From contig JANHCV010000001.1 in the NCBI GenBank assembly GCA_025594325.1, positions 62,001-126,000 on the forward strand: a stretch of DNA of 64,000 nucleotides, written 5' to 3'. The notes beneath the pieces were generated by a model, which made no database searches, was not told where the DNA came from, and saw nothing but the letters and a program-made list of their open reading frames with translations. This document shows, piece by piece, positions 1-64,000 of this stretch; within the stretch, counting starts at the first letter, position 1, and each line of letters starts with the position of its first letter. Origin of the DNA: Blastocladiella emersonii ATCC 22665 (Eukaryota; Fungi; Blastocladiomycota). Position numbers and translations under genes: made by a program.

Positions 1-473
1 GCCTCCCTGCCTCCCTACTTGCATTGAGTGCCATGCATATGGCAAGACACCCCTTCTCCATTCCCCGCTACCCCATGCCACTCAACAACACCTGCATTCT
101 CATCCATACATACACCCCTTGCCACCCACCCAGGTCCTGCTTGCTACACAACCAAGCAAGGCTTGACCCATGTAAAACGCATGCGCGCGCGCGCGCTTCT
201 GCCTGCCACCAAGCACGCCCCCATTGTGGCAAATTGTGCATAGCACACAGAAAGAAAAAAAAAAAAGGTAGGTGCGAAAAGAGAATGAGGGAAGAGAATA
301 ATGATAGGACACATAAAAGACAAGAGAATACCAGGACAAGAACTAACTAAGAGAGAGAGAAAACAAACACAAGAAATATACAACAAAGTGAACAGAAGGG
401 CTTGTGAATGACAACTGAGAGAGAGGGAGAGAAAGCAAAGAAACAAAACGAAAAGAAAAAGAACAAATGAGGG

Positions 474-475
<2 letters not shown>

Positions 476-516
<41 letters not shown>
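476..516. repeat. (TA)n microsatellite in a purine-rich low-complexity tract
   Basis: Uninterrupted TA dinucleotide run, flanked by GA/A-rich simple sequence (~250-660). Confidence 0.95.
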
Positions 517-519
<3 letters not shown>

Positions 520-1741
520 AACAGCAAGAGAAGCAAAGGATGACAAGAAAGAAAACCATGAGTGAGTTACAAACAACCAGAGAATGGAAATGGAAATGCG
601 AAGAAGATGAAGAAAAAAGAAAATGAAGGGAGAGGGAGAGAGAGAAAAATAGAAAAAGCTAGTCTTGGATGCTTAAATGTTAGGGAAATGTAAAAGGAGA
701 AGCCCTCGCGGACCCCGCACTGCTGCTGCAATCCGAACCACTGGGACAGGTGTGAACTCTGCACCCCCAGTCAGCATCATGCACACAGGCCAGGCAGGTC
801 ATCATCAACTTTGTCCGCTCCACTCACTCACCACACACTGTCTGTGCATTTGACCCAAGCAAAGGCCTTGGGTGAGCCACTCACTCAACCTTCCACATAA
901 CTGACTGTCCTTGTGGTGTTGCTATTCACACAACATACCCAAGCATGCAAAGTGCCCAACGTGATGAACGTGCCCAATGCGCCAACGCACTGTTTTCTCT
1001 TACACTCTCTTCCCTTCCTCACTCCCACGCCCACACTGCCCACACTGCCCACACTGCCCCCACATTGTCAATCTGAAGCCCCGCCCCCCTGGTGCATGCA
1101 TTACACGTCATGTGGCACAGGTGTACAACAATTGGCCCCTGACAACGTTCCAGTGGATGGTGCGTGATTGAAACGCACGTCACTGCCATAGAGGAGGACA
1201 TGACAGTGGGCGCCTGCTGGCACTATAGCAGCTGCCCCCTCTCCCTGCCAACCAACCCACTCTCATGTTCCTGTCATGGGATGGATGCACCAATGCAGGC
1301 CATTGTGAATGGCCTGCCTGGTGGTTGGTTTACATGAGCTGAGAATGGGGCCTCATTGGGCAAGCATGGGTTAGGGCTGCCTCAAGAGGTGGCGGCTCTT
1401 CTCAATTGGACAAGACATGGGGTTTGATTTGGCCATGCGCTGTCCAATGCAGACAAAACAAAGGCCCCCTGCATACCCTGCATATCTGCAGATATTGCAT
1501 GCGTTAGGTGTTTTGCTTGAAGAAGGTGTTGCTGCTGCCTGTCCCCACCACCACCCCCTTCTGGCTTGTAGGATGCTGCTGGTTCCTAGCTTTGATGTTG
1601 TTTCTTTCTTTGTCTTTGTCTTTTTCTTTTTCTTTTTCTTTGTCTTTCTTTGTCTCTTATTTCTCTTTATATTTCAATTGTTGGGCCCCTCCCACAAGTG
1701 ATCAAAGTAAACGTTGCACAACAGTTGGCGCTAGGATCTGC

Positions 1742-1813
1742 AGCGTCTTGGCGCAGAGGAAGCGCGCAGGGCTCATAACCCTGAGGTCGTAGGATCGAAA
1801 CCTACAGACGCTA
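1742..1813 (+). tRNA. Initiator tRNA-Met (anticodon CAT)
   Basis: 72 nt AGCGTCTTGGCGCAGAGGAAGCGCGCAGGGCTCATAACCCTGAGGTCGTAGGATCGAAACCTACAGACGCTA. It has an A1:U72 pair, AGCGTCT/AGACGCT acceptor stem, GGG/CCC anticodon stem with CAT, and a GATCGAAA T-loop (A54/A60), all hallmarks of eukaryotic initiator tRNA. T4 tracts lie downstream. Confidence 0.95.
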
Positions 1814-2139
1814 GCTGTTGCAACTCTCCTTTTGCTTTTGCGTCGCTCCGCCGCCATTTTGTAGCAGGGAGGGAAGGAGGGGGGGGGGTAGGCTGCAAGC
1901 GCTTGGTTGGGCAGGCAGACGTGCAAGACTTGGCCAATCCAAGATGCGTTCATGGTGAGCAAAGTAAGCCAACTGATCCTCTCTCATTCCCTTGGGGGGT
2001 GTATGTATGTATTTATCTATCTGGCTATCTATGTGATGTGATGTGATGACGACGTATCACTGTAGGTGAGAGATTTGAAAGCTTTCCAAGGAAGCGTGTA
2101 GTTGACTTAGAGTTGCCGCGCTCCCAGTATTGTGGACGC

Positions 2140-2390
2140 GATACCTGATACGGGAAAAGTTTTTTGGGCATGATACGATATTTGGCCCAGATTTTGCGTT
2201 CCTGGTGATACGAATACTGGGGACTTTTTTGCTACAAATCGCGATATTTCGGGCTCTGATACCAAAACTTGCGCGTTTTGGACCTGCCCGATACCAATAC
2301 CTGCACGTACAAAATCCGGGAGATACCGATACCTACAGACGAAAAGGTTGGTGATACCGATTCTTAAACTGTGGGGGATCAGGATATCAG
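2140..2390. repeat. hAT left subterminal GATAC(C/G) motif cluster
   Basis: Many GATACC/GATACG/AATACC copies directly inside the left TIR. Confidence 0.8.
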
Positions 2391-2473
2391 TTGAAGCTAA
2401 GTATGGCAAGGAGACAAGTAGAAATTACTAAACTAAGACTAGGATTGGAATGAACAACGTAAAGAATAATCGA

Positions 2474-5400
2474 CTAGTTTCTCACAACAGCCGCAGCAGC
2501 TTCCTGGGCCTTGGTCAACGCGTTGGCAGCGGCGACCTTGTCCTGGAGCTCGAGCTTATTCAAGATCAGAGCGCGGAACATCTCAGGGCCAAGACGCGAA
2601 CGATTGTGTCGAAGCACGGCCCAACAGATGGAAAAAAGTCGCTCCACTCCAGTGGTTGTAGTTGGCACAGGAAGGAGATTGAGAGCAACGCGAGAAAGCT
2701 CTGGAAAGCGGTGCTCGTGATCCTTCCACCACTTGATTGGATCTTGCATGCGGAAGTCTCTTTTGTTTGCCATGTTGCAGTAGGCAATGTAGGCGTCGTT
2801 TTCGTCTGTTCCTGCAACCGGAGCGTCATCGTCGTAATCAAAATCGGGATCAAAGTCCTGCTCGATCCCCAGCGGAGCGACAACAGGCGTGATGGGGACA
2901 ATCCCATTGCTAACGCGAGCACGCATCTCGCTAAGTGGAGCATGCACGAATTTCGCGTAGTCAACATTAGCAAGACCCTGCTCGCGGTATTTTTTCATGG
3001 TTATCAAGCCTTGTCCAAAAGGGCTGAGCCACTGGGCGACATTAAAAACATCAGGAAGTCGCGCGTAGTGCTTGTTGAGAAGACCGTAAGCAGCGATCGC
3101 AGTAATAGCCACAATCACCTTTGGCGGCTGAAGACGCAATGTGAGCTGCTCGGTAATGCGAGGGCATGGACCAGGAGCGGTGTGGAGCGTCTTTTTCGAT
3201 GCCGCCTCCTTCTCGTCCTTAAGTTTACGAGCAGAACAGTGCGCGTCGGTTGCGCCCATTGGGACAACGTTGACTCCACTTGAGAGAGCCAAGGCGGCAT
3301 CCCGCTTTCTTGCAGCACTGCGAGTCACAGCGCTATCACGCAAGGGAGTCACAGGCGCAAGCTCCTCTAGGGGCTCCAAGTCAGATTCGTTGTCATTGCG
3401 CAAAGCCTCCTGATCACAAGCATCCTCGGGGGCAATATCCTTGGAGTCTGAATCAGCATCAAAGAGGTACTCAATTGCATCGTCCGACATGAGAAGGTTC
3501 ATGCTGTAGTCCTCGGGCGTGGAAGCAACGCCAAGTGCAGCAAGAATAACTTTCTCAAAGTGATTAAAGTCTGCAGGGTGGACATGCTGTCGCACGTGGT
3601 CCTTGAAAGCAGTGAAGATCTTTTCATAAGTGAAGATTCCATGTGGAAGGGTCCAGGAGTGACGCCCTCGTTTAGTTTCGCTGTGACGCCGTAGATTGAA
3701 CCAAGCAGGGCTGAGATCTCTGTGATGATCCCCCAGTCCTTCTCTTCAAGGTTGAGCTCCGGGTAGCAGTGCTTGGCATAGACGTCATCAATGGCACCGC
3801 GAAGCTGCAGAAGGCCAAGAAGCGAGTTATGAGTGCTGAACCAACGAGTCTGGACGTCCTTGACAACGCATAAGGTCTTCAAACCGTGAGCTTTAGCCGC
3901 CTCAGCAAGGTTCTTGCGGTAAGCAGACTGATTGTAAAGCACGCAAATGAGAGGCTTGAACTTGGGGCACACATGGTGCAAGATGCCAATGATCCGCTGC
4001 ACGGCGCGGTTGATACTGTGCTGGATGCAAAACACAAGCACAATGTGCCCGCCGCCATGCTGCTGCTGAAGAACCCGGAGAGCCGCCTTGTTGGCAGAAG
4101 CATTGTTGGCCGCAATGGCGAAGACCCAGGAGATGTCAATCTTGTAATCTTGGAGCAAGTCGACAATGACCTGGGCAATACCCTCGCCATCCTTGGCATC
4201 GGTTGGCACGAGATCCAAGAGGAGCCTGTAGCGTTGACAAACACTGTCAATCGTGATCATGAAGGAAACGCGGACACCTGGAGACGAAAGTGGTAACCGT
4301 TAGCATCGATGCATGTTCTGTTGGTAGGGTTGGGTGTGGGCTGGAGAAATCAGACCAGCTGGTCCGATTTCTCTAGGCGGCCCAAGGAAAATCAGACCGG
4401 CCGGTCCAATTTCTCCAGGTGGCCCAAGGAGCTGCAACACAGGTGAGAAAACGTACCCATGAAGGAGATGCCGTTTGTCGAGGTCCACCCGTCAATCAGG
4501 AGCGTGAGGTCTGAGTCCTACTTGGCGACGAGAGCGCCTTGGCGCTTGTGGACGTGCGCTCCCCCACCGAGAATGTTCTTGGACACAGTCGTGCGGTGTG
4601 GGATCTTGACGCCAGGGCAGATGGTCGCAATGAGCTTGCGGAACAAGACAGAATTGACGACCGAGATGGACTGGTCCTTGCCGCACAGGAACTCACTGAG
4701 CGCGGCGTCAAAAGCACTCTGCGTGACCAACGACACTTGACCTTGCGGCGGGACGCCAAACATGTCGTTCACCTTGTCCTGCGGCGGCACGTCGTCCATG
4801 ACGGCAGACTCAGCGGCAAGGTCCAAGTTGGCTCAAAGGTGTTGATGGTGGTCGTAGAACGGCTTGAGCTTGGGCGAGCTCTTGGCGATCTTGTTGTGGT
4901 GCGTCATCATGTGCTTGCCAATGTTGGACCAGCTGGTCTTGTTTGACATCTTGAAGGAGGCCTTGTTGGGGTTCAGGATGAGGCAGATCTTGCACACGGC
5001 GTGGTCCTCCTTGAACTGGCTGAACGCGTGCTCAATAGAGGAGTTGCGGAAGTCGTGGTCCCCGACTTGAAACCCGGGTTTCAGGTCATGTGACCGCCCA
5101 AAACCGGTTTTCACCGCGCCAGATCGCGGCGACCCGGACCTGAACCTTGAGCTTCCCGCTCGCCTCTCACCCCCCGCACCCCTAATATAACAAGATGGCA
5201 GCTGATGGAGCTCTCGTACTTGGTGAAATGGACCTCAACCTCGAGGACCTAGAAGCTCTCCGCGACCTGCTGGCCATGGCCGCAAGATCCGTTGGGCACG
5301 AGTTGCGGTGGTGGTGGTAGGTGTAGAACAGGTCCTTGAGCGCAGTGCGCGCCTGGGCCTCGGGCGGGGGGTTGATCACCGACTTTTTCACCACCCGCCT

Positions 5401-5666
5401 GCTACCCGCCGTCTTGGTGACCAGGCACAGGGTCGCCGGCCGCGGCGTGGGGTCGCTGGCCGCGGCGTGGGGGCGGCGGCGCTCCCACCACCAGCAGACA
5501 CGGCGTCGTTGTCGCTGAGCAGGATCACGTTGTCGCCGTTGTTGCTGGGCTGCGCGGGGTTCTCGGCCGTGGTGGCGCGATGCCGCTTGCTGCCGCTGGT
5601 GGCAAACGCAGCCATGATTGACGCTGGCCGCTTGGCAGGTGGGGTAGGTCGAGAGTTTCGTGACAT
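2474..5666 (-). pseudogene. hAT transposase, multi-exon, inactivated
   Basis: BED finger (CKIC...HMMTHH), first catalytic motif LIDGWTS, CIQH (CxxH), TRWFST, and C-terminal dimerisation domain DPIKWW...VERLFS. Lesions: TAG at 4518-4520, second Asp read as AANNAS (4105-4107), and a frame change near 3600-3670. Intron 4278-4456 (GTACGT...CAG) splices in frame. The 5' exons are approximate. Confidence 0.9.
4341..4430. repeat. Palindromic repeat in a hAT transposase intron
   Basis: Units like GGAGAAATCAGACCAGCTGGTCCGATTTCTC. An inverted homologue lies at ~12085-12230. Confidence 0.85.
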
Positions 5667-6359
5667 TGCAGTGGTGGTGGTGCAACTAGACCAAATACAA
5701 GTCGATCGTCAAGAGGTTTGAAAGTCAACAGTTGGGCGAGAGGAGAGGTGGACTGCGCAGCGGAGCAGCGGGAGTGGGCGGGCTCGCGGACGGTGGCAGC
5801 CGCGGCCGCTCAATCGCCGAGATGATGTGCATTTTGCTCACGTGGCTCTCACATGATTACGTTGCAAGGCACGTCCCGCATGGCCGTGGCATGTACCAGC
5901 TCGCTCGGCCAACGCATCAAGCGCATCGTTCAGAACAGAACAGCGTGCAGGTGTACGCTAGGGCAGGAAGTCGCTGGTCAGCTCACTGAAGCAGTTGCAG
6001 CCTGCTGCTTGACTGCGCAGTGGTACCTCTCTGCACCCGCGCGCGCTGTGAGAAAGTCGTCACATGGAACGGCAGCGCCGCATCAAGCAAGCGAAGTTGG
6101 ACAGAGGCAAGGGTTGGAGTTGGATCAAAGCTGTGTGGTCACACGGCGCGTGGCGAGCTTGCGCCGCGAGCTTACCCTGGATCGCAAGGGCAGGATCAGC
6201 TTTGCACGATACGAGCAAAGATGCTCGTCCGTCCGCTTTACTACGGCGTGGGTCAGGACGCGGGCGATCAAGCGCAGCGTGAAGCTCGTGGTGCCTGGTT
6301 CGCTGCGCTGTGCAGGACGACGAGGGCATGCAACGACGTCATGAACGTCGCATGCGGAG

Positions 6360-6830
6360 GAGCGAGTACATCGCGATCCGCGGCTGGATGCGAGCGAGCG
6401 TCACAAGGAACGGGTGTAGCGCGATCCGCGGCGAGCGTCACGAGGAACGGGTGTGGCGCGATCCGCGGCGAAGTGTGGGCGTCGCGAAGAACGAGAGCAT
6501 CGCGATCGGCGAGGTGCGGGCGTCGCGACGAACGGAAGCATCGCGATCCGCGGCTGGATGCGAGCGAGCGTCACGAGGAACGGGTGTGGCGCGATCCGCG
6601 GCGAGGTGTGGGCGTCGCGAAGAACGAGAGCATCGCAATCCACGGCGAGGTGCGGGCGAGCGTCGCGAGAAACGAGTGCAGCGTGATCCACGGCGAGACG
6701 CGGGCGTCGTGAAGAACGGTCACAGCGCAATCCACGGCGAGATGCGGGCGTCGCGAAGAACGAGAGCAGCGCGATCCACGGCGAGGTGCGGGCTTTGCGA
6801 AGATTGGTCGCGACGCGATCCGTGGCGGGA
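6360..6830. repeat. ~44-bp degenerate minisatellite (about 10 units)
   Basis: Recurring GCGTCRCGARGAACG-N6-7-GCGATCCRCGGCGAGGTGYGG units. Confidence 0.85.
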
Positions 6831-7910
6831 TGCACCGCGTGTGGCGAATGCGACGTGGTGTGCAGCATGGAGCGGGCGGTGATAGGGACGAGGTCAACGA
6901 GTACTGAGGGGCGAGGTTGGGCGAGCGGCAGGTGAGTGGGCGGCATGTGTGTGGAACGGAGTGGGAGCTGTGTAGCGCGCCATACGCGCCGTGCGGCGAC
7001 AGGCCGAGCGCCGCGCATCGCGCGCGTTACGCCACGAGGAACATTCGCGACTAGGAGTTGGAAACATCGAGGCGTCCGTGTTGCAGCGGGGTGGGGGAGG
7101 CGCGACTTATCGCGCGGCGGAGGACGAGAATGGATGTTGAATGGCGGTGCGTCAGTACAGCGGGTCGCATCGCGAGGAGCGAAGAGCGAGTACAGCGTGG
7201 CAGGCAGCGAAGGGAGGGGTTTAGCGAGGGGCGGGGGAGCTGGCTGGCGCGGAGCGGGTGCGAAGAAAGGGGGATGAGGGAGGCGAGGGGCATGGTGGAT
7301 ACGCTGAAGGGCGGGGAACGAGAGCACGGCGTCATAGAGGGAAGGTTGCAAGGGCAATCACGCGATGCTAGAGGAGACCAAAGTAGCAGTTCGAGGTCAC
7401 GCGCGCGGGTTGCACTGCGAGCGAGCCTTGGCGCCGGTCCGAGTGGGAGCGGCACAAATGTGGCAAGCGGCGCGCCAGGAGACAAGGCCTCGCGGGACGA
7501 GGCGATGGAAGCGCTTGTGTTCAAGTCGCACAGGCGGGCGGCGGCGCAGTGCAGCGAGTTACATGTTCAGATCATCGGAATACATGGCAGGCGGGATCGG
7601 ACAAGAGGAGAGCCGGAGCTGGTCGCGGGAGGCGAGCGCGCGTTGTCCAATCGACTGGGCGTGGGCGTGGGACGCGAGACGAAGATCGCGCGTCGCGGTG
7701 ATATGTGATCCCACGTGCGGGCGAATTCGCCACGTGGCGGCAGGCTTATCGTTTTCGCTCCACGGGGATCAACGGGCCAGGCTGGCGCCGAGCCGCCTGC
7801 CCGCCCTCGCTTGCTTGCCGCCGTGCACACTCTCCCTCCCTCCCTCCCGCCTCTCTTCCGCCCCCGCTCGCGCATCTTGGATCGCTCCCTCCCAGAACGT
7901 GCTCTTGACC

Positions 7911-10900
7911 ATGGCATCGACACCCAACGCACCCGCCAGCCCGTCGGCGGCTTCCTTGGCCTCAACGCCGCCCGCGTTGCCCCGCCCAACGGCTTCCTTG
8001 GCCTCAACGCCGCCGTCGTCGCCGCCGCCGCCCCGTGGCCGCTCTCCCACCCGCGCCTCCTCACTGTCGCCGTCACCTGCACCCCATGCTGCGCGCCCCT
8101 TGCGTAAGCATCCGCCCATTGTCCAGTCTGAATCAGAGTCTTCGGACAGTGATAATGACGTTGACAAGGACGGTGCGCCAAAGATGCCTCCGCCCCCCTC
8201 GCCCACCGACTCGGCGATTGCCTCCTCGCCTGAGCCTCTGCGCGATGGAGCTGTCCGTGTTGGCGCGGGTGAGGTCGCTCTGCCCACCGCTACTGCCCCA
8301 CTAGGGGTGTGTGCGTTGCACACTCTGTCTCAGCAGTAGGCGACTCGGCTGGCTGGCAAATGACTGAACATCAAAGTCGAGTTGACGGGATGTGGTCCGT
8401 CTTGCTTGAGGGAAGCAGTTTTGCTAAGTCGAGCATGCGCCAGTCGCTGTCGCCCTGACCGCTGCTCTTAACAACGAGCTGCCGCCAAAGGAGTGGTCCG
8501 GTTGTGGAGGGCTTGCGGACGAGATCAACGCACTCGAGGTCAAAGATTTCGTTGGGTTGGAGATCGAGGCGACGCGCGTGTTTCGCGGCGGCCATCAAGT
8601 TCCACGCGTCGCGCACCGAGTTCTGCGCCGTGATGAGGACCTGGTCGCTCCAGTCGTTGAGCTGGCCTGGGTGCTGGCCCAGTACGACGTCTGCTCGCCG
8701 CGAGCCGAGGTACTCGATCACGCGCTGCGAGACGATGCAGTTGCGCAGGTCTTGGAGCACGTTGAGGAAGCTCGCGTCGCCCGACTGCCGCATCTGCTGC
8801 ACGTGGAAGAAGACCGAGTCAGAGGCGAGCCACTGATCGCGACCAATGTTGGCGTCAGTTGGAGTTCTGCTGACCGCTGGCCGCTCCTTGCGCTTGGACG
8901 CGCGCTTCTTCTGCTGCTGCTGCTGCTGCTGCTGAGGCTCGCCGTCGACCTGCATCAAGTCGCCATCATGAGCTGCATCCACCTCGGGTTCGGGTGCGCG
9001 TTTGACCGGCTGCTCAGATGGAACCGTGAGTGAGCGGGCCATGACGAGCTCGAACTGGAAAAAGTCGCCAAACGCGAGGACGTGCAGGCCGCCAAACGGA
9101 CGATGGTCGCGGCTCGGGTATAGCGCGTCGAAGCGCAAGTGCATTGCGGCGAACAGCTTGGCGTCGACCATGGAGATCTCGTCGATGAGGACAAACTTGA
9201 CGGGGCGGAACGACGCCTCGAGCTCGGCCTTGGCTTTGTCGCTCATCGGCTTGGTCGCCGAGACGATGGTACCGATACCACACATCAGCGTTGCCACGCT
9301 AGATGGCATTGAGCGTTGACTCGACGTGCTCAACGACGCGGCGCTCCTCAACGTTGAGCCCTTGAAGGTACGGAGCGAGTTGCTCCTGTCGCGCGAGCTG
9401 CACCCGGACGGCTGGCGGTGCGACACCACCGTCTGCTTGAACAAGTTGAGCGCGAGGTGGCTCCGCCAAGCGTTCTGCAGCAAACCGACGGGCATCCTCG
9501 TCGGCCTTTCTGGCCAGATCGGCGTAGTTGGCGAGTTGCGCGAACCATGCCGGATCCGAGTCGACCTTGAGCAGCTGCTGGCAAAGCTCGAGTAGCAGGC
9601 ACGGGCGCGTTCGAGTTTGAGAGCAGTCCGTAGTGTACTGCCGACATGAGGAGCATGGCCGCGTGCTGGTCGTTCTGGGAGATGATCGAGAGGATCTCGT
9701 GCAGGAAAGCGTCTTTGCCGTGAGCTTCTTGCGCGATGCCGACTGGCATGATCTCACCGTCAGCCTCGTCGTCGTTACCCATGCCAGTACCGCCGGCGCG
9801 TCGAAGGTCGACCTGCTTGGGCGTCGCGCTGTTGTCGGCCTCCGAATCGTCGACCAGCTTGCCGGGTGACGTGTCCACGTAGTCGCGGAAGTTGTTGATC
9901 CACCGGAGCCGGTCGCTGCCCTGCTCGAGCGTGCTTTTGAAGAGATCGAGCGTCTGCGACCACGTCTCGCCGCGAGCCGGAGCCACCTTGTTGATGGCGC
10001 GGAACGTCTTGAACAGGATCATGGAGATCATGGCGCGCGACTCGGTGCTGCCGATATCTGACGACTGGCTGACCTGCTTGTTGAGCAGCGGCACGGGAAC
10101 GACCTTGGCCGCGCGCATCGCGACGACGAGCTTGCCGACTGCAGCATGGGTGCCGCGGAACTTGTACCGCGGCTCGGCGTGGCGACCGCGCTTGGCGCGC
10201 GGCATGTTGCCGTTGTCCGCATTGTTGTCGGGCACGGACTGCTGCGAGCGGTTCGTCGTGGGCTTGATGGGCTCCACGCGACAGCACCAGACAAAGTCGT
10301 AGAGCGAGATCGACTTGAGCTCGCTGGGCCGGTGCATGTAGTGGTCGCTGATGGTGACTTTGTCAGTGATTGGGCGGTTCTCGAACGTGATGCGCTCGTC
10401 GTCGTTCTTGTCGTCCTCCTGCTCGAGCTCGCGTTCATTGTCGACTGCCGCGGCGCCATCCTTGCCGACGCGCTGCGCGTCAGTTGTGTTGCCTGATGCG
10501 TCCGAGCCCGCCGCGTTTGTGACCATGCGCAGGAACTGGTAGAGCGGGCCGTGGGCGAAGATGTACGTCGTGGAGACCCACGTCTCCTCGCCCTTGCGGA
10601 TCAGGTCAAGCGCGATCTGCTGCCCGTTGATCTCACGCGACGTGGTCAAGCGGTTGACGAGGCCGCGCAGAATGGAGCTGATGGAGAGCTGGAGCGTAAC
10701 TTCTTGGCGCGCTCAAGGGGGGCGTACGTGCTGTAAGAGTATGGCGGCACCTTGGCGACGTAGTTGGTGATGTGGTACATGACATTTGCGGGGTTGAAGC
10801 CAAGAAGCAGAAAACCAGATCTCAGGCTTCCTTCAGAGCTCCATGTAACGCGAAGAAAATGGACACAGAGCGCTTCAAGAGAAGGATATCTGAGCAAAAA

Positions 10901-13108
10901 AAACAGTCAAAGAAGTGAATTCACGATTGTGATGAACACGGGGGTAGGGAAGAAGACGAAAGACAGAAGTGGATCAAATCGGTCATGACTCCGCTAGATG
11001 ATGCTTTCTATGGTGCCAACCTTGTTGCATAGAGTTACAGGATAGATTGTATCAGAGTATTTAGAGAAGAGTGAGGAGAAGATTATTCGAGCGCGACCGA
11101 GACGCGTTGCGACGCGTGTTGATGGGAGTGGCAGAAAAGTCAGGCGTGCCAAATGGCCCAGCTTGAGCGCGAATTCAGCTCCACAGAAACTCAGCCTACT
11201 GCTGAGAACCTGCTGGTGCTATGGCGCCCGCTGCTGCTCTTGGCCTCGCTGGCGGCGGTGATGGCGAGCGCGACCTCAAGGACGCTATGGAGGAGACCCT
11301 TAAGGGCGGCGGCGTGTTCCTCAGGCTCACCGGCAACGACGTCAAGGACCCTCGCAAGACCGCGCAGTATGCCCTCGTCTGCTTGCTGCAACCTCTCGGA
11401 CTTGTGGTGCTGATAACAAACGAACGTATGGTTCTGGGAGGCGTCTTCGCGACGCTCAAGCAGGCCGTCCCTGACAGGCCCGCCTTCACCAAGTTCGCCC
11501 GCGAGCTGCTGCTGGAGCTGGCACCAGAGCAGTCCAACACGGCCACGGGTGCGCACGGCGCGACGTCGGCTACCTTTGCACTGGCCGCTGCCACCACTTC
11601 CTTGTTGTCAGCGGCCACTGCTGCTGAGCTTGACGCCAAGCTCTGCGAGGACGGTATCCCCGAGGTCGCGCTCTACACCTCCACCGTGGTACGTTGTCCA
11701 ACTGGTTTACCTCCAGGTCCTGGTGCTGACCAATTGATCTCTGTCCAGACTGGTGGTCTCGTGAAGGTTGAGCCTCCCGGCGCCGATACCAACCCTTCCT
11801 TGTCGTCTGTTCCCCCTGTCGCTGCGCCAACAGCCGCCCCGGCTGTATTGACGTTGGCCCCTGTCCCGCCCAAGGCGTCCAAGCGCGCGCGCTCGGCGTC
11901 CATGGGTGCCAAGGCCAATAAGCGCGCGGCGTCCGCCGCAGCTGTCGCTGCTGCTGATCCCGCTGCTGCCGCCGCCGCCGAATCTGACTCCAAGGACCCC
12001 CGGAACAAGGTGCGTAACCTCTCTCTTTCCTCGCCCTCAACCTCCCACTGCACTCCGCTGATCGCCACGAATGGACCAGACGGGCCTGTCCGATTTTCCT
12101 CGGGTCACCAGGAGAAATTGGACAGGCCGGTCTGATTTTCCTTGGGTCGCCTGGAGAAATCGGACTGGCTGGTCCGATTTTTCTTAGGTCACCTGGAGAA
12201 ATCGGACCGGCTGGTCTGATTTTCCTCGAGCGTCACCATCATCACTTGACCATCCAATGACGACTTGTACTGACCAACGTTCACTTGATTCATCCCAGGC
12301 CATGCTCGAGACCACGATTGGAGGAGTGATTGCCTGCGCGCAGCTGGGCGTCGGCATTGTCGCCAACACCGAGTTCATGCAGTCCAAGGCCGCGCTCACT
12401 CCCGAGTCGATCCGCAAGGAGCTCAGCAGTGGCAACCCCGTGCACAAGATTGTCAAGATGGGCGCTGACCGTGCCCTCGCCCGGTCCAGTGTTTTGGGCG
12501 TTTCCGAGGCTGTGCGCATGTTTGTCGAGCTCGTGGGGTGCTCCCAGAACCTCAAGGCCCTTGTCAACAAGTACCCCCAGCGCAATGTCATGGTCGGTGA
12601 TCTCGCCTTCCTGTTCTTTGCTAAGAGGACGGCCAATCCGAAAGCGACCCCGCTCGCCAAGGAAACCGCTCTCAAGCGCACCTTTCTACCATTTTTCAAA
12701 CTCCCTCACATCTTGAAGCGCCTCCCCCCAACGAGTTCCGGCGAGTCCCAGGCTCGCTTTTGCTATATCTCGTACTGCTGCATGGCCACGGTCTTGCACA
12801 TTGTGGTCGGGCCAGCTCTTGTCCCCATCATCCTCGGCAAGCTTAGTTCCGCCACTTACTCGTCCTTTGGGAACAAGTTTGCCACCTTGTACACGTCCCT
12901 GATGGGCCTGACTGAGGCTGACATTGTCTTCCTGCGCGCGGAGCTTGAGAAAGTCGCCCCAGCGGCTGACTACAAGCCGCTCTTCCAGTTCCAGAAGACC
13001 CTGGACGTTGATGGCAAGGAGCACAACACCATGGACATCATCACCAAGGCGTTCCATGAGCTGTCCTCAATCAGTCTCCCTGCCGAGATCCCTGCTCATT
13101 GGCTTTGA
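7911..13108 (+). CDS. Unknown second gene of the hAT unit, split by Helitron2 insertion (7911-8300, 11209-12009, 12299-13108)
   Basis: Removing 8301-11208 joins ...ACT GCC CCA|CCT GCT GGT GCT ATG in frame (TAP|PAGAM). Phase-0 intron 12010-12298 (GTGCGT...CCAG) joins in frame to the 12257-13108 ORF. No recognisable domain. Confidence 0.7.
8301..11208 (-). mobile_element. Helitron2-type element with internally deleted RepHel
   Basis: On the minus strand it starts TTCTCAGCAGTAGGCTGAG (5' hairpin) and ends GCCTACTGCTGAGA-cag-AGTGTGCAACGCACAC-acccCTAG followed by T. The 14-bp ATIRs are at 11194-11207 and 8328-8341. RepHel remnants lie inside in the same orientation. Confidence 0.85.
8371..10800 (-). 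pseudogene. Helitron Rep/PIF1-helicase remnant
   Basis: Rep tail YHITNYVAK, DHYMHRPSELKSISLYDF and MILFKTFR motifs. PIF1 motifs VLIDEISMV, FGGLHVLAFGDFFQF and QQMRQ. No HUH motif, Walker A or helicase C-terminus seen; frameshifts present. Confidence 0.85.
12085..12230. repeat. Palindromic repeat array in the intron of the hAT second gene
   Basis: About 4 units of GGAGAAATCGGACCGGCTGGTCYGATTTT, an inverted homologue of 4341-4430. Confidence 0.85.
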
Positions 13109-13287
13109 GTCGTGCTGCTTTCAATGTATTTGTGTTCTTAGTTCACTTTGAATAGCGTGGTGCAAAGACTTGCTGCTGAACCTTGACTTTACAAGCGATT
13201 AGTGCTGAATCTTGAGTTAGCGTTGAGAAATATGCTCAAGCGTGCAGGATAACCCTCAATACTGGAATGTTATGAGGTGGTGCGCCA

Positions 13288-13575
13288 CGATACCCATAAA
13301 CATGATTGCTGGGATGTATAGCGATAGGGGATACCGATACTTGGAATTTTTGAGTTGCGCCTGAGGAGCGATACCGATACTTGGAGTTATTGAGATGCGC
13401 CTCAGGAGCGATACCGATACTGACGGGTGCGCGTGGGACGATACCAATACTGCCCCCGGAAGCGCCAGGAATGGCGATATTTTGGGGGGCGATACCGATT
13501 TGTGCTCTACTGAGCTCGCAGCTACGCTCGCCAATACCAATACTGGTCCTATTCGCGGAAACCAATACCAATACT
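13288..13575. repeat. hAT right subterminal GATACCGATAC/AATACCAATAC cluster
   Basis: Many GATAC/AATAC copies immediately inside the right TIR. Confidence 0.8.
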
Positions 13576-15078
13576 GTGGACCCGAACTGACCGCGGCAAC
13601 TCTAAGGAGGCGTACCCGCTCGCCGTGATCGTGGCAGCAACCAACGCGACTGCGCGGGCCGTTCAGCGCTGATGCGGGGCGCGCGAGCTACGGGATCGCG
13701 ACGAGAGCGAGTGAGACACACTGCGCGGGCGCGGATGTGCGAGAGACGGCGAGCAGGGCGGCGGCGGAGCGGCATCCACGTCGGTCTTGGGCCCATCACC
13801 ACGAGAGGTGGGCGGGCGGGCGACCAACGTTGCCGCCGCGCGTGTGCGCCGTGACGAGCGGGTCGCGGGGACGCGCACCGTGACGTGGAGCCAAGCGTGC
13901 GAGTGCGGGTGCGCTTCGTCGTGTAGCGTTAATCGGTCGGGCGGCAAGCTCCACTTGGTCGGCGGGCGCGGGTTGAGTGTGCAGCGACGGCGGCGTGGAG
14001 CGGCGGATGGGATGGCGGCGGCGGCGAGCGTGTGCAGGAGCGTCAGTCGGTGCAAGGGGACCCGCCCGCTTATGTAGGGGCCGGGCGGGAGCGAGCGAGC
14101 AGGGGGCGGGGGCGGGTGGCTGCGGAAGCGCAGAGTCGATCGCCGAAGCGCCGAAGCGGCCAACGCGCAGCGCGCTGATCAAAAAACGCGCATCACGTGT
14201 TTTTGCGACGCGTCTCGCACTGTCTCGCGCGTCCGCCCCGAGCCGCACCCGACGCGTCCGCGCCACCACGGACCACCATACACGATGCAGAAAACAATCG
14301 TAACAACTCAAACTTCAGTCCTCGCGTTTGTTAAGAAACAGAACGCTCCGCCGCGCAGTCTCGTCACGGACCGCAACTCGCAATACGTCTTGGTGCTCGC
14401 GCGCAACCTACTAGCCACCCTCACAGACACACCACCAGGAGCTCTCTATCATCACCCGCACCAACGGTACTGCTGGCCGGGGCTGTGGGGCGCGGGTCAA
14501 AGCGGGCATGAAGCAGACCGCCTCGAGTTGACCTCAGCGAGCTTGCGGATCCGCTCCTAAGAGATGTCTAACATACCAAACGTGTCAGGAAGTTCAACGT
14601 CGGGCACCGAAGTGACGCGAGTGTTGCGGACGGAAGGCCAGGAAACCATGGGTGGCGGCCGAGCGCGGCGGAGTCCTAAAGTGGAGCCCAAGACGGGAAC
14701 CAGCTGCTGGCCACGCCGACCACCGCGACGGTCGCGACTTCTCTCCCATACCTAACATGCTGCCGACGATAAACCTTCACCACTTACTGCAAATGTATAA
14801 ACAACATGAAAATGGCCTCTGCGTCGTGCCATTTGGTCAAATGAAGCTGTACCTCCTGCCAGCACGACGAGGCCGCCGCACAGCGCCACACTGGCCTTGC
14901 ACCATTGTTGCGGGCGGGTTCTGATCGGATATGACTCGGACAGCAAAGAGCCCATGTTGGGCGCGTCCGAAGCTATTTATGAAGCCTACGACCACGCCTC
15001 GAGGCGCCCACACTGCAATCCCCGCTGTTCCACTTTGCCAGCGAGGGCCGCTTCAAGCTTGCAATTTTCAAGGAGTGG

Positions 15079-16167
15079 ATGATGCTCGTCCGCGTGTGCC
15101 GCGTCCTGACGTTCCCGTCGCTGACGGTCGCCATGGCCGAGCGCGCAGTCGACGAGCTCCGCGAGTTCATAAAGGCGTTCGCGCGGCGGTTCGGCGCGCA
15201 CGCTGTCAAGCCCAACTTCCACCTCGTCCTCCACTACGCCGAGAGCATCTTGAACCACGGGCCCACGCCCAGCACGTGGCTCTTTGGCTTCAAGCGGTTC
15301 AACGGCGACTTCAAGAACCGCACTGTGCAGGCGCTCACGGTCGAGGTGTGCTACATGCGCAGCCACCTCCGCATGCAGCGGCTCGACCAGACGATCCGCG
15401 CCGCCGTGACCGCCGAGCCGCGCGTCGCCACGCTGCTGCCTGGCCGACGGGTGTCCGACTCGGATGACGCCCTTGTCGAGCACCAGAGCACGCGCGCGCG
15501 CCTGCTCCCCAACAACCTCGCCACAGCGTTCAAGGCGTTTGCGCGCGCGGTGCTCCGCAAGCCCGACGGATTGGCCGCTATGACCACTTCAGGCGGGCAT
15601 TTGTGGTTCATCCGCACCCTGCGACTCGACGGCATGGTGCTCAACCGCAGCCCTTCCACGACCGCCTCGTCCGTGTTCCACTCTGCGACGCTGTCTGGCG
15701 TTCCGCTCCAGTGCGGCAAGAACGCCGTCGTCCGCAGCGTGATCCCAACGACGGTGGCCAACGCGGTGTTTGCTGTTCCTGGCGCGTTCCCTGCGCTGCC
15801 GCGCTCCGCGCGCTTCGTGGTGCCTAACGCGGACGCGGACTCGGCCATATCGTCGATTTTGGGCTACATCTCCAACTTTTTCAAGCTCGGCGGCGTCGTG
15901 TTCGCCGCGCTGTCGCCAATCCCCGTGCGCCCGGTGCACCACCACCGGATCAACAAGCAGGACAGGGCGCGAACGGAGACGGCAGGCCTCGGCCGCGCGT
16001 GCTACGTCCCCGTCGCGCAGCTGATCGTCGTACCGGTCCGCGCTCCTCGCGACCGCGTGTGCGTGTGCCCTGGCGAGCAGCGGCCACCACTGGCGGCTCG
16101 CGACGCGCCCGCCGACAATGAGCTTGTGTGGACCATCTATCCCGATCCCGCGGCACAGCGAGCTTGA
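15079..16167 (+). pseudogene. CMC (CACTA/Mirage-like) transposase C-terminal fragment
   Basis: FIKAFARRFGAHAVKPNFHLVLHYAESILNHGPTPSTWLFGFKRFNG matches the H-x2-H...GP...W-x-F-x-x-ER-x-NG motif, with Glu read as Lys (15292). The N-terminal catalytic part is not seen. Confidence 0.75.
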
Positions 16168-16365
16168 CACGGCTGGCGCGGGCGATCCGGCCATGGAACC
16201 GCATGGCGGGACAGGAGCGGGGGCCAACGGTGGCAACGACGTTAACTGACGCAATGTATAACTGTTTCTGCTGCTCATTCAGCGCAGTATCGACCCATCA
16301 GCGAGCTGATCAGACGGTGAAACTGCTGATCGTCGCCGCGACCAGCGATCCGACCACTAAGTGCA

Positions 16366-16573
16366 GCAAAGTAACTTTGCGCTCCGTGTCCCAAGACACT
16401 TTGCACGCGGGTGCAAAGTAAACGTTTCCAAAGTAATCTTGTTCAAAGCCACAAAGTAATCCCTTGCGCAAAGTAACTTTGCATTACTTTGTTGGCCCAA
16501 AGTTACTTTGCAATCTTTTGCGGGTTTGCTTTGTCACTGCCACAAAGGAACTTTGCCCCGCCTGTTCACTGTG
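16366..16573. repeat. Subterminal CAAAGTAA/TTACTTTG repeat field ending in CTGTG (probable right end of the CMC element)
   Basis: About 10 GCAAAGT(A/T)A-like motifs in both orientations. The terminus CACTGTG is CACAG.. on the minus strand. No left end found. Confidence 0.55.
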
Positions 16574-16639
16574 TAAGAGTGAGAGATCAGGTACACAGAG
16601 AGTATTCCGACGTCGAACTGTACCCCAGACGATTTTAGT

Positions 16640-16855
16640 TGAGTTGCATAGAGTTAGAGGGTAGATTTATTAAGAGGATTTGGAGAAAATTAAGGAGAAG
16701 ATAATTCGAGCTCGACCGAGACGCGTTGCGACGCGTGTTGATGGGAGTGGCAGAAAAATCAGGCGTGCCAAATGGCCCAGCTTGAGCGCGAATTCAGCTC
16801 CACAGAAACTCAGCCTACTGCTGAGAATAAGTGTGTGCGCAGCACACACACCTAG
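16640..16855 (+). mobile_element. Helitron2-family terminus (ATIR + GTGTGTGCGCAGCACACAC hairpin + CTAG)
   Basis: GCCTACTGCTGAGA at 16813-16826, hairpin 16831-16849, CTAG 16852-16855. 16640-16828 is a direct homologue of ~11020-11208. Confidence 0.75.
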
Positions 16856-17659
16856 CTATCTAGGGGTTTGGAGTGCGTGAAAATCATCGGAAATCGTGGA
16901 TCGCAAATTGTGCGGCCAGCTGCAAATTTGCGCTCAATTCTTGTGCCGGCTCGGGTGAGGGTCGAAATCACGAATATATGTTCCCGGTGAATGTTATACA
17001 TGAGTGTGATGGGGGAGGTCAAGGGGATTTCTCGCTGGTGGTCGCGGTGGTCGGAGTTGCTCTTGAAGAAAGTTGGACTTTTCACCACAACGGCTCAGTC
17101 GATTGCGCTGTTCTCGACGGCAATAACCTGGCCGTACTGAGAGATGCAAAATATTTGTCGAAGCGTTGGGGTGTTTGGAAGCTGGGGGTCGAAAAAAAAA
17201 AACTGACGATCGGATTCTCAATGCTAACGCGTGGCCGGGGTGGATTCAGGAAACTAACTTTTGAAAGTCATTCACCACAGCAGCGAGTAGGATTTGACAT
17301 GCAGAAATATATTTTGCGTTCAGAGGAGCACGAAAACGATAGACACTGTTAGAATTCATTTGGTCACAAAACGAGTACAGCATTAAACCCAGCGGGTAAA
17401 CAGGCCTTCCCCAGGCGACAAACCTTGGTTACAAGCCGGTATGCTACCTTTACTTCGGTAGTTAACCCATAGCCGACCGGGGTTTGGCACACCAGCGTCC
17501 CCGGACTTAGCTTCTTGAAACAGGAGCCGCCGCACCGCACAAAACTCACCTTAGCCTAGCCCCGATTTTTTTTCACCTCGCTGTCGCTCACCGCTGTTCC
17601 TCTCTCCCCACCAAAAATGTTGGACGCCCAATAACATTCATTGCGCCGTCCGCAATCCA

Positions 17660-18760
17660 CTACAACATCTCACGATCATTGACTGACATGAAGATTTCCT
17701 TGGGACTGGTGTGGCGGGACAAAGCATATCGATTCGTCGTCTCCTTGCACATGATCTGCAGGAACGAGTCGCCGTTGTGGCCCTTGTGGCTGATGATCGT
17801 GAGGAAGACCACGTACGGCTTGATCGAGTCAGAGTTCTTGGCGGGCGTGGCCGTGGGGAGCGGCGTCTCGCCCACATTTGGCGAGCGACGGCGACCTTGG
17901 GGGCGGGGAGCGCATGCGCTTATGCGCGGGCCGTCGCCTTGGCGCCCCGTTGAGGGCATCGGCTTGATGAGGCGGTCGGTGAAGCCGAGGTCGCTGGTCT
18001 TGTCTACTAGCACTTCTGGATCACGAAGTAGATGATGGTCCAGCTGAGGACGCCGTCGCCGACCTCGAACGTGAGCTTGCACACGCCGCCGCCTGGGTCC
18101 TTCTCTTGATCGCCGTCTTGCCGGCCTTTGTCGCGCGTTTCGACGGACAGCGTGGGCCCTGTGTAGGTCAGCTCGCGTCAGTGCATGTCGCGCGGGCCCA
18201 GTGTAGTGAGCTGACGCACCGTGTTCTTCTTCGTCGTCTGAACCAGGCAAGTTGGCCATGTTGCGGACGTCGCCGTCGTCGAAACCCGCCGCACCGTTCT
18301 GCGAGAAGGGTGCACCGGCGGCGCTAGCACTGAGACCTTCATCAGCAACGGCTGCGTCAGGCGGTCGAGACCGCGCGCGCGCCGCGGTGGCCCGGTGCGC
18401 CCTGCGGGCCTCGAGGTCGGCGGCCTTGGACTCTTGTTCGTCGTCGTTGCTGCCAGAACTCTCCTCGTCGTCGCTACCGGGGTCAGAGTCCGACGGCGAG
18501 ACAGGGCGAGCAGGAGCAGGTTGGACGGCGAGAGCCACGGCTGCGGATGACAAAGATGCATGCGATTCGACGCAGCGACGCTTACCCGGCGCAGGTGGCG
18601 GGTCCAATGGCGTAGACCGTGGCGAGGCGAGTGGCGACGATGTCGCGGGGACGCGAGGAGCAGCGAGGTGGGACGACGGCGGGTCCCGCGCAAGCGCGTG
18701 CTCACAGGCCCCAGCTTGGCGTAGGCCGTCTTGTTGATAACATGATATGTTGTTGATGGT
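17660..18760 (-). CDS. Hypothetical protein or gene relic, acidic/low-complexity N-terminal part
   Basis: Long open frame with gene-like GC3 bias (PVSPSDSDPGSDDEESSGSNDDEQE...KPYVVFLTIISHKGHNGDSF). Start unclear; no family recognised. Confidence 0.3.
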   Translation of the reverse strand, partial: TINNISCYQQDGLRQAGACEHALARDPPSSHLAAPRVPATSSPLASPRSTPLDPPPAPGKRRCVESHASLSSAAVALAVQPAPARPVSPSDSDPGSDDEESSGSNDDEQESKAADLEARRAHRATAARARSRPPDAAVADEGLSASAAGAPFSQNGAAGFDDGDVRNMANLPGSDDEEEHGASAHYTGPARHALTRADLHRAHAVRRNARQRPARRRSREGPRRRRVQAHVRGRRRRPQLDHHLLRDPEVLVDKTSDLGFTDRLIKPMPSTGRQGDGPRISACAPRPQGRRRSPNVGETPLPTATPAKNSDSIKPYVVFLTIISHKGHNGDSFLQIMCKETTNRYALSRHTSPKEIFMSVNDREML

Positions 18761-18776
18761 GGTTAGGGTCTTTCTT

Positions 18777-21223
18777 TTCTCAGCTGTAGCTTTAGCGAAG
18801 CTGAGTTTCTGTGGGAGCAATTGAAACCTATCAGGCACATCAACCTTGCTCTTGTGGTCACATGAGTGGCTCAGTGACCGTTTTCGATTTTCGTCGCGCG
18901 ACGAGTTCCGTTGTTTTTCGCTTTCACTTCATTCCGACCCCTGCAACGTAAATCTGGACTGTGCTTTGCCTAGTCCCCAACAGTTCGAGGCTGTTCACTT
19001 CGAGGGGAGCGAGGTCCTGTGCAGCGGTTCCCGTGCGCAGGCGCGACAAGACGGACCTCGCTCGAAACTGACTGTTCAGCATCACGTGACCTGACATCAA
19101 TCCTGTCTGGCTGCATTTTCGCGCCCTCGGAAGCTCTCCCACTCCACGCCCGCTCGCTCGCGCTTGCCGCTGCTCGTCGACGCTCTTTGAGACCTCCTGT
19201 GCTGACCAGCTCTTTACCCGCCACTCCTACCCCATGCAGCGCTTAATACTTCGCGATCCGGCGTCTGCCTGGCCGCCATGCGGCCACATATAAAGGCGCG
19301 CGGGCCGCCGCTGACAGTCCTTGCTCTCCTCCACCACTCGCAACACCATGAACTTCTCTCCCACGTTCTCGCTGCGCTGCTTGTCGCGCTTCACGGTTCT
19401 CTCCGAGCTTCCGTCTCCGCCGTCGAGCCCCTTCCTCTTCTTCAACATCGAGATCCCCGTCCGCTACTCGCCTGGTGTTCCCCTCATCAACGCCAACGCC
19501 TCGACCGATCCGCTTGGCTTGCTGCAGGCCACGGCCGTCACGTACCGCGGCAGCCTGCTCGTCGGCAACTTGTACAAGGCCGACGGCTTCATCAAGATTG
19601 ACGTGTGCCCGTCCGTGACGGCTCCAACCTTCGACGCCCCCAAGACGCTCGTGTTCTACCCGATCGCTTCCAGCCTGCTCGGTCAACTCGACCCCGCCAT
19701 CCGCTACCCTGACCCCGCAATCATCAGCAGCCTGTTCACCTTCGGTTCAGTCGTCCTCATTGATTCGTTCCCTCACCGCGCTCACACACATCTCCCACTT
19801 CTAGGCGGCGGCAAGACGTTCGCCATGTGCCAACCCACGCTTGAACTGGCCCAGCCCATGACCATCATGAACAGCACGTTGCAGTTCCTCGACCCGACGC
19901 ACCGCGGCCAGCCTGCTCCCCGCACAACCACGTGGTCCATGAGCTGTGTGATCCCGACCAACCGGTACGTCCTGATCCGCTGTTCGACTCTTCTGCGAAT
20001 CTTCTCACTCACGAATCGATGTGCAGTGTGCATGGCAGTAAGGGCCTGTGGGTGACGGGCAAGACCATGCTCGTCTCTGGCCCGCTGTTCTGCGGCTTCG
20101 AGGGTGCGGCTAACGACGACCACTTCACCATGTCCTCGTCCGTCGCCTTCTTCATCACCAAGATGCGGTCGGTCGCCACTGCAACGGCTCCGCCTCCTTC
20201 GCAGGGCCCCAACGGTCCGCCCATGTTCACGGCCGGTCCCTCGTCGCCTGCCAAGATGGTTCCCAGCGCTGCGGCCGCGCCCGCTGCGCTCGTCCCGCTC
20301 ATGGCCGCGTGCACCACCCGCTCGCCGACTTCCACCTTGGCGTCCGTCAACGCGCTGTCGGGCGGCACCACGTCGGGCAGCACCACGTCCAGCAGCGCCA
20401 CGACGCCGTCGGGACCCGCGGCGTCGGCCGTTGTCCAGGAGCTTGACTGCAGGAGTGGGACGACGTTGGCAGCGAGTCCAACATGACCGTGGTTCCCACG
20501 TCGTCGTCTGCCGTGACCAAGAACAAGAACATCACCAAGATCGTTGTCGACTCGGAGGCTGATGAGGAGGTCGACGCCGACGAGGAGGAGAGGGAGTGCG
20601 AGTTGGGCCCGTCGTCGTAGTCAAGTCGCGCGCGCAAGATGGCCACCAAGGCCAAGGGCCGCGACAAGAACAAGACGGTCAAGACCCCGCCGGCCTCGCC
20701 CACCAAGCGTACCCGCACGTCAGCCATCAAGGGCAAGTCCGGCGCTGCCGTCCCTGCCGCCCAAGACAACGACGAGGCCGACGACGACGACTCGGCGACC
20801 CCGCCGGCCTCGCCGACCAAGCGCGCGCGTCGCGGTCCCGCCAAGGGCAAGCGCAAGGACCGCTTGGCCTGATCCTGATCCTGTTCCTTCCTTCGTTTCT
20901 TTCGAAAATACTTCCGCTGTCTGATATATTCCAAACTCTTTTTCTTCCAACTGGTTACTACTCGAATTTGTGAGGTGCTCGTCGACTGGCGAGCTCAAAG
21001 AGTTTACCCCTGAACTCTGAGAACGCGTTTCAAAGACGCGTTGCGTGACGCGCCGCGTCGGCGCTCGCGTTCGTGTTCTCACAACTGTGACGCGCGACGC
21101 GCAACGCGAAGAGCCCTCGCTTCTCTGTGCTCTCTCCCAAACCCACGATACACTCGGTCAATCTCAAGAAGCCAAGTAAAGCTACAGCTGAGACCCAAGT
21201 GTGTGCGCAGCACACACACCTAG
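18777..21223 (+). mobile_element. Non-autonomous Helitron2-type element with cargo gene
   Basis: Starts (T)TCTCAGCTGTAGCTTTAGCGAAGCTGAGTTTCTGTGG. The 17-bp ATIR 18778-18794 matches TAAAGCTACAGCTGAGA 21177-21193, followed by hairpin 21199-21217, CTAG 21220-21223, then T. Inserted in a T run. Confidence 0.85.
19348..20872 (+). CDS. Spliced cargo gene of unknown function (beta-rich N-terminal domains, basic/acidic tail); 3' part disrupted
   Basis: ATG at 19348; in-frame introns 19745-19804 and 19965-20026; tail with repeated TPPASPTKR motifs; stop/frameshift in the 3' part. Confidence 0.55.
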
Positions 21224-22130
21224 TGCAAGAAGGGTGAGGAAGTGGAGGGGTAGACGGCGGCAAGGCCGCTCGGCGGACGGCGGGCTGGGTGGCGGGGCGG
21301 GGACGGCAGGCTGGGTGGCGGGGCGGGGACGGCTAGGGACACGGCTGTCCAACCCCGATTTCAGCGGGTCCGATCGGGTTTTCGGCGGTTTTCTCGCTCC
21401 CCCCGCAAGCCACAAACCCGGTCTCAAGCTTATCAGATAGAGCGCAACGAGGCGCACACGTGGGTGCCAGTCGCGTCGCGATGTCTCGCACCTGGCTGGA
21501 GAACGGGGCGATCTTGGCTCCGAAACGCGTGGACCCGAGCGTCCCACGACTCCCACGACCTCAGTTTTCAACCCCACATCTTTTAACTTCACACAGTGGT
21601 AGCAGTCTATGCATAGTGCGTTCTCAAAAGGTTTGAACCAGATCCACGCCAAGGTGTTGTCAGGGCGGGCGCTCGCGCGAAGTTCATAACTTTGGCGGCG
21701 TCTCCCAGCTCAGCCATTAGGCGATGCGCCACGCTAAAAATCTCGGGCCCTGACAGTATCGATAGCTACAATTTTGATGAGCAAATTTTTGAGAGTGTAG
21801 ATGAAAAAGTGGTTTAGATTTGAGGGGGTGGGGTGAGGGACACCAGTGTGCCATGTTCGTCTATGGGTTAAACCTGGCTTCCTGGCCGGGATTGCAGTTT
21901 ACAGAGGGTGAAACCCATGTTCGACTGAAGGGGTTCAACGTAGATTTCCCGCTGGTTAAATTGGCCGCTTCGGACGGTTCGGACAGCGCGTGTCCGATTA
22001 GGATGCTGAACTCAATTGGACAGAGCTGTCCGATCGGACACGTTCTGTCCAATTGGACACGCTCCGTCCAAAGCAGCAAAACGCATCTAAACGCGCTACC
22101 GTTAAATGCGATTTTGGGGGTTCAGGAAAT

Positions 22131-23170
22131 TCAAATGCAGCTCAGAAAAGATTGAAGCGAAAAAGAAAAGAGTTCGAAAACAAAGGACGTCAAATTCAGC
22201 CCGTAGGCCGCTCGCTCCCCAACCCCCACCATCAACCCCTCCTCCTCCTCGTACTTCTTGACCGCGGAGAACAGTCGCTTGAGCGACTCGACCACGACCA
22301 CGACCACGAGGTCGTTGCACGCCTGAGCTCCTTGATCGACGGCGCCGCCGCAGCGCGTTGCGCTTGGCCGAGGAAGTTGACCTGGCGCTGCGTGTGGATC
22401 TGCGACTTGAACGAGTGCTCGTCGAGCGGGACCGCCGGGCACATCTTGTCGCGCTTGGCCGTGATAGTGTTGAGTGCCGCGCGCCGCGGCCTGGGTCTAG
22501 TTGGCCTGGCACTGCATGTGGAAGCGCTCGCGCTTGAGGTTGCGCACGCCGTCGGGGGTGACGCGGCCGCGGTACTAGACGTGCTCGAGCTTGAGCCACG
22601 GGAGGATGTTGCCTAGAAATCGCGGGGGCGAGAGGTCAGTGGGATAACTCGCGCGGCGGCACCGTGCGCAAGCATACCGCGTGCGTTGACTGCTTGGGAG
22701 CCAAACAGGCGTCGCGGATCACGCCGGGTGCGCCCGCGAGCGTGAGCGCGGTCTTGTCGAGCACGATGGGGCGGAGGCCGCGTCACGAGCGAGGCCTACA
22801 TAGACGAGGTGGCGTTCGCTGTCAGCGCGGTGCTCAGGGAATGCGAGGGCGGGCAGACTGGCGCATACGCTTCCAGGAGCTGCGCGAGTTCTTGGCGAAG
22901 GGCTTGAGGCGGTGGCCGAGCCAGACGTCGGCCGCGGAGCTGGGCGGGGAGGCGAGGAACACGACGAGACGAAGCGTCACGGACGCGCGACGAAGCCCAA
23001 CATGGTGAGGAAGCTGGGTGCGGATCGGGGGTGGTGGAGGAGTGGACCGCTGAGGCGGTGATGTGTTGCGTGAGGGCGTGTGGAAGAGCCGGTGCGAGGG
23101 GCGGCGGGCGGGCGCTAAAGTGAGGGCGAGCCAGTGGCGTCGATCAGCGCGAGCGAAAAGCAGTTGCGCC
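22131..23170 (-). pseudogene. Degraded gene of unknown family
   Basis: Coding-like frame LGNILPWLKLEHV*YRGRVTPDGVRNLKRERFHMQCQAN*TQAAAR.. with TAG stops at probable CAG codons; intron-like segment near 22620-22670. Confidence 0.3.
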
Positions 23171-23485
23171 ATCGTCAGCGGGGCCCATGTGACCGGTTGA
23201 CGGGGCCTCTGCCGCTCGACCGCTGCTCGAAAAAACGCCAAGTCCCGAGAGCGGGCTGCTCACGCTCTTGAGGCACCACCGCTAGAGCCACTGAAGGTGG
23301 CGTGTGGTGACGGAGGAAACCACGCAGAACCGTAGGTGATGGATAAGCCACTTCACGTGATATTCGTAGACTAATAAAACCAAAACAAACGACCCAGTCT
23401 GAACCCCGCCTTGAGCGGCACGCCCGACCGGATGAGAAAAACAAAGGGAGAGGAGACGCGGCCGCGGCCGCGTGGGTGGGCCCGG

Positions 23486-23575
23486 TCTGCGTGGTTTCCT
23501 CCGTCACCACACGCCACCTTCAGTGGCTCTAGCGGTGGTGCCTCAAGAAACCACGCAGAACCGTAGGTGATGGAT
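23486..23575. repeat. DIRS internal complementary region (ICR)
   Basis: 23486-23548 is the reverse complement of 23266-23328; 23549-23575 is complementary to the element's 5' start. Confidence 0.92.
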
Positions 23576-23768
23576 TTTTCGTGCCGTAGCCACGACCCCA
23601 AGCACGCGGGCGCCGCGGACGCGGCGCGTGGCGGCGGTCCCACTTGGCCGCAGAGCGCGATCTTGACCATGGTGCGGGACGGGCGGCAGAGGACGAGGAA
23701 CAGGTGCACCGCGAGTGCGAGGAGCTGGAGCACGCGGCGGGCCGAGGAAAGACGCGTTTCGGGCGAGC

Positions 23769-26000
23769 TCAGCTGTCCGAGTCGCGCCACGCGTCGTGTC
23801 GTAGCTGCCAGACGAAGACACCCAATGCCAACAGATGAACACGGTGCGTAGTCGGCGACTCCCGCAGCACCGCGCTGGAAGGCAGGTGCAGCGGCTTGGC
23901 CGTCGCGAGCGGGAGCAGCGCCGGGTACCACGGCTGCGACTGCCACGCCGGCGTGACAAGGATCAGATCGCAAATCCGCGCCGATCGCACCCGTTGGGCG
24001 ACCCGCGCGATCTGGTTCGGCGGCGGAAACGCGTACGCGCCCGTCCTCGGCCACTGGAACTTGAACGCGTCGGTGCCCAGTGCTTGCGGATCTGGCTGCA
24101 GCGAGTAGTAGGCCGGGAGCTGCGTGTTGACTCGGTCGGCGAACAGGTCGACCGTTGGGCTCGCGCGCAGCGCCGCCATGGCGCGCTTGAACGCCGCCAA
24201 CGTCAGCGAGTACTGGTGCCGATTGACGAGGACCCGGCTCGCGCAGTCCGCTGCCACGTTCTCAACGCCCTTGATGAACAACGCCGTCAGGTGGATGTTG
24301 TACTCGAGCAGGAGCGACCACAGCTCCTTGGCCAGCGCCAGCAGCTTGGGCGACGCCGTGCCGCCCTGCTTGTTGACCATGGCGATCGCCGTTGTGTTGT
24401 TGGACCGGAGCTGCACCGCCCGACCCGACCACTCGCGGCACTTGATCTTGACGGCGAACAGGATCGTCTTGAGCTCGCGGTAGTTGCTTGACTGCGCCGC
24501 CTCCCACGGCGACCACGACCCCTGCGTTGTGCCGTCCGAGAAAACGATCCCCCAGCCCGTCTGGCTGGCGTCCGTTGTGGTCGTGAACTCGATGGCCGCG
24601 GTTGGCGGGATGAACAAACGACCGTTCCAGCGACGAACGTTGGTCACCCACCACGTCAGCTCCTTGCGGGCGCTCGGCGAGATCGGAATTGTCGCCGCCC
24701 ACGACAACGTGCGCGCGAGGCCAAATGACAGGCAGCGCTGGAGCCACCGCTGCTGGATCAGCGCTGGCTGGAACCCCTGCGCCGTCGAGTTGAGCATGCC
24801 GAGGACCGCTGCCAGCCGGCGCGCCGAGCACCGACCCGCCGCAAGCAGCGAGCGGCACTCGCGCTCGATCTTGCGGACCTTCTCCTTGGGGAGCGACAGC
24901 GTCATGTTGGTCGTGTTGATCTTGAACCCGAGGAACGTCTGGACGCGGGCGGGGACGAGGCACGACTTGGTCAGGTTCAGGGTGTAGCCCAGGGCCAGCA
25001 GCTGGCGAGCGAGAGCGGCGAGAGTCGCGCGCACCTGCTCGGGCGTCTCGCCAATCACCAGAATGTTGTCGATGTACTGGACGAACTTGTGCCCCGCCGC
25101 GCGCAACGGCTGGAGCGCGCCCTGGATCACCTTGGTGAACAGGCGCGGCGCCAACCCAAGACCAAACGGGAGGACGCGCCAGCGCCACGTCCGACCGGCC
25201 CAGTTGAAGGCCAGGAAGTCGCGGTGCGCGGGGTGCACTGGCACACTGTGGTACGCTGACTTGAGGTCGAGCTTGGCCAGGTAGCATCCCCTGGACAGCA
25301 TCGGCGTCGCCACTGCGAGCGACTCCATCTTGAACGAGTTGCGCGTCAGGTGCTCAGACAGCTCCAACATGTCGAAGCAGAGCCGGTCCTTGTTGGGCTA
25401 GCGGACAAGGAACGGCGACGACAGGTACCGCGGACGCGGGCACGGCTCCACTGCCCCCGTCGCGATGAGCTCGTCGATCTGCAGCGTGATCTTGGCCAGG
25501 TCCTTGTCCGAGTGGCGGAACTCGCGCATCGGCGCCGCCAAACGATCCGGCGGCGGCGTCATGAACAACAGGCGGACGCCCTTGGTCGCCATCTTGCGCG
25601 CCTCGACGTTGGTCGTCCTCGAGGCCCACTGGTCCGCCCTCATGGACGTGTTGACCACCTCGAGCAGGAAACGCGTGCCCTTGGCGAGCGTTGACAGGAA
25701 GATCTCGTCCTTGGAGCTGGCCGCCGGCGCGACTGTTGCAACGGCCGCTAGTTGAGCTTTGGGTTGGACTGCGGCTGCTGTTGAGGCTGCTGCTGTTGAG
25801 GCCGCTGCTGTTGAGGTTGCTGGTACTGCTGCTGGTACTGCTGGTGGCCGCGGAAGCCACCGCGACCCCAGCCGCGCCCCTGCGCGGCTGGGGCGCCTTG
25901 GGAAGATGCGGCGCCGCCACGACCACTGCCGTCGCCGCCCAAGGCGTTTCCCGCCCTGTTGGCGAGCTTGATGATAACGTTGGTAGACTGGACCATGCAA
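23769..26000 (-). pseudogene. DIRS pol: reverse transcriptase, RNase H and N6-adenine methyltransferase-like domain
   Basis: RT: KLDLKSAY, LPFGL, YIDNILV. RNase H: TTDASQTGWG, NYRELKTI, RSNNTTA. MT: VDLFAD...AYAFPP...LVTPAWQSQPWYP. In-frame TAG at 25398-25400. Confidence 0.9.
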
Positions 26001-26905
26001 GCGGCGTCGAAGGTGCGCTCGACATTGGGACCAAAGAGGAACCGGTCACTGTCGCTGGGGACCAAGCGGACGAACTCGGCGACCGCCGCCGGGAAGCGGG
26101 CGCCAGCGGCCACGTTGTTGCGACGCGCAGCTTCAAGAAGGCCGAAATGGTGCCGGTTGTGCGCGAGCTGGTCGCGCGCTGCATCGTGCATGGCCCAGAG
26201 GGTTGCGACGAGACGAGGGGGATGCGGGTACGTCTCGATGAGCTGCTGGCCTGCCCCGTCAAGGACGGGCTGGCCTTCGGCGTCGAACATGGGCTCGGGC
26301 GGGTAGACGAAGCCGGCGAGGTCGTCCAGACCGAGCGCGTCACCAGCGGCGTCGCCGTAGCAGCGGCGGAAGCCGTCTGGATCGACGCGGCGTAGAAGCT
26401 CTTGAGCGTAGTGCAGCTGCTGTAGCGCGACGCGAGCACCGAGGTTAAGCTCGGACTGGTAGTCGCGCAGGCGCTTCTCAACCACAGCATGGGTCCAGCT
26501 GGTACCGGAAGCGCCCTCGAAGCCGACGCGGGCGAACACGTTGATCTCGGACAGCGAGTTGAAGAGAGGATGATTAGGCGCGGGGTACTGCTGGCCGAAT
26601 CCGTGGTTCTGGAGGCGGCCACCCGCGCGGTTGTCGATGAAGGAGTCCAGAAGCGGCTGCGTGAGGGCATGACCGCCGCGGGCGCGCTTGTACCAGCTGG
26701 CGAGAGCCCTGCCGCGTGGAGGGTACGCGCGGTGCAAGGGCGCCAGTGGGGAGGACGCATCAGGATCAGCTTCTGCTTGTTGTTGTTCATGTTGCTGCTG
26801 CTGTCGTTGCTGCTGCTGTTGCTGCTGCCCGAGCTGCTGGCGGAGTACAGCGACTTCCTGCTGGAGGCCGAGGAACGCCTGGCCCAGGACTGCTGCATCG
26901 TCCAT
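25748..26905 (-). CDS. DIRS ORF1 (gag-like)
   Basis: 385-aa open frame first in the element, overlapping pol in another frame; Q-rich ends. Confidence 0.7.
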   Translation of the reverse strand: MDDAAVLGQAFLGLQQEVAVLRQQLGQQQQQQQRQQQQHEQQQAEADPDASSPLAPLHRAYPPRGRALASWYKRARGGHALTQPLLDSFIDNRAGGRLQNHGFGQQYPAPNHPLFNSLSEINVFARVGFEGASGTSWTHAVVEKRLRDYQSELNLGARVALQQLHYAQELLRRVDPDGFRRCYGDAAGDALGLDDLAGFVYPPEPMFDAEGQPVLDGAGQQLIETYPHPPRLVATLWAMHDAARDQLAHNRHHFGLLEAARRNNVAAGARFPAAVAEFVRLVPSDSDRFLFGPNVERTFDAACMVQSTNVIIKLANRAGNALGGDGSGRGGAASSQGAPAAQGRGWGRGGFRGHQQYQQQYQQPQQQRPQQQQPQQQPQSNPKLN

Positions 26906-27124
26906 GAAAGAGTAGTGTGTGTAGAGCAGATTGCGTGGAGTTACAGGGCGACAGCGTCGCCGTGGACCAAATCAGTTGCCGGTCGGGCGTGACGTGAAGA
27001 GGCGGGGTTCAGACCGGGTCGTTTGTTTTGGTTTTATTAGTCTACGAATATCACGTGAAGTGGCTTATCCATCACCTACGGTTCTGCGTGGTTTCTCTCC
27101 CCCGCTCGCTGCCGCCGGCGCCCC

Positions 27125-27800
27125 ATGAAGCTTTATCCACCACCGCCGGCCGTCACCGCTTTGCTCGAGCTCGGCCTCCGTGCCCGCTTGCTCGCGACCG
27201 AGTATGCGCGCCCGCCGCACCACGCTGACGCCGTCACGATCTTGACCGGGCCTCTTGACGAGCTGCACCTGGACCTGCGGCTCGAGCACAACACCATCAT
27301 GCACCCCGTCTCCCTGCCCGCCGACGGTTCGCCGCTTCCCACCCGCGAGGTAGCGTCGCCGCGGCGCGTGGCGCGCGACCCTGCAGAAGCTGCGCGCCAA
27401 GCACGACACGCACGCGCTTGATCCACCGTCGCCCAACGGTCGCGCGGGTCGTCCATGGCGCGCAGCCCAACGACTGCGTGTCGTCGGCGCTGCTGTTCTC
27501 GTCCTTCTGCTGCTCGCGGTCCACATCCGCCTTCATTGGGACTAAGACTACGGTGCACGCGCACGCCGCGCTCGTCGAGGTGCTCGCCGTCGGCTTGTTT
27601 GCCATGAAGGCCATCGCCGTCGTTCAGCCGCTCCTCACCCTCGTGTGCGCTTTCATCGACTACGTGGCCCTCGTCCGTCTGCCCGCGCACTCGCACGGGA
27701 CGCGTGAGCCCTACCACAACGCGCTCCGCGAGCTGCGAGAGTACCCCGAGATCCTTCAGGGCGAGATCGACAAGTACCGCGGCAAGCCTGCTGCTGGCGG
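27125..27800 (+). pseudogene. Possible Plavaka/CMC-like transposase remnant
   Basis: LVCAFIDYVALVRLPAHSHGT...NALREL resembles the DF-x-Y-x4-HT..TL...AL segment of Plavaka transposases. Fragmentary, recognised by eye only. Confidence 0.3.
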
Positions 27801-30800
27801 CGGTGGCAGCGGCGAATCGGGCGGTGCGGCCGACGGCGGTGGCGGCGACAAGGAGCAGGTCGGCGAACCTTGTCGCCCCATGCCGACGCGCTTCATGGCC
27901 TGTGTAGTACGTCGCGTTTCCGCCCCGACCTGCTCGCGTCGACTCGCCGCGAGTACTTGCAGGTGCTCACGTCGCGCGTACCTTGTCGTCCCTCGCCGCG
28001 CGCGGCCTCGTCACTGTCCAGTTCTCCCCGTGTGTCGACGCATCGACCACAAGCTCGCCCGAGGGTCTCTAGTCCGCTGGCGGCGGGTCGGGCCCGACCC
28101 ACACCGCCGCCCGGCCGCTCGTGGCCAAGGCGGGCTTCCCGCCTGAGCAGCCTTGCTCGCGGATCACGCGCCGCATCCGCGGCTCCTCTCGGACGGCGGA
28201 GTCTCCACGCTGGTGTCGCTGTATATATATTTCGAGCGCGTTGCATTCTTGATCCTCTCATTTCCTGCTGGTTCGCGTCAATTTTCTCCTCGCGTGAGTT
28301 AGCTCTCTATTTCGACTTGGCCGGGCAACGGGCCAGCGGATTCGAGGTCCTGGCATTTAATTTGAGGGCCGATTCCTTGCGGTTACGGCTTTCCGAAGGC
28401 GGGGGATCGACTTCTCTTCGTTAAGTTGGGATGTGAGGCATCCGCCAGCAAGTGAGCTCGAAGCGATTTATTTTCCTAAGTTGAGATTTCGAGCCCACGA
28501 GGGGCCAGGCAATTTTTATTCGGGGGTGGGGTCGGCCCATTTAATTTTTAAGCTGTCCGATCGGCCCGCAAGCGTGTCCGAAGAAGCCAAACGGGGCCGC
28601 CCTGTCCGACCACCGAGGCCACTTCTACGATGCCTTTGCGACACGTATGCGGTTGCGGATTGCGGTCGTGGATCGAGCTTCCTGGTTTGACGCCTACCGG
28701 CGCGGCAGGCCAAACGGCCAAAAAAAGGCTGATTTTCTTCAATTGTTTGTACGTGATCGCATACTGGTTTGACTCGTACAAGTTGACGAGAGCGAGCGAG
28801 TGAAGGACCGCTTCCGCTAGCACGAATGGACAACAATTGCCAGCCTCGAGTAAAGCTGGTGAGCCCTGGTACTTAACTTGCGCACAAGTCAGCGCTTCTG
28901 CGAGAGCGCACGGGACGGTCGCTCAACCAGTGAAGCACGTCCACGGCGCTGAACCGGCACGTTGCAAATCTTTCCAGACTTGAATAAGGTGCATGCGATC
29001 CAGTCGGTGCGATTGGGCGCCTGGAACGCATCAAAAGCCATTTCAGAGAGCTGCGAAGGGTGCTATTCATTTGCTTGAACACAGGGTCGCGGAACGGCCA
29101 TGCTCAAGCTGCCTCTGACGCTGGTAGAACATGTAACACCGCGTGATCGAGCTTCGCTATCTGCCACGCGACACTTTTAGAGTTGAAACGCGACGTGAAC
29201 GTTTCCAGCTTCATGGTAGAGTCATGGATCAGTAGGCGACATTCCGTTCGTCACTCAAGGGCGGGTCTCCGACTTGGCGAGCGGCCCTATCAACTAGCTG
29301 AAGCTGCCGGCGGTCAAATCAAAAGCGGACATGACTTCTTCTGATGCGCTGGGAGCGACAGGCGCGGCTCGTCAGCGGCTGGCGGTGCCTGTGTTACGGG
29401 TTCGGCGCGGCGCTCGAATCGCGCAAGAATACATAAACTAAGCGCAATTTGGAAGAAGTCCATGTGTTTAAGACATTGCATCAAGTGGTATCTGCAGCAT
29501 ACGTAAACTATGCCCGGAAGGTGGAGGGAGCAACTGAGTGAGCTGTGGCAGGCGTGTGAACTCCATCGTCCAAAGCCACCGCAGGGCCATGTTGGCCACG
29601 TCCGTTCACGCTTGGCCTGCGAGCTCGTCCAGGCGCAAGATCCCCTCAAAACGCGATGAATGACCTTTGCGGCTCGCTTGAGAACCTCGCGTGAGCTGCG
29701 GTGCGATCCGGCCGCTGCGATGTGCTTGGTACTCGCTCTCGTGCGGCTGAGTTCAGCCACATCAGCAATATTCGCCTGTCGTCGCGCAGGCAAGAGAGCC
29801 GAAGGCATGAGCTCGCTCTTGGTCTGTTCGTGCGACTGTGACACGGTTATCAGACCCGGCTCGCTTCTTGGCCCCTGTTTATGAAGGAAACGGTGGGCGC
29901 TCGCTGTGGACACGAATGCGCGGGACGGAACGGCGAGGTGCGACCCCAGCAACTGTCATGACAAGGGTCTCGTCGCTTCCAAACCCTAACCAACATCTAA
30001 GCTTTGATCGACTCGAGAACAAAGGGAGTAACCGCGCGGCCGCGTCACGACCCAGAACGCGTTGTGCTTGCCCTATTCCTCCCTCCTCCCCTCGCAGTCC
30101 TGCTTTCAAGTGCGGCTTGTCGTGTTTGTCGACCGCGCGTTTCAAGGCTGGCGAAACTGAGCGAGAGTCGTGGCACGGCGGGTTGCGAGACGGGCTGCGA
30201 GACGCGTCGCGAAAACACGTGTGCGGTCACCCGCACGTGACACAGCTTGGCGTGGACTTTGCCCCGAGCGCGAGTCGGGCGAGCGAGTGACTCTCCGCCG
30301 CGCCGCGCGCGGTCCCCGCTCCCTCACTCATCGTCACTCGCTGCAATGTATCACCCGTCCGCCAACGAAGCACCCTACGACCTCGACGCACGGCAACCAC
30401 GCGGCCACCGTCAACAGGTACGCGTCGCATCCCGCTGCCGCGCCCCCCGCCTCGCGCTTGGCTCCCATCGCGCCGACCGTCGTGTTGCACTCCCGTGGCG
30501 GTGCGCCCGGCGTGGAGTGCTTCACCCTCTGCTCTGGCCCGCCGTCGACGCACCGCGAGCCCAGCGGCGTCGTCGCTGCCGCGCGTGCGCACCGTCGTGC
30601 GCGGGTTCCGCCGCGCTCGTCCTTCGGGCGCAGCACGGCGCAGCGCAAGGGGACCCACCGGGCTACCAGCCGCGTGCGCGCTCTTCAAAGGTGCTGACAC
30701 CTGTGCGGTGCCCATGTAGCCGCCGGCGCGCGTCCGCCGCCAGGGACTCGACATTTGCCAACTCATGGACCTGAGACCATCGAGCCAGCCTCGCTCGCGA

Positions 30801-32359
30801 CGGTACGCCGTCTCCGCCACACCACCTCCGCGTGTCTCATGCACTCACGCTGCACGCTCGCGCCAGTAGCGCCGACAGGCTCGCTCAAGCGGTTCGGCCG
30901 CGCCCACCACGTGGGCCAAGTCCCAGTCGCAGGTACGCTTGACTCTTCTCGTCGCTACGCAAGAGTTGGCGCGCGACTGACATGCTCGCTCACATTGCTC
31001 CTTGTAGCCCCTCGTGATCCACTGGTCTCTCGCTGCACCATCGAACCGCCTCGTCTCGACGGATTAACAACTGATGCGCAGCATCCGCAAGCTGTAGGGT
31101 GCCGATTTTCAAGACGACGCGGTACGCCCTCCTCACCCGCCGCTTGAGGCGCAGCGCGACTCACATGAGCTCTCGGACCTTTGTTGCTTGTAGCAGCGAT
31201 CTCTGACCACCATCTCGCCCGGCCGGTTTCTGTACTCGGCATCGTGCCGCTAGCTGACCGCGGATCGCGTCAAGCGCGAGGCGCGTGCTGTCCGGTCGGT
31301 CACGGGTGGCGGCTCCAAGGACGGCGACCTGGTGCCGGCGACAGCGTCCGCGGTCTGCTCGGGTACCTGCTTGTTGTGCATCGTCGTCGCGCATGGGCCG
31401 GGATTCCGACTCGCATGCCGCGCGACCCGCGGTGGTGGCGCCCTGACCTGTATCTGAGATCTCCCTTGTACGCAATACACTCGCAAATTTGCACCAAAAC
31501 GCAGTCCCCATCTTGAGAATATGCCAACAATTCGTGCGCCAACCGGGTCGCTCGCCTCACCAATTGGCCATCAAATCTGCCACCAAGTCGCAGCAGATTG
31601 AACGGCAATTGGTTGCAAATTTGCTGTCCTAGCCGACCCGCGGGCCGCCGCTCAGTTTGATGCAAAGTTGCTCAGGTTTAAAATTTGCCTCCAAACCGTG
31701 TAACTTGGCCGCAAATTCGCAAGGCCCGGATTTCCAATGATGCAATGCAAGGATGCGTTTTCAGCGGCGAGGGGCGGACCAAAAGAAATCGGTGTGGCGG
31801 AGCGATGTTCCGCCGGCGTGTTGGCGTACAACGACCTGCGCACAGCGTTGATCTTGGACATACCGCTTATGATCAAGCGCGACGTCCTTGGCGCCAGCCC
31901 CGTTGGCGTCATGGCTGCCATGCGCAACGCCGCCGACCTGCAGCAGTACCCGCCCGCGATCCTTTCACTGTTCCCGCAGGTCGAGACAAAGAAGCTCGGC
32001 CGCACTGAGGCGTGGCACGTGCTCAACGTCGTGGTCGAGGTGCCAGCGGCCAACACCAAGGGCAACAAGGCCAACGGCGCCAATGCTGACGCGGCCCTGT
32101 TGTTGTTGTTGTTCTGATCGCGCAAACGCGCGCCTGCGCTTGTGTGCGGTGCCCACAACAGCGATGTCAACGACCTGCCCTTGTCAATCTCGCGGCGTAC
32201 AGCGCCCGACGTGACCAAGCGCCGCTTCTGCCGCGCGCACAAGCGTGTCCTGCGCTCGCTCTTTGCGGCGGGCACTGCGTGCGACATCAACGTGGCAACC
32301 CGCTGGCTCAAGGAGCGTATTGTTACGCGCAATGACCACCTCGCGCACCAGGTGCCGCC

Positions 32360-35137
32360 AACTCGCGCATTATCACGCTGCTTGAGACCGCGTCCAAGGT
32401 GCTCATGAAGATCCTGCTTGAGCGCATGCACCCGGTCCTGCGCAAGCACGACGTCCTGCAGGGCGCGCGGTACTCGGCGATCCGGGGCACCGACACGACG
32501 ACGCCGATCGCGATCCTGCACGCCGCCGCGCTCAAGGCGCGCATCGAGGACGGCCCGCTGTGGGCCTACTTTGAGGACAAGTCCAAGGCGTTCGACTCAG
32601 TGCCGCAGCCCTGCTCAAGCGCGCCATGCGGCGCATCCGGCTGCCGCCCGAGTTCGTCGACTTCTACTTTGACGGCATGCTGCACGGGCGCACGGCGCGC
32701 GTGCTCACGGCGTACGGCCTGTCGGACGAGGTCCGCATCGAGCGCGGGTTCCCGCAGGGCGCCGTCGAGTCGCCGCTGCTGTGGAACCTCTTCTACGACG
32801 TGTGCCTGTGCGAGGTCAACCGGCTCACGGTCGAGACGGGCGACGCCGACCACGACGAGGACGCGCGCGGGTTCGGCATCACGCTCGAGGCCGGGTCGGG
32901 GCTGCGCCACGTCGGGCCCAACCGCGGGTTTGCGGCGCCGCCGTTCACGTTTCGCGCGTCGCACCGCCAGCTCGACACGCTCCGCGTCGCCGCCGTCGCC
33001 TACATGGACGACGCCGTCTTCTATGCATCCGACCGAGACCACCTGCAACGCATCGTAGAAATTGTGGACGACTTCAACCGGCTCACGCGCATCAACGCGA
33101 ACCCGGCCAAGGGTGCGGTCCTCCGCATGCTCTCCAAGTGGGACGGCGGCGCGCTCACGGGCGGGCCCAACGACCCGCAGAACGCGCCCCTCGTCGTGCG
33201 CGGCGTCGCCGTCCCCTGGGTCGGCAAGTCGTTCCGCTACCTGGGCGTGTTCATTGACCACGCCATGCTCGGCCGCGAAGCAGCCAACACGTGCCTCGCC
33301 GAGGCGCGCAAGGGCCTCGCCCTGCTCAAGGACCGCCGCATCACGGGCAAGGCCGCCGTGTACCTGCTCAACGCCGTCTTCTTCCCCGCCGCGGCGTACC
33401 GCTCGCTGTTCCGCGTGCCGTCGCTCGCGCAGCTCGACCGCATCGACCAGTCGGCGCGCGCGCTCGTGCGCCGCAAGTACAAGCTGCCCAACACGTTCCC
33501 CACGGCCATGCTGCACGACCGCGACATCATCGGCCTGCACTCGCTCGCCGACCTGATCACGCAGCAGCACGTCACCGACCTGTGCGTCATGCTCAACGAC
33601 CCGCGCCCGCACGGCGTGCCCGCGCGCTACGAGCTCGGCATCCTCCAGTTCCAGACGCAGTGCGCGTTCTCGCCGCTCGAGCGGCCCGACCTCGCGCTCG
33701 TGCCCATGTCCAACCAGCTGCCGTGCGTGTGGTTCGACGACCTGCTGCTGCTCATGCAGCGGCGCAAGATGTCGATCGTGGACCGCCGCCGCGACTACAA
33801 CCTCATTGTCGCCGGCAACTGCACGCCCACGGTCCTCGTCGTGCCCGAGATGACGGTGCGCGGCAAGAAGAACCAGGACCGCGTCTGGACCAAGAACCTG
33901 ATCCGGTGGCTGCCCCTGTACACGCTCGAGACGCTGCTCGAGTACCCGCCCGACAACGACGACGGCCTGGTCGGACGCAAGTACACGCTGCCGATGCTCC
34001 GCCGCATGGCGACCAGGGACGTGCAGCAGCTCGTCAAGGAGTTCCGCGTCCCGCTCACGGACAACGGCAACGCGCGCATGAACGCCGACGACCGCGACGT
34101 CGCCCGGATCCTGATCGACGTGGCGAACCGCAACCACGCCCGGATCACGGAAATCAGCCACGGGCAGGAAATGTACCCGCCCGCGCTGCCCATGGACGAC
34201 GACCCGCCCGCGCCTGCCGGCGCGCCGCCGCTCGTCTTCCGCCACACCCGCCCCCGCCCCGCCGCCGCGCTCGCCGATCCTGTCCGCGCCGTCGGGTTCC
34301 AGATCATGCCCACCCCGGGCAACGTCGTCGTCGCGTACACGGACGGCTCGTACTACGCGGACCGCCCGGGCCCCGAGGGAGTCGCGCGCGCGGGCTCCGC
34401 CGCCGTGTTCCCGCTGCCCGACGGCTACGACAGGGCCACGCGCCACGACGCTGACTGCCGCGCGGCTGCCAACGGCGTCACGGACGACGACGTGGGCCAC
34501 ATCGCCGCCGCCAAGCTGCCGCCCGGCCCGTTCTCGTCGACGCGCGCCGAGATCCACGCGTTCGTCCTCGCCGTGTCGCAGGTCGCCGCCGGGACCGCGC
34601 TGCACATCTACTCGGACTCGCAGGCCGCCATCGAGGCCGCGCGCACGCAGCTCTCGCCGACGGCGATGGTGCGCCAGCGCGTCCGGTGTGCGTCGAGCGA
34701 CCTGTGGTCCGCGCTCCGCCTCGCGCTGCGCGACCGCAACGTCACGGTCACCTTCTCGTGGGTCCGCGGCCACGTCGACGACCCGACCACGCCCAACAAC
34801 ATCGCCGACCGCGCTCAACAACAATGCTGACCGCGGCGCCAAGGCCGCGGCGAACCAGCCGTCCGCCACCAACGCGTACTTTTCGAAGCGCACGCGCATC
34901 GAGGGCCTCTACCACGTCCCCACCTTCTTCGACCACGAGATTGGCGACGGCCCGCGCAAGTTCATGCGCGACCTCGCGCCGGCCAAGTGCCGCGGCGCAC
35001 TTCAAGCTCGCGCAGCCGCCGCCGCCCAATCGAGCTCCTCGGCCTGGAAGGTCGCCGCGCTCGCTCTGCAAGGCAAGTCGCGTCTGCGAGCATTCTCCCG
35101 TGCAGCGACCTGTTGTACGCGACTGCTGTCTCGCTGA
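32360..35137 (+). mobile_element. 5'-truncated non-LTR retrotransposon, RT plus RNase H, frameshifted
   Basis: IITLLETASK, FEDKSKAFDSV, RGFPQGAVESPLLW, AYMDD, FRYLGV. RNase H: YTDGS, STRAEIHA, YSDSQAA, WVRGH. Frameshifts near 32605 and 34815; no endonuclease or ORF1 seen. Confidence 0.88.
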
Positions 35138-35259
35138 TCAAGTCGCTGGCTCATACATTGCTGGCAGCGTCACGATTCCCACGTCTCTCTCTACCTTGCA
35201 GCCCTTTGAGTAACGCACAGATTCATCGAGAATAATGCGAACGGGAAGTCTCAGTGTCG

Positions 35260-38133
35260 CTACATCGCCCAACTGTGGTCCTCGCGCACCCACACCTTGG
35301 CAGGTCGCACGGCGCGCCAGCCCCAACCCGCGCCCTGAGCGTCTGGCACCGCCTCAACCAGCGCGGGGAAGTATGTGAACTGTACGGTTGTGAAAGGGCG
35401 AGCTGATGCGTTCTGATTCGCGCTGTCGTCCATCCAAGCGGAGCACAAGGCCGCGCCTGCTGGCACAACAACCAGTCCGCAGCCTGGTCGCGTCGCCTTG
35501 ATCCGCGCCCAGTGCACGGCCGCAGCGCACAAGACCTCGGCGAGACCAAGCGGAGACGTGAGCGAATTTGCGGGCGAGACCAAATCTGAAACCACTGCAG
35601 CGGTTGTCGTGGCCGACGCGCTGCCACTTGGTGCCGCGTTTGCAGCGGCTGACAGCACATTGAGCTTGAGCGCTACCGAGTGCTCGTACTCGCGGGCGAG
35701 GCGGCGGACCGCTCCTGCAAAAGCAGGCGCGAAACGGAGCGCGGCAGTCGATCGGGTCCCCGCTGCCTGCCCCGCTGCGTGCCAAATCGCCATGCCGTGA
35801 TCCCGCCAAGATGTGTGCTCAGCCCCCGCAGGTGCAGCGAGCGAGGTGGAGCTCAGGACGCTGCAAAGGGAGCGCGCCGAGCCGCTGTGCATGTTGCCGC
35901 GAGGCTCACCAAGTTCAAGAAGCGGCCGCGCAGCGTCAGCGACCTCGTCCATGGCGGAAAACACGCGCGGGAGGTCAGCGGCAGCGGACGTGGGCTCAGT
36001 GCGAAGGCCATGGTCCTCGCGCGCGACCTCAGCGACGGCGCTGGTGCACTGGACGGCGGCCAGAAACTTGATGAGCTCAATGGCAACAAAGTGGAGGACG
36101 GCAGCAGTTCGGGCTGCACGCGAAGTTGGCGAGGCAAAAGTTGAGGTGCGAGTGGACGGCGAATCAGTGGAGACGAGGAGCGACCATGCCATCTCAGCTG
36201 CCGTGTCAGCAGCGGTCCCGCCCGTGGTCATGAACCGCGCGACACGCGCCTGGACCGAGTCAAGGATGGCGTCCCACGCGAAGGTGACAGCCGCCCACTC
36301 TTCATCAAGTGCAGAGCCGGAATCAAGCGCGCAGTCTTGGATGCTGTTGCAAGACACAGCGGCGCCGCTGGCAAAGATCGAGGCGCGTGCGGCCAAGCGG
36401 GACGCGGGCGAAGCGGTGCTGCCAGGAACGCGCGGAAGACCAAAGACCATGTCAAAAGCATCGGCGGCACCCACGTCAATGAGCCCGTTGAGCCATGGGC
36501 GCAGCGGCGTGCGCGGAAGCAGCTGTGATGTGCGGGCAGTTGGCCGCGAGCTAAGTCCGTGCAGCACGCCCTCGCCTGGGCTTGAGCGAGCGGCGGCTGG
36601 AAGCGCGCCCTCGCTGACGTGTGATGGCAGCGGCGACGCGTAGCACATGGCGCGGGACCAGGCGTGCGACTTGGACGAAGCGGAGGTGAGAAGCGATTTT
36701 GCCGAGTCAGCAGGTCCGGTGCGCTCTGCCGCAGAGCGAGGCAGAACGCGCTCCGAGTTGCTCGAGTGTTCGCGGGCGCGAGGTGTAACAACGTGCACGT
36801 CGTCGTTGTCATCCAAGTCGCATGAGAGCAATGGCTGTGTCACAAAAGCAGGCAGCGTGGTGTCCGAAGTCGCGAAGTTGCAGGGATCGAGGGCGCGGTT
36901 GGAATCCGTATTGAGGTTGGTCGTGGAGGCATCAGCAGCCGCAGCGGCAGCATTATCAGCAAAGGTTTCACTGCAGAAATCGTCGCCGTCCTGAGTCGAA
37001 ATCGCGTCGCGGTCGCCCATGCCAACAAGCGTAGCGGCAGCGAGGTGCCAGCGACGATGCCTGGCACGGCGTACAAGGAACATGATGGCAAAGAGCGCAA
37101 TGCCAAGAGCGATCACAATGGTAGCGGCAATCCCAGCCCAGCCGCCCAACGAAAGCCCTGGGTTGGAAGGAGCCACTGGGCCGGCGCCCGGCACAGCACC
37201 GACGGGTGTAACCGAGGCCGCAGCAGCAGGTGATGCTGTTGAGCTAGGCGCGCGGAAAGCAGTTGACGATGAAGTGAGCGGAGCCGAGGAGGATGGAGAG
37301 CAAACGGGAGCGCTGCTTGCACACGGCGGAGCAGCGTCCGAAGGCCGGCAGACACCCGCGGGGAGGCCCACGCACGAGGTGAGCGAGAGGATGTTGGGAA
37401 TTGGTCCACTAAACGCGTTCCCTGCGACGGAGAGGGTACTGAGCGGCAGGCGTTCGATGGGAGCAAGCGAACCAGTAAAGCGATTGCCTGCAAGGTCGAG
37501 GGTGGTCAAAGCCGTGAGCTGCGTGAGCGAAGCAGGAAGAACGCCATCCAAGTTGTTGGAAGACAAGTCGCTACACGCACGCAAATGGCAAAGGCAAACG
37601 AGCCTTGCGCAGGTGAGACATGGATTGCAGAGCGGGCAGCGGGCAGCGGGCAGCGGGCAGCGGGCGTAAGGATACGGACAGGATGGTGAGACGCGACAGG
37701 ATCAAGATGGGAGCGGGGAAGGCGCCTGAGAGACCAGCCCGCGGCAGGCGGCTGAACATGATCGAGTTGGTTGTGGGTGAGGTCAGCATTTTGACGCAGG
37801 TCAGGCGAGCCAGCATCTCGACGGTGCTACGTACAGGACTTGAAGCTCAGACAACGAGGCAAGCTGGCCAACCTGATCGGAGCGGAAGGCGACACCAGCG
37901 GGGAGCAAGGCCGGGATCACCGAGCTAGATGGACGTGTTCGTCAGCGCGGGTGGCGATAGGACGGCCCACTGGGGCTCACGGTGACAGCGTACAGCGAGG
38001 TCAGGCGGCCGCTGACGTTGCAAGTCACCTCGATGCCAGCAAGGTGCTGGCCGTCGCAGCAGGCCCACGAGAGGGCGCCGGGCGTAAAGAGGGCCGAGGC
38101 AGCGACGCAGTCGGCCGAGTCGGATCCGGCCAT
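35260..38133 (-). CDS. LRR-transmembrane receptor-like protein (multi-exon), non-kinase cytoplasmic part
   Basis: Cys-containing LRR cap (CCDG..IEVTCNVSGRLTSL), plant-type LRRs (DLSSNNLDGVLPASLTQLTALTTLDLAGNRFTGS), TM WAGIAATIVIALGIALFAIMFLV followed by RRARHRR, long cytoplasmic tail. Confidence 0.8.
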
Positions 38134-38412
38134 GGCGGCGTAGCGGAAGGTGCTCAGGACAAGGGAGCGGCGAAAAGCAGATGGAGGCAAGCAGAGGAAA
38201 GAGCAATCCGGTAAATAGCGTGGGCGTCTTCGATTCCGTTGCAGAGAGTAAGAGTAATTTTAAATTAGTAGCAATACAGGGCGGGAGGAGAGAGAGGAGG
38301 TGGACGCCGGCGGCGTGTCCCATCCCCACGCCTCCTCCCTCCCGCCGCAAACGCACCCCTTCTCGCGCGCCGACGCAACGCTGCACACCGCCAAAACAAA
38401 AACACACCAACC

Positions 38413-39327
38413 ATGAACGCTGTCCCGATACCCGCACCGCCCGCACACATGGCTGTGCCGGCGGGTCCTGCCGCCGCGACGCTCGGGCACCGTGCCGCGT
38501 CGCCGCCCGTCTCCGCGTCCACCCCTCTCGTGCAGGGCTCCATGGGCGGTCCCGCGCCGCAACCCGCGCCCGGTGCGGTGCCTCTGCCCACGCCCATGCC
38601 CGACTTTGGCGGCATCGCCGGCATGGCTACCGCCGCTGCTGTTGCGTCGACCCTGGCCCCAGGCGCCGTCGCCTCGGCGTCCGCCATGTCCGTGGGCTCG
38701 CGCTTCTCAGGCCTGCTCCCCGCTACCTGGACTGCCGCTGGCCTGCGCGAGTATCGCGATGCCAAGTTCCAGAACTGGCGCCCGCTCGTCGACTTTCTCG
38801 ACGTGCGCCGCGTCCGCAAGCCGCCCAACTGGGATGTCGTCAAGGAGCGCGCCTCCAACAACCTCGCCTACTACCAGACCAACTACGCCGTCGTATTTAC
38901 CCTAATCTGCTTCTACGCGCTGTACGACTCCTCCCGCTGCCCGCCTTACAATGCCGCCGCTGACCACTCATTCGCCCGTCCCTGCACCCAGCCTCTCGTC
39001 GCCCTTCCTCCTCCTCTCGCTTGGCTTTCTTGCCGTGGCCTACAACGTCGTCAACGCCTCGCAGTCGTCCACCATCGTCATCATGGGGAACTCGTTCTCG
39101 ACGGCTCAAGCGGTACGCGCGCGCTCAGTCACAAAAACTTCCCCCCGATCGCCATTGACTTCAGCGAGTAGAACACGTACCTCGCCATCCTCGCTGTTCC
39201 GCTCCTTTGGCTTGGATCGGCCGGATCCACCGTCTTCTTCATCCTTGGTGCCTCCATGATGGTTATTGGTGGGCACGCTGCGCTGCTCGAACCGCCCGTT
39301 GAGCGTGCATTTGAAGAATCTGTTTAG
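38413..39327 (+). CDS. PRA1/Yip3 family prenylated Rab acceptor
   Basis: WRPLVDFLD..RKP....ERASNNLAYYQTNY motif; last exon ends LWLGSAGSTVFFILGAS..GHAALLEP; introns present. Confidence 0.9.
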
Positions 39328-39350
39328 GGCCACCGCATGCAATCCCGCCG

Positions 39351-41214
39351 TTATATCAATGGGTATACAACATCTCTCGATGCCTCCACGTCGCTTCCAC
39401 TGCGCATTAGCGGGACTGCTGCTGGCGCGGATGTGGGGGCCTCGCTTGCGGGAGCAGGCAGCGCTGCACCGCGCTGTCCCTGCCCTCCGCTGACCACACC
39501 CAGCAACGCTGAGCGGAACCGCGGGTCCAGCGCGAGCAGGATGAGTGGATCACAGAGCTCCGAGATGAATTTGCTCATCATGAACGCTACGCCAGACCAC
39601 CCTCATGTTAGCAATGAGTTTAGGAGAGTGCAGGAGGGGGAAGAGCAGGGCGTACCAGTGTCAGCAAACTGCGATGGTCGTGTGCGAGACGTGTAGATGT
39701 AAACTATTACGGAGACGAAAGGAACGAGCTACACATACATGCACAGGGTAAGACGGATGGCTCGCGAATCCCTCCCTTTCCTTGCGCACTGTCAGGCTGA
39801 TGCCAAGCAAGGTTAGAAGGCCGCGAACTGCAATTCGACGCTCAACGATGGTCAGCTTCCTCCTCCTTTCGCCCTCCTTGCGCCCCAGTGCTGCATGCAC
39901 GTCCGTTGCGGCCGTGCTCAACGGAGCGAGGAACCCAATCGACGAAGACTGCGTAGCTGGCGGTAGCTGCAGCGTTGGTGCTGTTGTTGAGGAGAGCTCA
40001 AGGTCGTTGTAGTCGACTGTGAAAGCGCCAAGCTCCGCGTCCGCGTCGTGGAGTTGCTCGCGCAACGCAAGATCACTCAAAGACTGGGAGCCTTGCTCGA
40101 GATGGGCTGGTGGCCGCGAGGGGCTCACAATTGACGGGCTCACTAGACGCACACAGAGTTAGATCAGACTCCAAGCGAGAAGCGCATTGCCAAAAGTAGA
40201 CGTACTCGGCCAGCTGCGCCCAAGCTGGATCGTAGACGCCGTGACCGTGGTCGCGGTCCCGCTCGACGGACCAACGTTCGTCTGATTTGATGATGGTGAC
40301 GACAGCTTGGCAACGGGGCGGACGCTGGACGGTGTCGACCCGCTCCGCGCGTGCGCACTCGATGAGAGCCGCTGCATGGATGCGTTGCGGTGCCGCGAAA
40401 GTACACGGTTGTGGAAAATGGATCGCGAAGTGCGGGCCACGTCAAAGACGAGGGCGTAAACGACTACATGCGTCGTCGTAGGCGATGAGTGCAAGCGAGC
40501 TGCACCTCTGACAGGGGTCAAACGTACTGAGCACGCTCAAGAACGGCGTCAGGAACAGGAGAATGTCGGCAAGTCCGAGCCACGTCGAGAAGGCGGCCGG
40601 GTACGTCAAAATCCTGGACAAAACGAGGTCGAGATGGTTAACGTCAGCGTGAAGCGTACGCTTTACGGGCAGGTTTCCACGTGCCCGCTAACACCAACGA
40701 CAGGCGGACCCGCAAGGTGATGAGACAAGATATTGCTTCCAGCCACGGCGCCACCAGCTGCCATGAGGCGCCACAACGTCTTGATGCTGAGCGGATGCAG
40801 CCGGACAACGGCGCAATATTGCTCGATGCCAATGATTACGATGAGGGCGACGCTCAACGTAATAAAGCATGTGGACAAGCTGGTCCACGCTACCGCGAGG
40901 GCCGGCGTCCACCCTCGGTTGGCAGCGAGCTGCGTGCGGACGACGACGATGGAGAATCCGTAAAGAAAGTTGCTTGTGCAAAGCATCGTGAAAACCTGGT
41001 TCGCGCCAGTCGCCAGCAGCCGCGCGCGCTTAACCAGGGCCGTGGCAATGACAAGACCATTGAGGAGCATGATAAGAGCGCCCTCGCCGATGAGATAGGC
41101 GTTGACGACGTAGTGAACGGAGCCCGGCTCAAGACGCGCCGTGTCCCACGCCGGTTCGCGGACCCAAGAATCAAAGTCCCCCGGGAACGAGAGAGGACCA
41201 GGTTGATAATTCAT
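39351..41214 (-). CDS. Rhodopsin-like (class A-type) 7TM receptor, multi-exon
   Basis: TM1 LNGLVI, TM3 end IGIEQYCAVV (DRY-like), long ICL3, ERRIAVRG at the TM6 start, TM7/helix 8 LCDPLILLALDPRFR. Confidence 0.7.
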
Positions 41215-41431
41215 TGCATTTACATTGCACAGAGTGGGAGGCCTTAAGGATCTGGACAACAAGGGAGGCGACGAGCCGTTCCTGGCGCCTGCCTCGCCCG
41301 CCCCGGTTTCCTCCCCAGCCAGCTCCCTCACCTCCCCGCCTACATCAGGTCCCTCTGCTTCACGCCCATTACTTGCAGACAGGAGCATGTGTGTATTATC
41401 ATCTGGTCGGAGGGGCTCGTAATCAGGCCGC

Positions 41432-42768
41432 CTACGCAAACATCTTCGCGTAGATGGCCTTCTCCTTCTTCTCGCGCAGCGCCACCTCGCGCTTGACGAG
41501 CGCCAGCTCCTTGGGGATGGCTGGGTCGCTCGGGCTCAGCGCGAGCGCCGCGGTGAGGTTCTCGGTCGCCGCGTCCCAGTCGCCGAGCGCCTTGCTCGCC
41601 ACACCCGCGCGGAAATGTGCCTTGGTGCGGTCCGCGTCCGTGAGCCCAGGCAGCGACAGGACGGCGAGGGCCGAATTACGGGCCGCGGCGTTCTCGCCGC
41701 GCTTGAGCTGGCACATGGCCGTGTTGAGCAGACACGGGATCTTGGCCGTGGCCGCGCGCACCGACGCGTCCTCGGCGCCGCCCGAGGGGTACTCGCCGCG
41801 CACGTTGAGGAACCGCACCGCCTTTCCGTACCGCGAGATCGCCAGCGCCAGATCGCCCGCCTTGAACGCCGCGTTGCCGGCCGCGCGCTGCGACTCGGCC
41901 GTGGCAATCGCCGCGTCTGCCGTCAGCTCGTCCTCGAAGTCCGCGGGGAAGTCGGGCGTGTTGTCCGTGCCCGTCGGGCCGCACCACTTGAACTGCTCGT
42001 CCTGCGCCGCGCTGGCCGCGACGTCCGCGATCTCGCCGCAGTCGGCGATCACCACCGCGTGCACCGGCTTGTCGCCGTCGCCCTTCTCGACCGCCTCCAT
42101 GGCGCGAACGGTGTTCATGCCCTGCACGACCTTGCCAAAGACCACGTGCTTGCCATCGAGGTGCGGCGTCTTGTTCGCGGTGACAATGAAGAACTGCGAC
42201 CCGTTGGTGTTTGGGCCGGCGTTGGCCATGGAGAGGACGAACTTGGCGTCGTGCTATACCAGTCGCGGACGTGGTCAGTTGTGGTCGCGGTCCTGGCACG
42301 AACGCATGGAGATCACGGACCTTGTACGGGAACGCCTCGTCGTTGAACTTGCCTGTCCGCCCAGCAATGTCAGTCAGGATGCGCCCTGGGGTTGCGACTC
42401 GCGCAGGCCGAACGCACCGCCGCCAATGTCCAGCTCGGGAATGCACTCGCCGCCCGTGCCGTCACCGCGCGTGAAGTCGCCGCCCTATACGTCTCGCGAG
42501 AGGTGAGCGCAGTCGGCGGGGTCGTGTCTGGGACGAGTCGCCACGCACACACCTGGCACATGAAGTCCTTGATGATGCGATGGAAGGTCGAGCCCTTGTA
42601 GTGAAGCGGCACACCCGAGCGTCCAATGCCCTTCTCGCCCGTACAGAGCGCAATGAAGTTGGAGGTCGTGAGCGGCAGCTCGGCAGAGTAGAGCTCGAAC
42701 ACGATCCGGCCCGCGGGCGTGCCGCCGATCGTCATGTCAAAATAGGTGCGCTTGTTGCCGGCAGTCAT
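41432..42768 (-). CDS. CPR6: Cyclophilin-40 (PPIase + TPR)
   Basis: [56 protein letters not shown], followed by three TPRs. The CPR6/CPR7 distinction is not resolved. Confidence 0.92.
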
Positions 42769-42980
42769 TGTAGGTTTTCTACGTTGCGAAATGGGTGTTG
42801 TTTTGTTGTTGGTGAGCAGGGAGCGCGGGCAGGAGGGGCGGGGGCCGCGGGCTTTTCAGAGCCTGCCGCGACCAGGGCCACTACCACCCCTTCCACGACG
42901 CTCGCGATGCCGCCTTCGCTCCAGTTCCATGCTCACGTGCACACGCGCCAGCCATCGAAGCAGGTCGAAAGCTGAACCGG

Positions 42981-44336
42981 TCAAATGTATTGAGGCTGCG
43001 CCTTCTCGATCTGCACCCACCAGTCGCCCGGCACGCGTCCCGCGCGGAGCCGCTCGAGAATGGCGGCGCGGACCGTCTCGGGGTCGGCGCGGGCGCGACG
43101 CTGCACGTGAAGCAGACCCGTGTAGCTGCCGAACCCACCCGTGCTCCAGTAGTGGACCTTGGTGATCTGCGCAACACCGTCAAGCGCAACCACCTCGGAG
43201 CACGCACGCTGGACCGCCAAGGCGACCGGCGCGGGCGTCACTTGCAGGAGCACCTGTCCGCACGCCACGGCAAGCGGCGTCGCGAGCCACATGAGCACGC
43301 AGCCGATGGCGCTCGCTGCAAGGGCGTCGGCAGCCGGACCGACGTGAACGAGCGTGCGCGCAGGCGAGCCAGCGTACATGCCTTGTACCCACATGGACGC
43401 GAGCAGGATCGCGAGCACCAGGCCGTGCGCCTGGATGAACGGGTTGTTGGCGAGGTCCGAGAAGGCGTGGGGCGTCACCACTACATGCGGTGCGGGGAAG
43501 CAGGGTGGATGGTACAGGGGCGGGGAAGGAGGGTGGATGGTACAGGGTGGGTGAGGTGGAGTGACAGGTGGGGAGCGACACAAACGGATTCAACGTACTG
43601 GCATGGTAAGGGCGGTGAATGTGGAGCTTGGCGATGGCGAGCACGCCGATGGCAGCGGCGGCAACAGGATAGATGGCCGAGAGCGGGCTACAGATGCGCT
43701 GTAAATGAGCTGCAGCTACCGCGTGGTAGACGAGAACCTGGCGCGAGCGCACCTCGATTCCGAGTCCTTGTGGTCCTCCTGCTCAAGCATGGTCTCGAGC
43801 GCCTCCTTAAGCGCGTACATGCCGGAGAACAGGAGCGCAAGAGCATTTGCGAACGCGTAAACGACCTCGAGGCGTTGAACACTGCACGGGAGAGGGGATT
43901 GTGAGATGCACGGGTTGCCTCGAGGGGTGGAAACAGGGCGGATCGTACCCAAACGAGAACTGATTCGGATCCTTGGCCTGGACCATGCCGCGCGAGATGC
44001 AGTGGGACACGACCACGTTTCCGATGGCGAGCAAGTCGAACAGGAACAGGAGGCAGTAGCATTGAAGCGCTGCATGGATATGGACAAGGTTGGGCGAGTG
44101 AGTGGGTGAGCAAGGGCAGATTTGAGCCGTTTAAACCTGGCCAGCGCCCAACGTACCCATGGACCCATGGGCATGCCCGGCAAGGAACAAGCCGGCGTTC
44201 AACGCCGAGCCGACCACGAGCCAGAGCATGCTTGAGCGCAGCTCGCTCAGACAGCTCCCAATGGCCGAGCCGACCGAGTACCGAAGCCCGTATTGCGGCG
44301 GCGGCCCATTATCGTGTCCGTGGTGATCGTGGCCAT
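42981..44336 (-). CDS. Cation diffusion facilitator, ZnT6/Zrg17-like zinc transporter
   Basis: LFDLL, FSFG..RLEVVYAFAN..LKEALE, NPF, GQVLLQVTP, HYW..GLLHVQ; multi-exon. Confidence 0.85.
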
Positions 44337-44714
44337 GACTGTGCGAGCACCCGGGGCCGTGAGAGTGCGAGGGGTCGTGCGAGTGCGAGTGATTCTACGG
44401 CCGTGTGACGAGTCATGTCAGGGATCTGTGCTGGAAGACCCATGGCGGTGAGATGCATCAGTTACATGGTGGCTGGTCATCATAGGACGACAAACGTTCA
44501 TGGTCGCGGCGCAGGAGAAGGGTGTGGGCGGCGTGGTGCGTGAACGTGTGCGAGCACGAACGCGAGAAGGCCCGTTTCAGCCACCTCGGATCGCATCAGC
44601 TGATATCAGAGGAGCCGACCACGTCGATCCTCGCTGCCGCTGCGCTGCTGTTGTGTCTCCGCTCCCTTCCCCGCTCGCCAGGCTAGATCGAGATCCAGAC
44701 GGTAGACACGAAAC

Positions 44715-45743
44715 ATGATCATGCAGCGCGGACTTCCCGCAATGTATCGAGCCACCCATGTCATGCGCGGGCGAGCCGTTCCGGGGCCCCTCGCCTCGAT
44801 GGCATCGAGCCGTCTCAACGTGGCAAGCGCAGTGAACGCAACACCGGCCTGTGCGGGAGCTTTCGTCGCTCTCCTGCCCGGTTGCGTGCCCCGCACAACG
44901 TTCGCTCCGGCCCAGCGGCGCGCCATGTCGACGGGCCCGGCGGGCGGCCCGGGGTCTGAGGCGTCCCAGGTGGTGGTCCAAGCTCCCATGAAGGGCCCCT
45001 CCACGGCGCAAGACAAGCTTACGCGTGCGCGTTCGCTCGGTCGTCGCGCGATGCGTTACACGATCGGTGTGATCACGGCCTGTTCGTGCGAAGCCCGTCA
45101 ACCCGGCCTCCTCACCCACGGCAACGTGTAGCTGGCGCCGGTGTGTACGGCCTCTACTGGTTTACGACGTCGGTGACCGAGTTCTGGATGGGTGTGTATT
45201 TTTACAGTTTCATGGGAAGCTTGACGCTCAGGAAACCACTCACGCTACAGATTCGCGCGCGGGCGGGTAGGCTTCTCGCTGTTCGACATGGGCGAGATCG
45301 GGTTCTTCCTGGGTGGCATCTTCGTGACGCTCGTTTCCGCTGCCGGTGTGGCCGGTGTGCGACAGCTCGGGACGCGCTCAGTGGCGCGAGCGATGCGGGC
45401 GACTGCCAAGCGGCTCGAGTCGGACGCGACGCTGCGGCAGCGTATCGGGCCCTTCCGGGTGGGCGAGTTCCAGGCGGCCGCGCACGTCGGCGGGCTACAG
45501 CGCGGGACCGGGTGGCGCGGGCTGCCCGTGTACAAGTGGAGCGGGCCGCAACGTCTACAGCTGCTGTTCGCACTCGAGGGGGCGGCGGACCGGGCGGTAG
45601 TGTCGGCCGACATTTCGCGGCGGCTGCGCGGCGAGTACGTGTACCGGTCGCTGGTGGCGGACGTGGAGAAGACGGGCGAGCGGCTCGTGTACGAGGGCGA
45701 CGAGCGCTCGACCATCATGAAGGGCCTGTTGCGACTGCGGTGA
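44715..45743 (+). CDS. Mitochondrial inner-membrane protein, Tim21/Coa1-like fold
   Basis: Arg/Ala-rich presequence-like N-terminus and TM segments, then L..D..L.QRIG.PF...LLFALEG....VS......Y.YRSLVADV...RLVYEGDE; introns likely. Confidence 0.55.
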
Positions 45744-47078
45744 GCGGCGGCAGCAAGGGGGAGGATATGAAATACAGAAAGCAGAGACGTTTGTGACTGA
45801 TTTGCCTCGCTCGTGCCTTGCTCCTCAAGGACGCCGCGCGACCTGCCGCGCGACCTGCCGCGCGACCTGCCGCGCGACTGGTTCCGCCGACGCCGCGCCG
45901 CGCCACACGCGTGGTTGGTGCGGTCCGCGGAGGGACCCCATCACGTGTGGCGCAGCTGGCTATTTCCGGCGGTGCGGCGCGGGCGCGCCCCGTGACGGTC
46001 ACAGCCTCGTGTGCACCTCAGTCCGCTCCTCCGCCGCTCCTCCTCCTCTCCTCTTCACACTTCATTCAGGGATCCGGCGCTCCCCCGCTTCCTTTGTGTT
46101 CAAGACGAGCTGACCGAGCACTGCTCACGCCCGCACTCGCCGGCGCTCAACCACGACGCGCCCCTCCCCGGCCCGCCCCCTGCTCCCTGCACCCGCACCT
46201 CTCCCTGCCGCGTCTCGTCGCGTCTCGTCGCGTCTCGTCGCGCCTCGTCGCTACGGCCCGCCCAACACGGAATCCTCGGCAGCCCTGCTCTGGTGCGCAT
46301 CCTCTCGCTCGTTGTCCGTGTTCCTTTCCTCTCCCCCCACGGCAGGGTGCCGCTCCCGCTCCATCACCGGCATCATCACGACCCGCGCTCGCCGAGGCAG
46401 GGCGGACGGCGTGCAGCGCTCCATGTGGGCCCTGATGGCCTGCTGGCGCGCCGGCCTGTTCGGGCGCGACCTCCACCTGCCCTCGCCCTTCGCCTGCTTC
46501 GCCCCGGGTGCCCCTGCTCCTGCCGGGTATCGATGAAGTCCGCCCTGCGCTTCGGAAACGACCCGCCCCCACTGCGTCTGCGCGTGATTCCCAGCGCCCG
46601 TGGAGATGGACAGTGCACAGAACGTGGGGGAGAGGGCAAAACGTGTCGCGACGCTCGCTCTCTCATCGACCTGCCCGCCCTCGCCTTCGCGTGCGCGCTC
46701 GGCCACGCCCGACGCGTCTCCGTCGGCTGCCCGCCTGGCTGCCCGCCCGCCCGCCCTCCCTTCCTCCACCGCCTGGGCAAGCCGGCCAGCAAGCTTCCGC
46801 TTCCGCTTCCGGCCCCGCCCCGCCCCGCTGCTGATAGATAACCTTGCTCGTCGCGGACACCTCGGCTGCTGGCACCCACGTTCGCGCCCTGGTCCTCCCT
46901 TCACCCACTCCTGCCCCTGCCCCTGCCCCTGCCCGTGCCCTGCCCCCGCCCGCCCTCACAACTCCCGCTCTCCACCACGGAACGCTCTGCTGACCCTCGA
47001 TACAGTCTGCCCGCCCCTCCAGACTGCCCGCCCGCTTCCGCCACAGCGGCCTCCGGTCCCGCTGCCCCGCGCCGCACC

Positions 47079-49013
47079 ATGATGGCGTCTTCGCCGGCCA
47101 CGGCGCCGATTCCGCCCTCCCCCGCGCCCATGGCCCTCCCGCTCTCCACGTCGGCTCCCTCGTCGCCGCACGTCGGCCTCGGTGCAACTGCCGCTGCGCG
47201 CCGCCGCCCCGGCGGCTTTCTTGCCTCGCTGCCGCGCCCCGGCGGCTCCTCGTCGTCATCGTCGTCGTCGGCGAGCAACCTGAGCCCGCCCGCGAGTCCG
47301 CCGGGGTCTCCTGGCCTCGCCGCGTCGGCCACCTCACTTTCGGCATCGGCCTCCTCCTCCTCCAACCCTGCCCCCGTCTCGCGCAGGTTCGCCTTCTCCA
47401 ACCTGCTCAAGCGCCGCGCCTCCACAGCCACGGGCCGCCCTGCCACGGCCGGCCAGCTGCCCTCGGGCCCCGTTTCGGCCTCCATGCCGCAGCTCGACGG
47501 GCCCCCGCCCGTGCCCGCTCTCCCCGAGCACTACGCCGTGGACGCACCAGCGGCCGCGTTCGCATCCGGCACCATGCCCACCGACGACTCGGTCCTCTCG
47601 TCGCGCCGCCGCACCGTCTCCTTCCACGGCATGTACGCCGCCCGTGCCGTGGCCGCCGCCTCGGGCTCGCAGCTCGGCACGGGCGACGCCGAGACGGGCG
47701 ACGTGTACTCGAACCATGTCGAGGACTACGTGCTCGGCGAGACCATTGGTATCGGCGCCTCGGCCCACGTCGTCGCCGCCACGTACCTCCCGACCCAGCG
47801 CCAGCTCGCCGTCAAGGTGGTCGACCTCGACCGCTTCGAGCGGTGCCAGATCGAGGAGCTGCGCAAGGAGATCCAGGTCATGTCCCTGTGCCGCCACCCG
47901 CACTTGCTGCCCATCTACCGCTCCTTTGTCACCGACAACCACCTGCACATTGTCACGCCGCTGCGCACCGCCGGCGCCGTCAACCACCTGCTCAAGACCC
48001 AGTTCCCGCACGGCCTGCCCGAGCCCGCCATTGCCGCCATCCTCGCCCAGATCCTCCAGGGCATCCACTACCTGCACCGCAACAACCTCATCCACCGCGA
48101 CATCAAGGGCGGCAACGTGCTGCTCGACCGCGAGACGGGGCTCGCCCAGCTCGGTGACTTTGGCGTCTCGAGCTCCCTGTGCGAGGGCGTGCACCGCACC
48201 TCGCGCAAGTCCTTTGTCGGCTCCCTGTTGTGGATGGCGCCCGAGATCATGCAGCAGACGTCCAGCTACGATCACAAGGCCGATTTATGGTCGCTCGGCA
48301 TCACCTGCCTCGAGATGGCCCAGGGGCTCGCCCCCTACGCCGAGTACCCGCCGCTCAAAGTGTGTCTCCTAGTGCTCAACAACAACCCGCCCACCCTCGA
48401 CCGCTCCGCGTCGCACTACAAGTACTCGCGCGCCTTCAAAGACCTGATCGACGCCTGCCTCATGCGCAACCCGGCCCTCCGCCCCGACGCCGCCAAGCTG
48501 CTGCAGCTCCCCTTCGTGAAAAAGGCCAAGAAGCCGCTCTCGCTCGTCAAGACGCTCGACCTCGCCTCGCTGCCGCCCCTCACGGCCACCTCGCGCACCC
48601 CGGTCGCCGACCTGCTCGCCACCGAGACCTCGTGGGACTTCAGCCTGACCAAGTCGGGCTCGACGGACCTGCACCCGCACTACCACCATCATTACGATCA
48701 GGCCCAGGACGACGAGGGCGCCGTCGATGCCGACCCGCTCTTCCTGCCCGCGCCCGATCCGCTGCATCGCGTATCGTGGGCAGCCGACAACGGGGCCGCG
48801 GGAGGCGACAGCGGGGTGGGCAGTGGCAGTAGCAGCGACGAGGGCTCGCCCGCAGGAACCGAGACGCGCAGGATACCTGAGGCGGCCGCACTACCGCCGA
48901 TGCCGCCGATGCCACCATCTCCGACCCCGGCCTTGCGCGCCGCGCCAGGAGGAGCGGCGGCAGGCGCAGCACGGTCGCGCGCCAACTCGGTCATGGAGAT
49001 CTTCTCGACATAG
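47079..49013 (+). CDS. STE20-family Ser/Thr kinase (OSR1/SPAK/Fray-like)
   Basis: IGIGASAHV, AVKVVDLD, ELRKEIQVMSLCRHP, HRDIKGGNVLL, DFGVS, FVGSLLWMAPE; single open frame. Confidence 0.9.
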   Translation: MMASSPATAPIPPSPAPMALPLSTSAPSSPHVGLGATAAARRRPGGFLASLPRPGGSSSSSSSSASNLSPPASPPGSPGLAASATSLSASASSSSNPAPVSRRFAFSNLLKRRASTATGRPATAGQLPSGPVSASMPQLDGPPPVPALPEHYAVDAPAAAFASGTMPTDDSVLSSRRRTVSFHGMYAARAVAAASGSQLGTGDAETGDVYSNHVEDYVLGETIGIGASAHVVAATYLPTQRQLAVKVVDLDRFERCQIEELRKEIQVMSLCRHPHLLPIYRSFVTDNHLHIVTPLRTAGAVNHLLKTQFPHGLPEPAIAAILAQILQGIHYLHRNNLIHRDIKGGNVLLDRETGLAQLGDFGVSSSLCEGVHRTSRKSFVGSLLWMAPEIMQQTSSYDHKADLWSLGITCLEMAQGLAPYAEYPPLKVCLLVLNNNPPTLDRSASHYKYSRAFKDLIDACLMRNPALRPDAAKLLQLPFVKKAKKPLSLVKTLDLASLPPLTATSRTPVADLLATETSWDFSLTKSGSTDLHPHYHHHYDQAQDDEGAVDADPLFLPAPDPLHRVSWAADNGAAGGDSGVGSGSSSDEGSPAGTETRRIPEAAALPPMPPMPPSPTPALRAAPGGAAAGAARSRANSVMEIFST

Positions 49014-49231
49014 CCTCGCAGCCCGACCAGCTTCCTCTTCGTCCTCTTCACCTGTCACTACACAACCCATTTCTCCTTTCCTTTGTCCCCTCGCGTCTGC
49101 TGGTCGGACTCGCCTCCCCGTTCGCTCAAAACGGTCTGATATAACTCGATAATGCACGTTCATTCATTGACACCCACCCCTTTGGTCTCGCGCTCTCGGT
49201 CTCAGGCTCGGTCTCGGTCTCGCTAACTCGT

Positions 49232-50437
49232 TCAAGGCTGGAAGGCGCCCTGGTAGTGCACGCGGAGAAGGTCGCCAACGACGCCAAAGGCCGTGACGGC
49301 ATCTCCGGCGCCGGCGCCCTGAATGACGAGGCCGCGCGGGAACCGCGCCGTGGTGATGCGGACCACGTTGTCGGCGCCGCGCAGGCCCGCAAACGGGTGA
49401 TCGGCTGCGCACTCGACGAGTTCGACCGACGCGGACCCGGTACGCACGTCGACCTTGCCGACGTACCGCAGGACGGCGCCGCGGGCGCGGGCCGCCTCGT
49501 TCTTGGCGGCCAGCGCCGCATCGTACTGCGGGAGGGCAGCGAGGAAGGCGGCGGCATCGGGGACCACGCGCAGGGGCTCCGGGACAATGTTGTGGACGGG
49601 CACGTCGGCGAGCGACAGCGCAAGCCCCGCGGCCCGGGCGAGGATGACGACCTTGCGCGCCACGTCGAGACCGTTGAGGTCGTCGCGCGGATCCGGTTCC
49701 TACGAAATTGTTAAGCGCGCGCGGTCAGGCTCGAAGTGGCGGTGTGCTTGGTCGGCCGCGCCGCGTGGGGCGATAGAGGGTCGTACCGTGTACCCGAGGG
49801 CCTTGGCCTGCTCGACAATGGCGGAAAAGGCGAGCGGCGGGTTGGGCGCGTCACCGAGAGGCGAGTACTCGTTGAAGAGGTACGACAGGGTGCCGGAGAG
49901 CACGCCCTCGATGGCAAGCACCTCGTCCCCCGTGGCCACGAGGTCGGCGATGGTAGAGAGCAGCGGCAGGCCGGCGCCGACCGTCGACTCGTGGTAGACG
50001 AGTCCGGCGCGGGCGTCGGTGCTCTCGCCCGTCGGCTCGCGCGCCGCGGCGCGAATGGCGCGGACGTGGGCCAGGTCGCCGCTGAAGCCCTTCTTGTTGG
50101 GGGTCACGACGTGGATCCCGGCGGCCAGCCAGCGCGGGTAGTGGGCGGCGACTGCGTCGTGCGCGGTGCAGTCGACCATGGCCGGGTTTGCGTGGGCGGC
50201 AAGGTGCGCCTCGAGGGCGGGAAGCGATACGGGGACCGCGGCCGGGTGCGAGGCCAGGTCGGCCGAGGCCAGGGCCGCGGCGAGGTTGGCGGCAGCGTCG
50301 CCCACGGGCGTCAGCACCATGGACTTTGAGTTGGCCACGGCGACGACGCGGAACTTGCGCGGGAGCGCGGCGAGCTGCGCGAGGACGGCCTTGCCGACAA
50401 GGCCGGGGCCGATCAGGGCAACGTGGGTCGATGGCAT
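49232..50437 (-). CDS. HOM6: Homoserine dehydrogenase (stand-alone, fungal type)
   Basis: ALIGPGLVG, HVVTPNKKG, ESTVGAGLP, EGVLSGTLSY, intron, EPDPRDDLNGLDVARK, GAGAGDAVTA. Confidence 0.95.
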
Positions 50438-51377
50438 GGCGGTGATACGTGTGTGCGGTGAGCGAGGTCGGCGGGACGGGGGGAAGGGAGGAGAGGGAAG
50501 AGGCAGAGGCGAGGTCGTGCGAACGAACGAACGAACGAACGAACGGGCTGGGGCCGGCGCATCACGCGTCGCGACGAGTCACTATCGTCGTCTATCTCTA
50601 TCCATCACGCTCGCGCACGAAGCGACTGCGTCTTGGTCGTCGTCGGCCACTAAATACCGAGACCGGCGACGGCGCGACGGCACGTCGGTCAACGCCCACG
50701 TCTCTGCCAGCCCCGCCTCGGCCTCAGCCTTGGCAACGCTTGCAAAGCGCAGGGACCCCCAGCCAGCGCAGCGCAGCGCGGCATCCGCGGGACCAGCTCC
50801 ATTCACCGCTCGTGCCCCCACGATCGAGCGCGCGCATCGGCGGCCCTGCGAACCGGAGGGGAGCCATCGGCAGGGACGAGCAGAAGCCGCCCGGCTTCGC
50901 CAGTTTCCTGCTGAGCTGGAGCTTGGAAAGACGCGGCAGGTGCGCCCGCCTCGGCCGCTGCAGTCTCGGGGAGGGAGGTGGGCAGGCGGAAGCAGGCTCG
51001 GCGGCGATCGGGCGGGCAGGGCTGGAACGGAGGGAGAGCGGAGGTGAGAGCCTGGGAGAGAGCAAAAGCGTGGGAGCCGCTGCGAGTGGCTCAGCTCGCG
51101 CCGCGCCACGTTCTCACGCGGCGATGGGCCCGACGGCGACGCGTCGCGCTAGCCTGCTCCGCCGCGACGGACCCCTCGGCGCACTCGCCGCCTCCCCTCC
51201 CTCCCTCCCTCCCTCCCTCCCCCTCCCCCTCCCCCCTCCCTCTCTCTCCCGCCCGCCGGCACTCGGATCCCGCTCCCTCTCTCGCTCGCTCTTCATCTGC
51301 CCGCCCTGCTCTTTGCTCGACGTTGCGACCCGCTTCCTCCTTCCCTCCCTCATCAAGCTCCCGATCAACTCGCCGCC

Positions 51378-52486
51378 ATGTGCGACTACTATTCGGCTCC
51401 TCCGGCTCCCGCCGCCCGCGCCCGCACGGGCACCCGCCCCGCCATCCGCCCGCTCGCGCTCGCCGTGGCCACGGCCCTGGTGGCCGCGGCCGTGATGCTG
51501 GCGTCGGCGCCGGGCGTGCGCGCGTGGGGCGACGAGGGCCATCGCGCAGTGGCGTCGATCGCCTACTCGCGCCTGTCCCCGCGCGCTCGCGTGCGCGTCG
51601 ACGCGCTCCTGGCCGCCCACCCGTTCAAGGACATTGAGGTGCGCGCGAGCGAGCCTTGCCCGCCAGCCCGTCCGGTGACGGCCTCACTGATGACCGCGCG
51701 ACCCGCCGTCTAGTCGGCGGCCGTGTGGCCCGACGGCGCCGTGAAGCGGTCCCGGCCGGACACGGCGCAGTGGCACTACGTCAACGGGTACGCTGCTGCA
51801 AAGCGACGGCCGGCGTCGCGAGCGGTACTGGATGCTGACCACCGCGTGCCGCGTCTAGGCACGACAAGCCGCTGTCGGGCAAGTGCGAGTTCCGGTACCC
51901 GCGCGACTGCCGGGACGGCGTGTGCGCGCTGACGGCGGTCGGGCACGCGGTGGCGACGCTGCGGCTGTGGGTCACTTCGCCCGAGCGCGTGCCGCCGGCG
52001 CTGGCGGCCGAGGCGCTGGCCTTCGCGGTGCACATTGTCGGCGACCTGGCGCAGCCTCTGCACGCGTCTGGCTTCGCGCGCGGCGGCAACGACGTGCCCG
52101 TGACCTTCGCCGGGCACCCGACCAACCTGCACGCCGTGTGGGACTTTTCGCTGCTGCGCAAGACGGTCGCGGCCGACTTTGGCGGGTCGTGGCCGGCGTG
52201 GCTCGCGCAGCTCGTGGGCGGCGCCGCCGTCTCGACCCTCGACACGGGCGACGTGGCCTGCGCCGCCACGGTCGCGGCCGACGACGCGCGTGCCGTGGCC
52301 GCGTGCGCCGCGCGCTGGGCCAAGCAGGCGAACCGTATCGTGTGCCGCGACGTGTTCCCCGCGGGCTTTGCGCCGGGCGCCGAGACGAGCGGCGCCTACT
52401 GGGCCGCCACCAAGGCCGTGGTCCACGACCAGCTCGTGCGCGGCGGCCTGCGCCTTGCCGCCATGCTCAACCAGGCGCTCGAGTGA
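51378..52486 (+). CDS. S1/P1 nuclease with signal/anchor sequence
   Basis: WGDEGH after a hydrophobic leader, W.D, WHYVN, FAVHIVGDLAQPLH, GGN, NLHAVWD, GLRLA; two introns. Confidence 0.93.
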
Positions 52487-53004
52487 GCCCGGGCACCAGC
52501 ACCGGCGCCGTGCTGCGTTGCGTTGCGTGTTGTCCGCTATTGCATTCCCGCCCCCCTTCTCCCGTCTCTTGCATCCTCTCCCTCTTGTCCTCCATCCATC
52601 GCGCCCGTCCACGACCCCCGCTCGCGCTGTCCGCCCTGCTGTTGGGGCCGCCGCAGTTCGATATGTATCACACGTGTAACATTACATTCATTGTCGCGGT
52701 GTGCGTCGCGGGCCACCAACTCGCCTGGGAGAAGTGCAAGTCGGCGACGGCGGGATGGCGATGGCGGCCAAGCAGGCGGCCAAGCCGAACCGGCGACGCG
52801 TCGCAGCAACACGTGGCGCCGCCGACCTCGCTCGCCGACCTCGCTCGAGAAGGCCGAGCCCGAGCTTCCCTCCTCCCGCTCTCCGCGCCATCGCCCCCTC
52901 CATGCAACGTAGCAATTGACATCGTCCACTACGACCCGCACGCCCGTGACGACGGACCCACCTCGTCCCCGCAACGAACTACACGACACCTCCCCGACCC
53001 TACC

Positions 53005-54197
53005 ATGTCCCTCCCGCGCTCCGACTCGAACCCGTCCATTATCGTCAGCACGGACGACGTACGCCCGCCGCCCTAGTCCCCACCGAGGGTGCAGCCCGCT
53101 GACGCCGGCCCCGGCCCCGGCACCTCGTGTAGCTGACGCTCGACGGCGGCGATGCCCATGGCAGCATCCAGTACCTGCAGCTGCCCCACAATCCCAAGAT
53201 GCACCTCATCTCGCCGCCCGGCTCGCCGCCCGTCGGCTGGGAGCAGGTTGCCGAAGACCACCCGAACCCGGACCCGCTCGCCGAGGACCTGCACGCCGAC
53301 GCCTTCGTCCTCAACTCCGCCACCGTCGCCGCCTCGGACGCTCGCCGCCGCAGCACCGGCCCCGCCGACGACCAGCGCCAGAGCGAGGCCCTCGTCTCGG
53401 CCGTGTCTGCCAAGCTCGCCCAGATGCTCTCCGCCTCGCCCGCCGCCACCTCGGACCTGCTGCCCTCGGGCGCCCCCGGCCCGCGCAACCACCCCGCCCA
53501 CCTCCTCAAGCTGCGCACCGACAGCGTCGGCCGCGCCGTCGCCTCGGCCGTGTCTCCGGCCTCGGCCGTCCGCCACCTGCTCGACGACCCGCTCGATGCG
53601 CCCGCAACGCTCCCCGGCTCGCCCGTCGCCCTCGCCCTCGGCTCGCCCATGCTGCGCACCGCGACCCCCGCCGCCCACGAAATGTGGCTCGACGCCGGGC
53701 TCCTCGGCACCTCGCCCACGGCCGGCCGCACGGGCTCTCCCGGCCTGATGGCTGACCCCGATGCGAGCAGCGACCTCGACGACGACGCGGGTGCCATCCA
53801 CGAGGACTCTGCGCCCGCCGTCACCATCATTGTACCCGGTATCAGCGACCGCCCCGCCCGCCACCACACGCTCGCCGCCGCCTCCTCGGGCTCCTTGTCG
53901 TCGCTGCTCGGCGAGGATGGCGCCGGCGCTGGCGCAGGGACCGCGGCCGCAGCCGCCGATGGATCGCCGACGGCGCTCTCCACTTCGCCTGCCGCTGCCC
54001 TCGACGTGCCCGTCATCGTCGTCCAGGACCACAGCCCATCTGCGCGCCCGGGCGCGCGCAGCAGCGGCCCCGCGCGCGGCATGTCGCTCCCCGTCCCGGG
54101 CGCGCGCGCCGTCATGCCCGTGCCGCTTCCGCGTAGCTCGGTGCTGACGCGTACCTCGCCCATCCCGCAGACCCGCATGCCACCACCGCTCGCCTGA
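53005..54197 (+). CDS. Calcipressin/RCAN-family calcineurin regulator
   Basis: YLQLP..KMHLISPPGSPPVGWEQ..E..PN SP-repeat motif; PVIVVQ PxIxIT-like motif; one intron near the 5' end. Confidence 0.85.
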
Positions 54198-54373
54198 TTC
54201 CGCCGAGTCCAGGCGCCCTGGTCGCCCGCTCCCCTCCATTGATTCGCTCCTCTCCATTGATTGATGTACATTTTTCCGGATCACCAGGAGTTGAATGATG
54301 ATCAGAAGTTGAAGCGCGCCAGGCCAATGTGTATGATATACGCCTCAGATTTTGCGCATTCCTTGACCTCGAC

Positions 54374-55743
54374 TCAGAACCCGTACTTGGTTGCCGCCGC
54401 CCGCTTCTTGGCCTTGTTGGCCGCGAACATACTCTCAAGCTCGGCCTTGTTGGCCGAGGCCTTCTTGGCCAGGGAGACGATGCTGTGCTTGGTCCGCGCC
54501 GATATCGCTTGGTTGATGGGCTACCATTTCGTGCAACCGCGTTAGCCGCTTTCTCTGCCCGCTGGCTCGCATTCGGCAGCAGTACACGGCCGTACCTTCG
54601 GCGCGACAGTACGCCGGACCTCGGCCAGCCGCTCCAGGTCCTCGGTCGCAAGTGCGTCCCGCACGCTCACGTTGTGCACTGCGACTGCTGACGCGCCGTG
54701 ACCCATGGCTTTGCGCGAGATACCAAGCTTCCGTAGCTACACGTCCACGCGCGAGTAAGCAAGCGAACGCTTGAGTCAGTTGTGAAACGGGGCGGGCGAG
54801 GCCGCTGACGACGACCAGGACGTACTTCGCGAGGATCCACGTTGAGTTCGTCAGCAAGCGTCTCGAGGTCGCTGGCCCCGCGTGCATCGCCCGTGTGTGC
54901 CGGCGATGCAGCAATCACCGCCGATGACGAGGAAGAGGAATTGTAAGCTTGGTAGGCATACTGCTGGGACGGGTGTGCGGCAAAGGGAGCTGCTGCGAGG
55001 GGCGACCGCTCTTCTTGGCGCATGGGCTCAGGAGCCGGCTCTTCGGGCGATACAGAAGGTAACGAAGGACCAACCATCGGCTCATCATCGCCTACACGGC
55101 AGGGAGGGGACGTTAGTGCGTGAAGAACGGGGGAGGCGAGAACGACAGGCATACCAAACGAGAAGAGCGAAAGCGGCGCCGCCGTCGTCGTCGGGAGGGC
55201 AGGTGAAACAACGGCCGGAACAGGTTTGGTATGCGCTGCAGTCGGTTTGAGAGACGAGTCCAGCTTGATGACTTTGCGAGCGGGAGCAGCAGCAGCTCGA
55301 GTCGCGGAGACCGATTCGGGAGTGCAGGAAGGCGGCTGTGTAGGCGGGAAAGCGTGGGCTGAAGGTGCCGATGAGCCAGGAGTAGCGGCTGGTAGAGCCT
55401 TGGGCTTCGGGAGTATGGAAAAGAGTCCGGCGACACTGCCTGACGGCCTCGATGCAGAAGGTGCATCGTCATGCGCAAGATTTGACGAGGTGTCCGAATC
55501 AAGGCCAAGTTCCGCTTTGGTTACCACGACCTGCACCCGTCCGGTCGTTTGGGAGGTGGGATGCTGGTCACGGTGGGAGGCAGCTGTACGCTGTCGCTTG
55601 GGGCTAGGCGATTGACCAGAGCGGCCGACGGTCGGTCCAGGTCGTTTCGCCGGAGCGGGAATGGGCGAGCGCGGAGGCGAGGAGGTATCGTCGTCATCCG
55701 ACGACGAATCGTAGTGGACGAGGCCTCGACGCGGCAACGACAT
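54374..55743 (-). CDS. PRCC: PRCC-like proline-rich protein
   Basis: N-terminal LVHYDSSSDDD, GLFSILPKPK, and C-terminal KHSIVSLA..ELE..A.NK.......KYGF stop; introns. Confidence 0.8.
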
Positions 55744-56065
55744 GGTCAAAGGGCAAGGGCGACCGAAACCACACGATAGAAGCAAGATATTGATAGTTTC
55801 AAAGCTGTTGCAGCTGGTTGTGATACATGGAAGTGGGTGTGTTGAGAGACCGGACGACGGGAGGGAGAGGTGGCCGTTAGTCGGCCGGCCAGGTGGTCGC
55901 TGGGCTCTGGCGGCCGCTCGCACGCGTGGGACGCGTCTCCGCTTCGCCCTTCTCTCTCTCCTCCCTGGAGGCTATTACCACCACAGTATCCCATGTAACG
56001 AGTTCATGCAACTGAATCACGCATATTGAGCAACGCAGAGAGTCGCTGCTCCACGGCTCGCTACC

Positions 56066-58585
56066 ATGGCCACCGATCCCGCTTTGCGCATCGCCGAGGA
56101 GTTTCAGGTCCTGCAGGCGCGCAGCCAGGACCTCTTCAGCGGCCTTCGGTAGGCATCACACTCTATGCTGCTATTGCACGGCAGCAGGTCGCTGATTCTC
56201 CACAGGGACCTCGCGTCGCACACCCCGCCCAAGGCGTGGAGGCCCTACTTCCAGCGCGCTTTTGCCGTCTTTACCAAGCTGTGGAAGTTCCAGCAGCTCC
56301 ACCGCCTGACACTCGAGAAGGAGGAGTCGTACGGCCTCAAGCGCCACGAGGTGGGCGAGATTGCTTCCAGGATTGGCCAGCTCTACTACCAGTACGTCCG
56401 AGCCGCGTCACGTCGCGCTGTTCAGCGCCAAGAGCTAACTCTGCATTTTCTCACTCGCCTCCACACAGCTACTAGTGCATTTCTCGCTCCTCCGCCTCGC
56501 CGCATCAGCGACTCTTTGGCTGAACTAACCATACTCGAGTAGCCTGCGCACCTCGGACACGTCGTTCCTCGTTGAGGCCTACACCTTCTACGAAGCGATA
56601 TGGGACCGCAACTACTTCCAGGACGTCATGGCGACGAGAATGTGCGCTTCGTGTTTTTTTTTTTTTTTTAACCTCGCAGCCTCCCCTGCAAACTCACTCT
56701 TGCGCGCCCTGTTGGTCGATGCGGCGGCCGTAGAACACACGTCGCTTCGAAGCGGCTACGGTACTGTTCGCGCTTCATGATCGTGGCCCTACTCGCGGGT
56801 CGGTGGGACCGAGCTCAGGCCCTCGCCATCGAGATGAAGCGCTTTGTCGACGAGTTTGCAGATATGCTGGACCCGACCGACAAGGAAGGTTGGGGCATGG
56901 TCTACGCGGAGATAGCGGGGTTTCTCGACGTACGTAACCTCCCACTTGGCTCGATCATTGGGTTCACCTCACATGTCATGCTTGGCTCTCTGTAGTCGCT
57001 CCTCCTGGCGTCGGGCAGCGCCGTAATGCGGCAGAACCCTGCCGGTACCCGCCTTCCGCCGCACGATCCGTCCCGCGGAAAGACGCTAGTCAAGAAGGCC
57101 GTGATCTGCGGGTGCTGGTCGCACCAGCCAAGCTTTTCCGAACTCTCTCTTGGTGCGCATACTTGCTGTCGTACGCGGGCAAGACTTGGCATATCGTAAC
57201 GCGCGCGTCTCCTAGACATGTTCCGCATCCTGCAGCTGCTCGAGCGCGAGCCCGTCCGCGGCGCCACCACCAACGACGACGACGCCACGGACTGCCCACC
57301 CAAATACCTGCTGCACCTCCCTGCGGCCTCCAACATCCTCGCACATCTCGCGCTCTCAGTCAAGGTACGAGTGTCAGCATCGCCCTGGCACCGTCGCGTG
57401 CGCCTGTTTACAGCTCAAACTTACCTCTTCCACTTGATTGCGCGTAGGAACTCTCGCCCACCGACTACATGTTCTTCTACTTTTCTGGGCCTGGTCGTCT
57501 TGCGAGTGGTGCTTCCACCTCCATGGATCTACTGCATCTCGGCGTCGATACCAAGGAGATTGTCGCCTCCGCGGATTCGGGTACGAACGGCACCGCCGCG
57601 GGCAACGAGCACCTCCACGAGCACCGCCTCCACCTCTCGGATGTGCTGTCTTTTCTGCGCAGGCCCTTCTTCGGCGTCATTGATTGCCCAGCTGCCCACG
57701 CGTTCCGGGTACGCTGTCATAACTCGCGTGTGTGTGCGAAACCTGTCGTGCACTCCTGCTAACTGCTACGCGTCCCCACCCGCCGCTTCTCCACGTACCA
57801 CGTGTAGAAAATTCCGAAACTCTACCAGGCCTCGTTCATGTTCCTTTGCTCGCCGCAAGAGTACCCTGAGCGAGAACGAGGTACGCCCATCAACCTTAGA
57901 TCAGCCGTCCCTGTGTCTCACGGTCGAATGACTTTTCCCTGTGCCCGCCCCCGCGCTCGTTTCTCGGTCTGGTGTAGTCCGCTTCGAGCTTCGGAACACC
58001 GGATCCATCTTCACCCTCTTCCTAGCGCAGCCGCTCACTGCTATCGTCGAGCTCTGTGGGCTGCCCCCGATCGGGTCCACAGAATGGGACCTTGCACGCG
58101 CGGCCGCCACGGAATGGGAGCAGGATATCCTCACAGCGCTGGTCAAGCACGACGATACGCGTACGTTCTTTCTATTTTTCGTCCTTGGCCTCATGTCCGC
58201 GCACATTCTCCAATCGACCACACACACGCGACCACCGACCAACTGCATGGGGGCTTACCTCGTGCGCAACGCTCCTCGTCTAGCCGCATTCCTCCTCTCG
58301 ATCCTCGGCGACGACTTTCTATCGCGTTTCGTGGTTCGGTTCGTCGTGTGCCGCGTCGTCCTCACGCATCACGTCCACTTTATCAAGACCACGGTTCGCA
58401 TACCTCGGTCCAAACGCTAGCACCGTCCGCCGCGTTGCTGACACTCCGCCCAACGACGAGTGTAGGAGCTGCCGTGCTGCCATCCCGATCTTTCTGACAC
58501 GCAGTGGACGGACCTCGAAGTCATCTCGCGCGAACGGTTCGGCCGCATCGTTCGTCTCCTGGATGCGACGGCGTACTTTCGATGA
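56066..58585 (+). CDS. SCAI: SCAI-like protein, many introns
   Basis: LFSGLRDL...W..YF.RAF..FTKLWKFQQ.HR....YGLKRHEVGEIASRIGQLYYQY; later MFRILQLLEREP and CGLP..G motifs; last exon 58505-58585. Confidence 0.88.
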
Positions 58586-58657
58586 TATTATATTTTCTCC
58601 CATTCTTTGATCATATCTGCTCACGTCTCTCCCTTGAACGATCCCTGGCCATTGGCC

Positions 58658-58880
58658 TGACGAAGGCCGGGCACGTCTTCACGATCGAGCCCATGATCAA
58701 CGAGGGTACCCACGCCGACGACCACTGGCCCGACCAGTGGACCGCCGTCACGCGCGACGGCAAGCGCTCGGCCCAGTTTGAGCATACGCTGCTCATCACC
58801 GAGACGGGCGTCGAGGTGCTGACCCTGCGCGACGGCCATGACGTGGTCATGGACGGCCTCGCGCCGCCCGAGCACCTCAA
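58658..58880 (+). repeat. Inverted duplicate of the MetAP1 3' coding end
   Basis: Reverse complement of 59557-59779, 223 bp with 2 mismatches by eye. Confidence 0.92.
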
Positions 58881-59531
58881 AGCCGCAGCTTGTGTCGTGA
58901 GGTTTGTCTTGTCACTGACAGCTCATCCTTGATACGCGGTGCACGCTTGTACTGGACGTATTGACACGCCAAAACGCACCACCCTTTTGATTGTTGCTCC
59001 AGATTCGGTGCTTTGACGGCCATGACAGGGGGAACTTGGGACTGTTTGCGATAATCGCAAATCGACGATGGCCGTGACCATGGCCACGGACGACGACAAT
59101 GGCCACGACGGTGGCCATCGTCGTTTAAGGGTTCAAGTCAATATTACCGGCACCCTCTCGTTAGGACCTCGTACGTGTAGCCTAAGCTTGTCTCGGTATC
59201 CTTTAAATTGATGGTTATTGTATGGAACAGGAAGCGCTCGGCGGTCGCCCAACGGGGTCAGGGCCCTGTGACGAGAAGCTGTTTGAGTCCTCCGCCAAAC
59301 TAACGTGCGTCTGTTTCTTCACTCGGATTTTCGAAATCGTGTGCCAAGTGAGACACGGTGTGAGGAAGTTTTCCGTTGAGAAGTAAGCAGCGAGGAGAGG
59401 GTGATGCGAAGGTCGCGAACCACGCGAGAGTTCGAACCCCATGCTGACGGCGGTCAGAAAGGAGAGAAACAAGATGCATCGGGGAAAAGCGAGTATATAT
59501 TGGCTCGTTCGACGTTCGTAAACAAGGATCC

Positions 59532-60826
59532 CTAAGCAGACTTCTCGAGCTCGCCCTTGAGGTGGTCGGGCGGCGCGAGGCCGTCCATGACCACGTCATG
59601 GCCGTCGCGCAGGGTCAGCACCTCGACGCCCGTCTCGGTGATGAGCAGCGTATGCTCAAACTGGGCCGAGCGCTTGCCGTCGCGCGTGACGGCGGTCCAC
59701 TGGTCGGGCCAGTGGTCGTCGGCGTGGGTACCCTCGTTGATCATGGGCTCGATCGTGAAGACGTGCCCGGCCTTCATCACGCCGATAGCCTTGTTTGCCG
59801 AATAATGAGGTACGTCGGGAGCACAGTGAAAGTAGCGGTGAATACCATGCCCACAGTACGTACGGACGACGCTGAACCCATTTCCCTTGGCCACCTTCTC
59901 GATCACGCCGCCCAAATCGCGGTACAGGACGCCCGGCTTGCACATTTCGATGGCCTGCTTGAGGCATTCGCGCGTGGTATCGACGAGGGCGCGGGCCTTG
60001 GCGTCGCGCCACGCCTTGTCGCCGATAAACACGGTCTCGTTGAGGTCGGCGTGGTACCCGTCCTTGAACACGGACACGTCGATGTTGAGGATGTCACCGT
60101 CCTGCAGCGGGCGTTGGTCGGGGATCCCGTGGCAAATGACCTCGTTGACGGAGGTGCAGCACGACTTGGGGAACCCGACGTAGTTGAGCGGCGACGGGTA
60201 CGCGCCGCGCTCGATGGTCGCGGCATGCACCACCGCGTCGATGGCGTCGGTCGTCGTGCCCGGGACAGCTGCAGCGATGCCCGCGTCGAGGACCTCGCGC
60301 GCGAGCTTGCACACCACGCGCATCTTCTCGATGGCGTCGGGCTTGAGCACCTCGATGCGGCGGACGCGCTTCTCCTTCTCCTCGGACAGCGGGCGGCCCG
60401 TCTCGGCGTAGTCGGGGCGCTCGATCCCGGCCGGGACCTCGCGGCGCGGCGACAGCGGGTACTGCGCGCGCAGCGTGCCCGTGTACTTGAAGCGGCGCTC
60501 CGCGATCCAGGGGTCGTAGATGGCGGCTATTGATGCGTAGAAGTGGGAGCAGGCACGGTGCGTGGTGTGTGGTGGCGGGAAGCTGGTGAGTGAGCCAACC
60601 GTCCTTCCTGCTCGAGCAAAGCGCGGTGCGGAGATCAGCGGCGCGTACCCTGCCCGTGAAGCTGCTTGTGCACGGCCCAGTTGGCGCGGAAGCACGCTTG
60701 CGAGCAGAAGCGTGCTGCGTCGCGCGGCAGGTCGAGCTTGATGCACGTCGGGCACACGAGCGTGGCGGGCTGCCCGCACCCGGCACCGGCGCACACCTTG
60801 CTTTCGGGCGCTGCGGCGTCGGCCAT
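59532..60826 (-). CDS. MAP1: Methionine aminopeptidase 1
   Basis: N-terminal C6H2 zinc finger exon ([17 protein letters not shown]), then [38 protein letters not shown]; one intron. Confidence 0.96.
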
Positions 60827-61109
60827 GGTCACTTGCGTCGGGTGCAGATACGTTGCAGGGCTCTGGGACCGTGCCTTTACACGCAGAAATGGACCGCGCG
60901 GGTCGCTTGCCCGCCGCGAAGGCAGCGACGCTCGCCGGACTGCTCGCCGGAGCGCGGCGCCACAACATCCCGCCCTTCATCACCTGACACGTTGCAAGGC
61001 TGGAGCAGACGCTTGGGGACGTGTCGCTCAACGAATGATATATATATCTTAATGCTCGACAAGGGACACACAGACAGCCGACCCGCTCAGCCCGGAAGCG
61101 CGGTCCCAC

Positions 61110-64000
61110 TCAGCGGCCCTGCGGGTACTGGTTGGGCGGCGACGCGCCGCCGTAGTAGGACGGGTACGGCGAGTAGCCCTGCGCCGCGCCGTTGCCGTTG
61201 ACCCCGGGCGCCGCGGCGCCGGACCCAGCGCCCGCGGGCGAGTAGACCGGCGACGACGGCGAGTAGCTCGGGCTGGTGGGCGAGTAGCTTGGCGACGTCG
61301 GCGAGTACGTGGGCGACGTGGGCGAGTAACTCGGGGAGGTCGGCGAGTAGCTTGGCGACGTGGGCGAGTAGCTGCCAGCGCCGCCAGAGACCGACGCAGC
61401 TCCGGTCGCACCGCGCGGCGAGTAGCTCGGAGACGTCGGGGAGTAGCTGGGCGACGTCGGGCTGTAGCTCGGGCTGGTAGGCGAGTAGGACGGGCTCGTC
61501 GGCGAGTAGCTTGGCGACGTGGGGCTGTAGCTCGGCGACGTCGGCGAGTACGACGGACTCGTTGGAGAGTACGACGGCGACGTGGGCGAGTAGCTGGGGC
61601 TCGTCGGCGAGTACGAGGGCGACGTTGGCGAGTAGCTCGGGGAAGTGGGCGAGTAGCTGGGCGACGTCGGGCTGTAGCTCGGACTCGTGGGCGAGTACGA
61701 CGGGCTGGTGGGCGAGTAGCTCGGGGAAGTGGGCGAGTACGACGGGCTCGTCGGCGAGTAGCTCGGCGACGTGGGGCTGTAGCTTGGCGACGTCGGCGAG
61801 TACGACGGCGAGGTCGGACTGTAGCCGGGGCTCGTCGGCGAGTAGCTCGGCGACTGCGCGCCGTACGACGGCGACTGGCCGCCGTAGGCCGGCGACATGG
61901 GCTTGTACCCGGGGCTGGCCGACGAGTACCCTGGACTCGTAGGCGAATAACTCGGGCTGGCTGCCGCGAGACCCGCACCACCGGAGCCCAGGCCGTAGCC
62001 GGGACTGCTGGCGTAGCCCGGCGAAAACCCGCCCGCACCGCCGCGCTCCATGTACCCGGGGCTCAGCGCCGACTTGGCATGGATCGACGGCGTCCAGCCG
62101 CCCGTACCACCGCCGGTCGTGTCGCCGCGGAACGGCGAGAACGAGCCGCCCGCACCAGCACCGAACCCGTGGCCCATGCTGTAGCCGGGCGAGCTGGGCC
62201 GCGTGGGCGACATGGACCCGTAGGGGGTCTGCGCTGGCGACGATGCGCCGTACGCGGACCCGGCGCCGTACGCGGCCGCATCCTCCATGCCGCCGACCAT
62301 GTGGACCTTGAGCATCTCCTCGTTGAGCAGCACGTCGAACGAGCCGGAACCGAGCGGCGCGACCTGGCCCAGGATAATGTTCTCGGCGACACCCGTGCAG
62401 TCGTCGAGGGACCCGACGCCCGCCGCGTCGACGAGAATCTCGACCGTCTCCTCGAACGAGCACCGCATGAGCGCGGACGCCTCGGTGCGGTTGATGCCGT
62501 GGCGCGTGATGGACATGAGGTACCCGCGCGACGTCATGACGTCGACCAGCATGGCGAGGTGGCGGTAGTTGACGTACGAACCGTCGCGCTCGATCACGTT
62601 GCGGATCTCCTTGAGGACCGCGGCGCGCCCGGCCTCGATCCCGAGCACCTCAATGATCTCGGTGCAGTTATTCGAGTACACGAGCTCGGGCTTGACGGAC
62701 GGGTGGCAGATGACCTCGCGCAGGTTGATGCCGTCCGTCTCGAGGATCCACCGCTCCACGTCCTCGAACTCGCCGTCGCGCGTCATGCGGCGGATGCGCT
62801 GCTTGTTCATGTACACGCGGTCAATGTGGTCGATGCCGCGCAGGCACACGCGGTCGAGGAGGACCTTCTCGAGCTCGCGCAGGAGGCGCTCCTCGTCGGC
62901 CTCGCCGTCGTCGCCGCCCATCTTGTCCTTGAGCGGGCGGCACCGGATGACGGGGTGCGACAGGTCGCCGCTGGCAATCACCTCCATCTTGGCGCCGTTC
63001 TTGGCAAAGTACTGCGAGATGATGGAGCCGACCTTGATCAGGTCGTCGAGCTCCTTGTCGACGAGCACGTCAAAGTCGAGCGTGAGGCGGAGCAGCCACG
63101 GGCTGAGAATGTCCGGGTTGGCCTCGGCCTCGATCTCGTAGTAGGACTCGACCATCTCCTTGTCCTCCTCGACCACCGACGACCGCGGGTTCGGGTCGTA
63201 GACGATCTCGGTGCGCACCGTGGCCTTGCGCAGCGACGCGTACTCGAGCTCCGACTGCACGGCCTTGGCCGCCTCCATGGACTCGGCCACGTCGTCCTGC
63301 AGGTACACGGTCAGCGACGGCGTCTTAATGTTCGTCGCAACGTTGATGATCTCCTTGAGGCGCGGCACGCCGAGCGTCACGTTCTTGGACGAGACACCGG
63401 CAAAGTGGAACGTGTTGAGCGTCATCTGCGTCGCGGGCTCGCCAATCGACTGGGCGGCAATGATGCCGACCATCTCGCCAGGGTGCACGAGCGACTGCGC
63501 GAAGCGGGTCTGGATTTCGCCGACCACGTAGTCGAAGGCGCGCGAGTCGAGGCGGTACTCCTCGAGGACGCGCTTGGTGGCGAGCGTGGACCGTACGAGC
63601 GCCTGCATGAGCAGCGTGGCGTTGCGCTGCGCCTCGACCGAGATCTTGTCCGTGCCCGGGATGACAACGAGCCCGTCGCACAGCGCCCGCACCTTCTTGA
63701 CGACGTAGTCGGGGTGCAGGTTAGACGGCTTGGACTTGTCGATCTTGAACAGGTTCTGCGCGTTCCAGATGATGCGGTTGAGGTTGCACGGCAGCGGCCA
63801 GCGCGCGTCGCCGCGCGGGAAGATCTGCTGCAGGTCGCGCCGGTCGCGCAGCAGCTGCTCGTACTCGGCGTTGAGGAGCTCCTGCACCTCGGCCGACTGC
63901 ATCTCGCGCTGGATACCGAACTCGACGGTGCCCGGCCGGAGACCGCTGCTACCGCCCACGTCCGTGACGTCGATGCGGTACCGCCGGTCAAACTTGGCGT
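61110..64000 (-). CDS. RPB1: RNA polymerase II largest subunit, 3' part (runs off the window)
   Basis: AQSIGEPATQMTLNTFHFAG, LGVPRLKEIIN, ITRHGINR, CSFEETV, ENIILGQ, YSPTSPS CTD. Confidence 0.99.
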   Translation of the reverse strand, partial: AKFDRRYRIDVTDVGGSSGLRPGTVEFGIQREMQSAEVQELLNAEYEQLLRDRRDLQQIFPRGDARWPLPCNLNRIIWNAQNLFKIDKSKPSNLHPDYVVKKVRALCDGLVVIPGTDKISVEAQRNATLLMQALVRSTLATKRVLEEYRLDSRAFDYVVGEIQTRFAQSLVHPGEMVGIIAAQSIGEPATQMTLNTFHFAGVSSKNVTLGVPRLKEIINVATNIKTPSLTVYLQDDVAESMEAAKAVQSELEYASLRKATVRTEIVYDPNPRSSVVEEDKEMVESYYEIEAEANPDILSPWLLRLTLDFDVLVDKELDDLIKVGSIISQYFAKNGAKMEVIASGDLSHPVIRCRPLKDKMGGDDGEADEERLLRELEKVLLDRVCLRGIDHIDRVYMNKQRIRRMTRDGEFEDVERWILETDGINLREVICHPSVKPELVYSNNCTEIIEVLGIEAGRAAVLKEIRNVIERDGSYVNYRHLAMLVDVMTSRGYLMSITRHGINRTEASALMRCSFEETVEILVDAAGVGSLDDCTGVAENIILGQVAPLGSGSFDVLLNEEMLKVHMVGGMEDAAAYGAGSAYGASSPAQTPYGSMSPTRPSSPGYSMGHGFGAGAGGSFSPFRGDTTGGGTGGWTPSIHAKSALSPGYMERGGAGGFSPGYASSPGYGLGSGGAGLAAASPSYSPTSPGYSSASPGYKPMSPAYGGQSPSYGAQSPSYSPTSPGYSPTSPSYSPTSPSYSPTSPSYSPTSPSYSPTSPSYSPTSPSYSPTSPSYSPTSPSYSPTSPSYSPTSPSYSPTSPSYSPTSPSYSPTSPSYSPTSPSYSPTSPSYSPTSPSYSPTSPSYSPTSPSYSPTSPSYSPRGATGAASVSGGAGSYSPTSPSYSPTSPSYSPTSPTYSPTSPSYSPTSPSYSPSSPVYSPAGAGSGAAAPGVNGNGAAQGYSPYPSYYGGASPPNQYPQGR
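61236..61844 (-). repeat. RPB1 CTD heptad array
   Basis: YSPTSPG, then 19 x YSPTSPS, then YSPR plus a 14-aa linker, then 6 further heptads. Confidence 0.95.

Follow-up and report, generated by a model that had tools for sequence, protein, structure and literature searches.

A probable cargo-carrying hAT-superfamily transposon, solitary and degenerate, with a head-to-head orphan gene in Blastocladiella emersonii

The 64,000-nucleotide stretch of Blastocladiella emersonii ATCC 22665 analysed here (the window) contains, at about 64.1–75.6 kb of contig JANHCV010000001.1, what we regard, at somewhat better than even chances, as one solitary, dead, cargo-carrying transposon of the hAT superfamily, with a pseudogenised transposase and a head-to-head orphan gene of 666 codons (hereafter gene 2). 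The element measures ~8.6 kb, or 11.5 kb if a later Helitron insertion is counted. According to the reading that we favour, cognate ends would have enclosed both genes across a 2.2-kb GC-rich spacer, and transposase and gene 2 would have moved as a single unit. Gene 2 would have been within this unit at its last movement, as a passenger or else as an ORF specific to the element, with no demonstrated role in transposition. The Helitron would have inserted into gene 2 later, and an adjacent deletion or another end-associated rearrangement would have replaced the DNA on the element's right side and thereby eliminated the target-site duplication (TSD). The features are as follows (window coordinates):

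1884–2107 (+): left flank; two blocks, 1884–2062 and 2062–2107, which are copies of DNA upstream
2108–2120 (+): left terminal inverted repeat (TIR) TAGAGTTGCCGCG; exact match, located 3′ of the transposase gene
2121–2470 (+): left subterminal region; nine GATAC motifs, inner CAGTATTG block with a mirrored counterpart in the right end
2474–5666 (−): hAT transposase pseudogene; Pfam dimerisation domain, readable motifs, three lesions
4278–4456 (−): transposase intron; GTACGT...CTAAC...CAG, two 42-bp palindromic units at 4336–4454
5667–7910 (no strand): spacer between the divergent genes; GC-rich, 2.2 kb, 44-bp minisatellite at 6394–6803
7911–8300 (+): 5′ part of gene 2, 130 codons; rich in Pro, Ser and Ala, acidic patch
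8301–11208 (−): nested Helitron; PIF1-like helicase gene (Pfam PF05970)
11209–12009 (+): middle part of gene 2, in frame with 7911–8300
12010–12298 (+): gene 2 intron; GTGCGT...CTGAC...CAG, 3.5 units of the 42-bp palindrome at 12062–12231
12299–13108 (+): last exon of gene 2; 270-residue orphan domain
13240–13591 (+): right subterminal region; nine GATAC motifs, 40-bp tandem repeat at 13330–13421
13592–13604 (−): right TIR; exact match to TAGAGTTGCCGCG, junction spanned by a read contig

The two ends are cognate, as the TIRs, the enrichment of GATAC and the mirrored CAGTATTG block reveal. The TIR pair is perfect over 13 bp and extends to 17 of 18 positions (2106–2123 and 13589–13606). Since ~2.3 perfect inverted 13-mer pairs are expected by chance in the 13 kb examined, the TIR alone is not significant. 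GATAC occurs nine times in 2108–2470 and nine times in 13240–13604, exclusively on the plus strand and at ~25 per kb, whereas its density is 0.5 per kb in the element's interior and 0.3 per kb across the remaining window. This 50–80-fold enrichment is restricted to the outer ~360 bp of both sides. Additionally, GATACCGATAC has nine matches at no more than one mismatch, where 0.21 are expected, and an inverted CAGTATTG block is found just inside each TIR. A short, 13-bp TIR with the hAT-type start (C/T)A(G/A), here TAGAG..., is thus combined with subterminal arrays. Both genes end 110–180 bp from these arrays with no surplus DNA, and one TIR pair encloses a hAT transposase gene together with unrelated coding DNA, as in ToxhAT-like cargo elements. 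The bracketing of both genes by 13-bp TIRs and GATAC arrays had been described in the initial annotation, and this description held. In Rfam and tRNA scans no match fell within the element; the sole match was a tRNA-Met outside.

An 8-bp TSD is missing, as was also reported initially: the left flank AGTTGACT and the right flank AGGAGGCG match in only 4 of 8 positions, and moving the element end by 2 bp did not yield a TSD either. This absence, like the chance level of the 13-bp TIR taken alone, speaks against the favoured reading. The two blocks of the left flank have their sources 7.4 kb and 2.6 kb upstream. Homology to the upstream paralogue stops at 2107/2108, and the paralogue 2.6 kb upstream continues uninterrupted beyond the homologous point, serving as an empty-site-like comparison; judged by this alignment, the element appears to have inserted cleanly on the left side. 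The right junction lies within one read contig that spans 11182–13692 with 0 differences. In the read contigs, further copies of the right flank carry different DNA up to 13604/13605, the divergence falling exactly at 13605. On the right, the element borders on another repeat than on the left, and the missing half of the right-flank target is absent from the window and from the 5.5 kb upstream. Ac/Ds ends are known to provoke rearrangements of their flanks, and hAT elements cause adjacent deletions and other end-associated rearrangements. Because the flanks derive from different sequence contexts, loss of the TSD through a rearrangement at the right end is likely.

The same observations bear on an alternative that we consider unlikely, namely that the two ends stem from different copies of one hAT family, the element being either a recombinant or the product of neighbouring copies that trapped host DNA including gene 2. 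In the trapped-DNA version, the outer ends of two same-orientation neighbours would bracket host DNA (a macrotransposon or Pack-type acquisition). The absent TSD and the two unrelated sequence contexts of the flanks would be in line with this, as would the host-like GC and CpG of the central spacer and of the 5′ part of gene 2; moreover, same-orientation local pairs have been proposed as a route to Pack-hAT elements (PMC8903248). Furthermore, the family has at least one more fragment, since part of the right subterminal region is also matched by another single-copy contig. A joint from 12102 to 13405 was likewise seen in a contig. However, the region between the two ends (2471–13239) lacks inner TIRs, GATAC clusters and remnants of hAT elements, so that two additional precise deletions have to be assumed for the trapped-DNA version. 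A recombinant would still be an element in which both genes were already present. The initial annotation had also named the possibility that the TIR ends belong to separate insertions with partners and TSDs of their own; within 20 kb neither an inner TIR partner nor a matching 8-mer was detected.

The transposase gene belongs to the hAT superfamily. Residues 282–345 of the ORF at 2474–3595 (−) match PF05699, the hAT C-terminal dimerisation domain (E 1.5e-14, 54 bits versus a cut-off of 21.4), and hAT-block motifs are readable in the translation (DGWTS, C..H as CIQH, TRWFS, and VERLFS). Similarly, Atlas features (transposase 0.94, 177 shared features) point to hAT/ZBED1 RNase-H clusters. The Pfam core models stayed below significance, with DUF659 at E 0.12, and a BED-like CxxC...HxxxxH stretch is readable at ~4990–4890, with no Pfam zf-BED match at E up to 10. 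Word searches for relatives of the transposase came back blank, probably owing to the length window and low-complexity words. A three-frame reading revealed two in-frame stops (TGA at 4835–4833 and TAG at 4520–4518) and a one-base frameshift near 3660–3630, and no intron of fitting length that would remove the stops or the frame change was found in the DNA. The transposase is a pseudogene, and the element is no longer autonomous. The minus-strand hAT transposase of the initial annotation thus stands with respect to its identity, supported by PF05699 and the motifs, and not with respect to its intactness. The NCBI annotation contains two N-terminal fragments of it only. The intron of the transposase is flanked by a 9-bp direct repeat, TCCTTCATG.

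Gene 2 is composed of 7911–8300, 11209–12009, and 12299–13108 on the plus strand. When the nested Helitron and one intron are removed, its frame is continuous over 666 codons with zero stops, and the intron carries the expected signals, which agrees with the putatively spliced plus-strand gene initially proposed. The middle part comprises a non-repetitive stretch of ~90 residues, an Ala/Pro-rich linker and a basic patch. The last exon is coding-like in composition (GC1/GC2/GC3 = 0.55/0.43/0.75) and contains one hydrophobic 19-mer. The basic patch would point to a nuclear location of the product, a hydrophobic helix at residues 554–580 to a location in a membrane. The 3′ part of gene 2 corresponds to NCBI H9P43_000065, and the NCBI model uses the same 12010–12298 intron. 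Transposase and the C-terminal exon of gene 2 are lower in GC (0.52–0.58) and in CpG o/e (0.73–0.96) than the other long ORFs of the window (1.1–1.4). The coding status of the first 130 codons is uncertain, because they show no codon-position GC pattern; this composition is a point against the favoured reading. An alternative ATG is located at 11221, and if gene 2 is expressed today, its product would most likely begin there, downstream of the Helitron. The Helitron family itself reaches a depth of 15–40x single copy in the read contigs, in which many loose ends occur at its termini (8300/8301 and 11208/11209), and its 3′ end matches 16643–16827.

Gene 2 is a single-copy orphan. It is found at single-copy depth, one read contig covers it at a likeness of at least 85%, and no second contig over 11382–13371 reaches this likeness. 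The protein is a singleton in 90% clusters. An exhaustive phmmer search of 1.84 billion representative proteins returned gene 2 itself only, as did the word search. No match was obtained against Pfam at E up to 10 or against the PDB sequences, no relatives of its two domains were found in the ESM Atlas, and there was no similarity to the element's own transposase. Among the annotated proteins no paralogue was detected, and the parent gene typical of Pack-type elements was not found. Language-model recognition scores were low (1473 and 1795), and the single-sequence AlphaFold models, whose pLDDT reaches 37.6 in the C domain and 55.3 in the middle one, are too poor for a fold search. The C-terminal domain of ~270 residues had been called unassignable before; profile and structure prediction on 12299–13108 have now been run, and with no Pfam match and the low pLDDT the domain stays unassigned.

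Gene 2 might also be non-functional, a chance open frame in GC-rich DNA or the relic of an unrecognised element, with the NCBI model being an ab initio artefact; we regard this as improbable. The lack of homologues, the search for RNA runs containing the stretch, which yielded none, the low recognition scores and pLDDT values, the first 130 codons with their missing codon-position signal, and the interruption by the Helitron would all be compatible with it. Yet by our own estimate an open frame of 283 codons in DNA of 58% GC is expected ~0.07 times per window, and two separate exons of gene 2 share the order GC3 > GC1 > GC2. Furthermore, canonical donor, branch and acceptor signals join these two exons in frame, and the Helitron site does not break the frame.

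The introns of the two genes have a repeat in common. A 42-bp palindromic array is present in one intron of the transposase and in one of gene 2, 4344–4430 and 12097–12183 being 89% complementary, and was found nowhere else in 70 kb. The initial annotation was right in reporting the same repeat in both genes, with the restriction that the likeness exists only within the 42-bp units; whole-intron homology outside them is not significant, and an "introner" reading was rejected on these grounds. The shared repeat is a sign of co-residence or of a local copying event, not of function. Pfam yielded no match for the other ORFs in the spacer or for those on the antisense strands.

No second copy of the unit of transposase and gene 2 was found, so that neither the ~8.6-kb hAT lineage of the initial annotation nor a helper role is shown. 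It also counts against the favoured reading that, with one copy, nothing shows that both genes ever transposed together. The original proposal, a two-gene hAT lineage with gene 2 as a dedicated helper or anti-silencing factor like mudrB, TnpA or the Myb-like ORF1, appears to us improbable. It could account for the compact symmetric layout with both genes ending beside subterminal arrays, for a hairpin-forming intron array in both genes with the same sense relative to transcription, and for the similar composition of the two genes. The absence of a host parent of gene 2 argues against simple transduplication, and the gene 2 frame is still open, compared to three lesions in the transposase. This open frame is, however, weak evidence, as neutral decay predicts ~2 lesions (P ~0.13, own estimate), and the homology of the introns is confined to the repeat units. 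Neither a second copy nor a homologue in the 1.84 billion representative proteins or any family library was found, and the transposase to be helped is a pseudogene. Still less probable is that gene 2 is a new hAT co-factor and the intron hairpins a built-in control, e.g., double-stranded intron RNA that couples expression or splicing of the two genes, or that feeds RNAi limiting copy number, which, if true, would mean a self-regulating two-gene hAT family surviving as one copy.

Two-gene DNA transposons are known from MuDR (mudrA/mudrB), En/Spm (TnpA/TnpD), and PIF/Harbinger (ORF1 and transposase), where the role of the second gene has been tested and its conservation extends over copies and species. 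Like these, the element described here holds a transposase and one more gene within one TIR pair. Unlike them, it belongs to a different superfamily, and conservation of gene 2 was looked for and not found.

That hAT elements encode a transposase only, as initially assumed, is too strong a statement. ToxhAT of Pleosporales wheat pathogens, a hAT-bounded element of 14.3 kb with 74-bp TIRs, has eight ORFs (PMC6737239), and Pack-hAT elements carry host genes (PMC8903248). ToxhAT resembles the present element in being bounded by TIRs, in combining a hAT-like transposase gene with unrelated genes, and in its location in a transposon-rich region invaded by other elements, whereas its ORFs have recognisable domains and it occurs in several species (PMC6737239). 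The present element, in contrast, is 8.6 kb long, with 13-bp TIRs, one head-to-head orphan gene, and one known copy in one genome. Maize Ac/Ds and Pack-hAT elements share with it short TIRs starting with (C/T)AG, subterminal motif arrays, and foreign DNA between cognate ends (PMC3260210, PMC8903248). The cargo of Pack-type elements, which are non-autonomous, consists of pieces of host genes still present elsewhere (PMC3260210, PMC8903248). The present element has a transposase gene, albeit a dead one, and what it carries resembles a complete gene, with no parent copy. The cargo-carrying element is of an uncommon but not a new kind.

The B. emersonii genome paper does not treat transposons (PMC9730499), and the locus offers a clearly bounded example for the annotation of this fungus's mobilome, which is unstudied. 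It represents an orphan gene housed in a transposon and a clean case of a hAT end beside rearranged flanks. If the orphan gene travelled with the hAT transposase and acted for it, hAT would join the superfamilies with two-component coding capacity, and the locus would also give access to the question of how elements of this kind cope with silencing by an early-diverging fungal host.

The two genes, a transposase and a plus-strand second gene (gene 2), are enclosed by one pair of cognate ends:

2108-2120 (plus strand) and 13592-13604 (inverted): terminal inverted repeat (TIR) TAGAGTTGCCGCG, exact match

The likeness of the TIRs reaches 17 of 18 bases. As about 2.3 perfect 13-mer inverted pairs are expected by chance in these 13 kb, the TIR alone proves nothing. 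The ends are convincing because they carry GATAC arrays and inverted CAGTATTG blocks directly internal to each TIR, and because both termini are the points where matching to paralogous flank copies ceases. GATAC was counted nine times in the left outer 363 bp and nine times in the right outer 365 bp, always on the plus strand (~25 per kb at both ends vs 0.5 per kb in the element interior and 0.3 per kb in the remaining window). A longer version of the motif gave 9 matches vs 0.21 expected. The exact 13-bp pair and these densities bear out the initial annotation, in which TIRs and GATAC subterminal arrays enclose both genes. In the interior of the element, neither inner ends nor GATAC clusters were found. 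Together with the cognate ends, and with both genes ending 110–180 bp short of the subterminal arrays, this favours reading the two genes as a single unit, as do the lower GC and CpG common to the transposase and the gene-2 tail and the intron array shared by both genes.

The left flank consists of two blocks:

1884-2062: block 1, 99.4% identical to DNA 7.4 kb upstream
2062-2107: block 2, 95.7% identical to DNA 2.6 kb upstream

The left flanking 8-mer, AGTTGACT, differs from the right one, AGGAGGCG, confirming that a target-site duplication is missing. No alternative partner for either end was found within 20 kb. The upstream copy of block 2 continues straight into unrelated DNA, and homology to it ceases where the TIR begins. 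Judged by this, the element appears to have inserted normally, at its left end, into a paralogue of the upstream copy, using AGTTGACT as target site. From 13605 onward the right flank is multi-copy in the reads, and its other copies are preceded by different sequence (...GCGCTTGC), which is absent from the window and the 5.5 kb upstream. The right junction is real, as one contig crosses 11182-13692 with 0 differences. With upstream-paralogue DNA on the left and a different repeat on the right, the flanks come from different contexts. The simplest account would be an adjacent deletion, one rearrangement beginning at the right end of the element; such deletions from transposon ends are known for Ac/Ds and Tam3. 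The main alternative is recombination between two family copies. Neither requires gene 2 to be host DNA, given an interior free of inner ends and GATAC clusters.

In the upstream locus (record positions 56518-62000), an insertion of 4.76 kb separates the copies of the two left-flank blocks. Since the block with 99.4% identity starts at the extreme edge of this locus, the duplication may extend further. The hexamer TAGAGT, with which the TIR opens, also occurs in the upstream copy, five bases beyond the point where homology ends. Rfam (64.8 bits) and ARAGORN place a tRNA-Met (CAT) gene at 1742-1813 on the plus strand, 295 bp to the left of the element. Depth at 13605-13750 was 2.6 times single-copy in read set X1 and 6.8 times in read set X2; a variant at 13652 carries five inserted bases.

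Gene 2 is interrupted by a later insertion:

7911-8300, plus strand: first part of gene 2, exactly 130 codons
8301-11208: Helitron with PIF1 domain, interrupting gene 2; contig ends at 8299/8300 and 11208/11209
12010-12298, plus strand: gene-2 intron with canonical signals, also in the NCBI model, joining to 12299-13108

Numerous contigs with unrelated flanks stop at both Helitron borders, where depth is 15–40 times single copy. The frame resumes at 11209 as before the Helitron, and the merged frame comprises 666 codons with zero stops; the description of a spliced plus-strand gene, continuous once the Helitron is removed, thus holds. GC3 > GC1 > GC2 was observed in the middle and C-terminal exons and is absent from the first 130 codons; translation may therefore truly begin at ATG 11221. 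In NCBI, the 3' part of gene 2 is annotated as KAI9188644.1 / H9P43_000065 (Blastocladiella emersonii ATCC 22665). The predicted protein has a head rich in Pro/Ser/Ala that includes an acidic patch, followed by a non-repetitive stretch of ~90 residues, an Ala/Pro-rich linker containing a basic patch, and a helical tail of 270 residues with one strongly hydrophobic 19-mer.

Among the differences between Helitron copies in the reads and the window copy, transitions predominate (C>T and G>A at about 70–85 sites, A>G and T>C at about 50–70, each transversion type at ≤30), a hint that repeats in this genome undergo deamination-type decay. The spacer between the divergent genes holds a 44-bp minisatellite (6394-6803; 8.4 copies, higher-order periods 92 and 136).

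The transposase, on the minus strand, is recognizable and damaged:

4456-4278, minus strand: transposase intron with GTACGT, CTAAC and CAG signals
4835-4833, minus strand: in-frame stop TGA, coding sequence on both sides in the same frame
4520-4518, minus strand: in-frame stop TAG, coding sequence on both sides in the same frame

The Pfam hAT dimerisation domain was detected in the ORFs from 5666 to 2474 (E = 1.5e-14), the hAT blocks DGWTS, C..H, TRWFS and VERLFS are readable in translation, and the core scored 0.94 against hAT/ZBED1 RNase-H clusters (language-model features). Two word searches with the transposase, limited probably by the length window and low-complexity words, gave no match. 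NCBI annotates only two N-terminal fragments (163 and 93 residues), leaving out the catalytic core. Enumeration of GT...AG pairs around both stops yielded 0 frame-keeping introns, and a one-base frame change near 3650 lacks spare sequence for an intron. With two in-frame stops and this frame change, the transposase gene is not intact and the element is non-autonomous at present.

A 9-bp direct repeat, TCCTTCATG, flanks the transposase intron (within 4258-4466, minus strand; ~0.008 expected by chance); its first copy ends 1 base ahead of the donor and its second begins 12 bases past the acceptor. Because of this repeat, the intron and 7 extra in-frame codons look like a ~191-bp insertion that became spliced out; no TIRs bound it.

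Both introns carry a 42-bp palindromic unit, with 2.0 copies in the transposase intron (4336-4454) and 3.5 in the gene-2 intron (12062-12231); the rest of the window and a further 5.5 kb hold no other copy, and reads over the unit showed only a small depth excess. Aligned same-sense for both transcripts, the arrays reach 89% likeness, vs 74% in the other orientation. Outside the units the likeness is not significant (tails p ~0.055; heads not significant), so that the array was copied rather than the whole intron. The repeat, cited earlier for a helper role, is confirmed; it shows a common local history of both genes and is silent on function. The arrays are predicted to fold into long RNA hairpins (-59.9 kcal/mol, z -6.2, and -81.4 kcal/mol, z -7.4, respectively) and might thereby supply double-stranded RNA in the two pre-mRNAs.

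No relatives of gene 2 were found in Pfam at E up to 10, Atlas or PDB, and it has no likeness to the element's own transposase. A word search of 5.8 billion clusters returned gene 2 itself as the sole match, as did phmmer run exhaustively against 1.84 billion representatives. The contig encoding the matched protein locates the window at JANHCV010000001.1:62001-126000 of assembly GCA_025594325.1. The 90% clusters of its protein and of the 93-residue transposase fragment have one member each, on one contig. Among the read contigs of a single sample (four DNA runs), one covers 11382-13371 with 0 differences, and no further contig matches this stretch at ≥85% likeness. Its depth equals that of individual Helitron copies (35.8 vs 31–42 in X1; 143 vs 134–168 in X2). 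The conservation required by a hAT lineage with a dedicated helper gene, as initially proposed, was tested by searches and depth and not found. The profile search on the gene-2 domain gave no family, and single-sequence structure predictions were too poor for use. In one read contig at single-copy depth, sequence resembling 12079-12102 (palindromic unit) is fused to sequence resembling 13405 onward (GATAC array), with only 24 letters on the shorter side; this contig may represent a relative of the element, or a version of it shortened by deletion, elsewhere in the genome.

A captured host gene fragment would need a parent copy, and none was found in read contigs or protein searches. With neither conservation nor a parent copy, gene 2 remains an orphan gene living only inside a dead hAT element. 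The genome paper of B. emersonii contains no transposon analysis (PMC9730499). ToxhAT, a hAT-bounded element 14.3 kb long, has eight ORFs and TIRs of 74 bp (PMC6737239), and Pack-hAT elements carry host genes (PMC8903248); multi-gene hAT-bounded elements are therefore a known kind. Compared with these, the present element is diverged and has an unusual head-to-head gene layout. What is new is a diverged member of this kind in the Blastocladiomycota.

Follow-up and report, generated by a model that had tools for sequence, protein, structure and literature searches.

A defective Helitron2-type rolling-circle element with CTAG tip, nested in a hAT transposon of Blastocladiella emersonii

In a window of 64,000 nucleotides from Blastocladiella emersonii ATCC 22665 (the whole stretch of DNA that was analysed), two open frames on the plus strand are separated by an insert of 2908 bp, which raises the question of what this insert is, where exactly it ends and how it came to its place. 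It occupies positions 8301-11208 and is a whole but defective, non-autonomous rolling-circle element of the Helitron2 type, with RepHel sense on the minus strand and both ends matching those of many other copies. The element lies within a hAT transposon (2106-13606, with 18-nt TIRs at 2106-2123 and 13589-13606), in the half that does not encode the transposase and inside a second gene-like frame; the C-terminus of the hAT transposase lies at 2474-3595 on the minus strand (PF05699, E = 1.5e-14). Taken jointly, the identity as an internally deleted member of a Helitron2-type family, the ends, the mobilisation in trans and the excision rule described below can be regarded as highly probable.

Read in the sense of the minus strand, on which all features of the element are given here, the 5' end at 11208 consists of TT (11207-11208) and the hairpin CTCAGC-AGTAG-GCTGAG (11190-11206), and this terminus (11190-11208) is kept in all copies. 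As single-stranded DNA it is predicted to form a 6-bp stem of -5.9 kcal/mol (z = -3.2; equally good folds in 2/200 shuffles), and the CTCAGC/GCTGAG stem is retained in variant families with different loops. The 5' ATIR, TCTCAGCAGTAGGC (11194-11207), begins 1 nt from the 5' end and was paired by a repeat finder with the 3' ATIR (8328-8341), the two being inverted over 14 nt and 100% complementary. The 3' end reads GCCTACTGCTGAGA-CAGA-GTGTGC-AAC-GCACAC-ACCC-CTAG and finishes at 8301: the ATIR arm stops 27 nt short of the element end, a hairpin (GTGTGC-AAC-GCACAC, 8309-8323), read from the sequence, likewise predicted by folding and kept across copies, lies 8 nt from it, and the tip is CTAG (8301-8304), a CTRR end that is always followed by a host T. 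The host flanks, ...CACCAGCAGG^ and ^TGGGGCAGTA (^ marks the junction here and below), have no direct repeat in common. The preliminary description of this DNA had proposed just such termini, TT and an ATIR folded into a hairpin at one end, an ATIR, the GTGTGC hairpin and CTAG at the other, with a single ambiguous T; the match to copies genome-wide bears out the termini, and one T (A on the plus strand, 8300 or 11208) is indeed assignable to neither end, so that a placement at 8300-11207 is equivalent and differs in this T only.

The family has at least 100 matches in the 32.6-Mb genome. Among the loci fetched, 23 distinct 5' junctions break exactly at flank^TTCTCAG... and 15 distinct 3' junctions exactly at ...CCCCTAG^T; ends that recur at the same base in both sets mean that the termini are no chance reading. 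The target has a defined form as well: position -3 is A or T in 23/23 sites, position -1 is A in 10, G in 9, T in 4 and C in none, and position +1 is T in 15/15, which gives W-N-R^T. Insertion in this family thus adds exactly TTCTCAG...CTAG beside a host T, without duplication, at W-N-R^T. The number of terminal Ts is invariant across the copies; head-to-tail junctions, which would count them, were searched for and none was found. The ATIRs co-vary between this family and a sister family (TCTCAGCTGTAGCT / AGCTACAGCTGAGA). Three derivatives of 1.3 kb, 100% identical to each other, occupy different sites within 50 kb on contig C20, and on this basis the family appears to have been active recently. 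A seemingly nested element (L012) was rejected as a simple nested insertion.

How many host nucleotides remain when a copy is taken out can be read from two sister insertions. One of them (L004) splits a hydrolase-like exon, ...FVSAFYSLK ^ YPDRLDKTVLLSPIGLQGF, and a homologue (P0007) reads FISASYALK-YGI-NRLEKLVLLSPIGIQGF across the site; Pfam and PDB searches with the split hydrolase pieces gave no match. For the other (L022), joined with one T, codon usage gives +28.5 and +28.3 bits in one and the same frame on its two sides, against -57 to -126 bits in the other frames. Excision therefore leaves a single T and no duplication in both, a 1-nt duplication of T being formally indistinguishable from none, and the rule identifies the removal of 2908 bp as the right one at the present locus. 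The lack of a target duplication had been claimed beforehand, and the flanks without repeat and the restored frames of the two sister copies agree with it. Insertion between two host Ts in the style of Helentrons and DINE-1 would instead make the element 2907 bp long (TCTCAG...CTAG), with the empty site CCCCAACCTG and a host frame that is not restored. An invariant T flanks TCTCAG...CTAG on each side in all copies, and a preference for TT has been described for DINE-1/Helentrons (PMC4067079). Two Ts, however, would frameshift the exons of both L004 and L022, whereas one T lets both read through and, in L004, matches the homologue across the site; moreover, 5'-TT...CTAG-3' ends that insert before a T have a published precedent in proto-Helentron-Pi (PMC4067079). 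Insertion between two Ts is accordingly very improbable.

Empty sites were also sought directly. The flanks of three further sister copies (L021, L019 and L005) are unique and yielded no paralogous empty site, and among 350 kb of fetched loci no flank is repeated except one 5' flank, in which homology stops at the junction because the flank is the start of a gene. For L024, inserted in a TATA box, paralogues are 89% identical up to the junction, with an indel of ~9 nt on the other side; a search for its empty site with patterns for both models gave no match, and no record was found of the gene encoding the paralogue's protein, in a search that may omit records from the B. emersonii genome itself.

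What the element has interrupted is a separate matter. Upstream, a putative coding frame (7911-8300, plus strand), Pro/Ser/Ala-rich and acidic, runs from an ACCATGG start, with CCA at 8298-8300 as a whole codon in the frame of ATG 7911. Downstream, CCT GCT GGT GCT ATG from 11209 is read in the same frame as the ORF 11221-12135; this flank (11209-12135, plus strand) has a clear coding signal at 11209-11580 and shares the phase of the upstream frame once the 2908 bp are taken out. The predicted join is CCCCA^CCTGC and the predicted empty allele GCTACTGCCCCACCTGCTGGT. When the flanks are joined with a single T, the best frame is identical on both sides (-9.0 and +11.2 bits; the others score -32 to -108). 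The preliminary description held that removal restores the host frame exactly: the arithmetic, the phase and the single-T rule uphold this, but the coding signal of the upstream flank is weak. Searches of the genome DNA with both flanks returned the locus itself only, apart from a paralogue of 6242-7937 on contig C21 that diverges 27 nt past the shared ATG; the uninterrupted copy of the target gene for which the preliminary description had called was thus not found in the genome. A search of the genome with the protein of the downstream ORF likewise returned only the locus itself, and neither a word search of 5.8 billion proteins nor a HMMER search of 1.84 billion proteins yielded homologues of the host protein, bar NCBI's truncated model (P0001). 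As the host gene is without relatives, there is no empty site for this locus, and the frame restoration rests on the arithmetic together with the rule from the sister copies.

The same element may have landed without hitting an exon, in a promoter or 5' UTR 12 nt upstream of a true start codon at ATG 11221. This start has G at -3 and +4 and the coding signal is clear only from there, and the upstream flank scores only ~-0.1 bit per codon over 7911-8300, the best of six frames yet not positive; in 7911-8100 a different frame scores higher. An upstream frame in phase would then be a coincidence with a chance of one in three, in a 66% GC region rich in open frames; across 7911-8300, two plus frames out of three contain no stop. 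Other members of the family have their 5' ends facing the starts of genes that read away from them, one copy on C20 being 2 nt from an ATG and L024 sitting in a TATA-like box that precedes a gene for a secreted protein by 104 nt, and the W-N-R^T target is biased towards AT-rich promoter islands. Against these points, the frame of ATG 7911 leads the other five by at least 26 bits at 8100-8300 and matches the phase of the downstream coding frame exactly, ATG 7911 stands in a perfect ACCATGG context that is conserved, together with 1.7 kb upstream, in the paralogous locus on C21, and L004 and L022 are known exon insertions of the family. An insertion upstream of the gene is possible though unlikely, and the element has probably hit a coding exon, most likely the first in an orphan gene. 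Annotated gene models at the locus begin inside the disrupted gene, and part of the window matches the NCBI protein H9P43_000065 (B. emersonii ATCC 22665) at 100% identity.

The coding content of the element is a remnant in broken frames, reaching from the tyrosine motif of Rep halfway into the PIF1 helicase. Its reference is an intact related RepHel ORF of 1481 aa (C2:727771-732213), with Helitron_like_N at 206-422, HUH at 417-419, YxxxY at 678-682, Walker A (GEAGTGKS) just inside a PIF1 match that begins at residue 1182, and the C-terminal helicase motifs downstream of the ORF. Against this protein, blastx aligns residues 671-1470 only, with a gap at ~1169-1245. A large 5' internal deletion (junction at 10796-10803, where matches break at element plus coordinates 2496-2503) has taken ~670 N-terminal residues including Helitron_like_N/HUH and joined the 5' untranslated region just before the Tyr motif. 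The latter survives as MYHITNYVAK (10751-10777), where His has replaced the first catalytic Tyr of the YxxxY motif; two sister copies still have YYITNY. It is followed by a Rep-to-helicase linker ORF (9348-10649; residues ~721-1017 of the reference), by the breakpoint of a 170-bp deletion that removed Walker A (9283-9285) and by the remaining PIF1-like segment (9040-9279; profile positions 77-156 of PF05970, E = 1e-8), the only Pfam match within the element. The Pfam and blastx results concur with the earlier statement that the HUH, Walker A and C-terminal parts are missing. With HUH, Walker A and the C-terminal helicase domain gone and the first Tyr changed, the copy cannot make a working RepHel; the set expected of an autonomous element (HUH, two Tyr, Walker A/B, full SF1 helicase) is not present. 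No autonomous copy that is intact and has these ATIRs was found in the genome either: the sole RepHel ORF free of interruptions belongs with ATIRs that differ and a 5' end that is mutated, and the closest Rep-bearing relative, 87% identical, has frameshifts and lies in a palindromic rearrangement.

The preliminary description had left it at an either/or: the element was moved in trans, or it was deleted after insertion. The same 170-bp gap is present in this copy on contig C1 and in three others on C20, C6 and C7; the copies differ by 3-7% and also have the same end deletions in common, at four loci with unrelated flanks. An identical deletion at four loci implies movement of the deleted form in trans, and judging by the breakpoints this form was itself copied to at least four loci. 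Landing of an autonomous element, with the HUH region, Walker A and the C-terminal parts removed only later by local deletions, is extremely improbable: internal deletions of resident transposons are common, and the copy carries 53 private substitutions, but the breakpoints, that of the 170-bp gap included, are the same on C20, C6 and C7, and the flanks show that the four loci are not segmental duplicates of one another. Of the two possibilities, mobilisation in trans is therefore retained and later deletion dropped.

Helitron2 elements are defined by ATIRs of 8-15 bp, the 5' one 0-2 bp from the element's 5' end and the 3' one ahead of a hairpin, ~20-30 bp from the opposite end (PMC3627910, Bao & Jurka 2013). 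The ATIR sizes and positions, the 5' hairpin involving the 5' ATIR, the 3' hairpin, the 5' T and the lack of a TSD fit this definition, as had been proposed from ATIRs and hairpins at both ends; the label refers here to termini and insertion mode, and on the protein side the Rep motif of related copies was compared. As in Helitron-1_CRe of Chlamydomonas and FoHeli1/2 of Fusarium oxysporum, the terminal inverted repeats are short and asymmetric, the 5' ATIR is part of the 5' hairpin, the 3' ATIR is just upstream of the 3' hairpin, ATIRs co-vary between sister families and RepHel is without an endonuclease domain: the 1481-aa ORF matches only Helitron_like_N and PIF1/AAA, with no AP-endonuclease, and the 820 bp from its stop to the 3' end hold helicase C-terminal motifs and no room for an endonuclease. 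In contrast to this group, the tip is not T-rich but CTAG plus host T, a feature of canonical Helitrons, and the target is W-N-R^T rather than between TTTT and T/C (Chlamydomonas) or between TNAT and A (FoHeli). Helentrons have a C-terminal AP endonuclease and T-rich termini of variable length, neither of which is found here, where the T number is invariant.

Proto-Helentron-Pi of Phytophthora infestans (Thomas et al. 2014) resembles the element in its 5' TT and 3' CTAG ends, in inserting before a T without TSD and in combining a Helentron-type Rep residue, present here in related copies, with the lack of an AP endonuclease; the S-type residue is a signature of the Helentron side (PMC4067079). 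Its description, however, gives Helitron-like ends and no ATIR/two-hairpin architecture, its insertions are strictly between A and T, whereas the 5' neighbour here is A or G and sometimes T, and it is 14 kb long with several extra ORFs. Canonical Helitrons (Helitron1; Helraiser, Helibat, plant Helitrons) share the CTRR (CTAG) end, a 3' hairpin a few nt from it, the host T, the lack of TSD and an HUH-Y2 Rep fused to a PIF1-like helicase, but have neither ATIRs nor a 5' hairpin, and they insert at A^T, whereas A is the 5' neighbour in only 10/23 sites here. Of the Helitron1 hallmarks (5' TC, 3' CTRR, single 3' hairpin, A-T insertion), only the CTAG end and the 3' T are thus present. Their Rep motif RGLPHxH contrasts with G(R/W)G(S/T)LHxH in the related copies, which read VEAQG(W/R)G(S/T)LH(I/A)H. 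The Helraiser protein matches weakly and in the helicase only (E = 8e-6), a PDB search otherwise gave only PIF1 helicases, and an Atlas search only generic fungal Helitron_like_N clusters.

By analogy with HUH/Y2 Helitron transposases such as Helraiser (reviews cited in PMC8788227), the insertion could have proceeded in the following manner: RepHel supplied in trans would nick the top strand at R^TT and CTAG^T, and its helicase would then strip the strand off. The stop may be marked by the 3' hairpin in combination with base-pairing between the two ATIRs, and a single-stranded (circular) intermediate would be inserted before a T. The landing site is AGG^T on the minus strand, i.e., between CCA and CCT on the plus strand, and precise loss of the 2908 bp reconnects the two open frames in phase.

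Although clean, the element is an ordinary representative of a known transposon class, and the known mechanism of Helitrons is unchanged by it. In the open literature searched, the sole paper that names both Blastocladiella and Helitron is a Mucoromycotina genome study. A decidedly bolder and rather doubtful view is that of an active lineage with mixed ends (Helitron2 ATIRs and two hairpins, TT...CTAG tips, insertion before a T), steered by W-N-R^T into AT-rich islands (promoters and TATA sequences) in a GC-rich genome and repeatedly rewiring gene starts; if true, such a lineage would link described Helitron variants. The locus provides a clean case of a deleted copy mobilised in trans, and the ends and insertion rule of a Helitron2-type family in Blastocladiomycota are now defined to the base. 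The ATIR/two-hairpin architecture can coexist with a CTAG tip, which is useful for the annotation of the B. emersonii genome and for Helitron-finding programs that look for the ends of either Helitron1 or Helitron2.

The ends of the Helitron2-type insertion at window positions 8301-11208 (the element; 2908 bp, RepHel sense on the minus strand) could be read directly from the sequence. On the minus strand, the 5' end runs from 11208 as TT-CTCAGC-AGTAG-GCTGAG-TTTCTGTGG, and the 3' end closes at 8301 with GCCTACTGCTGAGA-CAGA-GTGTGC-AAC-GCACAC-ACCC-CTAG. The element's asymmetric terminal inverted repeats (ATIRs) were returned by a repeat finder as a perfect 14-nt inverted pair (8328-8341 and 11194-11207): the 5' arm lies 1 nt in from the terminus, within a hairpin with a 6-bp stem (fold prediction: -5.9 kcal/mol, z = -3.2), and the 3' arm lies 27 nt from the terminus, immediately 5' of the GTGTGC/GCACAC hairpin. 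Helitron2 is defined through such a layout (Bao & Jurka 2013; PMC3627910), which the ATIRs and both hairpins match, as the preliminary description had proposed. The genome (32.6 Mb, 21 contigs) is that of Blastocladiella emersonii ATCC 22665, as an NCBI protein with 100% identity shows. Searching it with the element yielded at least 100 matches among those listed. In the fetched loci, 23 distinct 5' junctions stop exactly where the flank meets TTCTCAG... and 15 distinct 3' junctions exactly at ...CCCCTAG before a T; the termini are not a chance reading, since the junctions of other copies break at the same bases. The sites share a target preference: across loci L001-L057, position -3 is A or T in 23/23 sites (in a genome of 63% GC), position -2 is mostly T and position -1 is never C in these 23 sites, and position +1 is T in all 15.

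As all family copies read N-TT-CTCAG...CTAG-T-N, the target might also be a host TT cut between its two Ts, a pattern reported for Helentrons; in that case the element would measure 2907 bp, the empty site would be CCCCAACCTG and the host frame would be broken. However, two sister insertions in exons settle the matter in favour of a single host T. At L004 (C7:672166-675038), the exon is split between ...IDKFTLVDHYMGGFVSAFYSLK and YPDRLDKTVLLSPIGLQGF... (exon parts L004:1321-1500 and 4374-5042). The only homologue detected for this host gene, a 247-aa metagenome protein (P0007), spans the junction as FISASYALK (18-26)-YGI-NRLEKLVLLSPIGIQGF (30 onward); the two flanks are thus parts of a single exon, in frame only when one T is left. 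At L022, also on C7, the two sides score +28.5 and +28.3 bits of codon usage in the same frame under the single-T join, the remaining frames scoring -57 to -126 bits. The target is thus a single host T, and removal of 2908 bp is the correct excision that restores the frame arithmetic without duplication, as originally described, a 1-nt T duplication being formally indistinguishable from none at such sites. Proto-Helentron-Pi, 5'-TT...CTAG-3' inserted before a T, is a precedent (PMC4067079). No empty site of the window locus was found in the genome by flank DNA and host protein searches, several flank searches returned none for the sister copies, and no head-to-tail junctions of family elements were found.

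The L004 host gene resembles alpha/beta-hydrolases, with DHYMGG where GxSxG is usual. Several family copies face the 5' end of an outward-reading gene, the distances to an ATG being 2, 12 and 104 nt. The last, a 2.0-kb copy (L024, C2:675166-675900; L024:523-1034), sits in a TATAAAG-like box 5' of the gene for a secreted-looking 136-aa protein from a family of at least five paralogues (H9P43_007687, 007809, 007721, 008702, 008658), which retain sequence as far as the insertion junction.

The element itself is nested in a hAT transposon (18-nt TIRs at 2106-2123 and 13589-13606; Pfam Dimer_Tnp_hAT match at 2474-3595, minus strand), in the half with a second, divergent gene-like unit. The two hAT halves each contain an 87-nt palindrome-rich repeat, in inverted orientation (4344-4430 and 12097-12183; 89% complementary). 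Downstream in the host direction, a clear coding signal marks 11209-11580 (+35 bits; GC of 0.72, 0.46 and 0.73 at the three codon positions) in the host frame joined by excision (CCA, then CCT GCT GGT GCT ATG). Upstream, an ACCATGG start begins a frame that stays open through 7911-8300, and a paralogous locus on C21 (L032, C21:1457940-1459613) is 87% identical to 6242-7937, covering 1.7 kb of promoter side, the ATG at 7911 and the first nine codons; the likeness ends abruptly 27 nt past the ATG. The claim that excision restores the host reading frame stands in part: the best-scoring frames of the two flanks coincide after the single-T join, but the codon score of 7911-8300 in this frame, although the best of six, is not positive, and another frame outscores it in the first half. 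An uninterrupted copy or relative of the host protein was found neither in the genome nor by a word search nor by a HMMER search of 1.84 billion proteins. The NCBI gene model begins inside the disrupted gene. An insertion 12 nt 5' of a real host ATG at 11221 would fit the tendency of the family to sit at gene starts, but is the less likely reading; the element probably hit the first coding exon of the host gene.

By Pfam, the coding content of the element is a PIF1 helicase fragment only. Profile scanning found Helitron_like_N at 12 places in the genome, one of which is an uninterrupted 1481-aa RepHel ORF (C2:727771-732213) with Helitron_like_N at residues 206-422, the HUH motif VEAQGWGSLHIH at 417-419, YxxxY at 678-682 and Walker A (GEAGTGKS) just within the PIF1 match that begins at residue 1182; helicase C-terminal motifs follow 3' of the ORF in shifted frames. 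The element aligns to residues 671-1470 only, with a gap at ~1169-1245, so that the first 670 residues (HUH among them), Walker A and the C-terminal domain of the helicase have been lost, which bears out the earlier reading. Its tyrosine motif is retained as MYHITNY (YYITNY in two sister copies). A full-length RepHel with the element's own ATIRs, proposed as a search, was not found among the 12 places: the intact ORF is part of a sister family with ATIRs (TCTCAGCTGTAGCT / AGCTACAGCTGAGA) that differ from those of the element by compensating changes. The nearest Rep-bearing relative of the family proper (L051, C2:630500-640499) is 87% identical, frameshifted and within a palindromic rearrangement, where it adjoins a 1.8-kb perfect inverted duplication (2253-4066 vs 8187-10000) and an inverted partial copy; such rearrangements are common in the genome.

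The preliminary description had left open whether the element was moved in trans or deleted after insertion. Alignment of four 2.9-kb copies (C1, C20, C6, C7) and one 3.08-kb copy decides for the former: each of the four 2.9-kb copies lacks Walker A through the identical 170-bp gap and has the same end deletions; the copies diverge by 3-7% from each other and have unrelated flanks. The deletions are therefore older than these insertions, and the deleted form moved in trans. On C20, three 1.3-kb deletion derivatives within 50 kb (L052-L057; C20:748683-749867, 769255-770562 and 797956-799263, one ending early, after 1185 bp) are mutually 100% identical despite unrelated sites and flanks; the family has therefore moved recently, and these copies are evidence of very recent, local transposition. 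In the five-copy alignment, C>T and G>A changes at CpG sites dominate the private substitutions (86 of 129 such changes), although CpG accounts for only ~37% of C-dinucleotides; this pattern suggests that the family repeats are cytosine-methylated, and speaks less for a RIP-like bias towards CpA.

The window holds further pieces of this type. At 16643-16855, a 185-nt inverted copy of the family's 5' end (92% identical) abuts a sister-family hairpin-CTAG tip (...GCCTACTGCTGAGAA-TAA-GTGTGTGCGCAGCACACACACCTAG), giving a chimeric end whose 3' ATIR is the reverse-complemented 5' ATIR. At 18777-21223 lies another Helitron2-type element, a member of the sister family (5' TTCTCAGCTGTAGCTTTAGCGAAGCTGAG; 3' AGCTACAGCTGAGA...GTGTGTGCGCAGCACACACACCTAG before a T), with the same termini as the C2 element carrying the intact RepHel.

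Judged by its ends, the element would be classed as Helitron2. Its tips (TT...CTAG, followed by a host T) are like those of the proto-Helentron and of canonical Helitrons. Helraiser is a weak match, in the helicase region only. Related Rep copies have S or T at the position of L in Helitron1 RG(L)PHxH, a Helentron-side signature (Thomas et al. 2014; PMC4067079); an endonuclease is absent from the intact C2 RepHel ORF and its downstream region. The family is new within an already known class, well delimited and recently active, with an ordinary mechanism.
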